Source: Naegleria gruberi (taxonomy: Eukaryota). Taken from it: a stretch of 64,000 nucleotides of DNA. A model generated the notes under the pieces. The model worked only from the letters and a program-made list of their open reading frames with translations. It searched no databases and had not been told where the DNA came from. The translations under genes were made by a program, and so were the position numbers. Every line of letters begins with the position of its first letter. Within the stretch, counting starts at the first letter, position 1. The stretch lies in NCBI GenBank assembly GCA_000004985.1, contig GG738904.1. One strand, 5' to 3'. Positions 1-64,000 of the stretch are shown piece after piece.

Positions 1-303
1 CCCAAACCCAAACCCAAACCCAAACCCAACCCAAACCCAAACCCAAACCCAAACCCAAACCCAAACCCAAACCCAAACCCAAACCCAAACCCAAACCCAA
101 CCCAAACCCAAACCCAAACCCAAACCCAAACCCAAACCCAAACCCAAACCCAAACCCAAACCCAAACCCAAACCCAAACCCAAACCCAAACCCAAACCCA
201 AACCCAAACCCAAACCCAAACCCAAACCCAAACCCAAACCCAAACCCAAACCCAAACCCAAACCCAAACCCAAACCCAAACCCAAACCCAAACCCAAACC
301 CAC
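1..303. repeat. Terminal telomeric repeat (CCCAAA)n, about 50 units. The C-rich strand runs 5'->3' on the + strand, which is the orientation expected at a left chromosome end. Occasional CCCAAC variants occur.
   Basis: Perfect hexamer periodicity from base 1 to about 303 (G-strand TTTGGG), with units lacking one A at about 28-33 and 100-105. The tract gives way abruptly to AT-rich unique sequence. Confidence 0.9.
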
Positions 304-984
304 GACTAAGGTCAGACCCAACATTTTTACTTTTATTCATCTTAATTAATTATCTCAATAAATACTCATTATAAATCAATATATTATATATCAATATACT
401 CCAAATTGAATATATAATCATATAATAACATAATATTACATCATTATAATGACTTATATAAGTTAATTTCATATAATAGATTAGACAATTAGAATATCAA
501 TGAAAACATTTCAAATTCAATTCAAATAAATATATCACCTTGTGTATCATGTTAATAACAATATATATCAATTTCAAATACTTTGGTATCATTTCAGGAA
601 ATTAACTATTCAACTTGTCAACTGACCTATTCTAACATTGAAGATAGAATTCTGTTCCACTTCAATTCACTTCCAATACATATATACATGATAATAAAAT
701 ATATTAATATCATTTTGACATTCATCCATATTATACATGGTACATGGCTGATCCACTTGATACATACAGGATTGTGACATTGACATCTACTATACAGATC
801 ATTATGAAATTGATACAGTGCCTTACTAATGGTGAATAAACACTACTGTATCAGTTTCATGACAATTTGAAATCATTCAACATGTCAGGAGTGTAATCAT
901 GAGAATTATAAATGTCAAGATAATCAAATCATATTAAATTTAAAATCTTTCAATTACAATATCATATTTAGATCAATTAATCAT

Positions 985-3900
985 NNNNNNNNNNNNNNNN
1001 NNNNNNNNNNNNNNNNNNNNNNNNNNNNNNNNNNNNNNNNNNNNNNNNNNNNNNNNNNNNNNNNNNNNNNNNNNNNNNNNNNNNNNNNNNNNNNNNNNNN
1101 NNNNNNNNNNNNNNNNNNNNNNNNNNNNNNNNNNNNNNNNNNNNNNNNNNNNNNNNNNNNNNNNNNNNNNNNNNNNNNNNNNNNNNNNNNNNNNNNNNNN
1201 NNNNNNNNNNNNNNNNNNNNNNNNNNNNNNNNNNNNNNNNNNNNNNNNNNNNNNNNNNNNNNNNNNNNNNNNNNNNNNNNNNNNNNNNNNNNNNNNNNNN
1301 NNNNNNNNNNNNNNNNNNNNNNNNNNNNNNNNNNNNNNNNNNNNNNNNNNNNNNNNNNNNNNNNNNNNNNNNNNNNNNNNNNNNNNNNNNNNNNNNNNNN
1401 NNNNNNNNNNNNNNNNNNNNNNNNNNNNNNNNNNNNNNNNNNNNNNNNNNNNNNNNNNNNNNNNNNNNNNNNNNNNNNNNNNNNNNNNNNNNNNNNNNNN
1501 NNNNNNNNNNNNNNNNNNNNNNNNNNNNNNNNNNNNNNNNNNNNNNNNNNNNNNNNNNNNNNNNNNNNNNNNNNNNNNNNNNNNNNNNNNNNNNNNNNNN
1601 NNNNNNNNNNNNNNNNNNNNNNNNNNNNNNNNNNNNNNNNNNNNNNNNNNNNNNNNNNNNNNNNNNNNNNNNNNNNNNNNNNNNNNNNNNNNNNNNNNNN
1701 NNNNNNNNNNNNNNNNNNNNNNNNNNNNNNNNNNNNNNNNNNNNNNNNNNNNNNNNNNNNNNNNNNNNNNNNNNNNNNNNNNNNNNNNNNNNNNNNNNNN
1801 NNNNNNNNNNNNNNNNNNNNNNNNNNNNNNNNNNNNNNNNNNNNNNNNNNNNNNNNNNNNNNNNNNNNNNNNNNNNNNNNNNNNNNNNNNNNNNNNNNNN
1901 NNNNNNNNNNNNNNNNNNNNNNNNNNNNNNNNNNNNNNNNNNNNNNNNNNNNNNNNNNNNNNNNNNNNNNNNNNNNNNNNNNNNNNNNNNNNNNNNNNNN
2001 NNNNNNNNNNNNNNNNNNNNNNNNNNNNNNNNNNNNNNNNNNNNNNNNNNNNNNNNNNNNNNNNNNNNNNNNNNNNNNNNNNNNNNNNNNNNNNNNNNNN
2101 NNNNNNNNNNNNNNNNNNNNNNNNNNNNNNNNNNNNNNNNNNNNNNNNNNNNNNNNNNNNNNNNNNNNNNNNNNNNNNNNNNNNNNNNNNNNNNNNNNNN
2201 NNNNNNNNNNNNNNNNNNNNNNNNNNNNNNNNNNNNNNNNNNNNNNNNNNNNNNNNNNNNNNNNNNNNNNNNNNNNNNNNNNNNNNNNNNNNNNNNNNNN
2301 NNNNNNNNNNNNNNNNNNNNNNNNNNNNNNNNNNNNNNNNNNNNNNNNNNNNNNNNNNNNNNNNNNNNNNNNNNNNNNNNNNNNNNNNNNNNNNNNNNNN
2401 NNNNNNNNNNNNNNNNNNNNNNNNNNNNNNNNNNNNNNNNNNNNNNNNNNNNNNNNNNNNNNNNNNNNNNNNNNNNNNNNNNNNNNNNNNNNNNNNNNNN
2501 NNNNNNNNNNNNNNNNNNNNNNNNNNNNNNNNNNNNNNNNNNNNNNNNNNNNNNNNNNNNNNNNNNNNNNNNNNNNNNNNNNNNNNNNNNNNNNNNNNNN
2601 NNNNNNNNNNNNNNNNNNNNNNNNNNNNNNNNNNNNNNNNNNNNNNNNNNNNNNNNNNNNNNNNNNNNNNNNNNNNNNNNNNNNNNNNNNNNNNNNNNNN
2701 NNNNNNNNNNNNNNNNNNNNNNNNNNNNNNNNNNNNNNNNNNNNNNNNNNNNNNNNNNNNNNNNNNNNNNNNNNNNNNNNNNNNNNNNNNNNNNNNNNNN
2801 NNNNNNNNNNNNNNNNNNNNNNNNNNNNNNNNNNNNNNNNNNNNNNNNNNNNNNNNNNNNNNNNNNNNNNNNNNNNNNNNNNNNNNNNNNNNNNNNNNNN
2901 NNNNNNNNNNNNNNNNNNNNNNNNNNNNNNNNNNNNNNNNNNNNNNNNNNNNNNNNNNNNNNNNNNNNNNNNNNNNNNNNNNNNNNNNNNNNNNNNNNNN
3001 NNNNNNNNNNNNNNNNNNNNNNNNNNNNNNNNNNNNNNNNNNNNNNNNNNNNNNNNNNNNNNNNNNNNNNNNNNNNNNNNNNNNNNNNNNNNNNNNNNNN
3101 NNNNNNNNNNNNNNNNNNNNNNNNNNNNNNNNNNNNNNNNNNNNNNNNNNNNNNNNNNNNNNNNNNNNNNNNNNNNNNNNNNNNNNNNNNNNNNNNNNNN
3201 NNNNNNNNNNNNNNNNNNNNNNNNNNNNNNNNNNNNNNNNNNNNNNNNNNNNNNNNNNNNNNNNNNNNNNNNNNNNNNNNNNNNNNNNNNNNNNNNNNNN
3301 NNNNNNNNNNNNNNNNNNNNNNNNNNNNNNNNNNNNNNNNNNNNNNNNNNNNNNNNNNNNNNNNNNNNNNNNNNNNNNNNNNNNNNNNNNNNNNNNNNNN
3401 NNNNNNNNNNNNNNNNNNNNNNNNNNNNNNNNNNNNNNNNNNNNNNNNNNNNNNNNNNNNNNNNNNNNNNNNNNNNNNNNNNNNNNNNNNNNNNNNNNNN
3501 NNNNNNNNNNNNNNNNNNNNNNNNNNNNNNNNNNNNNNNNNNNNNNNNNNNNNNNNNNNNNNNNNNNNNNNNNNNNNNNNNNNNNNNNNNNNNNNNNNNN
3601 NNNNNNNNNNNNNNNNNNNNNNNNNNNNNNNNNNNNNNNNNNNNNNNNNNNNNNNNNNNNNNNNNNNNNNNNNNNNNNNNNNNNNNNNNNNNNNNNNNNN
3701 NNNNNNNNNNNNNNNNNNNNNNNNNNNNNNNNNNNNNNNNNNNNNNNNNNNNNNNNNNNNNNNNNNNNNNNNNNNNNNNNNNNNNNNNNNNNNNNNNNNN
3801 NNNNNNNNNNNNNNNNNNNNNNNNNNNNNNNNNNNNNNNNNNNNNNNNNNNNNNNNNNNNNNNNNNNNNNNNNNNNNNNNNNNNNNNNNNNNNNNNNNNN

Positions 3901-6105
3901 NNNNNNNNNNNNNNNNNNNNNNNNNNNNNNNNNNNNNNNNNNNNNNNNNNNNNNNNNNNNNNNNNNNNNNNNNNNNNNNNNNNNNNNNNNNNNNNNNNNN
4001 NNNNNNNNNNNNNNNNNNNNNNNNNNNNNNNNNNNNNNNNNNNNNNNNNNNNNNNNNNNNNNNNNNNNNNNNNNNNNNNNNNNNNNNNNNNNNNNNNNNN
4101 NNNNNNNNNNNNNNNNNNNNNNNNNNNNNNNNNNNNNNNNNNNNNNNNNNNNNNNNNNNNNNNNNNNNNNNNNNNNNNNNNNNNNNNNNNNNNNNNNNNN
4201 NNNNNNNNNNNNNNNNNNNNNNNNNNNNNNNNNNNNNNNNNNNNNNNNNNNNNNNNNNNNNNNNNNNNNNNNNNNNNNNNNNNNNNNNNNNNNNNNNNNN
4301 NNNNNNNNNNNNNNNNNNNNNNNNNNNNNNNNNNNNNNNNNNNNNNNNNNNNNNNNNNNNNNNNNNNNNNNNNNNNNNNNNNNNNNNNNNNNNNNNNNNN
4401 NNNNNNNNNNNNNNNNNNNNNNNNNNNNNNNNNNNNNNNNNNNNNNNNNNNNNNNNNNNNNNNNNNNNNNNNNNNNNNNNNNNNNNNNNNNNNNNNNNNN
4501 NNNNNNNNNNNNNNNNNNNNNNNNNNNNNNNNNNNNNNNNNNNNNNNNNNNNNNNNNNNNNNNNNNNNNNNNNNNNNNNNNNNNNNNNNNNNNNNNNNNN
4601 NNNNNNNNNNNNNNNNNNNNNNNNNNNNNNNNNNNNNNNNNNNNNNNNNNNNNNNNNNNNNNNNNNNNNNNNNNNNNNNNNNNNNNNNNNNNNNNNNNNN
4701 NNNNNNNNNNNNNNNNNNNNNNNNNNNNNNNNNNNNNNNNNNNNNNNNNNNNNNNNNNNNNNNNNNNNNNNNNNNNNNNNNNNNNNNNNNNNNNNNNNNN
4801 NNNNNNNNNNNNNNNNNNNNNNNNNNNNNNNNNNNNNNNNNNNNNNNNNNNNNNNNNNNNNNNNNNNNNNNNNNNNNNNNNNNNNNNNNNNNNNNNNNNN
4901 NNNNNNNNNNNNNNNNNNNNNNNNNNNNNNNNNNNNNNNNNNNNNNNNNNNNNNNNNNNNNNNNNNNNNNNNNNNNNNNNNNNNNNNNNNNNNNNNNNNN
5001 NNNNNNNNNNNNNNNNNNNNNNNNNNNNNNNNNNNNNNNNNNNNNNNNNNNNNNNNNNNNNNNNNNNNNNNNNNNNNNNNNNNNNNNNNNNNNNNNNNNN
5101 NNNNNNNNNNNNNNNNNNNNNNNNNNNNNNNNNNNNNNNNNNNNNNNNNNNNNNNNNNNNNNNNNNNNNNNNNNNNNNNNNNNNNNNNNNNNNNNNNNNN
5201 NNNNNNNNNNNNNNNNNNNNNNNNNNNNNNNNNNNNNNNNNNNNNNNNNNNNNNNNNNNNNNNNNNNNNNNNNNNNNNNNNNNNNNNNNNNNNNNNNNNN
5301 NNNNNNNNNNNNNNNNNNNNNNNNNNNNNNNNNNNNNNNNNNNNNNNNNNNNNNNNNNNNNNNNNNNNNNNNNNNNNNNNNNNNNNNNNNNNNNNNNNNN
5401 NNNNNNNNNNNNNNNNNNNNNNNNNNNNNNNNNNNNNNNNNNNNNNNNNNNNNNNNNNNNNNNNNNNNNNNNNNNNNNNNNNNNNNNNNNNNNNNNNNNN
5501 NNNNNNNNNNNNNNNNNNNNNNNNNNNNNNNNNNNNNNNNNNNNNNNNNNNNNNNNNNNNNNNNNNNNNNNNNNNNNNNNNNNNNNNNNNNNNNNNNNNN
5601 NNNNNNNNNNNNNNNNNNNNNNNNNNNNNNNNNNNNNNNNNNNNNNNNNNNNNNNNNNNNNNNNNNNNNNNNNNNNNNNNNNNNNNNNNNNNNNNNNNNN
5701 NNNNNNNNNNNNNNNNNNNNNNNNNNNNNNNNNNNNNNNNNNNNNNNNNNNNNNNNNNNNNNNNNNNNNNNNNNNNNNNNNNNNNNNNNNNNNNNNNNNN
5801 NNNNNNNNNNNNNNNNNNNNNNNNNNNNNNNNNNNNNNNNNNNNNNNNNNNNNNNNNNNNNNNNNNNNNNNNNNNNNNNNNNNNNNNNNNNNNNNNNNNN
5901 NNNNNNNNNNNNNNNNNNNNNNNNNNNNNNNNNNNNNNNNNNNNNNNNNNNNNNNNNNNNNNNNNNNNNNNNNNNNNNNNNNNNNNNNNNNNNNNNNNNN
6001 NNNNNNNNNNNNNNNNNNNNNNNNNNNNNNNNNNNNNNNNNNNNNNNNNNNNNNNNNNNNNNNNNNNNNNNNNNNNNNNNNNNNNNNNNNNNNNNNNNNN
6101 NNNNN
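985..6105. other. Assembly gap (N run, about 5.1 kb)
   Basis: Contiguous n characters. All six-frame ORFs that span it are artifacts. Confidence 0.99.
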
Positions 6106-6605
6106 ACTCAATTTTACTAGGTAACGACAGTATTTGTGACAAATGTAATGTCAAGGAAGATTGGACCCACGTATTCCAAACTTGTCCCAAATGCAATCCT
6201 GAAAAGGATGAACTGTATGCCACATGGGACGCTATCTCCCAGAAATTTAGCCTTAACAAGATTCGTTTCCCTCCTGATATCTCAGAATCCTCTCAACTTA
6301 GGATAGAATTTGATGGTCGTTGCTCCCGTAATGACTGGCTTAACTGGTCTAAGCGCAAAAGAATACCTAAGAATGTGGCCCTAGAAGTCTACAAAGCACT
6401 AGCTATTTATTTGGAAAATTGCTACAAGAACTCAGTGTGGTACAACCGTCCCAATGCAGGCTTCACTATTAACAGGAAATACCTCTCTGCCTACCACAGG
6501 CAGGCTCAGTCTAACCAACCACTTAGCGTCAACCCATAACACTTAAACGCTGAACCGAAACTTACTGGTTGTAGACCTCGTCTCTCAGGTCTTTACGATA
6601 CAAGA
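6106..6605 (+). mobile_element. 3' end of a retroelement-like ORF with a Cys/His-rich C-terminal region (the ORF's 5' part is lost in the gap; stop at 6537-6539). It is followed by a 3' UTR carrying a short hairpin (GTAGACC...AGGTCT).
   Basis: The + frame reads LGNDSICDKCNVKEDWTHVFQTCPKCNPEKDELYATWDAISQKF...NRKYLSAYHRQAQSNQPLSVNP*. The CxxC...H...CxxC knuckle is typical of the C-terminus of non-LTR retrotransposon ORF2. Local GC content is clearly higher than in the flanks. About 60 bp of the 3' end recur in inverted orientation at 19305-19362. Confidence 0.4.
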
Positions 6606-7296
6606 GACGTTAATAAAATCACAATTTACTTTTGCAGGTTCTACCACTTCTTGATTACTAGCAAGCTTCAACTCCATTTCACTTAGTCTTGAAAGAAGTA
6701 CATCCATGTTCGCAATATTCCTTCTTGATTTGACTCTAGCTGTACCATTATTCCTGCAAGACTCAACATCTTCCGACTCAGATGAAGAAGGAGAGGATGA
6801 CGAGGAGTCGGTTCTTCTAGAGTGATTCAGAGGAATACTCTGGCTTGTGCTTCCCGAGTCTGAATGATGATGTCTACCAAATTGTCAACTGACCTATCAG
6901 AAGGTAGTTGAATGCCCATTGATTCAATGAGTTCCTCTAATTGATCAATAGAGCACTCTGATAATTCATTTCTTGATTTAAAATACATCTTTCGGAATTA
7001 ATTTGAGACTTCAAGGTATAAATGGGAAGTAGAATCAACAAGTGTTAAAACCATCTTTTATTACACAAAACAAAAGAAATATCCAATTGTCACAATTGAA
7101 CAATACAATAGATTGAAACTTTTCCAAATTACCATTTGAATCGGGAAGTGATGATGATTTTAGTGAACAATATTAAATTTCACTAAAATATTAATATTAT
7201 CAGATTTCCACAAATATTACTATTATAATGATGATAAATAACAATGATGATGGTTGGTAGTTGTTCCGATGTGATGGAACACGGTAGTATCTGGAA

Positions 7297-7513
7297 TTGA
7301 AAAAAATGACTCAAGTCTCTAAAGGTTTGTGTAATGATCAAAGTTTGCTAATAATTGTAATAGAAATATTTTCTGATGATGTAATTTATGAAATTATTTC
7401 CTATTTATGTGATGATTGGAAATTCGTATTATTAAATTGCGTAATGGTAACAAAACAATGGTTGAACGTCATCCGAGATCGATCCGAGCTTTCAATGATG
7501 GCGAATAATCATT
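7297..7513 (+). CDS. F-box-like protein, 5' fragment that runs into the gap
   Basis: The ORF opens MKKMTQVSKGLCNDQSLLIIVIEIFSDDVIYEIISYLCDDWKFVLLNCVMVTKQW, an F-box-like pattern (L..I..I...VI.EI.SYL......L..V.K.W). The rest is unknown because of the gap. Confidence 0.35.
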
Positions 7514-10500
7514 NNNNNNNNNNNNNNNNNNNNNNNNNNNNNNNNNNNNNNNNNNNNNNNNNNNNNNNNNNNNNNNNNNNNNNNNNNNNNNNNNNNNNNN
7601 NNNNNNNNNNNNNNNNNNNNNNNNNNNNNNNNNNNNNNNNNNNNNNNNNNNNNNNNNNNNNNNNNNNNNNNNNNNNNNNNNNNNNNNNNNNNNNNNNNNN
7701 NNNNNNNNNNNNNNNNNNNNNNNNNNNNNNNNNNNNNNNNNNNNNNNNNNNNNNNNNNNNNNNNNNNNNNNNNNNNNNNNNNNNNNNNNNNNNNNNNNNN
7801 NNNNNNNNNNNNNNNNNNNNNNNNNNNNNNNNNNNNNNNNNNNNNNNNNNNNNNNNNNNNNNNNNNNNNNNNNNNNNNNNNNNNNNNNNNNNNNNNNNNN
7901 NNNNNNNNNNNNNNNNNNNNNNNNNNNNNNNNNNNNNNNNNNNNNNNNNNNNNNNNNNNNNNNNNNNNNNNNNNNNNNNNNNNNNNNNNNNNNNNNNNNN
8001 NNNNNNNNNNNNNNNNNNNNNNNNNNNNNNNNNNNNNNNNNNNNNNNNNNNNNNNNNNNNNNNNNNNNNNNNNNNNNNNNNNNNNNNNNNNNNNNNNNNN
8101 NNNNNNNNNNNNNNNNNNNNNNNNNNNNNNNNNNNNNNNNNNNNNNNNNNNNNNNNNNNNNNNNNNNNNNNNNNNNNNNNNNNNNNNNNNNNNNNNNNNN
8201 NNNNNNNNNNNNNNNNNNNNNNNNNNNNNNNNNNNNNNNNNNNNNNNNNNNNNNNNNNNNNNNNNNNNNNNNNNNNNNNNNNNNNNNNNNNNNNNNNNNN
8301 NNNNNNNNNNNNNNNNNNNNNNNNNNNNNNNNNNNNNNNNNNNNNNNNNNNNNNNNNNNNNNNNNNNNNNNNNNNNNNNNNNNNNNNNNNNNNNNNNNNN
8401 NNNNNNNNNNNNNNNNNNNNNNNNNNNNNNNNNNNNNNNNNNNNNNNNNNNNNNNNNNNNNNNNNNNNNNNNNNNNNNNNNNNNNNNNNNNNNNNNNNNN
8501 NNNNNNNNNNNNNNNNNNNNNNNNNNNNNNNNNNNNNNNNNNNNNNNNNNNNNNNNNNNNNNNNNNNNNNNNNNNNNNNNNNNNNNNNNNNNNNNNNNNN
8601 NNNNNNNNNNNNNNNNNNNNNNNNNNNNNNNNNNNNNNNNNNNNNNNNNNNNNNNNNNNNNNNNNNNNNNNNNNNNNNNNNNNNNNNNNNNNNNNNNNNN
8701 NNNNNNNNNNNNNNNNNNNNNNNNNNNNNNNNNNNNNNNNNNNNNNNNNNNNNNNNNNNNNNNNNNNNNNNNNNNNNNNNNNNNNNNNNNNNNNNNNNNN
8801 NNNNNNNNNNNNNNNNNNNNNNNNNNNNNNNNNNNNNNNNNNNNNNNNNNNNNNNNNNNNNNNNNNNNNNNNNNNNNNNNNNNNNNNNNNNNNNNNNNNN
8901 NNNNNNNNNNNNNNNNNNNNNNNNNNNNNNNNNNNNNNNNNNNNNNNNNNNNNNNNNNNNNNNNNNNNNNNNNNNNNNNNNNNNNNNNNNNNNNNNNNNN
9001 NNNNNNNNNNNNNNNNNNNNNNNNNNNNNNNNNNNNNNNNNNNNNNNNNNNNNNNNNNNNNNNNNNNNNNNNNNNNNNNNNNNNNNNNNNNNNNNNNNNN
9101 NNNNNNNNNNNNNNNNNNNNNNNNNNNNNNNNNNNNNNNNNNNNNNNNNNNNNNNNNNNNNNNNNNNNNNNNNNNNNNNNNNNNNNNNNNNNNNNNNNNN
9201 NNNNNNNNNNNNNNNNNNNNNNNNNNNNNNNNNNNNNNNNNNNNNNNNNNNNNNNNNNNNNNNNNNNNNNNNNNNNNNNNNNNNNNNNNNNNNNNNNNNN
9301 NNNNNNNNNNNNNNNNNNNNNNNNNNNNNNNNNNNNNNNNNNNNNNNNNNNNNNNNNNNNNNNNNNNNNNNNNNNNNNNNNNNNNNNNNNNNNNNNNNNN
9401 NNNNNNNNNNNNNNNNNNNNNNNNNNNNNNNNNNNNNNNNNNNNNNNNNNNNNNNNNNNNNNNNNNNNNNNNNNNNNNNNNNNNNNNNNNNNNNNNNNNN
9501 NNNNNNNNNNNNNNNNNNNNNNNNNNNNNNNNNNNNNNNNNNNNNNNNNNNNNNNNNNNNNNNNNNNNNNNNNNNNNNNNNNNNNNNNNNNNNNNNNNNN
9601 NNNNNNNNNNNNNNNNNNNNNNNNNNNNNNNNNNNNNNNNNNNNNNNNNNNNNNNNNNNNNNNNNNNNNNNNNNNNNNNNNNNNNNNNNNNNNNNNNNNN
9701 NNNNNNNNNNNNNNNNNNNNNNNNNNNNNNNNNNNNNNNNNNNNNNNNNNNNNNNNNNNNNNNNNNNNNNNNNNNNNNNNNNNNNNNNNNNNNNNNNNNN
9801 NNNNNNNNNNNNNNNNNNNNNNNNNNNNNNNNNNNNNNNNNNNNNNNNNNNNNNNNNNNNNNNNNNNNNNNNNNNNNNNNNNNNNNNNNNNNNNNNNNNN
9901 NNNNNNNNNNNNNNNNNNNNNNNNNNNNNNNNNNNNNNNNNNNNNNNNNNNNNNNNNNNNNNNNNNNNNNNNNNNNNNNNNNNNNNNNNNNNNNNNNNNN
10001 NNNNNNNNNNNNNNNNNNNNNNNNNNNNNNNNNNNNNNNNNNNNNNNNNNNNNNNNNNNNNNNNNNNNNNNNNNNNNNNNNNNNNNNNNNNNNNNNNNNN
10101 NNNNNNNNNNNNNNNNNNNNNNNNNNNNNNNNNNNNNNNNNNNNNNNNNNNNNNNNNNNNNNNNNNNNNNNNNNNNNNNNNNNNNNNNNNNNNNNNNNNN
10201 NNNNNNNNNNNNNNNNNNNNNNNNNNNNNNNNNNNNNNNNNNNNNNNNNNNNNNNNNNNNNNNNNNNNNNNNNNNNNNNNNNNNNNNNNNNNNNNNNNNN
10301 NNNNNNNNNNNNNNNNNNNNNNNNNNNNNNNNNNNNNNNNNNNNNNNNNNNNNNNNNNNNNNNNNNNNNNNNNNNNNNNNNNNNNNNNNNNNNNNNNNNN
10401 NNNNNNNNNNNNNNNNNNNNNNNNNNNNNNNNNNNNNNNNNNNNNNNNNNNNNNNNNNNNNNNNNNNNNNNNNNNNNNNNNNNNNNNNNNNNNNNNNNNN

Positions 10501-13500
10501 NNNNNNNNNNNNNNNNNNNNNNNNNNNNNNNNNNNNNNNNNNNNNNNNNNNNNNNNNNNNNNNNNNNNNNNNNNNNNNNNNNNNNNNNNNNNNNNNNNNN
10601 NNNNNNNNNNNNNNNNNNNNNNNNNNNNNNNNNNNNNNNNNNNNNNNNNNNNNNNNNNNNNNNNNNNNNNNNNNNNNNNNNNNNNNNNNNNNNNNNNNNN
10701 NNNNNNNNNNNNNNNNNNNNNNNNNNNNNNNNNNNNNNNNNNNNNNNNNNNNNNNNNNNNNNNNNNNNNNNNNNNNNNNNNNNNNNNNNNNNNNNNNNNN
10801 NNNNNNNNNNNNNNNNNNNNNNNNNNNNNNNNNNNNNNNNNNNNNNNNNNNNNNNNNNNNNNNNNNNNNNNNNNNNNNNNNNNNNNNNNNNNNNNNNNNN
10901 NNNNNNNNNNNNNNNNNNNNNNNNNNNNNNNNNNNNNNNNNNNNNNNNNNNNNNNNNNNNNNNNNNNNNNNNNNNNNNNNNNNNNNNNNNNNNNNNNNNN
11001 NNNNNNNNNNNNNNNNNNNNNNNNNNNNNNNNNNNNNNNNNNNNNNNNNNNNNNNNNNNNNNNNNNNNNNNNNNNNNNNNNNNNNNNNNNNNNNNNNNNN
11101 NNNNNNNNNNNNNNNNNNNNNNNNNNNNNNNNNNNNNNNNNNNNNNNNNNNNNNNNNNNNNNNNNNNNNNNNNNNNNNNNNNNNNNNNNNNNNNNNNNNN
11201 NNNNNNNNNNNNNNNNNNNNNNNNNNNNNNNNNNNNNNNNNNNNNNNNNNNNNNNNNNNNNNNNNNNNNNNNNNNNNNNNNNNNNNNNNNNNNNNNNNNN
11301 NNNNNNNNNNNNNNNNNNNNNNNNNNNNNNNNNNNNNNNNNNNNNNNNNNNNNNNNNNNNNNNNNNNNNNNNNNNNNNNNNNNNNNNNNNNNNNNNNNNN
11401 NNNNNNNNNNNNNNNNNNNNNNNNNNNNNNNNNNNNNNNNNNNNNNNNNNNNNNNNNNNNNNNNNNNNNNNNNNNNNNNNNNNNNNNNNNNNNNNNNNNN
11501 NNNNNNNNNNNNNNNNNNNNNNNNNNNNNNNNNNNNNNNNNNNNNNNNNNNNNNNNNNNNNNNNNNNNNNNNNNNNNNNNNNNNNNNNNNNNNNNNNNNN
11601 NNNNNNNNNNNNNNNNNNNNNNNNNNNNNNNNNNNNNNNNNNNNNNNNNNNNNNNNNNNNNNNNNNNNNNNNNNNNNNNNNNNNNNNNNNNNNNNNNNNN
11701 NNNNNNNNNNNNNNNNNNNNNNNNNNNNNNNNNNNNNNNNNNNNNNNNNNNNNNNNNNNNNNNNNNNNNNNNNNNNNNNNNNNNNNNNNNNNNNNNNNNN
11801 NNNNNNNNNNNNNNNNNNNNNNNNNNNNNNNNNNNNNNNNNNNNNNNNNNNNNNNNNNNNNNNNNNNNNNNNNNNNNNNNNNNNNNNNNNNNNNNNNNNN
11901 NNNNNNNNNNNNNNNNNNNNNNNNNNNNNNNNNNNNNNNNNNNNNNNNNNNNNNNNNNNNNNNNNNNNNNNNNNNNNNNNNNNNNNNNNNNNNNNNNNNN
12001 NNNNNNNNNNNNNNNNNNNNNNNNNNNNNNNNNNNNNNNNNNNNNNNNNNNNNNNNNNNNNNNNNNNNNNNNNNNNNNNNNNNNNNNNNNNNNNNNNNNN
12101 NNNNNNNNNNNNNNNNNNNNNNNNNNNNNNNNNNNNNNNNNNNNNNNNNNNNNNNNNNNNNNNNNNNNNNNNNNNNNNNNNNNNNNNNNNNNNNNNNNNN
12201 NNNNNNNNNNNNNNNNNNNNNNNNNNNNNNNNNNNNNNNNNNNNNNNNNNNNNNNNNNNNNNNNNNNNNNNNNNNNNNNNNNNNNNNNNNNNNNNNNNNN
12301 NNNNNNNNNNNNNNNNNNNNNNNNNNNNNNNNNNNNNNNNNNNNNNNNNNNNNNNNNNNNNNNNNNNNNNNNNNNNNNNNNNNNNNNNNNNNNNNNNNNN
12401 NNNNNNNNNNNNNNNNNNNNNNNNNNNNNNNNNNNNNNNNNNNNNNNNNNNNNNNNNNNNNNNNNNNNNNNNNNNNNNNNNNNNNNNNNNNNNNNNNNNN
12501 NNNNNNNNNNNNNNNNNNNNNNNNNNNNNNNNNNNNNNNNNNNNNNNNNNNNNNNNNNNNNNNNNNNNNNNNNNNNNNNNNNNNNNNNNNNNNNNNNNNN
12601 NNNNNNNNNNNNNNNNNNNNNNNNNNNNNNNNNNNNNNNNNNNNNNNNNNNNNNNNNNNNNNNNNNNNNNNNNNNNNNNNNNNNNNNNNNNNNNNNNNNN
12701 NNNNNNNNNNNNNNNNNNNNNNNNNNNNNNNNNNNNNNNNNNNNNNNNNNNNNNNNNNNNNNNNNNNNNNNNNNNNNNNNNNNNNNNNNNNNNNNNNNNN
12801 NNNNNNNNNNNNNNNNNNNNNNNNNNNNNNNNNNNNNNNNNNNNNNNNNNNNNNNNNNNNNNNNNNNNNNNNNNNNNNNNNNNNNNNNNNNNNNNNNNNN
12901 NNNNNNNNNNNNNNNNNNNNNNNNNNNNNNNNNNNNNNNNNNNNNNNNNNNNNNNNNNNNNNNNNNNNNNNNNNNNNNNNNNNNNNNNNNNNNNNNNNNN
13001 NNNNNNNNNNNNNNNNNNNNNNNNNNNNNNNNNNNNNNNNNNNNNNNNNNNNNNNNNNNNNNNNNNNNNNNNNNNNNNNNNNNNNNNNNNNNNNNNNNNN
13101 NNNNNNNNNNNNNNNNNNNNNNNNNNNNNNNNNNNNNNNNNNNNNNNNNNNNNNNNNNNNNNNNNNNNNNNNNNNNNNNNNNNNNNNNNNNNNNNNNNNN
13201 NNNNNNNNNNNNNNNNNNNNNNNNNNNNNNNNNNNNNNNNNNNNNNNNNNNNNNNNNNNNNNNNNNNNNNNNNNNNNNNNNNNNNNNNNNNNNNNNNNNN
13301 NNNNNNNNNNNNNNNNNNNNNNNNNNNNNNNNNNNNNNNNNNNNNNNNNNNNNNNNNNNNNNNNNNNNNNNNNNNNNNNNNNNNNNNNNNNNNNNNNNNN
13401 NNNNNNNNNNNNNNNNNNNNNNNNNNNNNNNNNNNNNNNNNNNNNNNNNNNNNNNNNNNNNNNNNNNNNNNNNNNNNNNNNNNNNNNNNNNNNNNNNNNN

Positions 13501-13723
13501 NNNNNNNNNNNNNNNNNNNNNNNNNNNNNNNNNNNNNNNNNNNNNNNNNNNNNNNNNNNNNNNNNNNNNNNNNNNNNNNNNNNNNNNNNNNNNNNNNNNN
13601 NNNNNNNNNNNNNNNNNNNNNNNNNNNNNNNNNNNNNNNNNNNNNNNNNNNNNNNNNNNNNNNNNNNNNNNNNNNNNNNNNNNNNNNNNNNNNNNNNNNN
13701 NNNNNNNNNNNNNNNNNNNNNNN
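7514..13723. other. Assembly gap (N run, about 6.2 kb)
   Basis: Contiguous n characters. Confidence 0.99.
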
Positions 13724-14153
13724 CCCTAACCCAAACCCAAACCCAAAGCCAAACCCAAACCCAAACCCAAACCCAAACCCAAGCCCAAACCCAAACCCAA
13801 ACCCAAACCCAAACCCAAACCCAAACCCAAACCCAAACCCAAACCCAAACCCAAACCCAAACCCAAACCCAAACCCAAACCCAAACCCAAACCCAAACCC
13901 AAACCCAAACCCAACCCAAACCCAAACCCAAACCCAAACCCAAACCCAAACCCAAACCCAAACCCAAACCCAAACCCAAACCCAAACCCAAACCCAAACC
14001 CAAACCCAAACCCAAACCCAAACCCAAACCCAAACCCAAACCCAAACCCAAACCCAAACCCAAACCCAAACCCAAACCCAAACCCAAACCCAAACCCAAA
14101 CCCAAACCCAAACCCAAACCCAAACCCAAACCCAAACCCAAACCCAAACCCAA
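13724..14153. repeat. Internal telomere-repeat tract (CCCAAA)n, about 70 units, in the same orientation as the terminal tract, with a degenerate proximal boundary
   Basis: It starts CCCTAACCCAAACCCAAA immediately after the gap. Variant units CCCAAAGCC and CCCAAGCCC occur. It decays into telomere-like remnants (aaacccaacg, aaaccctagcccaaaa) at 14154-14210. Confidence 0.9.
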
Positions 14154-15022
14154 ACTAAAAATAGAATTCTTCTAAACCCAACGTTCAAACCCTAGCCCAA
14201 AATTATAAACTTATTCAAATATCATTAAATTTTATATCATTCGATTGGAAATTATGAGTAGAACAACGTGGTATATTTAGTTTTTCAATTTATAAAATAT
14301 TAAATTTGTTAATAATGTCAGATTAAAATTTCATAAATGAAACTATAGGAAGAATGATAATTTCAAAATCGTTTAATGAGATTATATAGTCAATATCATC
14401 ATTAACAACATTCATAATCACTTTCATATGAAATTTCAAAGGTTCATGTCTGTAGATATAAAAGTATCAAGTGAAAAGGGAAGATGTGAGGTAAAAGAGG
14501 TCAACAATAACTTTTGAGTTTCTCATCAAAACATATTGAATCCTAATATGAAAATGTTCCATTTGATGATTAAACATCGAATATCAAATTTATTTTGACT
14601 TTCATATTTACAGATTTCTTCCCTCAATCACACATGGTCAACTTGTATGAAAAGGAGGAAATCTTGAAAAAGGACCACCTATTGAAACTTTACCATCATG
14701 ATGTAGATGATATATAATGATGTAGAATTCAATTTCATATCATAAGAATTAGAAATGGTACCATGGGAATGTAAATGTTGATTTTCCAAAGTTGACTGAN
14801 AGGAAAGACAAGTCAGACCAAGTCTATCAAATATATCACTTCAATCAACAAATTATACATGAAAATGCTCCATTCGATGNNNNNNNNNNNNNNNNNNNNN
14901 NNNNNNNNNNNNNNNNNNNNNNNNNNNNNCATGAGTGCAGAACTGAGTTATTCAAAATTTGTGAATGTTCGGTCCAGTCAAATCAAAGATGGGTTCTTAA
15001 CTACCCATAGGTTTGCATTCTT

Positions 15023-16096
15023 CTAGATATTATTGAGCACATTCTCCATCTCTATTCTTTCAATTTCCTCCGTTGTAAAGTTTCCTTTCATTGGAATAAA
15101 CACATGATCGTAAAAGGCCTTGAACCAATAACTCACTGGACAACATCTATTAAAATTCTCTTCAGAGCCTGTATGTACTCCTATTACTGATCGATCAAGA
15201 ATTACATTCTCCTTAAAGTCTCTCCAATTGCTATAATTTTCACAACAAGGAAGAACAGCACCGCCTGAAGAGCCTGGAAATGAGCTGGCGTTATAGTGTT
15301 TACAACATGTTTTTTCGTTAGTATCAACAAATTTTCCAAAGCTAATATTTTTACACTCCAACTCAAACATACTCTTTAAGGCAATAAGATTTGTGTGATA
15401 ATCTAAATGTTGTTCTAAAGTTGTTACATCTTTCTCAGTTGGCATGCCTTGAAAGGAAAGAATAGACATGTTATAATCATGTTCTGATTGAGGGTTGAGC
15501 TTTGAAGGACTTGGAATAAGGTATGATTCTGGAAAATGTTGTTCATCTAATACTATATCGATTGGTACTTCCATTTTCATCAAAACCCAATCTTTGTTTG
15601 GATGTTCCTTTACATTTTCATCCTCTTTCAGATCTGATTTTGCAAGAATGGTGCAATTCATGGATCTGGCACTTAACGGCTCAAACCTATGATTCTTCCC
15701 TAAAATTCCTTTAATCATTCTTAAAGAAAGTTGCACTACTTCATTATTGTATTCATATTCAAAAGGAAGAGTGTTATGCAAGCATGTCACAAAGTAATAT
15801 TCCCAAATAGTGTCGAGTTTGTTTGGAGGAGCAACAAGGAAGCCAGAACCCCGAATTGGAACTCTAACATCAATTTGTTTAGAATTAACACCTTGATAAA
15901 AACAAACTACATCAACAACAGCATTAAAAACATCCAGATTATCCTTTGCAGATTTTAAATCATAACAACTACAAATTCTGGGATAGGTTGTTAATCGGAA
16001 GGGATTGAGGCAACCTGTTAAATCCTCAAAACAATTCCTTGATTTTTCATCAACAATTAACATCTCCTCCGACACAGTGGTAGAGTACTTATTCAT
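15023..16096 (-). CDS. Trypsin-fold (PA clan) serine peptidase-like protein, paralog A of a tandem pair. The first Met abuts a 50-N gap at 16102.
   Basis: ORF of 357 aa. Catalytic-triad-like motifs: His in TCLHN, Asp in DWVLMKM (compare DIALLKL), Ser in GSSGGAV (compare GDSGGP), followed by VIGVHTGS. It is about 95% identical to 16811-17851, except for an in-frame 81-bp insertion (plus strand about 15424-15504) and a 6-bp indel. Confidence 0.6.
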   Translation of the reverse strand: MNKYSTTVSEEMLIVDEKSRNCFEDLTGCLNPFRLTTYPRICSCYDLKSAKDNLDVFNAVVDVVCFYQGVNSKQIDVRVPIRGSGFLVAPPNKLDTIWEYYFVTCLHNTLPFEYEYNNEVVQLSLRMIKGILGKNHRFEPLSARSMNCTILAKSDLKEDENVKEHPNKDWVLMKMEVPIDIVLDEQHFPESYLIPSPSKLNPQSEHDYNMSILSFQGMPTEKDVTTLEQHLDYHTNLIALKSMFELECKNISFGKFVDTNEKTCCKHYNASSFPGSSGGAVLPCCENYSNWRDFKENVILDRSVIGVHTGSEENFNRCCPVSYWFKAFYDHVFIPMKGNFTTEEIERIEMENVLNNI

Positions 16097-16810
16097 CGAT
16101 GNNNNNNNNNNNNNNNNNNNNNNNNNNNNNNNNNNNNNNNNNNNNNNNNNNTTCTGTATACATTATTATAATCGTAATACCTTGCAATACCAATAAAACT
16201 CAATAGAAGAATTAATTCTTCTCATTTTCAAATAGATTATTCAATATAGAACAGATCTAGATAGTTTCCAGATCATAAAAGTCAAGCTACTATATATGGT
16301 CTTTGATTAAATTTAAAAATAGACTGCCGTTGATTACTGGAATCTTGATTCAAAGCTTGTTGATCAACCTATTGATTGAAATCAAACCGATTATTGAATA
16401 TTGAATTGGTGAATAATCACTCTTGATACTGCTACATATTTCAGATTGCATGCAAATCAACCTGATTCAATCTTCAAAGGTTGGTAGTTGCACCACTACG
16501 TGGCGAAACTACCCATCCACGATCAATCAACATTAGATTCACTTCCATTCAACTCAATTTGACCGTTATAATCAATAAATCAATGAAATGTTCCTTTATT
16601 AGCAATACATATTCAATCTAACGAGTAGATTCACGTCCCAAACATTTGACTTCTCAAAGTCCATAATTCAAAAGTTAGTTCTGACCTGACCTTTAAATAT
16701 CTATCAATACAAGAAATGAAACCATCAAATTTACATCATTAATAGATGATAAGAAATATAATCAATGATATGAATCTTCACTAAGTAATCTCTTAAATAA
16801 CCCAAATAAA

Positions 16811-17851
16811 TCAACTCTGAATCCTAACCAAACCCTCTATTCTTTCAATTTCCTCCGTTGTAAAGTTTCCTTTCATTGAAACAAACACATGATCGTAAAA
16901 GGCCTTGAACCAATAACTCACTGGACAACATCTATTAAAATTCTCTTCAGAGCCTATATGTATTCCTATTACTGATCTATCAAGAATAACATTCTCCTTA
17001 AAGTCTCTCCAATTGCTATAATTTTCACAACAAGGCACCACAGCACCGCCTGAAGAGCCTGGAAATGAGCTGGCGTTATAGTTACATGTTTTTTCGTTAG
17101 TATCAACAAATTTTCCAAAGCTAATATTTTTACACTCCAACTCAAACATACTCTTTAAGGCAATAAGATTTGTGTGATGTTCTGATTGAGGGTTGAGCTT
17201 TGAAGGACTTGGAATAAGGTATGATTCTGGAAAATATTGTTCATCCAATACTACATCAATTGGCACTTCCATTTTCATCAAAACCCAATCATTGTTTGGA
17301 TGTTTCTTTACATTTTCATCTTCTTTCAGACCTGATTTTGCAAGAATGGTGCAATTCATAGATCTGGTACTTAATGGCTCAAACCTATGATTCTTCCCTA
17401 AAATTCCTTTCATCATTCTTAAAGAAAGTTGCACTACTTCATTATTGTATTCATATTCAAAAGGAAGAGTGTTATGCAAGCATGTCACAAAGTAATATTC
17501 CCAAATAGTGTCGAGTTTGTTTGGAGGAGCAACAAGGAAGCCAGAACCACGAATTGGAACTCTAACATCAATTTGTTTAGAATTAATACCTTGATAAAAA
17601 CAAACTACATCAACAACAGCATTAAAAACATCCAGATTATCCTTTGCAGATTTTAAATCATAATAACTACAAATTCTGGGATAGGTTGTTAATCGGAAGG
17701 GATTGAGGCAACCTGTTAAATCCTCAAAACAATTCCTTGATTTTTCATCAACAATTAACATCTCCTCCGACACAGTGGTAGAGTACTTATTCATCGATGG
17801 TTTCATAATTTCAATGTCATTGATTGGAATAGATTCTGCTGGTGAGAACAT
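16811..17851 (-). CDS. Trypsin-fold serine peptidase-like protein, paralog B (tandem duplicate of A)
   Basis: ORF of 346 aa with the same H/D/S motifs (TCLHN, DWVLMKM, GSSGGAV). It has an N-terminal extension MFSPAESIPINDIEIMKPS relative to copy A. Confidence 0.65.
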   Translation of the reverse strand: MFSPAESIPINDIEIMKPSMNKYSTTVSEEMLIVDEKSRNCFEDLTGCLNPFRLTTYPRICSYYDLKSAKDNLDVFNAVVDVVCFYQGINSKQIDVRVPIRGSGFLVAPPNKLDTIWEYYFVTCLHNTLPFEYEYNNEVVQLSLRMMKGILGKNHRFEPLSTRSMNCTILAKSGLKEDENVKKHPNNDWVLMKMEVPIDVVLDEQYFPESYLIPSPSKLNPQSEHHTNLIALKSMFELECKNISFGKFVDTNEKTCNYNASSFPGSSGGAVVPCCENYSNWRDFKENVILDRSVIGIHIGSEENFNRCCPVSYWFKAFYDHVFVSMKGNFTTEEIERIEGLVRIQS

Positions 17852-17998
17852 TCTGCTAATTTTTTTTAAGCTCTCTTGTTGGTATTAAGGTATTAAGAAT
17901 AAGCACTTCTGCATCAACGTTCATCACAACAGCCATTAAATCACAATATTTATCACTGCAATATTTCAGGTGGAACAAAAAAATACCGTTGCGCAGTC
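17852..17998. promoter_or_regulatory. Short divergent intergenic region shared by protease paralogs B (-) and C (+)
   Basis: 147 bp lie between the two start codons, which point outward. The regulatory role is inferred from the arrangement only. Confidence 0.3.
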
Positions 17999-19303
17999 AT
18001 GAGATTTGTTCGACAAATGTTAGAGGTTATAGTGCCTCAATCCGAAACTGATGATTCGGTCGATGTGTATTCAAAGGATAACTTTAGTGAAGTTTGTTTT
18101 AATGTGTTTAGAGTAGCTGATAATGGTGATTTAATTCCTCCATCCACCAAATTTTCTCTTAGAAAATTATATTTGCTATCAACCATTAAGGATTATTTGA
18201 TGAAGGCTAAATGTGGGATGGCTCGAATAGGTCAGCCAAGTTCAACAGGTTTAGGTGGAAACGGTACTTGCTTTTATTTGCTTCCCAATGTTGTTATCAC
18301 AAACTCTCACGTGGCAAATACAGATGAAATCCCATTGATCTACACAGGCACATATTCCGAAGCAGTTGAAGGCTATTTTCAAAAACTCAATCCTGTTGAA
18401 AGCAAGTTGCTTTTCTCTGGATCATCTATGCAGCATCAAATGCGGAAATATAATCATTCCTTAACAAGAACACATTTCCCTCAAGTTGACGAAACATATT
18501 TAGATCCTATTATTTCTTTACGTGGTGATTTTGGTTATATGGATATTTCCTTGCACAAAATTGCATTTCCAAATAATATGCAAAGTTCTAAAGTATTAAT
18601 GATCCCCTGTCCAGAAATCTTACAAGTTTCAGATCCCATATTTACAATGCATTATCCTGGAGTTGAAGGAACACAATTTTCAAGTCTCCACAGCAACCAA
18701 TTTTCAAATTATTTACATTGGGCACCAAATGACAATGTTGTTTCCGATTTATTTCATGGTTATGGAAAACTATGCATCAGTACTGGTAAAGTTCTGGCTC
18801 CATATGTTGAAGAGAAGCAAGAAAATGGGAACATTGATTGGGTTCCAAATACTTCACATCAATATAACTCTCAAAACTCTAATTTTCTTATAACTAATGA
18901 GAGCGTAACGATAGGTTCATCTGGAGGATGTGTTCAATCTCCAACATGTAGGGTTATTGAAATTAATGGAATTACCTTAGTAGAGTTTCATGCCATCCAT
19001 TTTGGAGGACAATTTGTCAAGTGTAAGAATTGCTTAAAGCACATCAAACAACAAATGAATGAAAATGATGAAGATGAATATCCATCCTTATTCCAAGGTT
19101 TACCTCAAGAATGGAACTTTTGCGAAGCATGTCAAAATGGAAAAGAATCCTCCAAAATGGTGTACAATTACTCTGTTTCAGTTCATCATCCATTGTTGAA
19201 ACAAGTTTACAAGAAATTAATTGCACCAGATTTGTTAACAGTATTGAATGTGAATTTGTCTGATGAGAGATTAGAAAGGCTGAAACAATATTTAGACATG
19301 TAA
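17999..19303 (+). CDS. Divergent trypsin-fold serine peptidase-like protein, paralog C, with a Cys-rich C-terminal tail
   Basis: 434 aa. His in ITNSHVA, Asp in DISLHKIAF, Ser in GSSGGCV. The C-terminus has CKNCLKH...CEACQNG, a possible zinc-binding motif. Confidence 0.6.
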   Translation: MRFVRQMLEVIVPQSETDDSVDVYSKDNFSEVCFNVFRVADNGDLIPPSTKFSLRKLYLLSTIKDYLMKAKCGMARIGQPSSTGLGGNGTCFYLLPNVVITNSHVANTDEIPLIYTGTYSEAVEGYFQKLNPVESKLLFSGSSMQHQMRKYNHSLTRTHFPQVDETYLDPIISLRGDFGYMDISLHKIAFPNNMQSSKVLMIPCPEILQVSDPIFTMHYPGVEGTQFSSLHSNQFSNYLHWAPNDNVVSDLFHGYGKLCISTGKVLAPYVEEKQENGNIDWVPNTSHQYNSQNSNFLITNESVTIGSSGGCVQSPTCRVIEINGITLVEFHAIHFGGQFVKCKNCLKHIKQQMNENDEDEYPSLFQGLPQEWNFCEACQNGKESSKMVYNYSVSVHHPLLKQVYKKLIAPDLLTVLNVNLSDERLERLKQYLDM

Positions 19304-19304
19304 C

Positions 19305-19362
19305 GGAGACCTTTTAATTAAGACGAGGTCTACAACCATTAGGTTTTCGTTTAAGCGTTCTT
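19305..19362 (-). mobile_element. Inverted copy of the roughly 60-bp 3'-terminal hairpin element of the retroelement at 6541-6600. It looks like a severely 5'-truncated insertion or solo 3' end.
   Basis: The reverse complement of 19305-19362 shares CTTAAACG...AACC...TGGTTGTAGACCTCGTCT...AGGTCT with 6541-6600, including the AGACC/GGTCT stem. It lies 2 bp after the stop codon of paralog C. Confidence 0.35.
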
Positions 19363-20197
19363 CAATACAACAACACATGAACAGCATAACTACATCCATT
19401 ATTACTCACTAAAAATATTGTTTACTATTAACAATTCATTAACTAATTACAAATATCTATGAAAATGAACACAAGAAGTTTGCTGTGGTGTTGAATATCC
19501 AAGAAATGGTCTTACTGGTGCTCGACAACATCCACAACATTGAGGTACAACTGGAACAGCCAAAGGATAACTGGTTTGGTGATATGGAACAGCCAACAGA
19601 CTTGTTTGGTGATAACAAAGTTGACGATAAGGAAAACAAGTTTGGGGATAACCAAAATTTTCAGAGAACAATTGCAAAGTAACACTTCCATAGTTGGAAC
19701 AAAGAACAATACTTCCGTATGGTTAAACAATAAACTTCTTAAACAAATTGTTTCTGTGGCAAGCATTTGGGTTTCGAGATAATCTTTGAATATTTTAATT
19801 TCAACCATTTCATTTAAACATGGGTTGAAATCCAAAGCGGTGCTGTATGGTGGGAAGAATTGTGCAGAAAAAGTTCCAATATTAACTTTAATATATGGAG
19901 ATACTTGAAAACGTAGAATGAATACTTAAATTTTGACTACCTACCTTTAACCGAACTATTGCACGACACGTTAAGATAGAGTTTTGCCATTTGTTGTTTA
20001 TTTTTTGTTTGAAAGAAATTATCGTTACATATTCTCAGGTTTTATAACTTCTCCAGTGTGTCTATTTTCGAAGTTGTGAATTCTCAACCTTCACAAAAGG
20101 TGAGTTACCAAATTTTACAAAGCACTAATATGAACAGACGTTTGCAATACATCGACTTTGGCAATTCCTTGAGAAAGGTTTTTCGGCGACCATTTAT

Positions 20198-21745
20198 TTA
20201 CATGAAATTTATTTCGTCTGCATCAAAATATAAATTTGAAATAGTTCTTCTTTCTGGACTGGCTGCTCTGCTCATTCTTCTATCGTAGAGCTTGATAGTG
20301 TCTGCAATTCTGTTGGTATTTGTTGGAACCACAAAGCTTTCAGTTGTCATATTGATGAGGTTGACTACCCTCTTCTTGGCAGCTTCTCTTGACATTTCAA
20401 TTGCTTTTTTCAATCCCAAAAAGCTTTGATTTCCTCTCATGGATGTGAGCTTGTTCCACAATGAGAGAGGAACAATTCCTCCCAAATCAATAAATGCCAT
20501 TGCTGTATATCTTGTGTGAATATCACTCAATTTCTCAATTAAAATACCTCCAATATATCTTCCTCGAACACAACCTTTAGTGATTGGCACTTTGCTGTTT
20601 TCAATACCTCTCCTCAATATCAAAAAATCACTCTCCGTTGAGTCAATGCCAATTTCTCTCCTGACAGAGGAGCCGAGAATGAATTCTCTGTTACTCAATG
20701 GCCAAGGCATTTTCACAACACTTCTCGAATAGGATACTCCCAATCCATCCTCTTCCTCGTCATCTTCAATAAATTCCAAAAAATCAGTGGAAATTATTTG
20801 ATTCTCCACCATTGAATAATATCGTGAATCGATGAGAGCTGTCAATACCTCTTCAGGTGTTGCATTCAAAATACCAGTTTCCTTAAATAATTGAATTGTT
20901 CTTTTCTTTTTGTCAAGTTTCAGCTTTCCCAAATCTGACTTGTAAGAAGCAAAACAAGTAGAGTCCTTATCCTTTGAAGAGGTGATGCATTTCCACAAAT
21001 TTTCATCATTAGATTGAATGATTACTTTCAACATTTCAAAATCTTCCTCCTTTACAATCTTTCGTGTTGTATCTGCAAACAGCAGTGCACGAGCAAATCT
21101 CTCGACAATAGCTGAGCCTGATGAAGAACTCTTCACATCACTAGATGTTGCTGAGGCAGAATCTGAATTCTGACTTGATGTATCACTTGTGGTGGCAAGT
21201 GGAGGTGAACTTGGTTGATTTTCCTCATCAACAATGAAATTCCTAGCTGACGAATCTTGCATTCTTGCATTCTTCTTTTCTCCAATCATTGACAAGTAAA
21301 TATCCAAATAATGATAAAAACCTTCCAAATCCTTAGCTGATTCCAAACATTCAGTAACTACACTAATAATATGATCTGTAAACTGTTTACTCTGTGTAAA
21401 TCTCAAAAAGTTGTCAGATTTCAATTGAATTGAAACATCTACTTTAGCATTATCGAATAGATTTGGATCTACAAATTCCTCCGATGCATAATTGTAAAAC
21501 TTGGCAATGACAATCTCTCTAATATTATTATTCAAATTAATCTGTGAGTCACTTTCTTCTCTAAAGAAGGCATCAATAATCATTTGTGATTGTTGAAACC
21601 TTGTCAGTGGATCTTTCATCTTGTTAAATTCGGCAATTCTTATTAGAAACTCCAAAGATGACAAATTCAATTCTCTCTTTAAAAACTCTTTGAACAAATC
21701 CAACAGAATAAATTCACCATTTCTATATATTAATTCTTCTCTCAA
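20198..21745 (-). CDS. Protein with an N-terminal RGS domain and a C-terminal START (lipid-transfer) domain
   Basis: RGS-like: FKEFLKRELNLSSLEFLIRIAEFNK...IIDAFFRE...NFLRFTQSKQF. START-like C-terminus: ...WPLSNREFILGSSVRRE...ILRRGIENSKVPITKGCVRGRYIGGILIEKLSDIHTRYTAMAFIDLGGIVP. ORF of 515 aa. Confidence 0.55.
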   Translation of the reverse strand: MREELIYRNGEFILLDLFKEFLKRELNLSSLEFLIRIAEFNKMKDPLTRFQQSQMIIDAFFREESDSQINLNNNIREIVIAKFYNYASEEFVDPNLFDNAKVDVSIQLKSDNFLRFTQSKQFTDHIISVVTECLESAKDLEGFYHYLDIYLSMIGEKKNARMQDSSARNFIVDEENQPSSPPLATTSDTSSQNSDSASATSSDVKSSSSGSAIVERFARALLFADTTRKIVKEEDFEMLKVIIQSNDENLWKCITSSKDKDSTCFASYKSDLGKLKLDKKKRTIQLFKETGILNATPEEVLTALIDSRYYSMVENQIISTDFLEFIEDDEEEDGLGVSYSRSVVKMPWPLSNREFILGSSVRREIGIDSTESDFLILRRGIENSKVPITKGCVRGRYIGGILIEKLSDIHTRYTAMAFIDLGGIVPLSLWNKLTSMRGNQSFLGLKKAIEMSREAAKKRVVNLINMTTESFVVPTNTNRIADTIKLYDRRMSRAASPERRTISNLYFDADEINFM

Positions 21746-21756
21746 TTTGGAATCTT

Positions 21757-22236
21757 TTACCAGTTGACCAGAGCACTATTTCCGTTGGCCATCATTAAAT
21801 TACTTGTACTACTACCATTAGATGTTGTTGTTGTATTGTTGGTACTACAACTCTTCAAATCATATCCTCCCAATAACATTATCTTCTCCAAGTCAATTGA
21901 AAATGTTTTCAATCTATCCAGTACGATATTGACCAACATTTCATATGGTCCTCCACACATAACTGGTTTATAAGTAACAACAATTGAATTGATGGAATTA
22001 TTGGGTGAAGATGACATTAAAGGTGCGGAAGAGGAAACTGATTTGTTCTCTTGATGATCTTCATGTGATGATGATGATGATGATGATGGTTGAATAATTC
22101 GCATGGATGATGATTGTGTTGTTTTCAAACTCGTTTTCGAGTGGTTGGATGACGAGGCCGACATTGTTTCAATTTTTCTTGAGTGTGTGTTTCGTGTTTT
22201 GTTACCTTTTGCCCAATTATAACTATCCAAATACAA
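21757..22236 (-). CDS. Ser/Thr-rich ORF directly upstream of the RGS-START gene on the same strand. It may be that gene's 5' exon or N-terminal extension.
   Basis: ORF of 159 aa ending 8 nt before the RGS ORF's Met, in a different frame. I could not find a convincing intron to join them. Confidence 0.3.
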   Translation of the reverse strand: MYLDSYNWAKGNKTRNTHSRKIETMSASSSNHSKTSLKTTQSSSMRIIQPSSSSSSSHEDHQENKSVSSSAPLMSSSPNNSINSIVVTYKPVMCGGPYEMLVNIVLDRLKTFSIDLEKIMLLGGYDLKSCSTNNTTTTSNGSSTSNLMMANGNSALVNW

Positions 22237-22876
22237 TAATCATCAACAATAGGAAATTAGATGATGAATCAAGAAAATATTAAATATTCACAATTATCAT
22301 ATTATTATTATTCCTACTAGTATGCAAAACAAGAAAATAAGAAAATTCGGGGGAAAGCAAAAGGAAGAGAGGTATTAGAGACTTTGTTTTTTGAATATAT
22401 ATTAATAAATTCCAAGTGAATTGCATCAACAATTTTCTCTTCTTTGGTTTGACATGACCCGAGAAGCAGAATACAAATTCATCTCCACCACACATCATGA
22501 ATCGTTAATGAATGGAGAGAATATCGTAATTGGTAACAACAATGCTAATTATCGGTATCGTATTGTCATGTAGCTATGAAGTTTGTTGACCATGCATGTT
22601 CAAGTGCGATTTAGCAACTAGGCTTTGGATTTGGTAGTTTCAAATCGAGCTGTCGAAATTTTAAGAGGAACAATTTAATGATTCGCGATTAAAAACCAAA
22701 TCACGTAATTTTTTTGGCGCCAATGTTGAATTAAGCATCTTGTGTTTGATATTGTTGTTGGAAAGATTTCGAATAGTATTGGGAAAGATGCTCAACAAAA
22801 ATTGAAAGAATCTTTCAGATTTGGAATATTACTAGAAAAATGGAAAGGAAAGTTTCGTTTTTTTCAAAAGATAAAA

Positions 22877-25119
22877 ATGTTTCCATCATCTGAAGAGGTT
22901 TCGAATGAGGAAAAAAACAATCCAGCATTGAGTACTTCTCAACAACCTGCAAGTATAACTCCAAAAGTTTCAGATAATTTACAAAAAGCACCTTCATTGA
23001 CTTTTGTTGAAGAGGTAATTGAGGAAGAAACTCAAACGAATCAAACTAATCAACCTGTGCATCATCTCCACACACTTCCTTCGGACGATACTTTACTGTT
23101 ACACTCTCACAACCTTTCTAGATTGTTGGGATTTAACAAATCTAAAAAACTAAGACTAATTGGCAACCAACCCGCTATTCGATTCGACAGTTACTTTGAT
23201 TTGAATAAGAAAGCAGAGGAAAAAATGTTAAAACCAAAGAAGGCATCCAAAATGAGAATATTTCTCGCCACTGCTTGCTTTAGTGGTTTGCAATTTGGTT
23301 GGGCACTTCGTAAGTTTCCACAAGTTTCGTCTCATTTCCAATACTAACAAAAACATGCAAAATTCATAGAAATTGCTCTCTTAACACCATACATTCTCGA
23401 ACTGGGTCTCTCCAAAAATCTAATCACTCTCATTTGGCTCTGTGGCCCAGTCTCTGGTCTCATCATTCAACCTTTAGTTGGTGTTCTAAGTGATCGTTGT
23501 AAAAGTCCACTAGGAAAACGACGTCCCTTTCTAATAGTTGGTACAATCATGATTGTCATGTCCCTTCTCCTCATTCCATTCAGTCTCGATCTGGGTCATG
23601 CCATGGGAGATCCAACTAATGATCATCCAGCGGCAATTGCTTTGGCAATTATTGGATTTTGGATTCTTGATGTGAGTAATAATACATTACAAGGGCCGAC
23701 GAGAGCATTGGTTGCTGATATGGCATCTCATAAGAATCAGGCATTTGGAAATGCTGCATTGACGTTTTGGAGTGGATTGGGAAATATTTTGGGATATTTG
23801 GCTGGTTTTATAAGGGTAAGTAGTTATTCGAAATTGGATTATTCGAAAGTTGGAATGATTTTGTAAAGTGGTCTGAATATATTCCATTTTTCAAAACTGA
23901 AGTGTGTTCAGAAGGTTGCCAGAATTTGAAGATTTGCTTCCTACAGAGTATCATGTTTCTTCTCTTTACTTTCGTTGTGACCTTGTTAGCAGCTCGTGAG
24001 GAGCCAACTCATAAGAAACATACCCAAAGAAGGGATGAAGAGAATCGACTAATTGGTGAAGAAACCAAAACTGAAAATCCAGAAAATCAATCAGAAAGTG
24101 GAATGGAAACTAATCTTTTCAAATCAAAAAGTGAACCAATGCTCCACACAACCTCTTCCCAAATTGATGAAGAAGAAGAAAGTGAAGCCCAACCTCAGTT
24201 GACTTCTCCAAACTTTAACAATTCAAATCAGAATGCTGCACTTCTGGAACCTTTCATTGATGAAGAAGAATCAGAAATTACTCAATCAGATCGTCCTCAA
24301 CAAGTGGAAGTTTCTGGAGAGCTGGTACTCGAACACAATATTGAAAAGGAAAAGGAAGAACACACAATCTTTCCTCCAGATACTCGTGCTGTCTCTCTCC
24401 ACATTGTCCGAGTCAATCAATTATGGAACTATGTCAGGAGTTGCTTCTCCCTACCTCAAGCCATGTGGAGAGTTTGCATTGTAAACTTTTTCTCATATCT
24501 GGGATGGTTTACATTCCTTGTGTATATTACTACTTGGGTTGGTGAGAATGTTTTCCATGGAAAGAGTGATGAGAAGGAACCTTCGTATAATCTCTATGTG
24601 AAAGGAGTTCAATTCGGCTCGTTTGGATTGGCTGGATTTGCTGGATCATCCATCATCTTTTCCTTTATGATTCCTTCCCTGTGCCACAAAATTGGCTTTA
24701 AGGCAACATTTTTCTTTAGTCAATTGGTCCTTGCCGGTTGTCTTGGAGCTACCTTATTTGTCAAGAACAAAATCCTGGCCTTACTATTAATCTCAACCTT
24801 TGGATTTCCATGGGCAGTGAGCAATACCATTCCATTTGCTCTAGTTGCAACCATTGCTAATAAGGATCAAAAGGGAACTTTTATGGGATTGCTGAATATT
24901 TTCATTGTTGTTCCACAGTTGGTGATGAGCTCATTTGGACCTGTGATTTCGATACTTTCGAATGGAAATGTTGCTTGGACTTTGATGTGTGGAGCTATTA
25001 GTGTGTTGATTAGTGCAGTGATGGTGTGGTTTCTGATAATTCCTCCATCAATTCTGATAACAAAGAAACGAAAGAAGAAGAAACACAACAGGCTCTATCT
25101 TTCTCACTCTATTCATTAG
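22877..25119 (+). CDS. Sucrose/H+ symporter-like MFS transporter (GPH / SLC45 family) in 3 exons: 22877-23309, 23370-23815, 23947-25119
   Basis: Exon-spanning match to plant SUT / animal SLC45: MRIFLATACFSGLQFGWAL|QIALLTPYILELGLS...PLVGVLSDRCKSPLGKRRPF...ILDVSNNTLQGPTRALVADMA. Introns are GTAAGT..AG (23310-23369) and GTAAGT..AG (23816-23946), and the frames are conserved across the junctions. The start was chosen at the first ATG that precedes hydrophilic N-terminal sequence (22877). Confidence 0.7.
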
Positions 25120-26353
25120 GAAATAATTATTCTTTCATGTGATACTAACACGAATCATGGCCAACCGAAAAATAGCACTTGAATGCATGTAGATAAACTA
25201 TTCTAAACCTTTCATAACCTTTCGCACACTTTGAATGTTTTCAATAAAACTTCACAATTCTTTGCAGTGATGATTGAACACCTTCTTAAACCAACCTCAT
25301 CCTATTTCGTGCATGTTTCTATTCGAAAGATTTAAAACGAGGCTAAATATGTGAACTTTACAACACAATTTTCCAAACATTGAAAGTGCCTTCCTTGTTA
25401 TCCTCAAACAAAGTCCTGAGGAGAATAGGTGTGCTATTGAGAAGTATCTAATAATCCCCAAATAGATTGGTCCATTCGATGGGCTCTCCTTCTAATATTG
25501 TAATCGAATGCTAAATTATTCGAATGTGCACACATGTGTGAGGCTTTTTCAATCCAATAAACGTGTCAAAAAAACAAGTTCATTCAGACCTTGCTAATCT
25601 CGCTCTCATAGTGGCCCAAAAGAATCTAGGAATTACTGCAGAGGACACTTTTACTACTATTCGCTTCTTGCCGAAACTCCACACAATTGTTTTTCTTGCA
25701 TTTTCAGAATTGAGTGTTGCAAGCTTGTTTCGACTTTTCTAGAGAACACACCAAGAACTTCACAAAAGCTCATCTTGGTTCTCCTAAATTCTTCAGTTCG
25801 AACAATTTCTGAACCGGTTACAATTCTACAATTTCCAATACCAACTTTTGATTGAATTTTCAAAGGAAATTGGATGGACAATCGTGCAAAAAAAGTATCC
25901 ACCACACAATACAGTAACTTTATACGAAACTCAACACACTCACGTTGAAGGTTTCGTTATCGTTCAATTTAATATTGAATATATTTTTTGATTAGCACTT
26001 ACCATTGCCGAATTGGACAAAACTATACTAGTATCAGCAACAACCAAATTTGCACTGTCATCAGCTTATTCACAGTCAAAAAAAACATCTATAGACCCTT
26101 CTCTCTAAATTATTCGAAAGTAGAGTGGATTATTCTTCACATCATCAACAGGCGGCACAACAACAATTGTTGTTGATCAACATCCATTGACAATATTTAA
26201 ACACAAAATCGGAGAATACGAAAAAATCTCTGTGAGCAGTAAAACTAATAACCGAACAAAAAATTTGCCGCCAAAAAAGAAAATTGCTGAATTCAAACCT
26301 GAACTTGCGTAAACATTTAAAAACTTGTTAAATTCACACACACAAATTATCAA

Positions 26354-29300
26354 TTGGATTTCAACATGCAAGTTTCAGAACAACAAGTATCTGTAGTACT
26401 AACTCATCAACCACAATCATCATCAATATCTGAAGCGGATAATAATAATAATAATAATACCATTAACAATATAGATAATAATAATAATAGCAATAATAAT
26501 AATAATAATATAGAGGAAGATAATGATAATAATAATAATATTTACATGCTTTCATTCAATAATAGTGGATTAACACCTGCATTACCTGATCCGAGTCCTT
26601 CACCTCCACTTAAATCAACTGTTGCAGTAGTTGGTACATCATCACAACAACAAAACATGTCGAAATTATATTCCTCTCCTCCGAATAACATTAACAATCA
26701 ATTAGATTATTCACCAGTGAGGATTAGAACCATCAATTCGGCGACATTACCAACCAATAATAATATTAACAATAATAATGAAGACCGATCACTGATGATG
26801 ACAACAACAACATCTTCATCAACTGCACCTCCTCCACCTAGTTCTTATCAATATCCAATTCCAACAAGACCTACTACTACTAAATCTTCATCCGTGAATG
26901 AGAGTAATAATATGATGGAGGACAATTTCCCCAACACCATAGAAAGTAATGTGCGAACACAAGAACATTCCCAACAACAAACACACTACAAATCCTATCA
27001 TCACAATAATGAAAGAGAAGGAGAACGAGCTTCTTACTATCATCACTCCTATCCATCACAAAATTCCATAATGATGACAAATAATCATAATATCGAAAAT
27101 TGGAAAGGCTTGAAGGAAAACAGCAACAATCTATCATCCGCAGAAATTCAAAAAGAACAAGCGAACTTGGTTTACGGCACTCAATACCGCCAAAAGAATA
27201 GAAGTACACAACCACCTAGCAGCGCTTCTTACTTAGGATCAGTTGTTGAACGAGAAGAAAGAGGAGACGAAGAAGAAGAAGATTATCGTGTCTATCATCA
27301 TCAGCAACAACCACAGCAACAACAATATTTGAGAGAGAACTATTATCCTTCTCATCAGGGTAGTAGTACTACGTTGCCAAGCACTACTTCAATCTTGTTG
27401 CCAAGCCACGAAGCAAGGAATATCCAAAATTATAACAACCCTTCGCTACAAATAATTAATCAAAAGAATACCTCCACAAGTTCAACTTCACCTTCTTTAA
27501 ATTTTGCTACAGGTTCGTCTTCACAACAACCATTGCACGGAAGAAGAAATAGCAATTATCATCTGTACGATAATAATAACTATCACCAACAACACCAATA
27601 CGTGGAGAGAAATAATAACAATTTTCCAACAACTTCTCTCCATCAACGAACAACACCAACAACAATAGCAGAATATCAAGTTGGAGCTCCTAGTTATTCT
27701 AAACAAAGTTCAATGCAACAACAACCCTTTGTCATTCAGCCAAGTATGCAGCCCTCATCTGGAATACCGTCCTTTCACCAAGTTCACTCATCCTCCTCTG
27801 CCACCAATTCCTTCCATGTACCTTCCAATTATCAACAACATCATCATCATCAACCTCCACCACCACAACACTATCAACCACTTCCTCCGTCATCATCATC
27901 CTCATCAAATTATTTGAATCCTCCACACCAACAACAACAACAATCATCCTACTCTTCACCAAACAGTAACCAAACTAACTCATCCGAACCAAAATTACGT
28001 GTCTATAATTCAACATTAAAAGTTCCAGAAGGAATTTTTTCATACGATAACACAACACTAACTTGTGAACCTCATGGATTTAAGCCAAATGATAGAAGAG
28101 GAGCTCCACAAACAACTCACAGTGTCTACGTGAGTGATGTATTAGTAGTTACTTGTGATTTGGTTAACATGTCGAATCAACCAGGTGTTTTTCAAAATTG
28201 TACTGCGAGATTGGTTCATTTGATGGGAAAGAATGCTAAAAAGAAGAGAAAGGAAGGAGTCAGTGATCAAGATGATGGTTTAGACTCGGAGGATGATGAT
28301 TTGGATGATGGAAAGAAGAAGAAAAAGAAGAATAAGAAGAAGGATCAAGAAGATTCACTTGATGGTGATTTTGTTACTGATTTTTCACAGGCAGGAATGT
28401 TAGAGTCTTTTGAATTATTATCGGAACAACCTTGTCAAGAAAATGTTCAGAAAGGAAAGATTGTTTCCTCCCTCAAGGTTCCTCGTGTTAGGGGAAGAGA
28501 TTGTAAAACAAAGACTGGACAAATTCAAGTTATTAGATTTAAAGGAACAGAGAGAGAACATATTATTGCTGTGAGTGACTTGTTCTGGATAAGATCTAGA
28601 ACAAGAACAGAGATGGAAGTGAGAAAGTTCAAGAAACAACAGCAACAAACTCCACAACAATCATTGCCATCTCATCAACCACCTCAACAACAACCAATTT
28701 CTGTTCAATCACATGAAACTTCCAATCTTTCTTTGCATCATCATGCACAACAACTTTCTCATCCACCAACAATTCCATCTTCAAGTTTAAATCCTCCTCG
28801 TGAAAATTATCATAATCCACAATGGCCAAATATGCCAAATATTGTACAACCAAATTCACCAAGTACAAATGAGCATGCTGGTCTTCCTCCTAAAAAGAGA
28901 AGGAATAATAGTCCAGGAGGTGGTAATACACCAAACACTTATAGAGTTCCTTCAAATCCAGCTGCTTCAATTGTTCACTCATCAACAGGATATTTCCCCT
29001 CAAACAATATTCAACATCAAGAGAATGGTAAAGTACCAAATCTACACGATTCTCCTTCTCTTAGTCATCATCATCATCACGTGCCTTATCAACCATCGAG
29101 GAATGAACCAACTTATCATGAATTACTACAACGAGTTCACACATTAGAAGAAAAGTTGAATAGACTTGAAAGTAAATTGACTAGAGCTGGACATTTGTCA
29201 CCTGAGTTCCCAATGCCACCTGATAGTCAAACATTTTCTCCATTCCTCCCTAGTTCTGCAATTCAGCCACGTCCTGTTGAACCACCTAAAACTTTTGCAC

Positions 29301-29539
29301 CTTTCCCAATTGATGTTTTCATTAAAGACGATAAGAGAGGAGAAAACCCAACATTGCCTTCAGTGGTTTCGTCAGATTCCCAACCAGCAATTTTTAATCC
29401 AAAATCACCACTTCCAAGTTTCCCTTTTGATCCATCTGATTCATTCTTGAAGAATAGTTTCTCATCACCACCAGCTTTTACAAATCCAACATCGAGCAGT
29501 TCATCCGAGAGTGGAGGTGGCATGAAGAGAGAACGTTAA
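26354..29539 (+). CDS. Large N/Q/S-rich low-complexity protein with a unique central core (about aa 540-760) and a C-terminal coiled-coil segment. It may be a nuclear regulator.
   Basis: Uninterrupted ORF of 1061 aa with poly-N, poly-Q and Ser/Pro-rich tracts. The complex-sequence core is YNSTLKVPEGIFSYDNTTLTCEPHGFKPNDRRGAPQTTHSVYVSDVLVVTCDLVNMSNQPG...QVIRFKGTEREHIIAVSDLFWIRSR. It also has a KKKRK-like basic patch. Confidence 0.5.
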   Translation: MDFNMQVSEQQVSVVLTHQPQSSSISEADNNNNNNTINNIDNNNNSNNNNNNIEEDNDNNNNIYMLSFNNSGLTPALPDPSPSPPLKSTVAVVGTSSQQQNMSKLYSSPPNNINNQLDYSPVRIRTINSATLPTNNNINNNNEDRSLMMTTTTSSSTAPPPPSSYQYPIPTRPTTTKSSSVNESNNMMEDNFPNTIESNVRTQEHSQQQTHYKSYHHNNEREGERASYYHHSYPSQNSIMMTNNHNIENWKGLKENSNNLSSAEIQKEQANLVYGTQYRQKNRSTQPPSSASYLGSVVEREERGDEEEEDYRVYHHQQQPQQQQYLRENYYPSHQGSSTTLPSTTSILLPSHEARNIQNYNNPSLQIINQKNTSTSSTSPSLNFATGSSSQQPLHGRRNSNYHLYDNNNYHQQHQYVERNNNNFPTTSLHQRTTPTTIAEYQVGAPSYSKQSSMQQQPFVIQPSMQPSSGIPSFHQVHSSSSATNSFHVPSNYQQHHHHQPPPPQHYQPLPPSSSSSSNYLNPPHQQQQQSSYSSPNSNQTNSSEPKLRVYNSTLKVPEGIFSYDNTTLTCEPHGFKPNDRRGAPQTTHSVYVSDVLVVTCDLVNMSNQPGVFQNCTARLVHLMGKNAKKKRKEGVSDQDDGLDSEDDDLDDGKKKKKKNKKKDQEDSLDGDFVTDFSQAGMLESFELLSEQPCQENVQKGKIVSSLKVPRVRGRDCKTKTGQIQVIRFKGTEREHIIAVSDLFWIRSRTRTEMEVRKFKKQQQQTPQQSLPSHQPPQQQPISVQSHETSNLSLHHHAQQLSHPPTIPSSSLNPPRENYHNPQWPNMPNIVQPNSPSTNEHAGLPPKKRRNNSPGGGNTPNTYRVPSNPAASIVHSSTGYFPSNNIQHQENGKVPNLHDSPSLSHHHHHVPYQPSRNEPTYHELLQRVHTLEEKLNRLESKLTRAGHLSPEFPMPPDSQTFSPFLPSSAIQPRPVEPPKTFAPFPIDVFIKDDKRGENPTLPSVVSSDSQPAIFNPKSPLPSFPFDPSDSFLKNSFSSPPAFTNPTSSSSSESGGGMKRER

Positions 29540-30122
29540 ATGAAGTGAAATAAAAAATTAATTGTAAATTCAAATATGAAAATTGAAGTTTAGTTTGTAA
29601 TATGTTTGAGAATCCAACAAGTTCAAAGATATTAATGGTCCTTCCACCTTGTGTGTCATGTACTCTAGTGTAAAAAAATCAAAAAGGCTGTGTGAAAAGT
29701 GAGCTTAACTTTACAACATGTGATCGTTCAATGCGTGCGTACGATCTCCGATCTATTGAGAAGAAACCAGTTGTTGAAAATTGCAAACTTGAAGATTTAA
29801 CGTTTCGAAAAAAAATTCATGAGTAGTAACAAGTAGGCCGCTAATTTGCTTGCTAGAAAAGACTCTGATCACACACTATGTAAGTCATCATTCTTAAATA
29901 TCTTGGCAAGATATTAATTTCTACATTTCACCAATTTGCTTGTAAAAATTTACAAATTGCAATTTTAATGATCCAATGATAATAATAATGATCATCATCC
30001 GATACCTAATTAACTTGATCATATTAATACTACCATGATCATCAATGATGATATTGTACACTTTGTATGCAAATTGTCGTGATGAAAAATCTTGTCAAAC
30101 ACTTTTGGATTAATTTCCAAAT

Positions 30123-32723
30123 ATGGACTCTTTAATATTGGTCCTTTTTCTTGCATTACTCTCTGTGTTGATCGTCACCAAAACACTCAATTGGTTCTTT
30201 CTCTATCAACATTCCATTCAATATTGCATTTCCTCTCCTTTCTTAACCCAATTGACCAAAATCTTGAAAAAATCGATGAAATTTCTTATTGGGCTCTTGT
30301 TGTTCTTTGTTTGTTATTCGTGGTATTCTTCTTTCAAAATACTTGCCATTGCTCCGAATGAAAACTTTGAAAAATCCTTGCAATATCGGAATGCTTCCTC
30401 TTTCCAATTTCATATCAAATCTTCCATCCTTGCTGCTTGTCTAAATTCCCACCACTCTAACAATGCAAATACTTGCAAATCTTCCTCCACTCATAACCAT
30501 CGTGCTGATGTTAATGATGCTGAACCAATTTTTGAACTTTCCTGTCGTTGCACAACTTTAAATCCGATGAATAATGATCCTTCTCTCACCACCAAAAACA
30601 ACCTCGACCAAATATTGCAACAATACCAAAATTCATTGACTTTGGACTCCCCGAATCAATCGACCACCCCCAACTACTACGGCTCTTGTTCTGTTACTGA
30701 CAATCGTGATGATGATGCTTCTGGTGCTTCTTCCTCTGCTTCTTCCTCTGCAACTGCTACCTTGATTAATACCAACCAAAATAGTACTAAAAACTCTCTC
30801 AAAGAAGTAGAAGAAAAAACAACAACTCCCTCCAAACAACTCTTAGAAATAATGAATAAGAACGACTTGTATGCACTTGCTCCAAATCACTTCCTCTACA
30901 ATCCAATGTTGAATAAGGATACCGCATTCACAGTGGAGGATCGTGAAAAATTGGGTCTTCGTGGATTGTTGCCACCACACGTTGAGACCATTACTCATCA
31001 ATTGGTGAGATGCTTGAGACAATTCCGTAACTTTAAAAATCCATTGGACAAGTATGTTTACTTGATGAGTTTGCAAGGTAGAAATCAAACCTTGTTCTTT
31101 AAATTGTTGATTGATAACATGGTTGAAATGTTGCCAATTGGTAAGTTGATGATAATAATTTTGCATTCCAAAGTTTTTAACACATTCTCTCTCATCTGTG
31201 TGAAATTTACTTGTTATTTTGCTTAATACAAATAATAATGCTTCGGAACCACCACAACAAAACACAACATTCATTTACCACTCTTTTTAACATTATAAAC
31301 AGTCTACACACCAACTGTTGGTGATGCTTGTCTTCAATTCGACCAAATTTGGAGAGTTGCTCAAGGCATGTACATCTCATTGGAAGATAAGGGATCAATT
31401 TCTGCAATTTTGAAGAATTGGGAACCAAAGCAACCAGATATTATTGTCGTTTCCGATGGTTCACGTATTTTGGGTCTTGGTGATTTGGGTGCTAATGGTA
31501 TGGGTATTCCAATTGGTAAATTGAATCTCTATGTTGCTGCTGCTGGTTTCCATCCAGATAAGACTTTGCCAATTTGCATTGATGTTGGTACTAACAATCC
31601 AGGATTGTTGGAAGATGATTTATATTTGGGATTGAAGAGAAAGCGTGTTCGTGGACAAGAATTCTTTGATTTCATGAAGGAATTTATGATTGCTGTCAAG
31701 ACTACATGGCCAAATTGTTTAGTCCAATTCGAAGATTTCTCAAATGATGTCTGTTTCGATTTATTGGATCAATATCGTAATGAACAATTGTGTTTCAATG
31801 ATGATATCCAAGGTACTGGTGCTGTCATTGTTGCTGGTTTCATCAATGCTGCCAAGATTACTGGTAAGAGAACTTATCAACACAAATTATTATTTATGGG
31901 AGCTGGTTCTGCTGCCACTGGTGTCGCTGATCAATGTGTTGGTGTCATGAAATTGCAAGCTGAAGAAGATGGATTGAGCAAGGAAGAAATTGATGCCATG
32001 TCTGAACATTGGGTTTATTTGGTCGATTCTAAGGGATTAGTTACACAAACTCGTTCTGATTACGAAGAAATGCCACATCACAAGAAGAAGTATGCCAAGA
32101 AGGGTGATGAAACTTTGGGTAACTTCCAATCCAAATCTCTTTTGGAAATTGTTCAAAAGACTCAACCAACTGCTCTCATTGGTCTCTGTGGTCAATCTGG
32201 TGTTTTCACTCAAGATATCATTGAAGAAATGGCCAAGATTAACCAAAAGCCAATCGTTTTTGCCTTGTCCAACCCAACTAAGAATTCTGAATGTACTGCC
32301 AAGGAAGCTATTGAATATTCAAGTGGAAGAGCTATCTTTGCTTCTGGTTCTCCATTCGAAGATGTTACTTACAATGGAAAGACTTATCAATTGAGTCAAG
32401 GTAACAATTTGTACATTTTCCCAGCTTTGGGTCTTGGTGCTGTCGTTACCAGATCAAAGCACGTTTCTGATGTTATGATTTTGAGAGCTGCTCAAACTTT
32501 GGCCGATCTCACAAGCCAAGATAGATTGGACAATGGATTGTTGTATCCAAGTTTGACAAATATCAGAGAAATTGCTCAAAAGATTGCTGTCCAAGTTGGT
32601 AAACAAAGTGTTAAGGAAGGTCTTTCTCAATTGACTGAAGAACAATTACCAAAATCTGAAGAAGAATGGGTTAAAATTGTTAAGGATTATGTATATACTC
32701 CAGATTATGAGTCCAAATTGTAA
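30123..32723 (+). CDS. Malic enzyme (NAD(P)-dependent malate dehydrogenase, decarboxylating) in 2 exons: ?-31140 and 31303-32723. The annotated start at 30123 is the start of the open frame; the true start is uncertain.
   Basis: Hallmarks: LYNPMLNKDTAFTVEDREKLGLRGLLPP...EMLPI|VYTPTVGDACLQFDQIW...GSRILGLGDLGANGMGIPIGKL...FEDFSNDVCFDLL...FNDDIQGTGAV...GAGSA. The intron is GTAAGT...ACAG (31141-31302) with phase 1 conserved. Confidence 0.8.
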
Positions 32724-33081
32724 ATATTTCAACAATTAATTTAAACCAACTATTATAAACATTTAATATTTCACTGATATTATTTCACACACTTTCAATA
32801 TATTCTCCATTCCAATCGCAACAGCGTCCAACCATACTCAATTCTGTCCAATTCTATCTAAATGCAACCTGAGGATCTCCTTCACAACCAAGCGCATCAA
32901 CCAAACACTAGTCCGACCAGCACTACGATCCTAGTGCACTTCAATTAATATCATGTCATGAAATCTCTCCACCGTATTACTTTTAAACAAAAAGAAAAAA
33001 AATCTCCAATTGTTAACTGTACAAATCTTTCATCTTTTTCCGAAAGTTAGAGAATAATTTGAAAGAGAAGGTGAACACAAA

Positions 33082-34095
33082 ATGACTAGTCAAGAGAGTA
33101 ATGATGGATCAATTTCCTATGGATGGTGGATTGCCACTCTTTTAATAGGAATTGTCCTGATGAGAATATTGCAATTAATTATGAAATTGAAAAGACAAAT
33201 AAGCAAGGCTGGTGGAACTCCTGGTTATTGGCAATTATTGGCTGAAGGCTTGTTTATCATGCCAATTCTTTCGCCCTATATTGCTCATGGTAATTTCCCA
33301 GTGATTCAAGGATTGATTGCTAAGGAGGAAGAGAGAGCTAAGGGAAGTGATGAAAAGCAATTGATTATTCGTGTCAGTACTCCCTATAGAAATAATTATG
33401 TAATTTGGGATAAGGATTCAGTGAAGGAAGTTTTAGTTACAAAATCATCATCCTTTCCAAAACCTTTGGATTTTTATGAACCTTTCAATATTTTCGATAA
33501 GGATGCTACTTCAATTTTGACAGCTGCCGATGGTCCAGTTTGGAAGAATCATAGACATGTGGTGGCTCCTTCATTCTCAACTGGTAATTTGGTTTTTATG
33601 AGTCAAGTGACTGTAAAGACAGTTGATGCATTGTTTAGAACAAAGTGGAATAAGTTATTGGACCAGGATAGTAAGGGATTCATTATGGATATGGAAGATA
33701 CTACAGCTGTCACTCTTCAAATTATTGGTGAAAGTGGATTTGGTATGGATTTTGGTGTTTTCGATGAAACTAGCTCTGATTCTAAAAAGTTTAGAGAAGC
33801 ATTGAATATTGTCGTGAGAGTTGACTATTATGCCAGATTCTTCCTTGCTAAAATCCCATTCCTTTACAATGCAGTTTCTGATTATACTGGAAATACAGAA
33901 GCTCTCAAGGTGATGAGTGAAAAGCTTGAACAATGCATTTCTCAAAGAGTAGCCGAATTCAAACAAGATCCAGAAAAACCAATGAATGATTTATTGTCGC
34001 TCCTTGTTAAGGCAAACATGATGGATGAAAAACTCACACTCAATGAATTGAAGAGTAACAGTTACATCTTCGTAGTTGCAGGTCATGAGTATTGA
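33082..34095 (+). pseudogene. Cytochrome P450, N-terminal half only. It ends at the I-helix ...FVVAGHE and then Y-stop because an insertion follows.
   Basis: N-terminal membrane anchor plus P450 fold up to AGHE (I-helix AGHETT). It is a paralog of the N-half of the P450 at 55239-56286 (shared ...SDAYIFS/VVAGHE). The reading frame hits TGA at 34093-95, right after CATGAG. Confidence 0.6.
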
Positions 34096-34618
34096 AAATC
34101 AGAAGGTGTTCTTAAAGATGGTCACTGGTGCCATCAATGGTTTGATTCGTGGATTTTGGTTAAAGATATTATTCCACTTGAAGAACATTCTTCAATTATT
34201 AGGAGATGTTACAGCATGCTATGTGGAAAGTACCGTTAATATTTCCAAAGATATTTTGGAAATGTACAGTTTCATAATGAAGGAATCATTTTTGGAAAGA
34301 TTAAATTCAAGAATTGAGGAGAGAAATCTTTTATGTATTGATTTTGAAATTGTTAACAATGGATTGGTAGATAGGAATGCAGAGTGTTTTAACTCATGGT
34401 ATGAAAATGTATCTAAACATCTTATTGATTGGTCAAGTAAGGCTGTAAGTAATCGATTTGCAGAGTTTACAGAGTTAGTGGATGAAATTTTTGGTCAAGT
34501 TAAGAATGATTATGCAATGATTGCTGATAAAACTATTGAAAAGAGAACAATGGAGTATAATTTTATTACTGAAAAGAAGAGAAGATTGACAGAATTGATC
34601 AAAGAGTTAAAAAAGTAG
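34085..34618 (+). CDS. Hypothetical protein of 177 aa, predicted helical. Its ATG is embedded in the P450 His-Glu codons (cATGag).
   Basis: ORF MSIENQKVFLKMVTGAINGLIRGFWLKILFHL...RLTELIKELKK in frame +2 relative to the P450. I recognise no domain. Confidence 0.3.
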   Translation: MSIENQKVFLKMVTGAINGLIRGFWLKILFHLKNILQLLGDVTACYVESTVNISKDILEMYSFIMKESFLERLNSRIEERNLLCIDFEIVNNGLVDRNAECFNSWYENVSKHLIDWSSKAVSNRFAEFTELVDEIFGQVKNDYAMIADKTIEKRTMEYNFITEKKRRLTELIKELKK

Positions 34619-34639
34619 ATTGGTAATGAGTAAATTGAA

Positions 34640-35060
34640 TTGTGTCTGTGCAATTCTGATTGTATTCTTGTAAAGTGGTGATGGTACCTGTCAGGTACCG
34701 TCACAGGTACTTGGCAGGTACGATTTTTACCATCACAGGTACCGTCACAGGTACTTGGCAGGTATCACAGGTACCATCAGGTACCATCAGGTACCATCAC
34801 AGGTACCGTCACAGGTGCAAATGGTACCTGACAAGTACAATCACAGGTACCGTCACAGGTATCTGAATTTCCTCACAGGTACCATCACAGGTACTTGGCA
34901 GGTATCACAGGTACCATCACAGGTACCATCACAGGTACCGTCACAAGTACTTGGACCATCACAAGTACCCTTACAAGGACTTGTAAGGTGCTCAACACGT
35001 ACCTACAGTGTCTGACAAGTATGGTACCTCACAATAACCATCACAGCTACAACAAACACC
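34640..35060. repeat. Imperfect tandem minisatellite, about 20 units of CACAGGTACC(A/G)TCA or CAGGTACTTGG, each centred on a KpnI palindrome GGTACC. It begins with an inverted unit that can form a hairpin.
   Basis: Repeated caggtaccatca and caggtaccgtcacaggtacttggcaggtat. At 34676-34710, tgatggtacctgtca is the reverse complement of tgacaggtaccatca. It lies between the convergent 3' ends of ORF 34085-34618 and gene 35100-36299. Confidence 0.85.
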
Positions 35061-35099
35061 ATAACAAATACTTTTTATATCTCCTCCAATCAACTATAT

Positions 35100-36299
35100 T
35101 TATTTGAAATATTTGGATTTCTTAATAGGTCTATGGACATTATGATCATTTTCTGAATCAGAACTAATACCACCTCTATCTGAAGAATCTTCTTCAACAT
35201 CTTCTTCTTCATCATCCTCTTCAACTTCACAATGATCAGCATTTCCAAAGCAAATATTGTACCAAATTGGAGGACCTTCATCAGACTTGTTACAATCATC
35301 TTTATCCATTTGCTTTTCAAAGAATAACTCCATTTCAAAGGCATCAAGTTCTTCATTCAATTGAATAACATCCTTAACAGGTGGTTCTATGATGGCTTCC
35401 TCTTCAATATAACCATTCTCATTGTAACGATTGATGAGAAGAACTGTTTCCTTTGAGGTGTCAAATATCTCTTCTTCCTCCTTCTCATTAAAATCAATAC
35501 TTTCATCATCTGCTATAGTTGCAGATTCCTTCTTTTCATACTCCACAATTAAATTCAAACCACTAACATCTGGTTTGATTACAAGACTGGAAAGCGTGTC
35601 TTCATTTAGAGATGGCAAATCATCATATGGGAAAACAATACTTTGAGTTTCACTAACGGATGAGTATCCATCTTGATCTGCTCTAGCCATTTCGACAGAA
35701 TCATCATCAGTGAGTGCATCATCTTCTGTTAGAATCAATGGTTCATTAAATACATCAACTTGTTCTTCCATCTGAGTTTCTGCACTTGATATAATCAATA
35801 AAGGTTGAACCAATTCATATCTCTCATTGGTGTAAGAGTAAAGGTCAATGTCATCATTGTTTAATAACAAGTTTAACAATGTTGAATTACTAGTCTGTGA
35901 AAGCACTTTTCCCTTCTTACTAAACTCTCCAACAAATGCTTGGAAATTGAATTCACTATTACATTGTTCCAACTCTTTGAAATAAATCAAAGAAGGGTTC
36001 ATTTCAAGTAAATCTGCCAAATCTTCTAATTTACTATCCATGGATAAAAAGTCATCATGCTTCTTCTCCTTAAAAATCAAAAGTAAGAGACAAAGTGCAA
36101 AATAATCACAAGAGTAATCTGCTGATAATCCATTAATATCATCTTGATTGATAGGATCGTTACCAAGCCAAAAAGATGTCAATTCCTTCCTTAGCTTGAT
36201 ATCCAAATAACAGAAATCACTGACAACTTCACTATAAAATTTCTTCTTTACTAATTCTTCTACTAAACACCACTTGTTGAAATATGTATTGTACAACAT
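35100..36299 (-). CDS. Hypothetical acidic (D/E-rich) protein of 399 aa, divergently transcribed from the Myb-LAGLIDADG gene
   Basis: Uninterrupted ORF MLYNTYFNKWCLVEELVKKKFYSEVVSDF...EEDDEEEDVEEDSSDRGGISSDSENDHNVHRPIKKSKYFK. I recognise no domain. It shares a 345-bp promoter region (36300-36644, containing (AT)8 and CACAC..CTCGAG..GTGTG) with the downstream + gene. Confidence 0.45.
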   Translation of the reverse strand: MLYNTYFNKWCLVEELVKKKFYSEVVSDFCYLDIKLRKELTSFWLGNDPINQDDINGLSADYSCDYFALCLLLLIFKEKKHDDFLSMDSKLEDLADLLEMNPSLIYFKELEQCNSEFNFQAFVGEFSKKGKVLSQTSNSTLLNLLLNNDDIDLYSYTNERYELVQPLLIISSAETQMEEQVDVFNEPLILTEDDALTDDDSVEMARADQDGYSSVSETQSIVFPYDDLPSLNEDTLSSLVIKPDVSGLNLIVEYEKKESATIADDESIDFNEKEEEEIFDTSKETVLLINRYNENGYIEEEAIIEPPVKDVIQLNEELDAFEMELFFEKQMDKDDCNKSDEGPPIWYNICFGNADHCEVEEDDEEEDVEEDSSDRGGISSDSENDHNVHRPIKKSKYFK

Positions 36300-36644
36300 G
36301 ATGGATTATTCCTTTTTTTTCAAAAACAAAAGCTTTCACACAACCTCGAGTCGTGTGAAATGTCTCACACTCTAATATTTTAATATTTTTATAAGGCTTG
36401 AATATATATATATATATATTGAAAAGGGATTGACCGAAACTGGAAGACACATTAATTGGATATCTAAAGAGACCAAACAAATTTTCCTCAGAATTGAAGA
36501 GTCACGTCGCTACGTCCCTCAAGACATCCACACAACTTTGCAAATTAATACAATTGAGAAAAAAAAACTACTTTTATTTTCGACTCAACTTTGTTACAAG
36601 TAACAACACACATCAAATTCCAACACAGAACTCAATATAGCAGA

Positions 36645-38966
36645 ATGATAAGAAAAAACTGGTTAAAAGAAGAAGAAGATCTTTTGGTCAAATTGGTAAA
36701 GGAAAAAGGCCACAATTGGACTGAAATTGCTCCCAACTTCGATGTTACTCCAAATGCCTGCCACAAAAAGTATAAGGATTTGTTAAAGAATCTTGGCAGG
36801 AAAAGATCGTTCTGGACTGATGAAATGAAAGCTAATCTCCTTAAATTAGCAAAAGAATATGCCGATAAAGGAATAGAGAAATGGAAGATTATTGAGGAAA
36901 AATTAGGAAAAGAAGCTAAAGCTTGCCAACAGCATTTTTATTATTTAGTCAAACAGCACGGGTTGGATTCTAATGATTTCAACAGCGTCAGACCATTTTG
37001 GACCATGGAAGAGAAGCGCGAATTGACTGAGTTAGTCAATTTGCATGGAAGGAAGTGGAAGAAAATTGAGAAACTAATTAGCTGCAACAGAGATGCTCAT
37101 TCTTGTCAGAGCCAGTTTATGCTATTAGAAAGTAGACAGAATGATCCAATTGAAAAGAAGTTGAACGATATCTTTCAAGCAACGACTTCAGAGACAGATT
37201 TGAATGAAATCTCTCTTTACGAATTCTTCAATATCCCAACAAGTAGATACAATGGGGTTCCAGCATCGACTTTGTTGGTGGATCAAGCAGATGAAGTTGA
37301 TGAAGAAACATTTCATCGTTCTTACATGGCTGGAGATACTGAATTTAGTGTACGTGAGGTTGCAACTGGTAGATTGGTCAGAAAAACCATTGAGGAGATT
37401 TATCTTTCCAGTGGAACATATGAAACATATAGTATTGAATCTGGATTTAATGTGGAAGAAATTGGTAAGTTTCGTTTCAATTACTATTTTCAAAGAATAA
37501 TAATAATGAAAGAATGTAAATTGTTTCCAGCAAATGAAGTATTAGAGTTGAGTGCTACTTGTTTCAAAGCAAAATTATATTTCAATGAATGTGCTCGAAT
37601 TGTTGAAGAGAAACGTTTCATATTTTCCGAACAAGTTCAAGTCCGTCCAGATGAGTGCAGTAGTGTGAGATTACCTGTATCAGATCTTCAAGACAATATG
37701 TTCATCATTAATAACTATCAATTGAAATCCAAGGAAAAGCTTGTAAGAACATCATTACCATGTGGTCAACTTACTGACACCACCCAAACAAAAGAATGTA
37801 AGTATTTTATGAATTATTCTCATAATATTTTAAAGATTTTGACATTTTGTTCAGAACTTTCCCAACTCTAGTTGACTCCAAAGACAAACAGGGAGTCATG
37901 GTTCAACTATTGGGAGCCTATTTAGCAGATGGTGATGGAGGATACTTTAAATTGTATTTTAATGCCAAAAATGAGCAAGAACTTACCTATTATTTTACAG
38001 ATTTCTTAAAAGAAATTTGTGAATTGAATTCAGAGACAATAAGAGAGGATCTTAAATTCAAGAAAGAGGAAGAGTATGTCACCATTAAGCTCAATGATAA
38101 GAATGCTGACAAGGATATTGAACGAGTCTTACAAAATGGTTATCAAATATCCGGGTCCATACTTGTTGCACCTGCATGGTATGTTTTTCACTTTCAATAC
38201 ATTTTTACTAGTAACAAATAGTACTGGCTTACACAGATTTTTAAAAGAAATAGAATTGTTATGTAATAAGTATAATGGCAGTTACCAAACTAGAAAGAAT
38301 TTCTCTTCCATCTTCAACATTACAAATTTTGGTATGTTTAGCTTGTACAAATTTTTCGAAGGTTCTGTACAAGGAGATGGCACATTAGAGAGTAATCGTG
38401 TAACGTTTGGTCAGAATTGTTCAATTTCAGATACTCACCAACAGTACTTTAATCAGGTCCACCATTGTGCAACCATGCTTGGGTTAAAGACTGGCGTGGG
38501 TAAAGTGTGTGAAGAAACTACAGGTTTGAAAATGACTGGTAAGAACATGACCATTTTTGAAAGTGAAGGACTTGAGAAAAAGAAAGTAAATGCAGATGTT
38601 GTGTTTAGACCATTTAATCTTACAGTTCAAAGATTAATAGGTGAATCAATGAAGAAGATGTACTGTTTCAAGAAGAGTAATCACTCCTTCCCAATGTTTA
38701 ATGGAATGATAGTGCAAAATGTTGATACTGATCTAGTTTCTGCTAAAATATGTTATGGGAATAGATGGGAAATTCGTGAAATGGACAACTATGAATCTGC
38801 TGCCACTTTCTGCTTGAAGAAATATATTGCTTCCTTAGGGTTTCCAAGTGACCGTATGACAAGAAATGCTGTAAGAAGATTAATACTAAAAATAGAAGGA
38901 ATAGTATCTGTTAAAAGAAAGCAAAAATCAAACAAGGAATCAAACAAGAAAGTTAAAACACAATAA
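36645..38966 (+). CDS. Fusion protein with three N-terminal Myb/SANT-type repeats and a C-terminal two-motif LAGLIDADG endonuclease-like domain. Exons: 36645-37464 (or read-through), 37531-37801, 37855-38178, 38222-38966.
   Basis: Myb repeats: WLKEEEDLLVKLVKEKGHNWTEIAPNF..Y, FWTDEMKANLLKLAKEYADKGIEKWKIIEEKL..F, FWTMEEKRELTELVNLHGRKWKKIEKL..F, with W-x18-22-W-x18-(Y/F) spacing. LAGLIDADG motif 1: VMVQLLGAYLADGDGGYFKLYF (37907-37945). Motif 2, about 130 aa later: SLYKFFEGSVQGDGTLESNRVTF (about 38352-38390). Introns: GTAAGT..CAG (37465-37530, in-frame and optional), GTATTT..TTCAG (37802-37854), GTATGT..ATAG (38179-38221, short). Confidence 0.5.
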
Positions 38967-39085
38967 CATTTCAATTAAAGAATATATTTACTGAACTTTA
39001 TTAAATGACTTTTTATTTCTGAATAAACAAAAGTATATTGAGCACTTTTGCATCCATTTGAAAATTGACAATCATTTCTGCTGAA

Positions 39086-39162
39086 ATGGTCATGTAAGAA
39101 GTATGAATTATGTCATTCTGGAAACTCTTCGTATTCATCCACCTGTAACATGTGTTTAGAGT
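39086..39162 (+). pseudogene. Degenerate P450 K-helix fragment (..NGHVRSMNYVILETLRIHPPVTCV*) just inside the right end of the insertion
   Basis: ETLRIHPP matches the P450 ExxR / HPP K-helix consensus. MNYV matches the paralog at 56520-56560 (IMNYVNAVIMET), not the adjacent C-half (MDYIHGCVMECLRLHPPV). It is out of order for a P450, which runs I-helix then K-helix. Confidence 0.45.
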
Positions 39163-39178
39163 TGCTAAGAAGACAACC

Positions 39179-39842
39179 ACATGAGGTTCGTGTTTTATAA
39201 TTAATTTTACAAGTGTTTAACAAAATATTTAAGACGACTGCCACAACCATGCAATGGTTAATGTACGAATTGTCCAAGCGTCCAGAAGCTCAACAAAAGG
39301 CCAGAGAAGAAGCAATCAGAATTGGAGGAGGTGACAATGTTTTGAGAGCTCCAGATTTTGATGATTACAACAATATGGACTATATTCATGGTTGTGTAAT
39401 GGAATGCTTACGTCTCCATCCACCAGTCGTTTCCATGGTAAAAACCTGTGCCAAATCTACCAAAATTGGAAAAACAAGCATTCCAAAGGGATCTTGCATC
39501 TATGTAAATGCCAAGGCCTGTCACTTGTACGGTGAAGATTTTAACACCACTGAATTTACTGGTGCTCAATTCGCTCCAGAAAGATTTTTGGATAAGGATT
39601 TCAAACAAAAGGTTCAAACAAGTGGAGCATGGTTCCCATTCAATATGAGTAATAGAAAATGCATTGGTTACATGTTTGCCCAAATTGAATTGTGTATCAT
39701 GTTGTGTAGAATGTTGCAATTTTATGAATTCAAATTGTTGAATGATGAAAGTAAACCAGCTGAGAAGGTTGAAGATCTTCCTGGTATTACCTTTAGACCA
39801 TCTTCTAATTTGAAGGTTTTGGTAACAAGAAGAACAAAATAA
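39179..39842 (+). CDS. Cytochrome P450 C-terminal half. A 7-nt micro-exon ACATGAG (39179-39185, the His-Glu of AGHETT) is followed by a GTTCGT..TTTAAG intron (39186-39233) and exon 39234-39842 (TTATTMQWLMYEL...heme loop FPFNMSNRKCIGYMFA).
   Basis: Contains ECLRLHPP (ExxR), PERF and FxxxxxRxCxG (FNMSNRKCIG). Together with 33082-34089 it would form a complete P450 if the insertion were absent. Confidence 0.6.
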
Positions 39843-39964
39843 ATATGAATGTGTAAATATTTATTATACTTAATATATTTAAATTATTGAAATATTGAAA
39901 TATTGAAATTGTAAAGTTTTTAAATAGTTTAAAAATAGAGTTTACAATTTTAAAAAAATAAAAA

Positions 39965-41035
39965 ATGTCTGATGACCAAAAACAAGAAGAAATTGCTTCG
40001 GAAGAAACCATGGAACATATCGCCCAACTGATCAACAAGGCAAGAAGAGTCGTTGTATTTTCTGGTGCTGGTATGAGTGCAGAGTCTGGAATTGATACTT
40101 TCAGAGGAGGAGGTGGTTTATGGACCGGATTGATGGGAAAATTGTTTTTGGCTTATGGAGGTGAGTGGATTTGTCTTTAAATTCGTGTTTATATATATTG
40201 GATATATTGGATTGTATTTAAAATTATTAAAATTATTTAAATATTATTTGATGGTAATTGATTGGAATAATTTATAAATTAATTATTCGTGTGATGATTA
40301 TATGAATGAATGAATTGATGGAATATGATAATATTAGGAACACCATTTGGATGGAATATAACACCACAGATTTGTTGGGGACAATATATTAAACGATTTT
40401 ATGGACCGATTGCTAAAGCTGATCCAAATAATGGACATTTTGCATTGGCCAAGTTGGAACAAGAAGTGTTTGGAGATTATATGGAAGTTATTACACAAAA
40501 TGTTGATGGATTGCATCAAAGAGCTGGATCAACTCATGTCTATGAAGTGCATGGTACAGTAATGAGACATTGCTGTATTGCTGAACGTCACATTTTCGAT
40601 TTTGATGAATATTGGGGAGAAGAGAATGATGAAAAGAAAATGGACTTGCCAGACAAGTCACCAAAATGCAAACATCCAGGGTGTAATAGTACACTTCGTC
40701 CTGATTGTGTCCTATTTACAGAAGCCCTGCCAATGGACCAATGGGAACCTTCTTTCCATGCAGTTGACAGAATGAGAAAGGGAGATGTCATGATTTGTGT
40801 TGGAACAAGTGCCAAGGTCTATCCAGCTGCTTCACTTCCTGGAAGAGCTGCCAGAAGAGGAGCTCATTTAATTGAATTCAATTTGGAAGAAACAGATTAC
40901 AATCAATTACCGAATTATATATTCGTTAAGGGTCCAAGTGGTCAAACACTTCCAACCATTGTAGATAGAGTAATTGAATTGAGAAATGCAAATCAATCAA
41001 TACCATCGGAAAATATTTCTCAAATTGTAGAATAA
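39965..41035 (+). CDS. Sir2-family NAD-dependent protein deacylase (sirtuin), 2 exons: 39965-40160 and 40338-41035
   Basis: GAGMSAESGIDTFRG (Rossmann / GAGISxxxGIPxFR), QNVDGLHQRAGS, HG, a Zn ribbon (C..C...CKHPGC..LRPDCV) and GTSAKVYPAA. The intron is GTGAGT...ATTAG (40161-40337) in phase 1. Confidence 0.8.
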
Positions 41036-41208
41036 TATATTGTAAATATTTTAACACAAAATGTAAAAACCAAATTATTAATAGTATTTAATATTGCTAT
41101 AAATTCAAAGTAGATTTCCTAATATTTCCAATTTTGAACATTCAACTGAACCGCCAAAACAAAATTTGAATCAAAAAAAACAAACAAATTACCACGTGTC
41201 AGACAAAG

Positions 41209-43332
41209 ATGACAGCAGCAACAGCAACGAGTAGTGGAAAGGATTTGCTTGTGCAATGCCTGGGACTTGTTGTCTTTTGTGTGGTGGGTGGTCTTTTCGT
41301 CTACTTTATTCCATCGGAACAATATGGAAAAGAGATGATGAACAAGATGACGAATCACGCAAAGATAAAAGATTTGATGAGTAGATTTACTTCTTTGGAA
41401 AGTAAAATAGTAAAGAAAGATAGAGAAACTATTCGAAATCTTTCACCTTCGTGTAAATTAGCACTTGTCGAGAATAGTTTAAAGACCAAACACGTTTCAC
41501 AATTCTTTTCAAGTATTCTACCAAGTGAAAAGTATGAGAAAATTGCCAACCAACTCTCGGAACAAGTTACAGATCAAACTTTTAACAAGTGTGAAAAACA
41601 AATTGATTTTACCAATTTAAAAATCAATTTGAATTTAGAAAAGTTGAAATCAAATCAAGAAATAGTTATTGATTTGAATTTTATGAAAAAGATGGAAGAA
41701 TTAAGTTTCCTTCAATCTTCATTACAACAAGAGCAACACAGTGGATCATGTTCTCAACGAGTGATTGAATCAATTTTAATTCAGAAAGAGTTGCACGATA
41801 TTTCAACACTTCATAATATTACAACACTCGATAAGGCAGTTAATTTTTATGGTCAATTGTGGCTTAGACAAGATTGTTCTGAATCTATTAGTACTATCAG
41901 CAAGTCGTCAGATTTGTTAAAGGAATATTCTCATTTGGTCAACCAACAGGATGTGGATAAGCTTTACCAATTATTGGATGTTGAACCATCTGATCATTTG
42001 AAACCTTTAGAACCAAGAGTGTTAAAATCAATTTTCCAAGAGCAAGAAAAGAAAATTGTAAATGCACAAATTGACAAGTTGGAAAAGCAAATTACTGAGC
42101 TGAAGAATACCATTGGTGAATTTGAAAATCAATCCAAAATCTTGTCTAGAACCATTTCAGAAAAGGAGAAGGAATACAAGATGTCCCTTGAAAAATCTCA
42201 AGCAGAAAATGACAAACTGCAAGTTTTAATAAGAGAAAAGCAAGTTTCCATCTCATCACTTGAATCCAAGCAAAAATCATTGACAGAAGAAGTGGTGAAT
42301 TATCAACGATCTGTATCTAATCTCAAAAGTGATTTGGAAAAGGAATTTGAGAAATATAAGGCTATCAATTTGAAGAATATTCAATTAGAAGATTCCAATA
42401 ACAAGCTCACTCAAAAATCAAAGGATTTTGAGAATGAAATCAAGAAGAAAATTCCTTCCCTTGAAGAAAATATTCAACTCTTGAATAAGGAAAAGACAAC
42501 AATGGAAAAACAAATTCAAGAACTCAAGAATTCAACCTACACCGATTTGATTTCTGGACGTGAAAAGCTTTTCAAGCAAGCTGAAGTATTACAACAAACT
42601 GGAAAGAATATTGACACTATTGGTGGCTTATTGAATCAATTCAATGAAACTCTTAAAGGAGACGAATCCCTTCGTGAAAGAATTGGACAACTCTTGGATA
42701 AATTAGAAAAACAACAAAAATCTCAAAAGGAATTGGAAGAAATAATGTCAAAATCCAAACATTTGGAAGTGGAAGGAAAGGAATGTTTCAGTGCTCTCAG
42801 CGTTTGTCGTGAAGAAAAGTCCAAACTCCTCAATGATAAGCAAGTTGAAAAGCTAGTTCTCAAAGTTTCTTCATTGGAAAAGAAAATTGAAGCCCTCAAT
42901 CAAGAAAAACAAGAATTAGTTTCCAAAGTTGGAGATTATTCGAATACCATCTCAGAAATTGAGCAGAAAAAGAATGAATCTATCGAAAGATCAGAAAACT
43001 TGTCGACCATTCTTGTGGATTTGAAATTAGAACATGTTGAAGAACAAAAACGAAACAAACTCACCATTGAAACTTTAGAACAAGAATTGAACGAAACAAG
43101 GCAATTACTCAATCAAACATCGACCCAACATTCAACAGAACATACTCAAAATGAACAATTACAAAACGAATTGACCAAAATTAAGGACCAATTTACCACT
43201 TGCCAAACCAGCAGTGAAACCATTCTCGAGGAAAATAGAAAACTTTTATTGGAATTGGAAGAAATTAAGAAGGACTTGGTTATTGCTCAATCTGCAAAGA
43301 TTGTTTCTGATTTGAAAGAGGAAGATAATTAA
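41209..43332 (+). CDS. Long coiled-coil protein (707 aa) with an N-terminal hydrophobic segment
   Basis: An N-terminal transmembrane-like stretch LLVQCLGLVVFCVVGGLFVYFI is followed by about 650 aa of heptad-rich K/E/L/Q sequence. Confidence 0.6.
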   Translation: MTAATATSSGKDLLVQCLGLVVFCVVGGLFVYFIPSEQYGKEMMNKMTNHAKIKDLMSRFTSLESKIVKKDRETIRNLSPSCKLALVENSLKTKHVSQFFSSILPSEKYEKIANQLSEQVTDQTFNKCEKQIDFTNLKINLNLEKLKSNQEIVIDLNFMKKMEELSFLQSSLQQEQHSGSCSQRVIESILIQKELHDISTLHNITTLDKAVNFYGQLWLRQDCSESISTISKSSDLLKEYSHLVNQQDVDKLYQLLDVEPSDHLKPLEPRVLKSIFQEQEKKIVNAQIDKLEKQITELKNTIGEFENQSKILSRTISEKEKEYKMSLEKSQAENDKLQVLIREKQVSISSLESKQKSLTEEVVNYQRSVSNLKSDLEKEFEKYKAINLKNIQLEDSNNKLTQKSKDFENEIKKKIPSLEENIQLLNKEKTTMEKQIQELKNSTYTDLISGREKLFKQAEVLQQTGKNIDTIGGLLNQFNETLKGDESLRERIGQLLDKLEKQQKSQKELEEIMSKSKHLEVEGKECFSALSVCREEKSKLLNDKQVEKLVLKVSSLEKKIEALNQEKQELVSKVGDYSNTISEIEQKKNESIERSENLSTILVDLKLEHVEEQKRNKLTIETLEQELNETRQLLNQTSTQHSTEHTQNEQLQNELTKIKDQFTTCQTSSETILEENRKLLLELEEIKKDLVIAQSAKIVSDLKEEDN

Positions 43333-43404
43333 ACCTTTCAAATCAGCATCCTTAATACAATTTACATATTTACAAATTGAATATTTATTATCAAGAAATT
43401 ATTA

Positions 43405-43929
43405 TTAGTAGTAGAATGGTTGATTGTATCCATAACAAGATTGAGATGGTTGTTGATATATTGGATTGAACATTTGATTTTGTGGATACCACATTGGATT
43501 TGGTAATTGACCTTGTTGAGAATACATTGGTTGTTGCTGTTGTAGTGGTGGTGGTGGTGGATATATGACAAGTTGTTGAGCATTACTACTTGGTTGACAA
43601 TAACCATATCCATTCACAGGTTGTGGAAATGGACACATTGGAGGTGGTGGAGGAATGAAACATTGATATGAATATTCATTTATCAACTTGACTTTCAAAG
43701 TACCCATCTGCCAACCCTCACATTTCAAATCAAGATACTTTGATTCACCATCCAATAAATCTCGTAAACGAACTGAGGCTTCATAAAACTTGCCATTGTT
43801 AAAAACTTTAAAGTAGATTCGATCCGTTCCAATGGAAGGAGGATCGAATAGAGTGCTGGTTTCCCAAGGATAAACAGTTGCCTTTAGTTTGACCATTAGT
43901 TTTTTGTTGAGTGTTTCGAATAGTTTCAA
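43405..43929 (-). CDS. Hypothetical protein with a Pro/Gln-rich C-terminus
   Basis: ORF of 174 aa: MKLFETLNKKLMVKLKATVYPWETSTLFDPPSIGTDRIYFKVFNNGKFYEASVRLRDLLDG...PPPPP...QQQQP. Confidence 0.4.
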   Translation of the reverse strand: MKLFETLNKKLMVKLKATVYPWETSTLFDPPSIGTDRIYFKVFNNGKFYEASVRLRDLLDGESKYLDLKCEGWQMGTLKVKLINEYSYQCFIPPPPPMCPFPQPVNGYGYCQPSSNAQQLVIYPPPPPLQQQQPMYSQQGQLPNPMWYPQNQMFNPIYQQPSQSCYGYNQPFYY

Positions 43930-44286
43930 TTTCTTTGTGTTCTACCAATGGCAGAATTTCAAATTAAAAAAGAAAATTACTATAACAGTAAAGTGAATAT
44001 TACCAATCCAAAACTGAAAGTTTTCCTTAGTTGGAATTCATCTACGCTATGATTATTTTCTTCAGATACATTTCATAACATTTTTATGGTCAATTCTGCC
44101 TTTGAGTACAACTTATATATATTAAGGGAATTTTCTCAGAAAATTAAATCCAATCAAAAATCCTTGTCAGAAGAAAAGTGAAGTCTTATCAACACAGTTT
44201 CAAATCAATATATCAAACGTGATAGCAATCTAAGCAAACAAAAGTATTTTTCCGAAACGTGATTTCATAAATTCTTCATAAAAAAA

Positions 44287-44877
44287 ATGTCGAACACTCT
44301 CACCATTACTGAACCTGTTGTCTATAATTCGAAACAATTGAATGTTTTGAGAGAAATAGTATTAAAATTGAAGAAGGAAGATCCCTCTCAAACAAATATT
44401 GATTTTGGAGACAAGGAACAAGTTTCGAAAATGTTGAAAAACTATTCGAAAGAATGCCACTGTCCTATCTGTTTAGAAGGAGTATTAGAGGAAGGAGGAA
44501 ATCGAATCCTTGCCTGTAAACACTTCATACACGACAATTGCCTTGATCAACTAACAGAAATTCATGGAAAAAACACAAAATGTCCAATTTGTGTTCAACC
44601 TGTATTTCCAAAAAAGGAGAATAACAAGAAACAAGAACAGAAACTAGGTACTGTCTTTTTTACATCATCTTTTTTCTTAATTACTGGCACATGTATTGCG
44701 TATATTGTAAACACACTCAACCAACCAAATTTGGTTACTGAAATTGTCAATTCGTCCACTAGTTCACAAATTGTTGAATCTTGTGCAAACCTATCTTTGG
44801 ATATTGACTATAAATCGTTTACCGATTGTATTAAGCTTGATGGTTTTTCTGGTAATTGCTATTCAACTTTTTTGTAA
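44287..44877 (+). CDS. RING-H2 finger protein with a C-terminal transmembrane anchor (putative membrane E3 ligase)
   Basis: CPICLEGVLEEGGNRILACKHFIHDNCLDQLTEIHGKNTKCPICVQ (C3H2C3), then FFTSSFFLITGTCIAYIV. Confidence 0.65.
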   Translation: MSNTLTITEPVVYNSKQLNVLREIVLKLKKEDPSQTNIDFGDKEQVSKMLKNYSKECHCPICLEGVLEEGGNRILACKHFIHDNCLDQLTEIHGKNTKCPICVQPVFPKKENNKKQEQKLGTVFFTSSFFLITGTCIAYIVNTLNQPNLVTEIVNSSTSSQIVESCANLSLDIDYKSFTDCIKLDGFSGNCYSTFL

Positions 44878-45098
44878 AGTTACAAATAAAGAAAACGAAA
44901 GAAATTAAAAAAAACAAAAAATAAACTTTTTAAAAAATTGTTAACAAAATTGCGAATTTTATACAAATTTATTTTAATACAAACAACTACAGACAAGTTA
45001 GTCACGTTTCGCACTAAGATCACGTTTGCGAAACGTGATTTCCAGTCACCAGTCAATAAATTAACTTGATTGCCTATTTATTTGGCAAGCAAAAAAAA

Positions 45099-46181
45099 AT
45101 GGCAAAAGTAAGGTACTACTACAATGACCAATTCGAATCAGATGATTTACTTTCTACAACCTTCTCTTGTCAAGAATCTCCATTCCTTAATCAAGTCAAC
45201 CCTCAATTCAGAGATAACATTAATGTTCAATTGGTATTTAACAAGAAAATAATGCCACCACTTGAAAACCAATCTCTTGCTCAAATTGAATTGGAAAAAA
45301 CTTTTGATGGCTGTCAAGATGTCACAATTATTTATACTGATCTATCAAGTGATGGAAAATTTTGTGGTTACATGAAAACGTATTTGGTTTCTGGTGATGA
45401 TGAAATATTTACAAGGAATTCATTGGTTAGAAACTTGTTGGATTTGGTCAACCAGTTCGATATTCCATACGAAACAGTCTTTGAGAATTTCAGAAACCTT
45501 ATTTCTCAACGTGTTTTACATGTCAATTCCAAAAGTTCTGGTTTTTCAAAGTATTTCAATGGTAATGAAAGAAGATATATTAATGGTTTAGGTATTTTTG
45601 GTGCTTTGAAGAAACTATTCGAAACGGACAATAAGCTTTCGAATAGTTTGAGTCATTATTATGAAAAGAAGAAATTAGTTGACCGACTTTACAAACACGG
45701 AATTTATCATTATTCTTCTTTTTGTAGACTCAGTCTTATTCCACTAATTGGATTTGAAGGAAAAGAAGGTGAGAGAATTAATGTTTCGTCTCTGATACAA
45801 GCAAGAGATATCTATTCGAAACATGAACAATTGTATTTATGTGCTGATGTCGATTCAGAACTAACTATGGGTTTTCATGACATGTTGATTTCAGAATTAG
45901 CTACACAAGTTTGTGATCAGGGAGGCGAAATTCCTGAAACTGGATGCAGAATTCCAGGTTTTTTGGAAGCTTTTGGAAGATTAGGCAAGTTTCTAATAGA
46001 AAGTTGGAAGATTGGAGTAGGACTTGTTTGTTGTTTGGTAATTCCAGAGTTAATTCCTTTGGCAGCAATAGTTGTTGGAGTTTTTTGTTATTATTCTGTT
46101 TCATCATTAAAAAGAAAAGAAGTGAGAATTCTTCTAGCAAAGAAAGTCAAATCAGACGAAACTGGATCAATTTGTTTTTAA
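45099..46181 (+). CDS. Hypothetical protein with a C-terminal transmembrane segment
   Basis: ORF taken from MAKVRYYYNDQF... The C-terminus is VGLVCCLVIPELIPLAAIVVGVFCYYSV. I recognise no domain. Confidence 0.4.
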   Translation: MAKVRYYYNDQFESDDLLSTTFSCQESPFLNQVNPQFRDNINVQLVFNKKIMPPLENQSLAQIELEKTFDGCQDVTIIYTDLSSDGKFCGYMKTYLVSGDDEIFTRNSLVRNLLDLVNQFDIPYETVFENFRNLISQRVLHVNSKSSGFSKYFNGNERRYINGLGIFGALKKLFETDNKLSNSLSHYYEKKKLVDRLYKHGIYHYSSFCRLSLIPLIGFEGKEGERINVSSLIQARDIYSKHEQLYLCADVDSELTMGFHDMLISELATQVCDQGGEIPETGCRIPGFLEAFGRLGKFLIESWKIGVGLVCCLVIPELIPLAAIVVGVFCYYSVSSLKRKEVRILLAKKVKSDETGSICF

Positions 46182-46822
46182 ACATCATGATTTAGAATAA
46201 ATGTTTCCTGCCAAGACTTTTACCAGAATTTCTATCTGGGCTACATTTCACCATCTAGTAATTAAATAGGTAGATGGTTCTGTTCAAGTAGTTTTTCAAT
46301 CATCATAAGATTTTCAAAATTCCAAACATTATCATCAGAAATATGGATAGGAGAGAACACTCTATGAGAAACTCTAGTTGAAGAATTGATTTGGAAATAG
46401 TCCACTATTTTTCAAACATTCGAATATATCTAATCCTGATTGGAGAGAATGAAACTCCAAATTGATGAAATTTATAAGAGAGGAAGATTTGGAATATTTT
46501 AGAAAGGAATCACTTGAATTATTGGAAGAAAATCAAGACGAAAGTGAAGAACCTGAGTAAGGAATATCAATTGAGGAGAATGTTAAGGGGATGATTCTTT
46601 CGAGTGTATCTACAATTATTTAAATGATGAGTAACCCATCTCATTGTATCAATCATTTTCATAATTAATAAATTAATAATTTAACTTAAACTCCGTAAGA
46701 TACTTTGTAATGTTTTTGAACACACAACTCCGTTCCGTTCCACTCGGCGATGGGGCTTTCCTTTTTCGTCTTCCGAAAAATCTAAACTCAATTATCTATA
46801 AATATCATCCTCATTCATCACT

Positions 46823-48010
46823 ATGACAAGATATTATCAAAAAAAAATGCAACAATCTATTCGTTTCGTATTGTGTTTCCTCTTAATTGCCACAACTTTC
46901 GTCTGTGGTCAATTCTCAGCTTTGGACAAGCCAGTTCATGAATTATCCTTGATTCAAAAGATTAATTCTGATTCCTCTATCAGATGGAAAGCAACCACTT
47001 ACAAGAAGTTTGAAGGAATGACCCTTCGTGAAGCTAGAAAGTATTTGGGAACTGTCATTATTTCACCAATCAATAATTTGCCAAAGAAAAAGATGCCAAA
47101 GAATTTGAAAGCTGCTTCTCATTTCGATGCTAGAGAAAAGTGGGAGGATTGTATTCATGAAATTCGTAATCAAGAAGTATGTTTTTTACAAATTTTACAA
47201 ATCAAATTTTACAAATAATTCAAAAAAAAGGAATGTGGTTCATGTTGGGCTTGTAAGTAATTTTTGTGTGAAATTTTGTGTGTGATATATATATCATGAT
47301 AGTCTCTGCATCTGAAGCCTTCTCTGATAGATTGTGTATTGCCACCAATGGAAGTGTCAATATTGTCTTGTCTCCTCAATATATGGTCTCTTGTGATGCA
47401 ACTGATTATGGTTGTGATGGTGGTTACTTGAATAATGCTTGGAATTTCTTGGCAAATACTGGTATTCCATCTGATGAATGTGTTCCATATCAATCTGGTA
47501 GTGGTCATGTCCCATCATGCTCCAAGCTTAATAAGAAGTGTCAAGATGGATCTGACATTAAATTGTACAAGGTCAGCAAAAAGTCAATTGCCAATTTGGA
47601 CAGTATTGAAGATATCCAAAAGGATATTCAAGAGAATGGATCAATACAATCAGGCTTCTCCGTATACAAGGACTTCTTCTCCTATAAGTCAGGTGTCTAT
47701 CATCATGTCACCGGTTCTTTGGCAGGTGGACATGCCATTAAGGTAATTGGTAAGTAATTTTTGAAAAAAATTAGCACTTTTTAACACTTTTCAGGATGGG
47801 GAACTACAAGTGATGGTCATGATACTCCATATTGGATTGTTGCTAACTCATGGGGAAATTCTTGGGGATTGGTAAGTTTTCAAAAAAAAAAATTTTTTTT
47901 TTTTTTTAACACATTTCCTATTATAGAAAGGATACTTCTGGATCTTGAAGGGTTCTGATGAATGTGGTATTGAATCCAATGCTTGGTCTGGTTTGCCTGA
48001 TTTGCAATAA
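46823..48010 (+). CDS. Cathepsin B-like papain-family cysteine protease, 5 exons: 46823-47176, 47231-47252, 47303-47749, 47795-47871, 47927-48010
   Basis: A signal peptide is followed by ...IRNQE|ECGSCWA|FSASEAFSDRLCIATNGSVNIVLSPQYMVSC..GCDGGYLNNAW (occluding-loop region), ...GGHAIKVIG|WGTTSDGHDTPYWIVANSWGNSWGL|KGYFWILKGSDECGIE. All introns are GTA(A/T)GT..AG and the phases are consistent. Confidence 0.8.
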
Positions 48011-48041
48011 TCAAATGGCCAAGACCTAAAAAATTTGTAAA

Positions 48042-49589
48042 TTACAAATCCAATGACTTTCTGAGAGCAATAAATTCTTCTCTAAAGCATTCAGCATACA
48101 TGTGAATATCTTGAATGATTCCCTTATCGCAAACTATTGATAAACCAACTCGATCGTTAAATGTCATGAGTGTGCAATTGACAGCTACTGCAGATACTAA
48201 TGGAATGAAACCAGCTCCCTGTACAATGTTTCTTCCCAACATGGTATATTTCAACTTGTCGTCTGCTTCAAAACCTTGAACGTTGGAACAGGTGAAGGTT
48301 GTTGAGGCAGCTCCCCAATTCATCAATGAAACTGCCATCTTCTTTGGAAGAAGTGCAGTTCCCAACCACAACAAGTATCTGTTAAAATAGGGCTGTGGAA
48401 GGAACTTGGCAAAATTCATGTTATTCCTCACAGTTTCAAATCTCTTCTGTGGCTCTTCAATGAGTTGAATATTGAGTGGAATGCTACCGAAAATAACGCC
48501 AACAATATTGCCACTCTGTGACTTGCTCTCAGTAGATCTGATATTCACTCCCATTCCCATTCGAGCATTTGTTGTGCTCAATAGTTTTTCCCTCTCTTGC
48601 ATGTTGGATGATTCTTTGGCACTGAGTTTCAATCTGTAACGATCGGAAGCTCCACTCAGCAAGCTCAAGAATAGGTCATTCAATTTTCCATCTAACTTTT
48701 TGGCCACCTTTTTAAATTCTGGCACTGTAAAGTACTTGTCTGTTTCATTTCTCAAATCATTCTCATCATCTCTCAATTGCTCTGTATCATTGAACCAAAT
48801 GAATGAACAAGTGACTTGACCACATTTTGGATGTTTCTTGGAAGCTCTAAACATGGTATCTGGCTCTCCCTTAACGCCAATTCCCAAAATCAAAAAGAAT
48901 GTTGCAACAAAGGCCAAAATCTTCAAAAAGAATCCAATGCAATAGCTCACCAAAGAACCCAACAATGGAATCCTGTTCAATTTTCCTGTCAAATTATTAA
49001 TAATGGTCAATGCTGAATTCCAATTGCTGTGACTACCTTTCATAATCTTGTCAAATTTACTCTGAACATATTCACTTGCCTCCTTCTCATTATCCAACAG
49101 GTCAGTTCCAACAATTTTCTGCAACAAGGTTCCATCTCCAATCCAATGATGAATTCTAAAGAATAGAATCAATCCTCTCGAATAATTTTCAATAACAATA
49201 CATTCCCATAATGGAATAACTCCCTTCACTTGTGAATTTTCCACAGGTTTGAAGGGAGAAAACAATCTTGAACCAATCAATTCACTCAAAATCTCATCCT
49301 CACTCTTTTCCTTGCTCAAATTCAACATTTCATACTTGACATGATTCTCCAAACATACTTCATCAACTCCAATATCAATATACTCTGATTCACTCACTAG
49401 AATACTTCTGAATCGAACATATCTTTGTAAAAGTCTTTCCTTTAATCGTTCTTCAAATGCTTTCCTATCAATCCGATGAATTTTCTCCTCAATATTGTTG
49501 TTGTTGTCATCTTTGGCTGATAATAAAACCAATCCTCCTACAACACATGGTGTTGTCTCGGATTCTTGCATGACCATCAATTGGGACAT
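48042..49589 (-). CDS. Wax ester synthase / diacylglycerol O-acyltransferase (WS/DGAT)-like protein
   Basis: Active-site motif HHWIGDG (compare HHxxxDG of WS/DGAT). It has N-terminal condensation-like and C-terminal DUF1298-like regions. ORF of 515 aa. Confidence 0.55.
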   Translation of the reverse strand: MSQLMVMQESETTPCVVGGLVLLSAKDDNNNNIEEKIHRIDRKAFEERLKERLLQRYVRFRSILVSESEYIDIGVDEVCLENHVKYEMLNLSKEKSEDEILSELIGSRLFSPFKPVENSQVKGVIPLWECIVIENYSRGLILFFRIHHWIGDGTLLQKIVGTDLLDNEKEASEYVQSKFDKIMKGSHSNWNSALTIINNLTGKLNRIPLLGSLVSYCIGFFLKILAFVATFFLILGIGVKGEPDTMFRASKKHPKCGQVTCSFIWFNDTEQLRDDENDLRNETDKYFTVPEFKKVAKKLDGKLNDLFLSLLSGASDRYRLKLSAKESSNMQEREKLLSTTNARMGMGVNIRSTESKSQSGNIVGVIFGSIPLNIQLIEEPQKRFETVRNNMNFAKFLPQPYFNRYLLWLGTALLPKKMAVSLMNWGAASTTFTCSNVQGFEADDKLKYTMLGRNIVQGAGFIPLVSAVAVNCTLMTFNDRVGLSIVCDKGIIQDIHMYAECFREEFIALRKSLDL

Positions 49590-49772
49590 TCTTTATCATT
49601 CCGAAAAATATCATATTTGTAAAAACATTTAATAATTAATAATCATCATCATCTTCTTGATACAAACCTCGTAAGTTTTCTTCTTGGTAAAACTTGGAAC
49701 GAGGTAGGGACATGAAATTTTGACATTTTTTTATTCTTTCCTTTTGTAAATGTTTGTGTTGAAATTTACTTG

Positions 49773-51695
49773 TTACATGGTTAAACATTTGGATGTTAGA
49801 CTTGATTTTTCCGGTAAACGAAAGAGAAATCTTGTTATTCCTGTATAGTGTGTTCTATCTGGTTGGATGTAATTTCTAAATTTTTTGAAAGAGTTAAAGG
49901 CCACAACATTATACGGAGCTTTGTTTTCTATCAGTAAGGTTGCATAATTTCCTGGATCCATAACTAGAACGCAATAGATATAGTCTCCATTACATATAAA
50001 GTATCTTAATTCCATGCAATCTCTCTTAAAGGTAGAAAGGATTATCTCAGATAGTTCATCACGAGTTGGTTGCAAGAAATGTAAAGGAGTTAGAGCAAGG
50101 ACAATTTGAGGTGGAAGTATAATGAGGGCCTGTTTGAGTATTTCAAGGTTTGCAAAACAATTTACAGGAGAACCTGTTAATTTGATTGTCATAGGATAGC
50201 TAACATTGAATACTTTCAAATTGATCATCCTTTCAATTGTAAAAGTATTAATCATTTCCGCATCAGCCATATAAATATTTAGATATTCCAATGAAGACAT
50301 ATTCTCCAAGTATTGTAACTCTTCTGCTTTGTACACAAAGCTATCAAGATGAAGAGCGGTCAAATTCAAATCTTGTAATGTTGACAAGTAAAATTGTTGT
50401 ACTAAATGCCTTGTGTTTTTAAGAATAAGCTCTGTCAAACGAGTTCTCTTTGGGCACTTAATTGAAGGTCCGCTGAACTCGCAACTAATAAAGTGTACCA
50501 TTTCCAATGTCTCCGACATTTCAATTATTGCCTCTGCTGACGGTACTGTGCATTCTTTAAGGATTACAACTTCTAGATTCTTCAAGCATTGATTGGTAAC
50601 TATTTTAGCATTCGAAAGTTCAAGTCTTCTCAAATGGGCAAACCTCGAAGGATACATTGTAAAGACATTGTTACGAAATTTTGTTGAAGGATTGAAAATG
50701 ATACTTTTAGAATCTACTGGGAAAATGTTTTCGTTTGCTGTTAGGGCTGCATGATCAACCCTAAAAGAAAGCACCTTATGTAGAGACAATACTTCATCGC
50801 CAGAATTGTGCATTTCAACTATTGATATGTGCATTTCCCTACAAAATTTTGAAACATCATTGAACTTGTTTAAGAATGAAATAGAAGGTACATTGAAGAA
50901 GTGGAAAGAAATCCTTCCCTTTCCTTGCAGAAAGCATGATGTGAAGAGTTCCAATAAGGCACTATTATCTGTAAATACCTCACAATTGAGAGCTATTGAA
51001 ATATTTCTCAAAGGTCGAATAAATTTACAATACTTTTCCACGTGTTCCTTGCTATACAAATACAGTGTTGTTTCAAATGTTTCCATCGATTGCATTGTTA
51101 CACACGAGTCGAGTACAACATTTGCATCCACAGATTTACCAATAAAAAGCCGTAACACTTTCAACTTTTTGAAACGATGCAAACCAGAGCACAAATACTT
51201 GGCAAATTCAGAATCCAACAAGACACTAATAGAAAGCTCACTCAGCCACTCTCCACAAGCAGAAGCAATACTATCAAACAAAGAAGGTTGAGCCTTGTTG
51301 AAGACAATTTCAACTCCCTTGAGTGTTTCCTGATGTTCTCCAATGAATGTAACCAATTCTAATAGTCTAGACTCATCAATAGGTTCGTTTGTGAGCCTGT
51401 CCGAATCACTTGCTTCAATATACTTGACAGCACTATAATACGACTTGATTCTATCCAACCTTTCATAGTTGGTAAAGGAAAACTTCCATAACAATCTACT
51501 ATAATGATAGGGTTTGTGTGCAAGTTGATGGAATTGTTGTGAACACGTAGAGAGTGTATCTAGGACAAAGAATCGATCTAGAAATTCGAAAATATTCAGA
51601 ATGACATCTTCATTGAGTTGTTGTATGAATGTTGTTGGTTTTTCCGCTTCTTGAAGAGTTTCATCGTCTAGCTGAGGATCTGTTTCTATTATCAT
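49773..51695 (-). CDS. F-box / leucine-rich-repeat protein
   Basis: N-terminal F-box-like segment VILNIFEFLDRFFVLDTLSTCSQQFHQLA, followed by many irregular LxxLxL repeats. 640 aa. Confidence 0.5.
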   Translation of the reverse strand: MIIETDPQLDDETLQEAEKPTTFIQQLNEDVILNIFEFLDRFFVLDTLSTCSQQFHQLAHKPYHYSRLLWKFSFTNYERLDRIKSYYSAVKYIEASDSDRLTNEPIDESRLLELVTFIGEHQETLKGVEIVFNKAQPSLFDSIASACGEWLSELSISVLLDSEFAKYLCSGLHRFKKLKVLRLFIGKSVDANVVLDSCVTMQSMETFETTLYLYSKEHVEKYCKFIRPLRNISIALNCEVFTDNSALLELFTSCFLQGKGRISFHFFNVPSISFLNKFNDVSKFCREMHISIVEMHNSGDEVLSLHKVLSFRVDHAALTANENIFPVDSKSIIFNPSTKFRNNVFTMYPSRFAHLRRLELSNAKIVTNQCLKNLEVVILKECTVPSAEAIIEMSETLEMVHFISCEFSGPSIKCPKRTRLTELILKNTRHLVQQFYLSTLQDLNLTALHLDSFVYKAEELQYLENMSSLEYLNIYMADAEMINTFTIERMINLKVFNVSYPMTIKLTGSPVNCFANLEILKQALIILPPQIVLALTPLHFLQPTRDELSEIILSTFKRDCMELRYFICNGDYIYCVLVMDPGNYATLLIENKAPYNVVAFNSFKKFRNYIQPDRTHYTGITRFLFRLPEKSSLTSKCLTM

Positions 51696-52190
51696 GATGA
51701 CGCTAATTTTTTGTTATTGTCCTTTTGTTGGAAGGATGAACAAGATAGAACAAGATTATTGGGTGTTGTTGATGTTTTTAATCCAACACTTCAGGACGTT
51801 CAACAGAATGTGATGATGAAATCACTCATAGTAATGACGTGGTTTTTTTAAAAAAAAAAATAAAAAGAATAAAAATATTTTTGATGCACAAAACTTGTAT
51901 TTTCTAAAGAACAACACATCACACTAGTATTTCCATCACAATAATTATCAGGATATAACACGATGAATATCAAGGCTATTTTTCAACACTAGTTACACTA
52001 ACCAAGGAAAATTGGACTACTTTGATTATTATTAATATCATGAAATTATTGATGATGACGATTAATTCTAATTCCTTACAGCACACATTTGATCATCACA
52101 TCATCATACATTTCCATCCTACATTGTGAGTACTCTTATATAGTAAAATAATATAACAATAATAACAACAAGTTCTCTGGCCTCCATTTC

Positions 52191-54920
52191 ATGTTTTCAT
52201 CACTGAAAGAGTTCGAAAGTTCTCCTTTCTTCTCCTTTCCCTGCAACAGCCGTTTGAATTTCATCAAAATGATCTACTCTCTGCAAACTCATGTCAAAGT
52301 GTCAGAACCCAACAGAAAAAAATACATCAACATCATGACATTTTCATCATCTCCACAACAGCAGCTGATAAGAACACTTACAACAACAATATTCATACTA
52401 TTATTCATCACATCTTTCATCCATGCCAATGTCTATGACTTTTTACATAATGCCACTATCAAGACACAATCAACAATAACAAATTATAATTCCCTGAATG
52501 CGACTATTGTAAATATACCGATTGCTTATCAAGTTTATGTAAACAAATTGGCAAAACTTCAAACAGGATCATCAACATTTGAAGATGTCTCTGATTTTAT
52601 TGGTAGTTCATTGGATTTTCTGACATCTTCAACGAATCCTAGATGTGTCATTTCACAAGATTATGACACCTTTCCAAGTATTAACAAGTATAAGGAAACG
52701 TATAATACTATTGTGAAAAGCATGTCAAATGCCTCGGATGTTTGTAATAATCCTACTGTGATTAATACGGGATCGATACCTATTGAAACGGCTCACTATT
52801 CGTATATTATTAATCAAGTTTCTCCTAGTGTGGTTATTTCTACATTAGATTCGTATGAAAAATGGTTGAATATTTTGAGAAATTCTATGGTTTCGAAGAA
52901 TACGAGACTTTCACTTTGGAATGCAACATTTAGTGATGCATTCAAGACACAACCAGTGCATAATGCACCATTTTCTTTTGATTTTGTTCCTTATTCAAAT
53001 TGGAGTAAACTCTACACAGATAGTACAATGAGAAAGGAGCTGATATCATATCTTCAGGAGGATATAGTGACGGATATGGCCTTGTTTAAGTTATTCTATT
53101 CTACACATTTGAAAAATAATGGAACTGGACTTGCTTATTCACCAATTAGTAGTAAGAGTGTAAATTGTGGCTCAATATTTACCAATTCTACACTCAGATA
53201 TCAATATCATGCAGCCATTATGAGGATTAATGCTCGATTGGCCTATTTTCTTACCAAAGCACCAACTGGATCGAGTAGAAATGTTTCTACAGTATTTAAC
53301 TTGGCACTATTCAATGCCAAAACATATTTTGATGATTCAGTTGTTTCCATTGATTATAGTTTCAATTTTGAAGCAACTAGAAGAATGTTATTCAATGGAA
53401 TATTTGATGACTTTCTTTCTCTATTCATCAAAAATCCTTCCAGCAAATATTTGACATTTACCTCATCTGATTTGCAAGATGTCTATGCTTACTTTGTTCA
53501 TCCAGCATGTTTCACTTACTATTATACCTACAGCCAATTGTATCTCAGCACAACAGACTCTACTTCACCAATAATAGCCAATGATGCCATTTACATTACA
53601 ATTGCGAGTGTTGGATTTTTAATTTTCATGACTAATTTATTTGCCTACTTTTTAGGATTTAAAATCATGACCAAGAAGAGACTCTTCTTACCATTGTCTG
53701 CTCCTCCATTCCTATTTACATTGTGCATTTTCTTTGTGTATGGAGTCAAGTCGAATATTCCAACTGAATCTTATTGGGTTCAAATGGCTTTGGCATTCTT
53801 CCCTGCTCCATTATTTATTGCCTCATATTTAGTTTCAGTTTCCAGATTTACCTATTTGAAGAATATTGAAAAGTGCACCAAGTATTGTTGCAAATCTTTG
53901 AGATTTCACAGATGCATGACCTCTAGAGGAATTTCCATATTTGCTGCATTATTTTTGACTATATTCCTCTTCATTGTTTGTGGCATTCCAATCCTGATTG
54001 TTTTAGTTGCTCTTGTCTTTTCATTTGTCAATTTCCCAACTGAAATTGTTATTTTAATGATTGCTATCCAGACAATTTTATTGCTTTTCATAGCAACTTT
54101 ATTCTTTATATTTGATTTGGCCTCCTCTGGTATCAATACAATCAAAAAGAAGGGTCTCTCCTATTATTTGGCTTTTGACGATCCATTCATGTATAGAACA
54201 GATCTCTTCTTGATGTTTATCATGTTTCTCTCGGCCATTCCTTTCATAACAGGTGCCATTCAGGATTCTTTCGATTTCTTTGTTTTGAGAAAGATTGCCT
54301 CCATCATTTATTTCCTTTGTTTCTATCTAGTTTTGGGAGGAAGTGTTTCTTTGAAATTCTGGTTTGATACCCTTTCAAAACTTGTAAGAAAGAAAACAGA
54401 TATTACTCATGACTTGCAAAAGTACATGAATGTGGAATCATTCAGAGAAATGTTCAAATCATATTGTGAAAATGAATTTTCAAGTGAAAATTATCTTTTA
54501 TATGAGGAATTGGAAAAATTACAACAGAAAGGAAAAGTCTATGAGGATGATCTTGTCAGAATTAATACATTGTACTTGGCCAATCGTGCTCAATATGAAG
54601 TCAATTTGCCATCTGTCACCAAGAGAAAGTTTAGAGAGTTATTGGAAGATTTTGACATTACTGCTTTTGAAGGAGGAAGTATTGAATCAGATTCTTCCAT
54701 TCCACTCTCAGATACATCAGGTTCCTCCTCTCAAGCACTAGTTTCCAGTCAACCAAAAAAGAAGAAATGCATCACTGTTCAACAATTGAAAGATGTTTTA
54801 GCATTTGAAGTTGTCAAAAACATGGTCGACACTTACAGTAGATTGGAATTGACTTCTGAATTTAACAAATGGAAAGAATTGAATGATTTTAAAGCAGAAC
54901 AAATGGGAGTCGATGTTTAA
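52191..54920 (+). CDS. Multi-pass membrane protein (about 7-8 TM) with a large extracellular N-terminal domain and a C-terminal RGS domain (7TM-RGS type). The likely true start is the Met at 52335, just before the signal peptide.
   Basis: Signal peptide MTFSSSPQQQLIRTLTTTIFILLFITSFIHA. Transmembrane cluster from about aa 470 to 730. RGS domain: FREMFKSYCENEFSSENYLLYEELEKL...LVRINTLYLANRAQYEVNLPSVTKRKFRELLE. Confidence 0.65.
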   Translation: MFSSLKEFESSPFFSFPCNSRLNFIKMIYSLQTHVKVSEPNRKKYINIMTFSSSPQQQLIRTLTTTIFILLFITSFIHANVYDFLHNATIKTQSTITNYNSLNATIVNIPIAYQVYVNKLAKLQTGSSTFEDVSDFIGSSLDFLTSSTNPRCVISQDYDTFPSINKYKETYNTIVKSMSNASDVCNNPTVINTGSIPIETAHYSYIINQVSPSVVISTLDSYEKWLNILRNSMVSKNTRLSLWNATFSDAFKTQPVHNAPFSFDFVPYSNWSKLYTDSTMRKELISYLQEDIVTDMALFKLFYSTHLKNNGTGLAYSPISSKSVNCGSIFTNSTLRYQYHAAIMRINARLAYFLTKAPTGSSRNVSTVFNLALFNAKTYFDDSVVSIDYSFNFEATRRMLFNGIFDDFLSLFIKNPSSKYLTFTSSDLQDVYAYFVHPACFTYYYTYSQLYLSTTDSTSPIIANDAIYITIASVGFLIFMTNLFAYFLGFKIMTKKRLFLPLSAPPFLFTLCIFFVYGVKSNIPTESYWVQMALAFFPAPLFIASYLVSVSRFTYLKNIEKCTKYCCKSLRFHRCMTSRGISIFAALFLTIFLFIVCGIPILIVLVALVFSFVNFPTEIVILMIAIQTILLLFIATLFFIFDLASSGINTIKKKGLSYYLAFDDPFMYRTDLFLMFIMFLSAIPFITGAIQDSFDFFVLRKIASIIYFLCFYLVLGGSVSLKFWFDTLSKLVRKKTDITHDLQKYMNVESFREMFKSYCENEFSSENYLLYEELEKLQQKGKVYEDDLVRINTLYLANRAQYEVNLPSVTKRKFRELLEDFDITAFEGGSIESDSSIPLSDTSGSSSQALVSSQPKKKKCITVQQLKDVLAFEVVKNMVDTYSRLELTSEFNKWKELNDFKAEQMGVDV

Positions 54921-55238
54921 TCCTCAATCTTTCAATAAAAAGTTTGACAAATTTCAAAATATTTAAATATTTGAATAAGTTCATAGATTCGAATTTCGGC
55001 AACATCATCTCGTACACAAAATCTCTCACTATTGCAAAGCACGATCGCTCAAAAAACCAAATAACCACAGCGCCAAAGCATCCTTATTTGGAAAAACTAA
55101 TATCCGTCATCGCACGCTCACCATTTCGGGGAATATATTACAGAGAAAGAATCGACCAACAAATAATTGAAATAAATTCCTCACCTTCTCCAAGGAGAAA
55201 TTCCCAACAATTTGAAAAAAAACAAAGAAAACATCGTC

Positions 55239-56928
55239 ATGGCTTTAAGCGAAATTATTTTGGGAATTGTTTGCGTTTTTGCTGCAATTCTTCTCTTCTT
55301 CCTCATTTCAATTTATAATAATTATAAGAAAGTGAGTCACATTCCAGGTGCTTTCCAATTCTTCTTGACTTTTAAGAATATTCCAATCATTTCACCTTAT
55401 TTGAGTTTCGATGGACACAAGAGAATGGAACAATTGGTCAAAACTCACGGAGATCCAAAAACTGGACTTGTCAGATTATCCATGTTCGATAGAAATATGG
55501 TTGTAGTTTCAGATAGAGACATGTTGAAGGAATTGTTGGTCGTTAAGGGTGGAATTTTCATCAAATCTTGGAAATTATATGAAGTTTTCAATGCTTTCGG
55601 CAAGAATATCTTATCAATTCTCGATGGTACCAGTGATTCATGGAAAAATCATCACAAAGTAGCTTCAGGTGCTTTTGCTTCTAAAAATTTGGAATACATG
55701 TCAAGAGTTGCCTCAAAATCTTTGGATTTGTGTAAGGAAAGTAAATGGGATGGTGAAATGGAAAAGGCATTGAAGGAAGGAAAGGAAGGTATTATTATTG
55801 ATACCAATGCTGATTTTAGTGATATTACTTTGGGTAAGTTTCGAATTTTGACATTGTCATGTTGACCTTTCGAATAATAGACGTTCTTGGTAAGGCTGCT
55901 TTCGGTTTGGACTTTTCCATCTTTGATGAAACTAACCCAGAAGGTAGAATTTTCAGAAAATCCCTCGAAAAGATGTTTACCACTGGTGTAATCTTAAAAC
56001 GTTTCGTCGGATTAAATCCAGTCCTTTCCTGGGCTTTCCCATGGGCTTGCAAATATACTGGTTTAGATAAGGCAGTAAAAGTTGTGAGTGATAAGTTGGA
56101 TGCAATCATTGCGGAAAGAACTCGTGAAGTAGAATTGCGTGGAATGGAAGATGGAAACACATCCGAAACTGGTGTTGAAGAAAGAAAGGATTTGTTGAGT
56201 GTTTTGGTTGAAGCCAATTTCATTCAAAAGGGAATCTTGTCAGGTGATGAACTCAAATCTGACGCTTATATCTTTTCGCTTGCTGGGTATGTATTCGAAT
56301 TTTAAACTATTTGTCCTAATTTATTTTCATAGACATGAGGTTCGTATTTGCAAATTTACAATTTTTTGTAATGATTTTTTTATTTGAAATTTTAGACAAC
56401 TTCAACAACTTTACAATGGGTTTGTTACGAATTATCAACAAAACCAGATATTCAAAATAAGATTCGTGAAGAGATTGATTTACATCTCGGAAAGGGTGTA
56501 AATGCCAGAGCTCCAAACTTTGACGATTATCCAATTATGAACTATGTCAATGCTGTCATTATGGAAACTGCAAATAGAAGTGATCGAAACTGGGATAAAC
56601 CTTTAGAATTCATTCCAGAAAGATATCCAATGAATGCTGAAGAACAATTGAGAATTCAACATGATTTCACTTGGATTCCATTCTCTATGGGTAATCGTAA
56701 ATGCATTGTAAGTACTTTTTGAAAATTTCACAAGTTTACAAAATTTTTCAGGGTTTCAAGTTTGCTCAAATTGAAGCTTTTACAATTCTTGTAAGATTAC
56801 TTCAATTCTATGAATTAGGATTGGATAATGATGAATCTAATCCAAAGGATCAAATTGTTGATGTTCCTGGCGTTACAGTTCGTCCAGGAAATTGTAGAAT
56901 TATTCTCAAACCAAGAAAGGATCTTTAA
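55239..56928 (+). CDS. Cytochrome P450 paralog, 5 exons including a 7-nt micro-exon: 55239-55833, 55881-56286, 56333-56339, 56396-56707, 56752-56928. It lacks the K-helix/ExxR segment and may be a pseudogene or a divergent P450.
   Basis: ...YIFSLAG|HE|TTSTTLQWVCYEL...FSMGNRKCIG|FKFAQIE. The micro-exon ACATGAG is flanked by GTATGT..ATAG and GTTCGT..TTAG introns. Relative to 39234-39842 about 38 aa are missing (LHPPVV...HLYGED), which leaves METANRSD where ExxR should be. Confidence 0.55.
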
Positions 56929-57579
56929 TTTCGAATACAATTTTGTAAATAGTAAAAATAAATAAAATAATTTAATTCATAATATTGTTGATGATACAGT
57001 GGAGGTTGAAAATGCAATTACAAGTTGTGGTTGTTTGAAAATTTATGGAGCTTGTCAGAGGGTAAATACTGACATGTACAGTTGACAAGATCTTGAGTAA
57101 TAATGAAGATCTTTTGGAGTTTAGAATCAATTTTGTTAACACTTACAATTGGATGTTTCTCATCCTCTTCGATCTGAGCTTTACAGCAAGTAATATTTCC
57201 AAAAATAGCTATTGTTTGCAATGTTAAAAAAATTAATGAGACACATTTTCGATATTTTGTTTAAAATTACCTCAAATGCAAGGTGGAAAAACAAAATTAT
57301 TTCTTTTAAGGTCTAAGTGTTTCATAATATGTCTGTTGCCAACAACCTGCCAATCCACTACAAATTAAATCTGCACAGCTTTTGAAAATAACATTTTGCG
57401 TCTAAACCACACGCCCCAACAAAAAAAATGCAACAAACAAGAATGCTTCACTCATCACCCAACCATTCCCACAACACCAACAACAAAAAAATCACAATAT
57501 TAATTCATCATGAGCAAAGGTATAAACAAATCATCAGTAAGTAACCATATAAACAAGTACTCTAATAATTATAAAAGAA

Positions 57580-58389
57580 CACTAAGAAGAAAACTAACAC
57601 CAAGACAACTGTGAAGAAAACCAACACCAAGAACACTGTGAAGAATACCAATACCAAGAACACTGTGAAGAACACTGTGAAGAACACCAATAAGAAGAAT
57701 ACCATCAAAAAGAAGAATCCAAAGCGTAAGTGTTATTGTTATTTATTAATTTACTAACATTGTTAATAGTTGCTCGGGAAGTTGTCAATTACACAACTGT
57801 GAATGCCAAATGGTTCCTTTATGCTCCAACCACCACCGAAAGTGGTTTCAAAGCTACATTTATTCCAGTCAGTGGTCCATTTAACAGAGTTGAAGAAATG
57901 AAACGAGTTGCTTGTTTGCAAATGTTTTGTGAAAGTTGTGCTATAACTTTGGGTTTTTATTTGGATCCAAGTATGTTCAAAAGATTTCAAACTGGTATTC
58001 GTATTGCATCATTGAAACCTGAATGGTTCTCTCATTATTTCGAGTCATGTGGTGGAAAAATGAAAAACAGAGTTCAATATATTCGTTACAATGGTCACAG
58101 TTTGAGTATTACTTGTCCTTCTTATGAATTCTATGGTTTGGAAAATATGCCACCTTTGAATTGTAATGGTAGTTATGCAAGCACGGTTTTTCAAGTTTCC
58201 CAACCAATATTGATGAACCATCCATTTCAACCACACTTTAAATGGATTGAACAGTGGAAATTTGTTTACAGATTGTATTTCTCTAAACTCGTATTTATAT
58301 GCAATCCAGTAACGAATATGGTTTCAGTAGATTTGGAATTTACAAAGGATGTACAAAGTATGGATTGTACTGGTTTCCAAATTGTTTAA
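57580..58389 (+). CDS. Hypothetical protein. An upstream exon encodes K/T/N-rich 7-aa repeats (DNA 21-bp tandem repeats, 57580-57724), then intron 57725-57771, then main exon 57772-58389. The start codon was not resolved.
   Basis: Open frame KNTKKKTNTKTTVKKTNTKNTVKNTNTKNTVKNTVKNTNKKNTIKKKNPK, then GTAAGT...TACTAAC..AATAG and LAREVVNYTTVNAKWFLYAPTTTESGF.... The 21-mer is ACCAAGAACACTGTGAAGAAT, 4-5 times. Confidence 0.4.
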
Positions 58390-58399
58390 TAAATAATTT

Positions 58400-58879
58400 T
58401 TATTCATTAAAATCAATTAATGACAAGTCACATTCTTCTCGTTTCAATTTCAAGAATAGCACATTATTGAACTTGAATGGATTTTCTGCTAAATTGTCTG
58501 TTGTATCAACATGAACAAATAAAGACTTGAAGGCTCTATTTTCTGCATACAAAATTGAATTTAAAGAGTAAAGTTTTAATCTTCGGGTTGCAGAGGGTAA
58601 ATCAAATACTTCACGTAGAATTTTCAAATATTTAGTATCTGTAAATTCTACAACACCTTCATCCTCATCAATTCCATAATCAATCAAAGTTCTTTTTAAT
58701 TCATCCATTAGAGCTCTTGGATTAACAATAGATGGTTTCATAACACAATTCGGAATATACAGATGATCATAAAATTGATCATCTGTAATTTCTTCTCCTT
58801 CACAACAAATCATAACTACGGGCAATTCGTAAATGGTGTTATAAATAGGAATTATATTGGCTTCAGCAACACGAGGCAT
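58400..58879 (-). CDS. Hypothetical protein (about 159 aa from MPRVAEAN...), divergent from the H3-variant gene
   Basis: The ORF track extends it to 59005, but that extension overlaps the conserved 80-bp element and the H3-variant start. The internal Met at 58877-58879 is more plausible. Confidence 0.4.
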   Translation of the reverse strand: MPRVAEANIIPIYNTIYELPVVMICCEGEEITDDQFYDHLYIPNCVMKPSIVNPRALMDELKRTLIDYGIDEDEGVVEFTDTKYLKILREVFDLPSATRRLKLYSLNSILYAENRAFKSLFVHVDTTDNLAENPFKFNNVLFLKLKREECDLSLIDFNE

Positions 58880-58887
58880 TTTGTCAG

Positions 58888-58966
58888 TTAAAATATTTGA
58901 TCGTCGATTCCCCGTGCCAGTGTTGTGGTAGTAAAAGTGATTCCGTAATCGACTCTCAAAAAAACT
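58888..58966. repeat. Conserved element of about 80 bp with an internal hairpin (copy 1). It fills the 92-bp divergent promoter between gene 58400-58879 (-) and the H3-variant gene (+).
   Basis: TTAAAATATTTGATCGTCGATTCCCCGTGCCAGTGTTGTGGTAGTAAAAGTGATTCCGTAATCGACTCTCAAAAA. Copy 2 lies at 62542-62617. Confidence 0.8.
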
Positions 58967-58971
58967 GAAAA

Positions 58972-59532
58972 ATGACTCAAACTTCTTCATCAACAGCAGA
59001 AACATCTACAGAAACCTCGGAAGTTCCAAACAACACATCAACCAAAACACCATCAACAACACCATCAAAAACACTATCAAAAACATCAACCAAAACACCA
59101 TCAAAAACATCAACCAAAACACCATCAAAAACACCAAGAAAAACACCAAGAAAAACACCAAAAAAAACACCAGCAAAGAAATCTGCAAAAAAACCATTCA
59201 CAGGAGGAATTAAAAAGCCACACAGATATAGACCAGGTACTGTAGCTTTAAGAGAAATCCGAAAGTATCAAAAAAGCACTGAATTATTGATAAAAAAAAA
59301 ACCTTTTTGTAGGTTGGTGAGAGAAGTTGCTCAAGATTACAAATCTGATGTTAGATTTCAAGCGAATTCACTCCTTGCACTTCAAGAAGCAGCTGAGGCA
59401 TTTATTATTGATATTTTTGAGGATACTAATCTTTGTGCCATTCACTCCAAAAGAGTTACTATTTTGCTCAAAGATATGCAACTTGCATTAAGAGTAAAAG
59501 GTGTTAATTATATTGGTTTATTAAATAAATAA
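58972..59532 (+). CDS. Histone H3 variant with a canonical histone fold and a long divergent T/S/P/K-rich N-terminal tail built from TPSKT repeats
   Basis: Histone fold: [97 protein letters not shown]. The tail: [45 protein letters not shown]. Confidence 0.8.
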
Positions 59533-59565
59533 TATTAATCATCATCATTTAATATCTTTAAAAAA

Positions 59566-62545
59566 ATGTCTTGTACTTTAGAAGATATTTTTCAAGACAC
59601 ACAATTCAAAAAGTTCAACGATAAAGGAAAACCGTATTGTGAAGGAGTTGTACATTTAAAACAAGAAGACTTATACAAATTTTTAGGAATAAAAGAAGTT
59701 AAAAAGAAAAGGATATTAGAAACCTCCGAATTAAATCGATGTAAAAATGNNNNNNNNNNNNNNNNNNNNNNNNNNNNNNNNNNNNNNNNNNNNNNNNNNN
59801 NNNNNNNNNNNNNNNNNNNNNNNNNNNNNNNNNNNNNNNNNNNNNNNNNNNNNNNNNNNNNNNNNNNNNNNNNNNNNNNNNNNNNNNNNNNNNNNNNNNN
59901 NNNNNNNNNNNNNNNNNNNNNNNNNNNNNNNNNNNNNNNNNNNNNNNNNNNNNNNNNNNNNNNNNNNNNNNNNNNNNNNNNNNNNNNNNNNNNNNNNNNN
60001 NNNNNNNNNNNNNNNNNNNNNNNNNNNNNNNNNNNNNNNNNNNNNNNNNNNNNNNNNNNNNNNNNNNNNNNNNNNNNNNNNNNNNNNNNNNNNNNNNNNN
60101 NNNNNNNNNNNNNNNNNNNNNNNNNNNNNNNNNNNNNNNNNNNNNNNNNNNNNNNNNNNNNNNNNNNNNNNNNNNNNNNNNNNNNNNNNNNNNNNNNNNN
60201 NNNNNNNNNNNNNNNNNNNNNNNNNNNNNNNNNNNNNNNNNNNNNNNNNNNNNNNNNNNNNNNNNNNNNNNNNNNNNNNNNNNNNNNNNNNNNNNNNNNN
60301 NNNNNNNNNNNNNNNNNNNNNNNNNNNNNNNNNNNNNNNNNNNNNNNNNNNNNNNNNNNNNNNNNNNNNNNNNNNNNNNNNNNNNNNNNNNNNNNNNNNN
60401 NNNNNNNNNNNNNNNNNNNNNNNNNNNNNNNNNNNNNNNNNNNNNNNNNNNNNNNNNNNNNNNNNNNNNNNNNNNNNNNNNNNNNNNNNNNNNNNNNNNN
60501 NNNNNNNNNNNNNNNNNNNNNNNNNNNNNNNNNNNNNNNNNNNNNNNNNNNNNNNNNNNNNNNNNNNNNNNNNNNNNNNNNNNNNNNNNNNNNNNNNNNN
60601 NNNNNNNNNNNNNNNNNNNNNNNNNNNNNNNNNNNNNNNNNNNNNNNNNNNNNNNNNNNNNNNNNNNNNNNNNNNNNNNNNNNNNNNNNNNNNNNNNNNN
60701 NNNNNNNNNNNNNNNNNNNNNNNNNNNNNNNNNNNNNNNNNNNNNNNNNNNNNNNNNNNNNNNNNNNNNNNNNNNNNNNNNNNNNNNNNNNNNNNNNNNN
60801 NNNNNNNNNNNNNNNNNNNNNNNNNNNNNNNNNNNNNNNNNNNNNNNNNNNNNNNNNNNNNNNNNNNNNNNNNNNNNNNNNNNNNNNNNNNNNNNNNNNN
60901 NNNNNNNNNNNNNNNNNNNTTACATACTGTTCACACAAGAAAACAGAATGATAAAGTATGTGTAGATAAATTACCAGAAAAAGTAATGATTAAATTGTCA
61001 ATGGATGGTAGAGAATTTGGAAATTTACGAACAGTTGTAGTTACTTTGAATATTTTAAATTTACATTTATTCGGAACACAAGAAAGAGACTGTGTTTTCC
61101 CAATTCTAATGTATATAGGTGAAGAGAAAGATATTATTAATTATATAACTGAAATTGAAAAAGAAGTTATTGAACTTTCTACCAAACATATTACTATCAA
61201 AGAAAACGAGCATGATGCTACACTATCACTTGAAAATACAACCCAAACAATTCCATTAGAATTCTATTGGGTGAGTGATTTAAAATCACTTGAATATTGT
61301 TCATTATTGAAAGAACATGCTATGTTTTGTCCTTTCTGCAACATTAAGAAACAAAATTCATTGTCTGGGATTTGTTCTGAAAATAGTAGAAATTTACAAC
61401 ACAAAATGGGTGTTAAATCATCCAATATTTTCATATGCATTTTGCATATGGATGAACGAATTACTGAATATATTTTGAAAATGACCTTAAAAACTTCGGA
61501 ACTTGAAAAGCAAATGAAAACCAATATTTGTTCATTAGAAGGTTTTGCTGATTTTAATTTTCATTCATCAAGTGTTTTAGTGAAAGATACAATCGAAGAA
61601 GAAAATGCTCTCACAGTTAAGGAATATTCATTTATGTTATCTGGCGGGCATTGTAATAAGCTTTTTGGATCTTTTGATAAAGTTTTTGGATTTTTGAAAG
61701 ATTCAAACTCAAATATGTATAATATTTGGAAAAAATACAAATCAATTAGACAGTGGTTGTATTATACAAATGAAGATTTGGAAAAGAAATCATTAAAGGA
61801 TTGGGAAAATTTTGATTCTGAGTTAAATGAATGGAGATTGCTTTTTGTTCTACAAAAAGCTGATAGTGGAAGAATAGGAGATTACATTCATATTGCCACT
61901 GCACATCTTTATGACTTGCTTTCAACTTATGGAAGTCTGGTTCCTCTTTCAAATCAAGGTGTAGAAAGTTCTCATCAATTAGATTGTTTGATTATGGAAA
62001 GAGGGACAAGTAAGGGTAAAATGTCTATTGGTACCAAAAAAGCTCAAGCTGGCTCCTCAAAACCAAACGTGGAAACTGTATCCAAACCTGCTTCCCATAC
62101 TCTTGAGTCTAGTGATCTTGATAATGAGCAAGAACATAAGGAATTTAATTATGAATCATTTATTAAGAAGACAGAATCTTGTGACTGGAATGATTTATTC
62201 CAAGTTTGTCAAATCATGCTGAAGAAACTTAGAAAGTTGTATTTATCTTTTACTTGTGAAGAAGTACTATTTGTCCGGTTAGAAAGAAGGACTGGTAAGG
62301 TAATAAGAAAAGATTGGACAAGAGACATTTTAACTATGTCTCCCAACTTTACTCTGCCTATCCGAAAACCAACCAATGTTCTCATTCAAAAACCAGATAA
62401 CATTAACACTGAAGTGATATCTCCACAGCTTGCTCCATCCCAAGATGTTCCTAAAAGAACAGTTGAACTCAAACAATCCCAGGAATATGGATTGGTTGTG
62501 AATGGTGATGATGATGGGTTGATGAATGATGATGTCTTCTATTAA
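59566..62545 (+). CDS. Large protein interrupted by a 1.17-kb N gap (59750-60919). It may be related to Mutator-superfamily transposases, judged from one C-terminal motif.
   Basis: The open frame before and after the gap shares frame continuity only by assumption. The post-gap 540 aa include CPFCNIKK...ILHMDERI and ...IATAHLYDLLSTYGSLVPLSNQGVESSHQLDCLIME (compare the Mutator/IS256 E-motif SNxxxESxN/H). The call is weak. Confidence 0.3.
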
Positions 62546-62617
62546 AAATATTTGATCGTCGATTCCCCGTGCCAGTGTTGTGGTAGTCAAAGCGATTCCG
62601 GAATCGACTTTCAAAAA
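62542..62617. repeat. Conserved 80-bp element, copy 2, with a perfect 9-bp stem GTCGATTCC (62558-62566) / GGAATCGAC (62600-62608). It starts right at the stop codon of gene 59566-62545.
   Basis: TTAAAAATATTTGATCGTCGATTCCCCGTGCCAGTGTTGTGGTAGTCAAAGCGATTCCGGAATCGACTTTCAAAAA, about 90% identical to 58888-58966. Confidence 0.8.
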
Positions 62618-63038
62618 TTCAATAAAATGTGCCATCAAATAAAATTTTATCAAAGGCCTTTATTGTTAGAAATAATAATTATTATTTAAATATTAAACAT
62701 TGTTACTTCATATAATCAAATTAAAAGCATGTTAAATGTTTAATATATAACAAATAATAACTGTAATAATCGGAATTGTAAAATTCTGGAAGATTTTAAA
62801 CAGTAGTGGTTTTAATTGGTTCAAAAAGTGGCAAAAAAAAATTTGGCGCAAAGAGCGGTCGACAATTTGTCGAGTCTTGCTGAATGGTTATTTTCAACTC
62901 TAGATTTGTAGTGTGAAAAGCAAACATTCAATTTCAAAATCTCTTTTACCCGAATGGCCTTTTGCGGTTAGAGCTCGTTATCACGCACTTGCTCAAGAAT
63001 CATTTTGAAAAAAAAACTTTACGAAACTTGCCTAAACC

Positions 63039-64000
63039 ATGAACGAAACAGAATGCAAGGATTGCGTCTCGGATAACCACAGCAAAGTTTCCAGCGCAAG
63101 CACATCCAACCTTTCCAACATTACCACAACCTCTGTAGGCTCTCTAGAATTATTCGAAACCATGATTGTCCAACCGATTGGCCATTCGATTCTTCAACTT
63201 TCGTCCAAACACAAAATTCTCATCATTTCCATTAAATGGTTTGGTTGTCCAATGTGCCAAAAATTAATCGACAATCTCGATGAATACCTCCCTTCTTTAC
63301 TAATGCTCAACATTATTCCTGTCATTTGCCATCAAGAAGACGAAACCAAATTTGGAAAGCACATTTCACATACGAAACTGTTTCATTGTAAAATTTCAAC
63401 ACAAGCCAAGAGGATGCTGTTGATTGACAAGGCAAGTGTTGTAAAGCACATGAAAGCCATGCCAACGATTTTGAAATTACTTGTCAAGGAAAAGAGAAAA
63501 TTATTTTTGCCTTCGCTGTCAGAAATCAAAGATATGGAGCTGGTGTCAACTTTTGGGATGCATATTGTGAGGAATGGACAAGTGGAGACTAGTTATTTTT
63601 ATAAGAATTTGTTGGATAGACCTGATTTGGGTCAGTTTGTGTTTAATCTTTCGAATAGAAAAGAAGAAACGATTCAGGAAGAAGGAGATGATAAGGAAAT
63701 GGTAATTTCGTATAAGAAGAGTGAAATTGAAGAAGTGGAGCAGTTTTTACCTAATCTTATCAAGCTATACCCAGATTTGAAGAAAGTTTTTTCATCAATT
63801 CGGCAAAAACGAGTTCAATTACCTTCTAGTGAACTTTCGAATAATTTACAAATAGGTCAGCCAACCTCCTCCACACCAACCTCACCTACCCTTCAAGTTC
63901 CACAGCCAGCTAACGGCGGTAGACCTTCCACATCATCAGTTGGCTCATCCTCTTCCTCAATTTCCACATCTTACATTAGCATGTCAAATGTCCTCGAAAA
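63039..64000 (+). CDS. Thioredoxin-fold protein with a GCPMC (CxxC) motif, peroxiredoxin-like/AhpC-TSA-like. It is 3'-partial at the window edge.
   Basis: ORF from ATG 63039, open to the end of the window: ...HKILIISIKWFGCPMCQKLIDNLDEYLPSLLMLNIIPVICHQ.... It is not in the supplied ORF track because it has no stop in the window. Confidence 0.5.
   Translation, partial: MNETECKDCVSDNHSKVSSASTSNLSNITTTSVGSLELFETMIVQPIGHSILQLSSKHKILIISIKWFGCPMCQKLIDNLDEYLPSLLMLNIIPVICHQEDETKFGKHISHTKLFHCKISTQAKRMLLIDKASVVKHMKAMPTILKLLVKEKRKLFLPSLSEIKDMELVSTFGMHIVRNGQVETSYFYKNLLDRPDLGQFVFNLSNRKEETIQEEGDDKEMVISYKKSEIEEVEQFLPNLIKLYPDLKKVFSSIRQKRVQLPSSELSNNLQIGQPTSSTPTSPTLQVPQPANGGRPSTSSVGSSSSSISTSYISMSNVLE

Follow-up and report, generated by a model that had tools for sequence, protein, structure and literature searches.

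A predicted 7-nt exon and an apparently recent 111-nt deletion in a cytochrome P450 gene of Naegleria gruberi NEG-M

The gene and its family

The locus at 55239-56928 of the window (the whole 64-kb stretch of DNA analysed here) is the Naegleria gruberi NEG-M gene NAEGRDRAFT_73318, which is already annotated as a cytochrome P450. The GC content of the window is ~34% with 12.6 kb of N left out. The coding sequence of 1497 nt is in frame over five exons (595, 406, 7, 312 and 177 nt), separated by four introns of 47, 46, 56 and 44 nt, in that order, and the spliced 498-aa product matches XP_002671545.1 / EFC38801.1 / D2VWB0 letter for letter, so that GenBank has carried the model with the micro-exon ever since the genome was released. 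An earlier note on this DNA had proposed exons of 406, 7 and 312 nt with introns of 46 and 56 nt, and both these sizes and their coordinates are exact. Searches of the literature for the locus accessions or the sample found no mention, and texts naming both Naegleria and "microexon" contained single passing uses of each word on unrelated topics. The parts of the gene, including the position at which a block present in an environmental sister strain (L008) is missing from NEG-M, are as follows.

55239..55833, + strand: exon 1, 595 nt; start codon, N-terminal membrane anchor and start of the P450 domain
55834..55880, + strand: intron 1, 47 nt, phase 1, TGG/gtaagtttcgaatttt...aatag/AC
55881..56286, + strand: exon 2, 406 nt; ends ...SLAG, with GG of the Gly334 codon
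56287..56332, + strand: intron 2, 46 nt, phase 2, gtatgt...catag
56333..56339, + strand: predicted micro-exon, ACATGAG; last base of Gly334, then His335 and Glu336
56340..56395, + strand: intron 3, 56 nt, phase 0, gttcgt...ttttag
56396..56707, + strand: exon 4, 312 nt; TTSTTLQW..., PERY, ...FSMGNRKCI; contains the heme-ligand Cys439 and the deletion junction
56568..56569, + strand: deletion junction, GAAAC/TGCAAAT, placed by blastn of L008 against the window and by sequence
56708..56751, + strand: intron 4, 44 nt, phase 0, between CI and GF of the heme signature
56752..56928, + strand: exon 5, 177 nt including the TAA stop; L-helix and C-terminus, with 79% tblastn identity to the N. lovaniensis ortholog

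The product matches the Pfam p450 profile (PF00067) with a score of 186 bits, where the cut-off is 22.8; the match falls in two stretches, of which the first covers residues 46-394 (profile positions 5-331). The heme-thiolate signature FxxGxRxCxG is present as FSMGNRKCIG, split by intron 4 after CI, and in alignments of 35 and 36 sequences F432, C439 and G441 are invariant whilst G435 is at least 90% conserved. The PERF/meander motif reads PERY, with P410 and R412 nearly invariant, and the I-helix motif (A/G)Gx(D/E)T(T/S) reads AGHETT, but only when the 7-nt exon is spliced in.

The closest solved relatives, by PDB sequence and by fold, are CYP3A4 and CYP97: the best sequence matches among solved structures are CYP3A4 and CYP97A3/LUT5 (1.4e-38 and 6e-36, respectively), and the best fold matches are CYP97A3/C1 and CYP3A4 (TM 0.65-0.76). 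AG(H/Y)ETT, ExxR, PERF, FxxGxRxCxG and an N-terminal membrane anchor are common to CYP3A4/CYP97 and the Naegleria family, although identity is only 20-24% and the NEG-M copy is without the equivalent of CYP3A4 L364-A400. The family itself represents a Heterolobosea-specific expansion: N. lovaniensis has at least nine of its genes, and further members occur in N. fowleri and Willaertia. The AF2 model (that of the identical database entry P0049) has a P450 fold at pLDDT 88, falling to ~75 at the deletion junction, with a helix over residues 3-31, the exon 1 membrane anchor; AF2 is insensitive to destabilising deletions, and a confident model of this kind gives no verdict on stability.

The 7-nt exon and the introns around it

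Conservation and reading frame indicate that the 7-nt exon ACATGAG is almost certainly real. It completes the family-invariant I-helix motif A333-G334-H335-E336-T337-T338, and the claim of the earlier note that it is needed for AGHETT holds up, in that its omission shifts the frame and leads to early stops, and among 45 enumerated GT-AG splice solutions only the one using it yields ...SLAGHETTSTT... without an indel. Retention of intron 2 likewise leads to a stop. Both introns beside the micro-exon are canonical GT...AG, and with them removed the frame and the conserved residues are restored. In the sister strain L008, which is 98.2% identical at the nt level, ACATGAG is unchanged and both flanking introns are present; the lengths of introns 2, 3 and 4 in NEG-M and L008 are 46/47, 56/58 and 44/43 nt, and the exons are free of 1-2-nt indels. 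The gene call P0050 in L008 runs into intron 2 (AGYVFEF, then a stop), placing the exon 2 junction at the same point. Searches of the JGI metagenomes gave no match to the micro-exon region, and no N. gruberi transcript contigs were found for NAEGRDRAFT_73318. In P450s the I-helix Glu is the acid of an acid-alcohol pair, Thr is its partner, and the position taken here by His is the variable x of the motif. The Thr partner of Glu336 is encoded in the next exon, and the description of His-Glu as catalytic in the earlier note does not stand.

It is improbable that the micro-exon goes unused, whether because intron 2, with its 46 nt, is in fact an insertion that disables the gene, because other splice sites are taken, or because the gene is silent. 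An alternative in-frame solution does exist, namely a single intron from a donor at 56291 (GTATTC) to the acceptor at 56395 that would give AGY/TT, and the gene is damaged in any case. Against this, intron 2 is canonical (GTATGT...T-rich...CATAG) and of typical local length, it is kept in the otherwise intact sister-strain gene, where it tolerates a 1-nt indel, and only the micro-exon solution preserves the invariant Glu and the I-helix register; RNA folding round the micro-exon is also unremarkable (z = +0.43). With the micro-exon taken as genuine, two short introns 7 nt apart would break AGHETT and leave the 7-nt exon between them. With introns as short as those here (38-56 nt), we infer that splice-site recognition presumably works by intron definition, each donor being matched with the acceptor of its own intron, and that removal of the two flanking introns is presumably sequential, there being no room for two spliceosomes at a spacing of 7 nt.

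Fungal P450 genes already provide examples of 6-bp micro-exons between introns of 45-55 bp: in those of Phanerochaete chrysosporium such introns are frequent, micro-exons encode 2-10 aa and the shortest exon is 6 bp (Doddapaneni et al. 2005, PMC1184071). The NEG-M 7-nt exon between introns of 46 and 56 nt is of this kind; however, it sits exactly within the AGxxTT motif, unlike the P. chrysosporium examples, and P. chrysosporium differs in being a basidiomycete fungus whose P450ome is rich in introns. Naegleria genes have a mean of ~1.7-2 exons (PMC8296547), and a five-exon gene with a micro-exon is therefore unusual for the organism.

The two introns that delimit the micro-exon differ in their distribution. 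Intron 3 (phase 0, after Glu) is found at the same position and phase in another Naegleria species (Logan Naegleria sp. L002), and is for that reason the older; intron 2 (phase 2, in the Gly codon) occurs in the N. gruberi lineage only, being absent from the N. lovaniensis, N. fowleri, L002, metagenome (L003/L004) and Willaertia homologs. As other Naegleria species are without the upstream intron, the micro-exon would have arisen from a N. gruberi-lineage intron 7 nt from an older one. Near AGHETT, N. lovaniensis and N. fowleri have no introns, L002 has the downstream one only, and L003/L004, P0009 and Willaertia have introns at shifted positions, so that five different intron positions are found among homologs within ~8 codons around the motif. 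Homologs also show differing nearby positions at two further sites, and the counterpart of intron 4 in L002 sits 8 nt upstream. This is reminiscent of near-intron pairs, intron sliding or recurrent gain, the micro-exon corresponding to two close positions occupied in one gene.

A possible, if rather doubtful, origin for intron 2 is as a recent copy of intron 1 (by intragenic transposition or duplication), or of both as copies of one introner-like element. Both are specific to the N. gruberi lineage: intron 1 is present in L008 with 3 substitutions, and no intron was found at its exact position among the other-species homologs examined. They are 47 and 46 nt long, share the exon context TGG/.../AC, end in ATAG and begin GTAWGT(N)TTCGAATTTT, a pattern that occurs nowhere else in the window. 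Measured similarity gives p ~0.02 for intron 1 versus intron 2, p ~0.04 for intron 2 versus intron 3 and p = 0.0005 for intron 4 versus the intron-like piece of the neighbouring paralog (below), although all of these are AT-rich sequences and none of the values is decisive after multiple testing. Were intron 2 indeed copied from intron 1, this would constitute a datable, sequence-traceable gain in an intron-poor excavate, and a concrete origin for a micro-exon.

The 111-nt deletion and the neighbouring paralog

The block missing from exon 4 is exactly 111 nt (37 codons), in frame, between VIMET and ANRS, and encodes LRIHPPVTSVLRVAKKTTTLGEFTIPKDTAVQINILA. These 37 codons are present in L008, where exon 4 is 423 nt as against 312 nt in NEG-M, and in every homolog; that note had put the loss at about 38 residues spanning ExxR-HPP-PKG, and whilst an in-frame block has indeed gone, it amounts to 37 residues and the Glu of ExxR (E393) is kept. 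The junction shows a single base of microhomology (C), and the segment is not bounded by GT-AG. Loss of the 111 nt as a cryptic intron (exitron) was rejected, as the segment is without a GT start and its 3' edge in L008 reads ...ATCTTGGC/T; the corresponding edge is ATTTTCAG/T in N. lovaniensis and L002. The JGI metagenomes contained no match to the deletion-junction 29-mer. P0009, an apparent second ExxR-less Naegleria P450, was ruled out as such because its annotated "intron" hides a 1-nt frameshift.

ExxR lies in the K-helix and forms the E-R-R triad with PERF. In NEG-M its Arg, at least 90% conserved in the family alignment, is gone, and the sequence runs E-T-A-N-R where the sister strain reads ETLR. 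By alignment to 5vcd_A, with chain positions converted to native CYP3A4 numbering by a +20 offset, the deleted block is CYP3A4 L364-A400, of which we take R365, SRS5 (369-374) and R375 to have the roles ascribed here to the matching residues. The deletion would accordingly take away the second half of the K helix, including the ExxR Arg, and the SRS5 substrate-contact loop, together with the heme-propionate-binding Arg and strands beta1-4, beta2-1, beta2-2 and beta1-3. The complete core fold (beta1-4, beta2, beta1-3, SRS5 and the heme-propionate Arg) is lacking in the NEG-M product, and the AF2 model shows no strands there. Since the block is intact in the sister strain, the deletion is recent; it is also particular to NEG-M.

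The window comes from a draft scaffold and is interrupted by several runs of N, and the 111-nt gap might be a draft Sanger assembly or clone artefact, or belong to only one of two haplotypes. We consider this unlikely: the junction is clean and in frame, its flanks are unique with no repeat to collapse an assembly, sequencing errors do not delete 111 nt, and the JGI gene model rests on the same sequence. Between the two, an assembly defect is less likely than one haplotype of a heterozygous strain.

A second P450 gene in the window carries a lesion of a different kind, a 5.1-kb insertion, and comprises the following features.

33082..34089, + strand: N-terminal half of the paralog, annotated separately as XP_002671536.1, 337 aa; ends ...VVAGHE, contiguous
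34090..39233, + strand: insertion in the NEG-M paralog, 5,144 bp, exactly at the codon boundary E/T
39103..39180, + strand: dead P450 K-helix fragment, MNYVILETLRIHPPVTCV-stop-RVAKKTT; adjoins the ACATGAG copy
39179..39233, + strand: ACATGAG and a 48-nt intron-like sequence, gttcgtg...tttaag; not a micro-exon here
39234..39842, + strand: C-terminal half of the paralog, TTATTMQW...; ExxR (ECLR), PERF and heme Cys intact; 98.8% identical to L009

Two copies of the 13-mer ACATGAGGTTCGT (ACATGAG and GTTCGT) are present in the window, one at 39179 and one at 56333. The recurrence at 39179-39191 reported in the earlier note is therefore correct, but it does not mark a second micro-exon, since the paralog encodes AGHE contiguously (34078-34089) ahead of the insertion and no AG acceptor precedes 39179. 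CATGAG is found both just before the left edge of the insertion (34084-34089) and inside its right end (39180-39185). The insertion is absent from the sister-strain contigs L009/L010, in which AGHETTATT is contiguous and has no intron. A giant intron was rejected as an explanation of the insert, there being no GT after CATGAG and no AG before 39179, with the alternatives out of frame. The K-helix fragment contains an in-frame TAG and is 85.6% identical to positions 762-851 of L008, the K-helix region of the intact ortholog; as a piece excised from the gene at 55239 it was ruled out, because it extends across the left breakpoint, includes no more than about half of the deleted block and has diverged by 14%. 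Also within the insertion lies a Myb-domain gene, XP_002671538.1, which has only two homologs, both in N. gruberi, and whose AF2 model has a pLDDT of 31. LAGLIDADG- or Hint-like motifs can be picked out by eye in its product (LLGAYLADGDGG, FFEGSVQGDGT and GMIVQN); these endonuclease motifs found no support from Pfam or PDB sequences. The Myb gene has a second copy, NAEGRDRAFT_47624, on the 573-kb scaffold.

Fate of the NEG-M copy and its implications

NAEGRDRAFT_73318 is very probably a five-exon, membrane-anchored P450 gene with a genuine 7-nt exon that a recent 111-bp deletion has turned into a young null allele or incipient pseudogene, and is probably a newly broken gene, not a new kind of protein. 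We infer that the deletion product would be unable to fold or bind heme normally; ExxR mutants generally do not incorporate heme. The CYP157 family of Streptomyces presumably represents natural ExxR-less P450s, which would make ExxR not absolutely invariant in folded heme-binding P450s. However, CYP157 has residue substitutions within a full-length K helix, whereas in NEG-M 37 residues are gone, four beta strands and SRS5 among them, and for this reason CYP157 provides no precedent for function of the NEG-M copy. Some residual or altered function of the deletion protein is conceivable.

The deletion is the single lesion. There are no stops or frameshifts, dN/dS against other species (0.12-0.16) is like that of other pairs, no rate acceleration of the lineage is detectable (Tajima tests, p > 0.1), and at 212 otherwise invariant sites there are 14 private changes, compared with 15/213 for L003. 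The relaxed selection for which the earlier note had suggested looking is thus not apparent, the stops, frameshifts and raised non-synonymous rate of an old pseudogene are missing, and that note's suggestion of a decaying copy is true only in the weakest sense, that of the 111-nt deletion.

Maintenance by selection of a non-catalytic or altered-function derivative (a pseudoenzyme or heme-free scaffold) is a further reading to which we give little credence. The open reading frame is intact past the deletion, whose length is divisible by 3, the heme-Cys loop, PERY and AGHETT are kept, as is the P450 fold in the AF2 model, and the gene differs from that of L008 by 12 synonymous and 2 non-synonymous changes. 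The deletion is, however, too young for this 12:2 ratio to speak on selection after it, the block is intact in the sister strain at ~2% divergence, and the lost residues include SRS5, four core strands and the highly conserved ExxR Arg; of the two amino-acid changes, moreover, one (E to D) falls 5 codons past the junction. A processed (retroposed) pseudogene, also raised in the earlier note, can for practical purposes be dismissed, as the gene has four spliceosomal introns and normal 5' and 3' flanks with no poly(A) tract, and is the syntenic ortholog of the intact sister-strain gene, with synteny reaching into both flanks. Most likely, then, the NEG-M copy did not arise by retroposition, nor has it evolved into a non-catalytic derivative, the gene being intact in the sister strain; that it is damaged, as the earlier note also supposed, is probable given the core block lost.

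None of these results alters current understanding of P450s or of splicing. For annotation, the relevant point is that a 7-nt exon would carry part of the P450 oxygen-activation motif, and that callers which are not intron-aware cut homologs exactly here (P0006, P0007 and P0050 end at AGH/AGHE). For intron evolution, the family is a compact collection of intron positions that lie close together without coinciding, and it possibly contains an intragenic intron duplication as well. In the reference strain NEG-M both neighbouring P450s are damaged, one by a deletion and the other by a 5.1-kb insertion, and both are intact in a wild relative, so that the reference genome, when used for counting P450s or inferring metabolism, understates the repertoire of the species.

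Gene model of the micro-exon P450

Rebuilding the P450 gene (55239-56928) from the window sequence, for which the stretches 54800-57400 and 38300-40600 were read, gave five exons:

55239-55833, exon 1
55881-56286, exon 2
56333-56339, exon 3, the 7-nt micro-exon ACATGAG
56396-56707, exon 4
56752-56928, exon 5

All four introns (47, 46, 56 and 44 nt) run GT...AG and the coding sequence of 1497 nt yields 498 aa; the exon and intron sizes proposed in the earlier note agree exactly. The product has a Pfam P450 assignment (186 bits), its top protein matches are P450s of Naegleria lovaniensis, N. fowleri and Willaertia, and at least one further N. gruberi family member, P0054, has an intact ExxR (the K-helix motif). 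By exact-sequence look-up the 498-aa model is identical to XP_002671545.1 / EFC38801.1 / NAEGRDRAFT_73318 / UniProt D2VWB0, which GenBank lists on a 297-kb scaffold as a "predicted protein"; the window is therefore from N. gruberi strain NEG-M, whose public annotation already includes the micro-exon model. A literature search found no mention of the locus. Large N runs (985-6105, 7514-13723, 59750-60919 and three short runs) occupy ~12.6 kb of the 64-kb window, so that composition figures ignoring them mislead; with these left out GC is ~34%, consistent with the 33% published for N. gruberi (PMC8296547).

Evidence for the micro-exon and its origin

Three lines of evidence, i.e. homology, splice signals and an independent strain, indicate that the micro-exon is real, bearing out the earlier reading. 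Residues A333-G334-H335-E336-T337-T338, the I-helix motif AGHETT, are invariant or near-invariant across the family, and the 7 nt contribute precisely the final base of the Gly codon together with His and Glu; leaving them out shifts the frame into stops. Among all GT-AG combinations in 56200-56460 that keep an open frame (n = 45), only the micro-exon solution gives ...SLAGHETTSTTLQW. A single-intron alternative, 56291-56395, is in frame but gives AGY/TT, so that the conserved Glu is lost and the helix register slips by one residue. Splice signals and intron lengths agree with other window introns (GTAAGT, GTATGT or GTTCGT ... YAG, 38-56 nt). The independent strain comes from an ENA metagenome assembly (ERZ929261, run ERR1078381) that holds an N. 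gruberi-like organism, whose contig L008 matches the window at 98.2% identity over the P450 gene and shares intron 2, an identical ACATGAG and intron 3. The 300 codons that the two have in common show 12 synonymous and 2 non-synonymous differences; indels are absent from the exons, and each of the three comparable introns carries a 1-2-nt indel (window/L008 lengths 46/47, 56/58 and 44/43 nt), as would be expected if real introns flank a constrained exon. From general splicing knowledge, the micro-exon would be spliced by intron definition, with its two introns removed sequentially; RNA folding revealed no special structure around it.

Intron positions near AGHETT were compared in the DNA of the following homologs:

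N. lovaniensis ortholog P0001, no intron
paralogs P0002 (N. lovaniensis) and P0004 (N. fowleri), no intron
Logan Naegleria sp. L002, one intron after GAG, matching window intron 3 in position and phase
metagenome L003/L004, one intron after CATG (phase 1)
N. lovaniensis P0009, one intron ~three codons upstream
Willaertia L007, one intron after ACAACT

Among these, an intron inside the Gly codon occurs in N. gruberi only, beside the intron-3 position, and thus the micro-exon results from two neighbouring intron positions both being occupied. The upstream intron (intron 2) is either a lineage-specific gain or the survivor of losses everywhere else. Introns 1 and 2 (47 and 46 nt) share the context TGG/.../AC, start with GTAWGT(N)TTCGAATTTT, a pattern found nowhere else in the window, and end in ATAG, and their alignment has p ~0.02 against shuffles; taken together, this is suggestive of a possible intron duplication. 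The TTCGAA palindrome occurs 37 times in the whole window against ~6 expected from base composition, and three of four TTCGAATTT sites (54988, 55840, 56294) are located within the P450 gene or a short distance upstream. Introns of the family (loci L001-L007 and L011 versus window 55834-55880 and 56708-56751) cluster at three spots and rarely coincide between species, with five positions within ~8 codons around AGHETT, three near DVLGKAGFGLD and two within the heme-binding GNRKCIG; recurrent gain or sliding may lie behind this distribution.

The 111-nt deletion and its age

An alignment with nine full-length family members shows that 37 residues are missing from the window protein between VIMET and ANRS, a gap of 111 nt in the DNA; two additional gene calls, P0006 and P0007, stop at AGH or AGHE. 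The loss of about 38 residues noted earlier therefore stands, with its size and limits adjusted. Sister-strain L008 retains the block, ETLRIHPPVTSVLRVAKKTTTLGEFTIPKDTAVQINILAANRSE. The junction, GAAAC/TGCAAAT at 56568/56569, has one base of microhomology and its ends lack GT-AG boundaries, which favours simple end joining or slippage over the loss of a cryptic intron. The lost segment aligns with CYP3A4 L364-A400, a stretch that in that structure includes R365 of ExxR, SRS5 (I369-E374), the heme-propionate ligand R375 and strands beta1-4, beta2-1, beta2-2 and beta1-3; the ExxR Glu, the PERY meander motif and the Cys loop are kept. An AF2 model, with best fold matches to CYP97 and CYP3A4, draws a P450 (pLDDT 88, ~75 at the junction, where there are no strands), which gives no assessment of folding or heme binding for the deletion protein.

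Judged from these sequences, the deletion must be recent, because the sister-strain copy is intact at ~2% divergence. The relaxed selection anticipated for a decaying copy did not appear: in comparisons with other species, dS is saturated and the dN/dS of 0.12-0.16 equals that of other homolog pairs, Tajima relative-rate tests detect no acceleration (p > 0.1), and private changes at otherwise invariant sites number 14/212 in the window protein and 15/213 in L003. The gene carries no other damage, and the earlier interpretation as a decaying or non-catalytic copy was partly right, a young null allele in NEG-M fitting best. Selection of the deletion protein for a new function, a haplotype-specific variant and an artefact are less likely alternatives.

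The annotated N. lovaniensis protein C9374_008893 (P0009) also seems to be without ExxR/HPPV (contig L011, ~1930-1975). Its gene model splices out ~40 nt, hiding a 1-nt frameshift (TGTTACGA vs expected TGTTTACGA) that would be either a pseudogene lesion or a homopolymer sequencing error.

Insertions in and near the P450 genes

The neighbouring paralog was recovered by tblastn in two pieces:

33082-34089, first piece
39234-39842, second piece

The first ends contiguously in ...GCAGGTCATGAG (AGHE), followed by TATTGA, and is a separate 337-aa protein in GenBank, ending AGHEY. In sister-strain contigs L009 and L010 the same paralog is uninterrupted (AGHETTATT contiguous), with a malic-enzyme gene upstream as in the window; NEG-M therefore carries an insertion, of 5,144 bp (34090-39233), exactly at the E/T codon boundary. 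Its right end is made up of a dead K-helix fragment that carries an in-frame TAG and matches the K-helix region of L008 at 85.6% identity, then ACATGAG, then 48 nt of intron-like sequence. The recurrence of ACATGAG reported at 39179-39191 is thus literally correct but, given this context and because no AG acceptor was found before it, is not a functioning micro-exon. Besides the stray K-helix fragment, the insertion contains:

34076-34618, ORF
34680-35050, imperfect GGTACC-rich minisatellite of ACAGGTACC(A/G)TC units in a 12-nt register, copies at 12/32/44-nt spacing
35100-36299, minus strand, acidic ORF
36645-38966, plus strand, spliced Myb-domain gene XP_002671538.1 with three Myb repeats

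CATGAG stands at both edges, and no terminal inverted repeats were found. The sole homolog found for XP_002671538.1 lies elsewhere in the N. gruberi genome and is a second copy with 95% identity. By eye only, the C-terminal half of XP_002671538.1 has motifs resembling LAGLIDADG (LLGAYLADGDGG, FFEGSVQGDGT) and intein block G (GMIVQN), for which Pfam and PDB sequence searches gave no support; its AF2 model has pLDDT 31. Immediately left of the junction, window 34063-34089 differs from L009 4981-5007 at 10/26 nt (YIFVV vs YVMVI), the window reading TACATCTTCGTAGTTGCAGGTCATGAG and the sister strain an unusually GC-rich TACGTCATGGTTATTGCCGGCCACGAA, with flanking DNA only ~2% different; the patch suggests a conversion tract that arose in one lineage or the other.

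A second insertion lies 430 bp downstream of the micro-exon gene and is absent from L008:

57356-62913, insertion of ~5.56 kb, 1.17 kb of it an N gap
58972-59532, plus strand, histone H3-fold ORF within it (Pfam Histone, 4e-37)

The insertion is bounded by perfect 10-bp inverted repeats, CACTACAAAT...ATTTGTAGTG (CACTA-like termini), and shows no obvious target-site duplication; it resembles a polymorphic DNA transposon. The histone ORF has a long Ser/Thr/Pro/Lys-rich repetitive N-terminal tail; a histone variant on a mobile element would be unusual.

Micro-exons as short as 6 bp with 45-55-bp flanking introns are known from Phanerochaete chrysosporium P450 genes (PMC1184071); the present micro-exon resembles them and so adds another case to a known kind, set apart chiefly by the low average of ~two exons per Naegleria gene (PMC8296547). 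The observation is confirmed and ordinary in kind, and the small amount of unpublished detail that it adds comprises a strain-specific deletion, the lineage-specific origin of a micro-exon and a paralog broken by an insertion.

What the first reader, a model, noticed from the sequence alone, without database searches (positions are those of the whole stretch)
58888..62617. An 80-bp hairpin-containing direct repeat brackets the histone H3-variant gene and a large Mutator-like gene
The 80-bp copies at 58888-58966 and 62542-62617 are about 90% identical and relatively GC-rich, with an internal 9-bp inverted repeat (GTCGATTCC/GGAATCGAC). Copy 1 fills the whole 92-bp divergent promoter upstream of the H3-variant ATG. 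Copy 2 begins at the stop codon of the downstream large gene and is also followed by an ATG about 12 nt later.

The repeat could be a shared cis-regulatory or insulator element, a small structured-RNA gene, or the ends of a duplicated or mobilised segment. The enclosed large ORF carries a Mutator-superfamily-like SNQGVESSH motif. The enclosed H3 has an atypical TPSKT-repeat tail and may be a CenH3-like or other specialised H3.
Basis: partly seen in the sequence, partly recalled or inferred. Interest (0 to 1): 0.5.

Follow-up and report, generated by a model that had tools for sequence, protein, structure and literature searches.

The report
Paired palindromes inside a histone-carrying transposon
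The two 80-bp repeats are real, but they are not the ends of anything: they are conserved palindromic control sites inside a 5.5-kb RAG1/Transib-type DNA transposon of Naegleria that, unusually, carries its own histone H3 variant gene.

Summary
The window is Naegleria gruberi. The repeat is confirmed: 85 nt, 89% identical, with only two copies in the window. Each copy is a palindrome made of two inverted copies of a 14-nt box, AATCGACNNTCAAA.

Comparison with N. lovaniensis, Willaertia magna and metagenome contigs changes the interpretation. Four genes form one mobile element, window 57356-62913: orf219, a small minus-strand gene (M), the H3 variant and the large ORF. Five N. lovaniensis copies share exact boundaries, 99.8-99.98% identity and unrelated flanks.

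The element ends in CAC...GTG inverted repeats. A second box lies 10 nt further in at the left end than at the right, an RSS/Transib-like asymmetry. The large ORF is a CMCT-clade (RAG1/Transib/EnSpm-type) transposase, not Mutator-like. The H3 is not CenH3.

R1 is the symmetric divergent promoter/leader of M and H3v. R2 sits at the transposase stop codon. Both palindromes hold these positions in three element lineages. Their arms co-vary between lineages while their loops drift, and the box occurs nowhere else in the sequence examined.

Best reading: element-specific protein-binding operator or road-block sites, comparable to the TNPA-binding repeats of En/Spm. This function is inferred, not shown. 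A transposon-borne H3 variant appears to be undescribed.

The parts
57356..57367 (+). Left terminus of the element, CACTACAAATTA. The first 10 nt are the perfect inverted repeat of the right terminus.
   Evidence: This is the only exact match in the window to the cross-species terminus consensus CACWACAAWTTA. The same 12-mer ends the N. lovaniensis and W. magna elements. It forms a 10/10 inverted match with 62904-62913.
57382..57392 (+). Left second (A-rich) box, TTGAAAATAAC. It starts at offset 27 from the terminus.
   Evidence: An 11-nt exact inverted match to 62887-62897. Only 1 of 2000 shuffles gave a shared word this long. The left-minus-right offset is 10 nt, as in L004 and in N. lovaniensis L007.
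57510..58389 (+). orf219, accessory gene 1. It has three exons read by eye (57510-57536, 57578-57725, 57770-58389). Exon 2 encodes K/T/N-rich repeats. Function unknown.
   Evidence: A homologue lies immediately upstream of the transposase, or of the M-H3v insert, in every related locus. There are no Pfam or PDB matches. Introns were read.
58400..58879 (-). M, accessory gene 2. It encodes 159 aa (pI 4.6) and is transcribed divergently from the H3 variant. Function unknown.
   Evidence: Homologues sit at the same position in L004, L006 and L007. There are no Pfam or PDB matches. The AlphaFold2 model is unusable.
58888..58966 (.). R1, repeat copy 1. It is a palindrome with arms at 58892-58911 and 58945-64. 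Its boxes are AATCGACGATCAAA (minus strand, 58896-58909) and AATCGACTCTCAAA (plus strand, 58947-58960). It fills the divergent M/H3v intergenic region.
   Evidence: The positional equivalents in L004, L006 and L007 are shown.
58972..59532 (+). H3v, a histone H3 variant identical to XP_002671547.1. It has a TPSKT-repeat N-terminal tail and a near-canonical histone fold.
   Evidence: Orthologues inside the element are present in L004, L006 and L007.
59566..62545 (+). Transposase gene of CMCT-clade type (RAG1/Transib/EnSpm-like). It is interrupted by an N-run at 59751-60919. The start at 59566 is inferred.
   Evidence: Conserved residues are D, D, C-x2-C, C-x2-H, H-x4-H and E. A 53-sequence family profile hits RAG1 and RAG1L with E = 5e-9 to 1e-6.
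62542..62617 (.). R2, repeat copy 2. It is a palindrome with arms at 62547-62566 and 62600-62619. Its boxes lie at 62551-62564 (minus strand) and 62602-62615 (plus strand). It begins at the transposase stop codon.
   Evidence: The positional equivalents in L004, L006 and L007 are shown.
62887..62897 (-). Right second box, TTGAAAATAAC on the minus strand. It starts at offset 17 from the terminus.
62904..62913 (-). Right terminus, ...ATTTGTAGTG (CACTACAAAT on the minus strand).
   Evidence: L004 ends in the near-identical CACTACAAACC.

Best explanation
The two 80-bp copies (R1 and R2) are internal cis-elements of a roughly 5.5-kb cut-and-paste DNA transposon, window 57356-62913.

**The element.** It encodes a RAG1/Transib/EnSpm-type (CMCT-clade) transposase, a histone H3 variant and two proteins of unknown function (orf219 and M).

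**The repeats.** Each R is a palindrome made of two inverted copies of a box of about 14 nt. The box has a G+C-rich core, TCGAC, followed by three variable bases and an A-rich tail. That gives four boxes per element.

**R1.** In R1 the two boxes face outward, each 1-16 nt upstream of the start codon of M or H3v. R1 is therefore the symmetric bidirectional promoter/leader of that gene pair. Because the transposase ATG follows the H3v stop by only 10-33 nt, R1 probably drives the transposase too.

**R2.** R2 places the same box pair on or just after the transposase stop codon, 120-850 nt inside the right end of the element.

**Proposed mechanism.** I propose that the boxes are binding sites for one sequence-specific factor, most likely an element-encoded one. 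M is the first candidate, because M and the R palindromes always occur together. At R1 the factor would act as an operator over the transcription start sites. At R2 it would act as a road-block, terminator or insulator that closes the H3v-transposase transcription unit and blocks read-in and read-out. This resembles TNPA acting on the repeated motifs of maize En/Spm.

**Why N. gruberi looks different.** The near-identity of the whole 80 bp in N. gruberi, loops included, is best explained by recent gene conversion between R1 and R2.

**Shown:** the anatomy, mobility, superfamily, positional conservation, co-variation of the arms and element-specificity of the box.

**Inferred:** protein binding, the identity of the binding factor, and the promoter and road-block roles.
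For: **Organism.** H3v is identical to N. gruberi XP_002671547.1.

**Mobility.**
- N. lovaniensis loci L007 and L008 share exactly 5017 bp at 99.98% identity, with unrelated flanking genes.
- L009 and L010 are further copies at over 99.7% identity, and L006 is a diverged copy at 74-80%.
- All copies end at CACAACAATTTA ... TAAATTGTTGTG.
- The same terminus, CACWACAAWTTA, occurs at window 57356, at both ends of an 8-kb W. magna element, and at the left end in L002 and L005.
- L004 ends in CACTACAAACC at both ends.
- A second box lies exactly 10 nt further from the left end than from the right end in N. gruberi, L004 and N. lovaniensis L007. At most 3 of 2000 shuffles matched each case.
- No synteny is detectable on either side of the block between species.

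**Transposase.**
- D, D, C-x2-C and H-x4-H are invariant or nearly invariant in 53 family members.
- The family profile hits only RAG1 and RAG1L among solved structures, E = 5e-9 to 1e-6, over the Y-H-x4-H ... G-x-E block.
- Distant members match Pfam RAG1, DUF1280 and Transposase_21.
- These motifs define the clade according to PMC12730594.

**The palindromes.**
- In L004, L006 and L007 a palindrome again fills the M/H3v intergenic region. A second palindrome with the same arms sits at or just after the transposase stop.
- Arm sequences differ between lineages but match within each element. Across eight hairpins, 78% of cells are paired, against 34-49% when the pairing register is slid. Eight of 19 pairs show changes on both sides, and 0 of 500 shuffles reached the observed score.
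- Between the two N. lovaniensis lineages the arms are fully conserved, while the loops are only about 35-50% identical.
- The box occurs only at the four arms: in the window, in L004, and in roughly 65 kb of N. lovaniensis sequence, with none in about 43 kb of host flank.
- Relatives that lack M and H3v (W. magna, L003, L005) also lack R-like palindromes.
- Arm mismatches are never of the G-U type. One core mismatch is conserved in all four N. lovaniensis hairpins (read). This favours selection on the box sequence rather than on RNA pairing.

**Precedent.** En/Spm TNPA binds repeated motifs that have a G+C-rich and an A+T-rich half. It regulates its own promoter, blocks RNA polymerase, and co-diversifies with its motif (PMC2613891).
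Against: - No binding, transcript, transcription-start or 3'-end data were available. The function is inferred from anatomy and conservation only.
- M and orf219 have no recognisable DNA-binding domain, and the structural model of M is unusable.
- R1 lies about 1.5 kb from the left end, so it is not subterminal. This differs from the classical TNPA motif clusters.
- Inverted-repeat co-variation fits an RNA or DNA hairpin just as well as it fits symmetric binding sites.
- I could not search the complete N. gruberi genome. 'Element-specific' therefore rests on about 51 kb of non-N window sequence and on the fetched loci.
- No target-site duplication was seen at any of six complete copies. This is atypical for the clade and leaves the integration chemistry unexplained.
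- The N. gruberi copy contains an assembly gap or mask (59751-60919). Whether it is intact is unknown.
Confidence: 0.6

Rival explanations
1. The palindromes act as RNA or single-strand hairpins rather than as protein-binding boxes. R2 would be a 3'-UTR or terminator stem-loop for the transposase mRNA. The R1 right arm in the 5' leader could pair with the R2 left arm, forming a 5'-3' panhandle on an H3v-transposase transcript.
For: Copy 2 folds well (z = -4.3). L004 has perfect stems of 20-22 bp. The arms co-vary so that pairing is preserved. R2 sits directly at the stop codon.
Against: - A structural role gives no reason for R1 and R2 to share arm sequence within each element, yet they always do.
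- A mismatch in the core is conserved in all four N. lovaniensis hairpins, and no mismatch is of the G-U type.
- In R1 the transcription starts of two divergent genes must lie between or within the arms. Neither mRNA would then contain the whole hairpin.
- There is no Rfam match.
Confidence: 0.2
2. R1 and R2 are recombination or transposition sites: the ends of a nested mobile unit (H3v plus transposase), or internal signals at which the RAG1-like enzyme excises or inverts that cassette.
For: The outer arms form a 20-nt, 85% complementary inverted pair flanking the 3.7-kb cassette (pair I9). The enclosed enzyme is RAG1-like. The pair keeps its position in three lineages.
Against: - All five N. 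lovaniensis copies and the diverged copy share the CAC...GTG boundaries. None ends at R.
- The arms bear no resemblance to the element termini or to their second box.
- M lies outside the bracket but always co-occurs with it.
Confidence: 0.07
3. The two copies are a functionless leftover of a local duplication or gene conversion.
For: In N. gruberi the loops are also 31/33 identical, which indicates a recent copying event.
Against: The palindrome pairs sit at the same two positions in three deeply diverged lineages whose proteins are 26-58% identical. The arms are conserved and the loops are not.
Confidence: 0.05
4. R is a dispersed miniature inverted-repeat element, or a common host promoter motif, and two copies happen to lie near each other.
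For: The homology between the copies ends close to the ends of the 20-nt inverted arms, as it would for a MITE.
Against: - There are only two copies in the window.
- The core 23-mer has no match in the metagenome or viral collections.
- The box is absent from all host flanks examined.
- Homologous palindromes occupy the same positions inside the element in other species.
- No target-site duplications are visible.
Confidence: 0.04
5. R encodes a small structured RNA.
For: It is relatively G+C-rich and has a stem closing a 33-nt loop.
Against: There is no Rfam or tRNA match. Loop sequence and length are not conserved between lineages: loops are 21-49 nt and unrelated. Copy 1 overlaps two 5' leaders.
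Confidence: 0.04

Closest known systems
Transib transposons and RAG1 / V(D)J recombination signal sequences
   Same: - The transposase profile matches only RAG1 and RAG1L among solved structures. The match lies in the C-terminal H-x4-H ... E block, the part best conserved between RAG1 and Transib (PMC1131882).
- The termini begin with CAC.
- Each end has a second, A-rich box after a spacer. The spacer differs by one helical turn (10 nt) between the two ends. This parallels RSS12/RSS23 and the Transib families that have 12- and 23-type ends.
   Different: - Spacers are 9-27 nt rather than 12 and 23 nt.
- The heptamer is CACTACA or CACAACA rather than CACAATG or CACAGTG.
- No 5-bp target-site duplication is detectable.
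- Only the C-terminal part aligns to RAG1.
- No RAG2-like gene is present.
- The element carries three further genes, including a histone.
En/Spm (CACTA) elements with TNPD transposase, TNPA DNA-binding protein and repeated TNPA-binding motifs
   Same: - CACTA-type termini (N. gruberi and L004 start CACTAC).
- The C(2)C and H(4)H transposase signature.
- Element-encoded accessory proteins.
- A short repeated motif with a G+C-rich half and an A+T-rich half, arranged in inverted pairs, overlapping the promoter and diverging between element lineages (PMC2613891).
   Different: - There are only four boxes, in two palindromes. One palindrome is internal, 1.5 kb from the left end, rather than in clusters at both ends.
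- The accessory proteins are unrelated to TNPA, and binding is untested.
- No 3-bp target-site duplication is seen.
- No Pfam Transposase_21 match for the Naegleria proteins themselves. Only one distant family member matched, at E = 0.008.
Fungal DNA transposons that carry a chromatin-modifying gene (TET/JBP dioxygenase in EnSpm, Plavaka, ESTA and KDZ lineages)
   Same: These are DNA transposons, several of them in the same CMCT clade, that stably carry a gene acting on chromatin or epigenetic marks alongside the transposase (PMC12730594).
   Different: Here the cargo is a core histone H3 variant, not an enzyme. I found no report of a transposon-encoded core histone in the searchable library.
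Divergent histone gene pairs with a shared bidirectional promoter
   Same: H3v is transcribed divergently from a small partner gene across a very short (71-92 nt), symmetric intergenic region. That histone gene pairs are commonly arranged this way is general knowledge.
   Different: The partner M is not a recognisable histone. The same promoter palindrome is repeated at the 3' end of the next gene.

Membership tests
CMCT clade of DNA transposons (EnSpm/CACTA, Mirage, Chapaev, Transib; includes RAG1) | [quoted passage not shown] | tested here: met
   In the 53-member alignment, D432, D521, C538, C541, H719 and H724 (P0003 numbering) are invariant or at least 90% conserved. The E lies 20 residues after the second H. 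In N. gruberi the segment reads DYIHIATAH...SNQGVESSH. The RNase H-like fold itself could not be confirmed because the model had pLDDT 35.
CMCT clade of DNA transposons | Termini 5'-CA...TG-3' (CAC...GTG) with terminal inverted repeats | tested here: met
   Perfect inverted repeats of 10-12 nt: CACTACAAAT (N. gruberi), CACTACAAACCA (L004), CACAACAATTTA (N. lovaniensis) and CACTACAATTTA (W. magna).
CMCT clade of DNA transposons | Target-site duplication of 2-5 bp | tested here: not met
   No consistent direct repeat flanks any of six complete copies (N. gruberi, L004, L006-L009, L001). Two N. lovaniensis copies have AT on both sides, which may be chance. No empty sites were available for comparison.
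CMCT clade of DNA transposons | Mobility: several copies with identical ends in different genomic contexts | tested here: met
   Five N. lovaniensis copies on five contigs are 99.8-99.98% identical over their full length and have unrelated flanking genes. N. gruberi appears to have a single copy.
Transib / RAG1-like | Significant sequence similarity to the RAG1 core | tested here: met
   The family profile matches zebrafish and mouse RAG1 and amphioxus RAG1L at E = 4.9e-9 to 1e-6, with no other solved protein family matched. Pfam RAG1 matches 2 of 53 members, best E = 5e-5. Only the C-terminal block is covered. A profile of the five closest sequences alone gave no hit.
Transib / RAG1-like | Bipartite ends (heptamer, spacer, nonamer) with 12/23-type asymmetry | tested here: met
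   A second shared 11-mer lies at offsets 27 and 17 (N. gruberi), 34 and 24 (L004), and 30 and 20 (N. lovaniensis L007). The difference is 10 nt each time, and 0-3 of 2000 shuffles matched. The spacer lengths are not 12 and 23, so this is an analogue rather than the canonical form.
Transib / RAG1-like | 5-bp target-site duplication | tested here: not met
   See the target-site duplication row above.
   No Pfam MULE or Mutator match in the N. gruberi protein or in 53 relatives. The best matches are RAG1, DUF1280 and Transposase_21. The inverted repeats are only 10-12 nt and no target-site duplication is present.
CenH3 / CENP-A | Divergent histone fold with a longer loop 1, and centromere localisation | tested here: not met
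   H3v is 67% identical to H3.3 over 128 residues, with no gap in the histone fold. Naegleria CENP-A1, validated by immunostaining, is XP_002682707.1, a different gene (bioRxiv 10.64898/2026.08.26... not applicable; the source is 10.64898/2026.08.18.745565). Localisation of H3v cannot be tested here.
TNPA-type repeated binding motifs of CACTA elements | A short motif repeated in direct and inverted orientation near both ends and bound by an element-encoded protein | tested here: inconclusive
   The repetition, inverted pairing, element-specificity and lineage-specific divergence are present. However, only one palindrome is subterminal, and protein binding cannot be tested with these tools.
Miniature inverted-repeat transposable element (MITE) | Many dispersed copies, each with inverted repeats and its own target-site duplication | tested here: not met
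   Two copies only, both inside the element at positions conserved across species, and no target-site duplication. A whole-genome count was not possible.
Known structured RNA families (Rfam) or tRNA | Match to a covariance model, with conserved loops | tested here: not met
   No match even at E up to 10 over 57000-64000. No tRNA found. Loops are not conserved.

The most novel reading that the evidence does not exclude
The element is a RAG1/Transib-related transposon that brings its own histone H3 variant. The four TCGAC boxes would be the sites where an element-encoded factor nucleates or positions H3v-containing nucleosomes over the H3v-transposase cassette. The transposon would then build a private chromatin state that gates its own transposase, a histone-based counterpart of the way RAG activity is coupled to the H3 tail. 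A bolder variant is that R1 and R2 are internal signals at which the RAG1-like enzyme loops out or excises the cassette.
Probability: 0.1. Interest if true: 0.9.

Novelty: new variant of a known kind. Interest (0 to 1): 0.7.

Why it matters
**For the repeat.** It shows that a short, locus-specific palindrome pair can be a conserved regulatory component of a transposon. The pair co-evolves between lineages as a binding site does with its protein. This gives a concrete, testable operator and road-block model in an organism where almost nothing is known about cis-regulation.

**For the wider field.**
- The locus reveals a CMCT-clade, RAG1-like transposon lineage in Heterolobosea (Discoba). Both ends carry a second box offset by one helical turn between the ends. 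This bears on how old the 12/23-type asymmetry of RAG and Transib ends is.
- As far as I could find, it is the first DNA transposon that stably carries a core histone H3 variant. The gene is conserved and intact in three element lineages, and the element is recently active in N. lovaniensis.
- It would add histones to the short list of chromatin genes co-opted by mobile elements.
- It flags XP_002671547.1 as a transposon gene rather than a host H3 variant. That matters for surveys of histone variants and CenH3 in protists.

Tried and rejected
**Searches that gave nothing**
- Rfam (E up to 10) and tRNA scans over the repeat.
- Exact scans for the 23-nt core in the metagenome and viral contig collections.
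- The N. gruberi genome is not in the contig index, so a whole-genome copy count was impossible.

**Searches that were unhelpful**
- The H3v homologue search was swamped by tandem H3 doublets and gave no orthologues.
- Pfam on the N. gruberi proteins alone and a PDB profile built from the five closest transposase relatives found nothing. Only the deeper 53-sequence profile reached RAG1.
- AlphaFold2 on the transposase C-terminal part (five-sequence alignment) and on M (single sequence) gave pLDDT 35-36. I therefore ran no fold searches.

**Hypotheses tested and dropped**
- I looked for remnants of H3 or M after copy 2, which would indicate a decayed tandem duplication. None were found.
- I looked for inverted repeats directly flanking the orf219-transposase pair before the true termini were known. 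Only weak A+T-rich matches appeared, although two of them later proved to be the real end boxes.
- I looked for synteny on either side of the block between species and found none.
- I looked for target-site duplications, including mixed flanks between copies, and found nothing consistent.
- I looked for R-like palindromes in the relatives that lack the histone and found none.
- TCGAC pentamer enrichment in the element is modest and adds little.

Full report
**1. The observation**

The window is Naegleria gruberi. The H3-like ORF at 58972-59532 is identical to XP_002671547.1 / EFC38803.1.

The direct repeat is real.
- Window 58890-58974 and 62545-62629 match without gaps over 85 nt at 89% identity.
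- The shared 34-mer occurs exactly twice in the window, against none in 100 shuffles.
- A sensitive blastn finds no weaker copy elsewhere in the window.

Each copy is a palindrome. The 9-bp stem GTCGATTCC/GGAATCGAC is exact in copy 2 and has one mismatch in copy 1. The arms extend to 20 nt. Copy 2 folds at -21.9 kcal/mol with z = -4.3, and copy 1 at z = -2.15. The hairpins are 44-47% G+C in an element that is 31% G+C.

The positional claims also hold.
- Copy 1 (R1) fills the 92 nt between the ATG of a minus-strand ORF, which I call M (58400-58879), and the H3 ATG.
- Copy 2 (R2) begins at the stop codon of the large ORF.
- The ATG after R2 opens only a 20-codon ORF.
- A run of N (59751-60919) interrupts the large ORF.

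**2. What the enclosed genes are**

*The H3 variant.* It has a near-canonical histone fold. It is 67% identical to human H3.3 over 128 residues, with no loop insertion, and carries a TPSKT-repeat tail. The Naegleria CENP-A that stains kinetochores is a different protein, XP_002682707.1. This is therefore not a CenH3.

*The large ORF.* It has no Pfam match of its own and very few close relatives.
- A profile search of 1.84 billion representative proteins finds 214 relatives.
- In an alignment of 53 of them, two Asp, a C-x2-C, a C-x2-H and an H-x4-H are invariant or nearly so.
- A profile built from that alignment matches, among all solved structures, only RAG1 and amphioxus RAG1L (E = 4.9e-9 to 1e-6). 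The aligned block is Y-H-x4-H ... G-x-E.
- Distant family members match Pfam RAG1, DUF1280, Transposase_21 and a C-terminal Ulp1 protease.

**3. The whole four-gene block is a transposon**

*Gene order.* In W. magna (L001, L002), in one metagenome contig (L003) and in a Logan contig (L005), a homologue of the window ORF 57730-58389 (orf219) lies immediately upstream of the transposase gene. In N. gruberi, in a second metagenome contig (L004) and in N. lovaniensis (L006), this pair is separated by M and the H3 variant, in the same order and orientation.

*Mobility.* N. lovaniensis holds further copies.
- L007 and L008 share exactly 5017 bp at 99.98% identity, between completely different flanking genes.
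- L009 and L010 are two more copies.

*Termini.*
- All N. lovaniensis copies, and the diverged L006, end at CACAACAATTTA ... TAAATTGTTGTG.
- The same 12-mer consensus, CACWACAAWTTA, has its only exact match in the window at 57356.
- It bounds an 8-kb element in W. magna, at L001 9177 and 17238.
- In N. gruberi the inverted partner is ...ATTTGTAGTG, ending at 62913.
- L004 ends in CACTACAAACC at both ends.

*Asymmetric second box.* A second shared 11-mer lies 10 nt further from the left terminus than from the right one.
- N. gruberi: offsets 27 and 17.
- L004: offsets 34 and 24.
- N. lovaniensis L007: offsets 30 and 20.
- In each case 0-3 of 2000 shuffles gave a shared word as long.

The combination of a CAC terminus and a spaced A-rich box offset by one helical turn is the layout described for RSS12/RSS23 and for some Transib families (PMC1131882).

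*Context.* Outside the block there is no detectable synteny between species on either side.

*One expected feature is missing.* I see no target-site duplication at any of six complete copies.

The N. gruberi element is thus 57356-62913. Its order is left end, orf219, M (minus strand), R1, H3v, transposase, R2, right end.

**4. What R1 and R2 are**

They are not the ends of the mobile unit. They are internal. The comparative data show that they are functional.

*Position is conserved.*
- In L004 the M/H3v intergenic region is a perfect 22-bp palindrome that runs from one start codon to the other: CCATTTTTTAGGGTGTCGAATG ... CATTCGACACCCTAAAAAATGG.
- A second L004 palindrome with the same arms, TTTTAGGGTGTCGATTTAA ... 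TTAAATCGACACCCTAAAA, lies 19 nt after the transposase stop.
- Both N. lovaniensis lineages have the same arrangement, built on a box TNGACGSWCAA. There the R2 left arm overlaps the stop codon.

*Sequence behaviour.*
- Each element carries four copies of a box of about 14 nt: a TCGAC core, three variable bases and an A-rich tail.
- The four boxes agree within an element and differ between lineages.
- I trimmed eight hairpins to their arms and aligned them. In that alignment 78% of cells pair, against 34-49% when the pairing register is slid. Eight of 19 pairs change on both sides, and no shuffle out of 500 reaches the observed score.
- Between the two N. lovaniensis lineages, which are 74-80% identical overall, the arms are fully conserved while the loops are about 35-50% identical.

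*Specificity.*
- The N. gruberi box AATCGACNNTCAAA occurs exactly four times in the window, at the four arms. Near-matches occur at the chance rate.
- The L004 and N. lovaniensis boxes likewise occur only at the arms, with none in about 43 kb of host flank.
- Relatives that lack M and H3v have no such palindromes.

*Why N. gruberi stands out.* N. gruberi is the only lineage in which the loops also match, at 31 of 33 positions. Recent gene conversion between R1 and R2 is the simplest explanation.

**5. How it most likely works**

In R1 each box faces outward and lies 1-16 nt upstream of a start codon. R1 must therefore contain the core promoters and leaders of M and H3v (shown by position; transcription itself is inferred).

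The transposase ATG follows the H3v stop by 33 nt in N. gruberi and by only a few to about 20 nt in L004 and L007. This leaves no room for a separate promoter. H3v and the transposase are probably one transcription unit that starts in R1 and ends at R2 (inferred).

The four boxes share a sequence, evolve together and are private to the element. The most economical mechanism is a single sequence-specific factor, probably element-encoded, binding all four. M is the first candidate because M and R always occur together.
- At R1 the factor would work as an operator.
- At R2 it would work as a road-block, terminator or insulator.

This is what TNPA does at the repeated motifs of En/Spm. Those motifs also have a G+C-rich half and an A+T-rich half and diverge together with their binding protein (PMC2613891).

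Two observations favour selection on the box over selection on an RNA stem.
- The hairpin mismatches are never of the G-U type.
- One core mismatch is conserved in all four N. lovaniensis hairpins.

The evidence is indirect, and a hairpin mechanism remains a serious rival. M and orf219 have no recognisable domains, and the structural models failed.

**6. Comparison with known systems, and novelty**

The element belongs with the CMCT clade on three criteria: the motif signature, the CAC...GTG termini and demonstrated mobility. Within that clade it looks most like Transib/RAG1, both in profile similarity and in its asymmetric bipartite ends. It fails the target-site-duplication criterion. Its spacers and heptamer are its own.

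I therefore treat it as a new variant within a known kind, not as a member of Transib or EnSpm proper.

Its cargo is unusual. DNA transposons carrying TET/JBP dioxygenases are known (PMC12730594). I found no report of a transposon that carries a core histone, nor of this family in Naegleria. Repbase itself could not be searched.

The R palindromes are a new arrangement of a familiar idea, namely transposon-specific repeated binding motifs.

**7. Verdict**

It is not the end of that segment, not Mutator-like, not next to a CenH3 and not an RNA gene.
- Confidence is high (about 0.9) that R1 and R2 are conserved internal palindromic box pairs of a CMCT-type transposon.
- Confidence is moderate (about 0.5) that they act through protein binding as promoter/operator and road-block.

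Noticed in passing
window 58972-59532; L004 1528-1914; L006 about 7564-7988; L007 5575-5997: A core histone H3 variant gene is stable cargo of a DNA transposon. It is intact and conserved (55-58% identity) in three element lineages, including recently active N. lovaniensis copies. XP_002671547.1, annotated simply as 'histone H3', is therefore a transposon gene.
   Followed up: partly
window 57356-57392 and 62887-62913; L004 159-204 and 6020-6064; L007 4103-4142 and 9090-9119: The element ends are bipartite: a CAC terminus plus a second 11-nt box. The second box lies exactly 10 nt further in at the left end than at the right in three lineages. This is a one-helical-turn asymmetry reminiscent of the 12/23 rule.
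   Followed up: yes
flanks of window 57356 and 62913; L001 9177 and 17238; L004 159 and 6064; L006-L009 ends: No target-site duplication is visible at any of six complete copies. Two N. lovaniensis copies have AT on both sides. This is unexpected for this transposon clade.
   Followed up: partly
window 62857-62875: A tight palindrome, GGTCGACAATTTGTCGAG, carries further TCGAC cores 40-55 nt inside the right end. It may be additional box-like sites.
   Followed up: no
window 62797-62808: A second, weaker candidate right terminus, TAAACAGTAGTG (11/14 match to the left end), lies 105 nt inside the chosen one.
   Followed up: no
window 57510-57770: orf219 has two short introns with GTAAGT donors. 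Its exon 2 (57578-57725) encodes K/T/N-rich repeats. At the DNA level these are about 61% similar to the TPSKT-repeat region of the H3 variant (59109-59179). Two proteins of the element thus share lysine/threonine-rich low-complexity tails.
   Followed up: no
window 59533-59565; L004 1915-1924; L007 about 5998-6000: The transposase ATG follows the H3 variant stop by only 33 nt in N. gruberi, 10 nt in L004 and a few nt in N. lovaniensis, leaving no room for a promoter. This suggests a bicistronic H3v-transposase transcript.
   Followed up: no
L001 9177-17238, especially 13214-13297: The W. magna relative is an 8-kb element without M or H3v but with other cargo. It has a cluster of TCACTGTGA / CACAGTG palindromes about 0.5 kb after the transposase gene. 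These resemble the RSS heptamer, and there were 9 matches against 3.7 expected by chance.
   Followed up: partly
L006 about 10960-10990; L007 about 9060-9090: A conserved small hairpin near the right end of the N. lovaniensis elements shows a compensatory change: CCTCCA..TGGAGG in L006 and CTTCCA..TGGAAG in L007. N. gruberi has a related AAATTCTGGAAG at 62780-62791.
   Followed up: no
L004 5252-5617: The metagenome element has an extra 121-codon ORF between R2 and its right end. The other lineages lack it. It could be a gene driven by the right-hand box of R2.
   Followed up: no
window 59751-60919; also roughly 2001-6000 and 8001-12000: Long runs of N (assembly gaps or masking) are present. 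One lies inside the transposase gene, and the reading frames on its two sides do not match. The integrity of the N. gruberi copy therefore cannot be judged.
   Followed up: no
window 62914-64000: The 1.1 kb to the right of the element has a coding-like G+C content (about 36%) but no ORF longer than 50 codons and no similarity to the regions downstream of the element in other species.
   Followed up: partly
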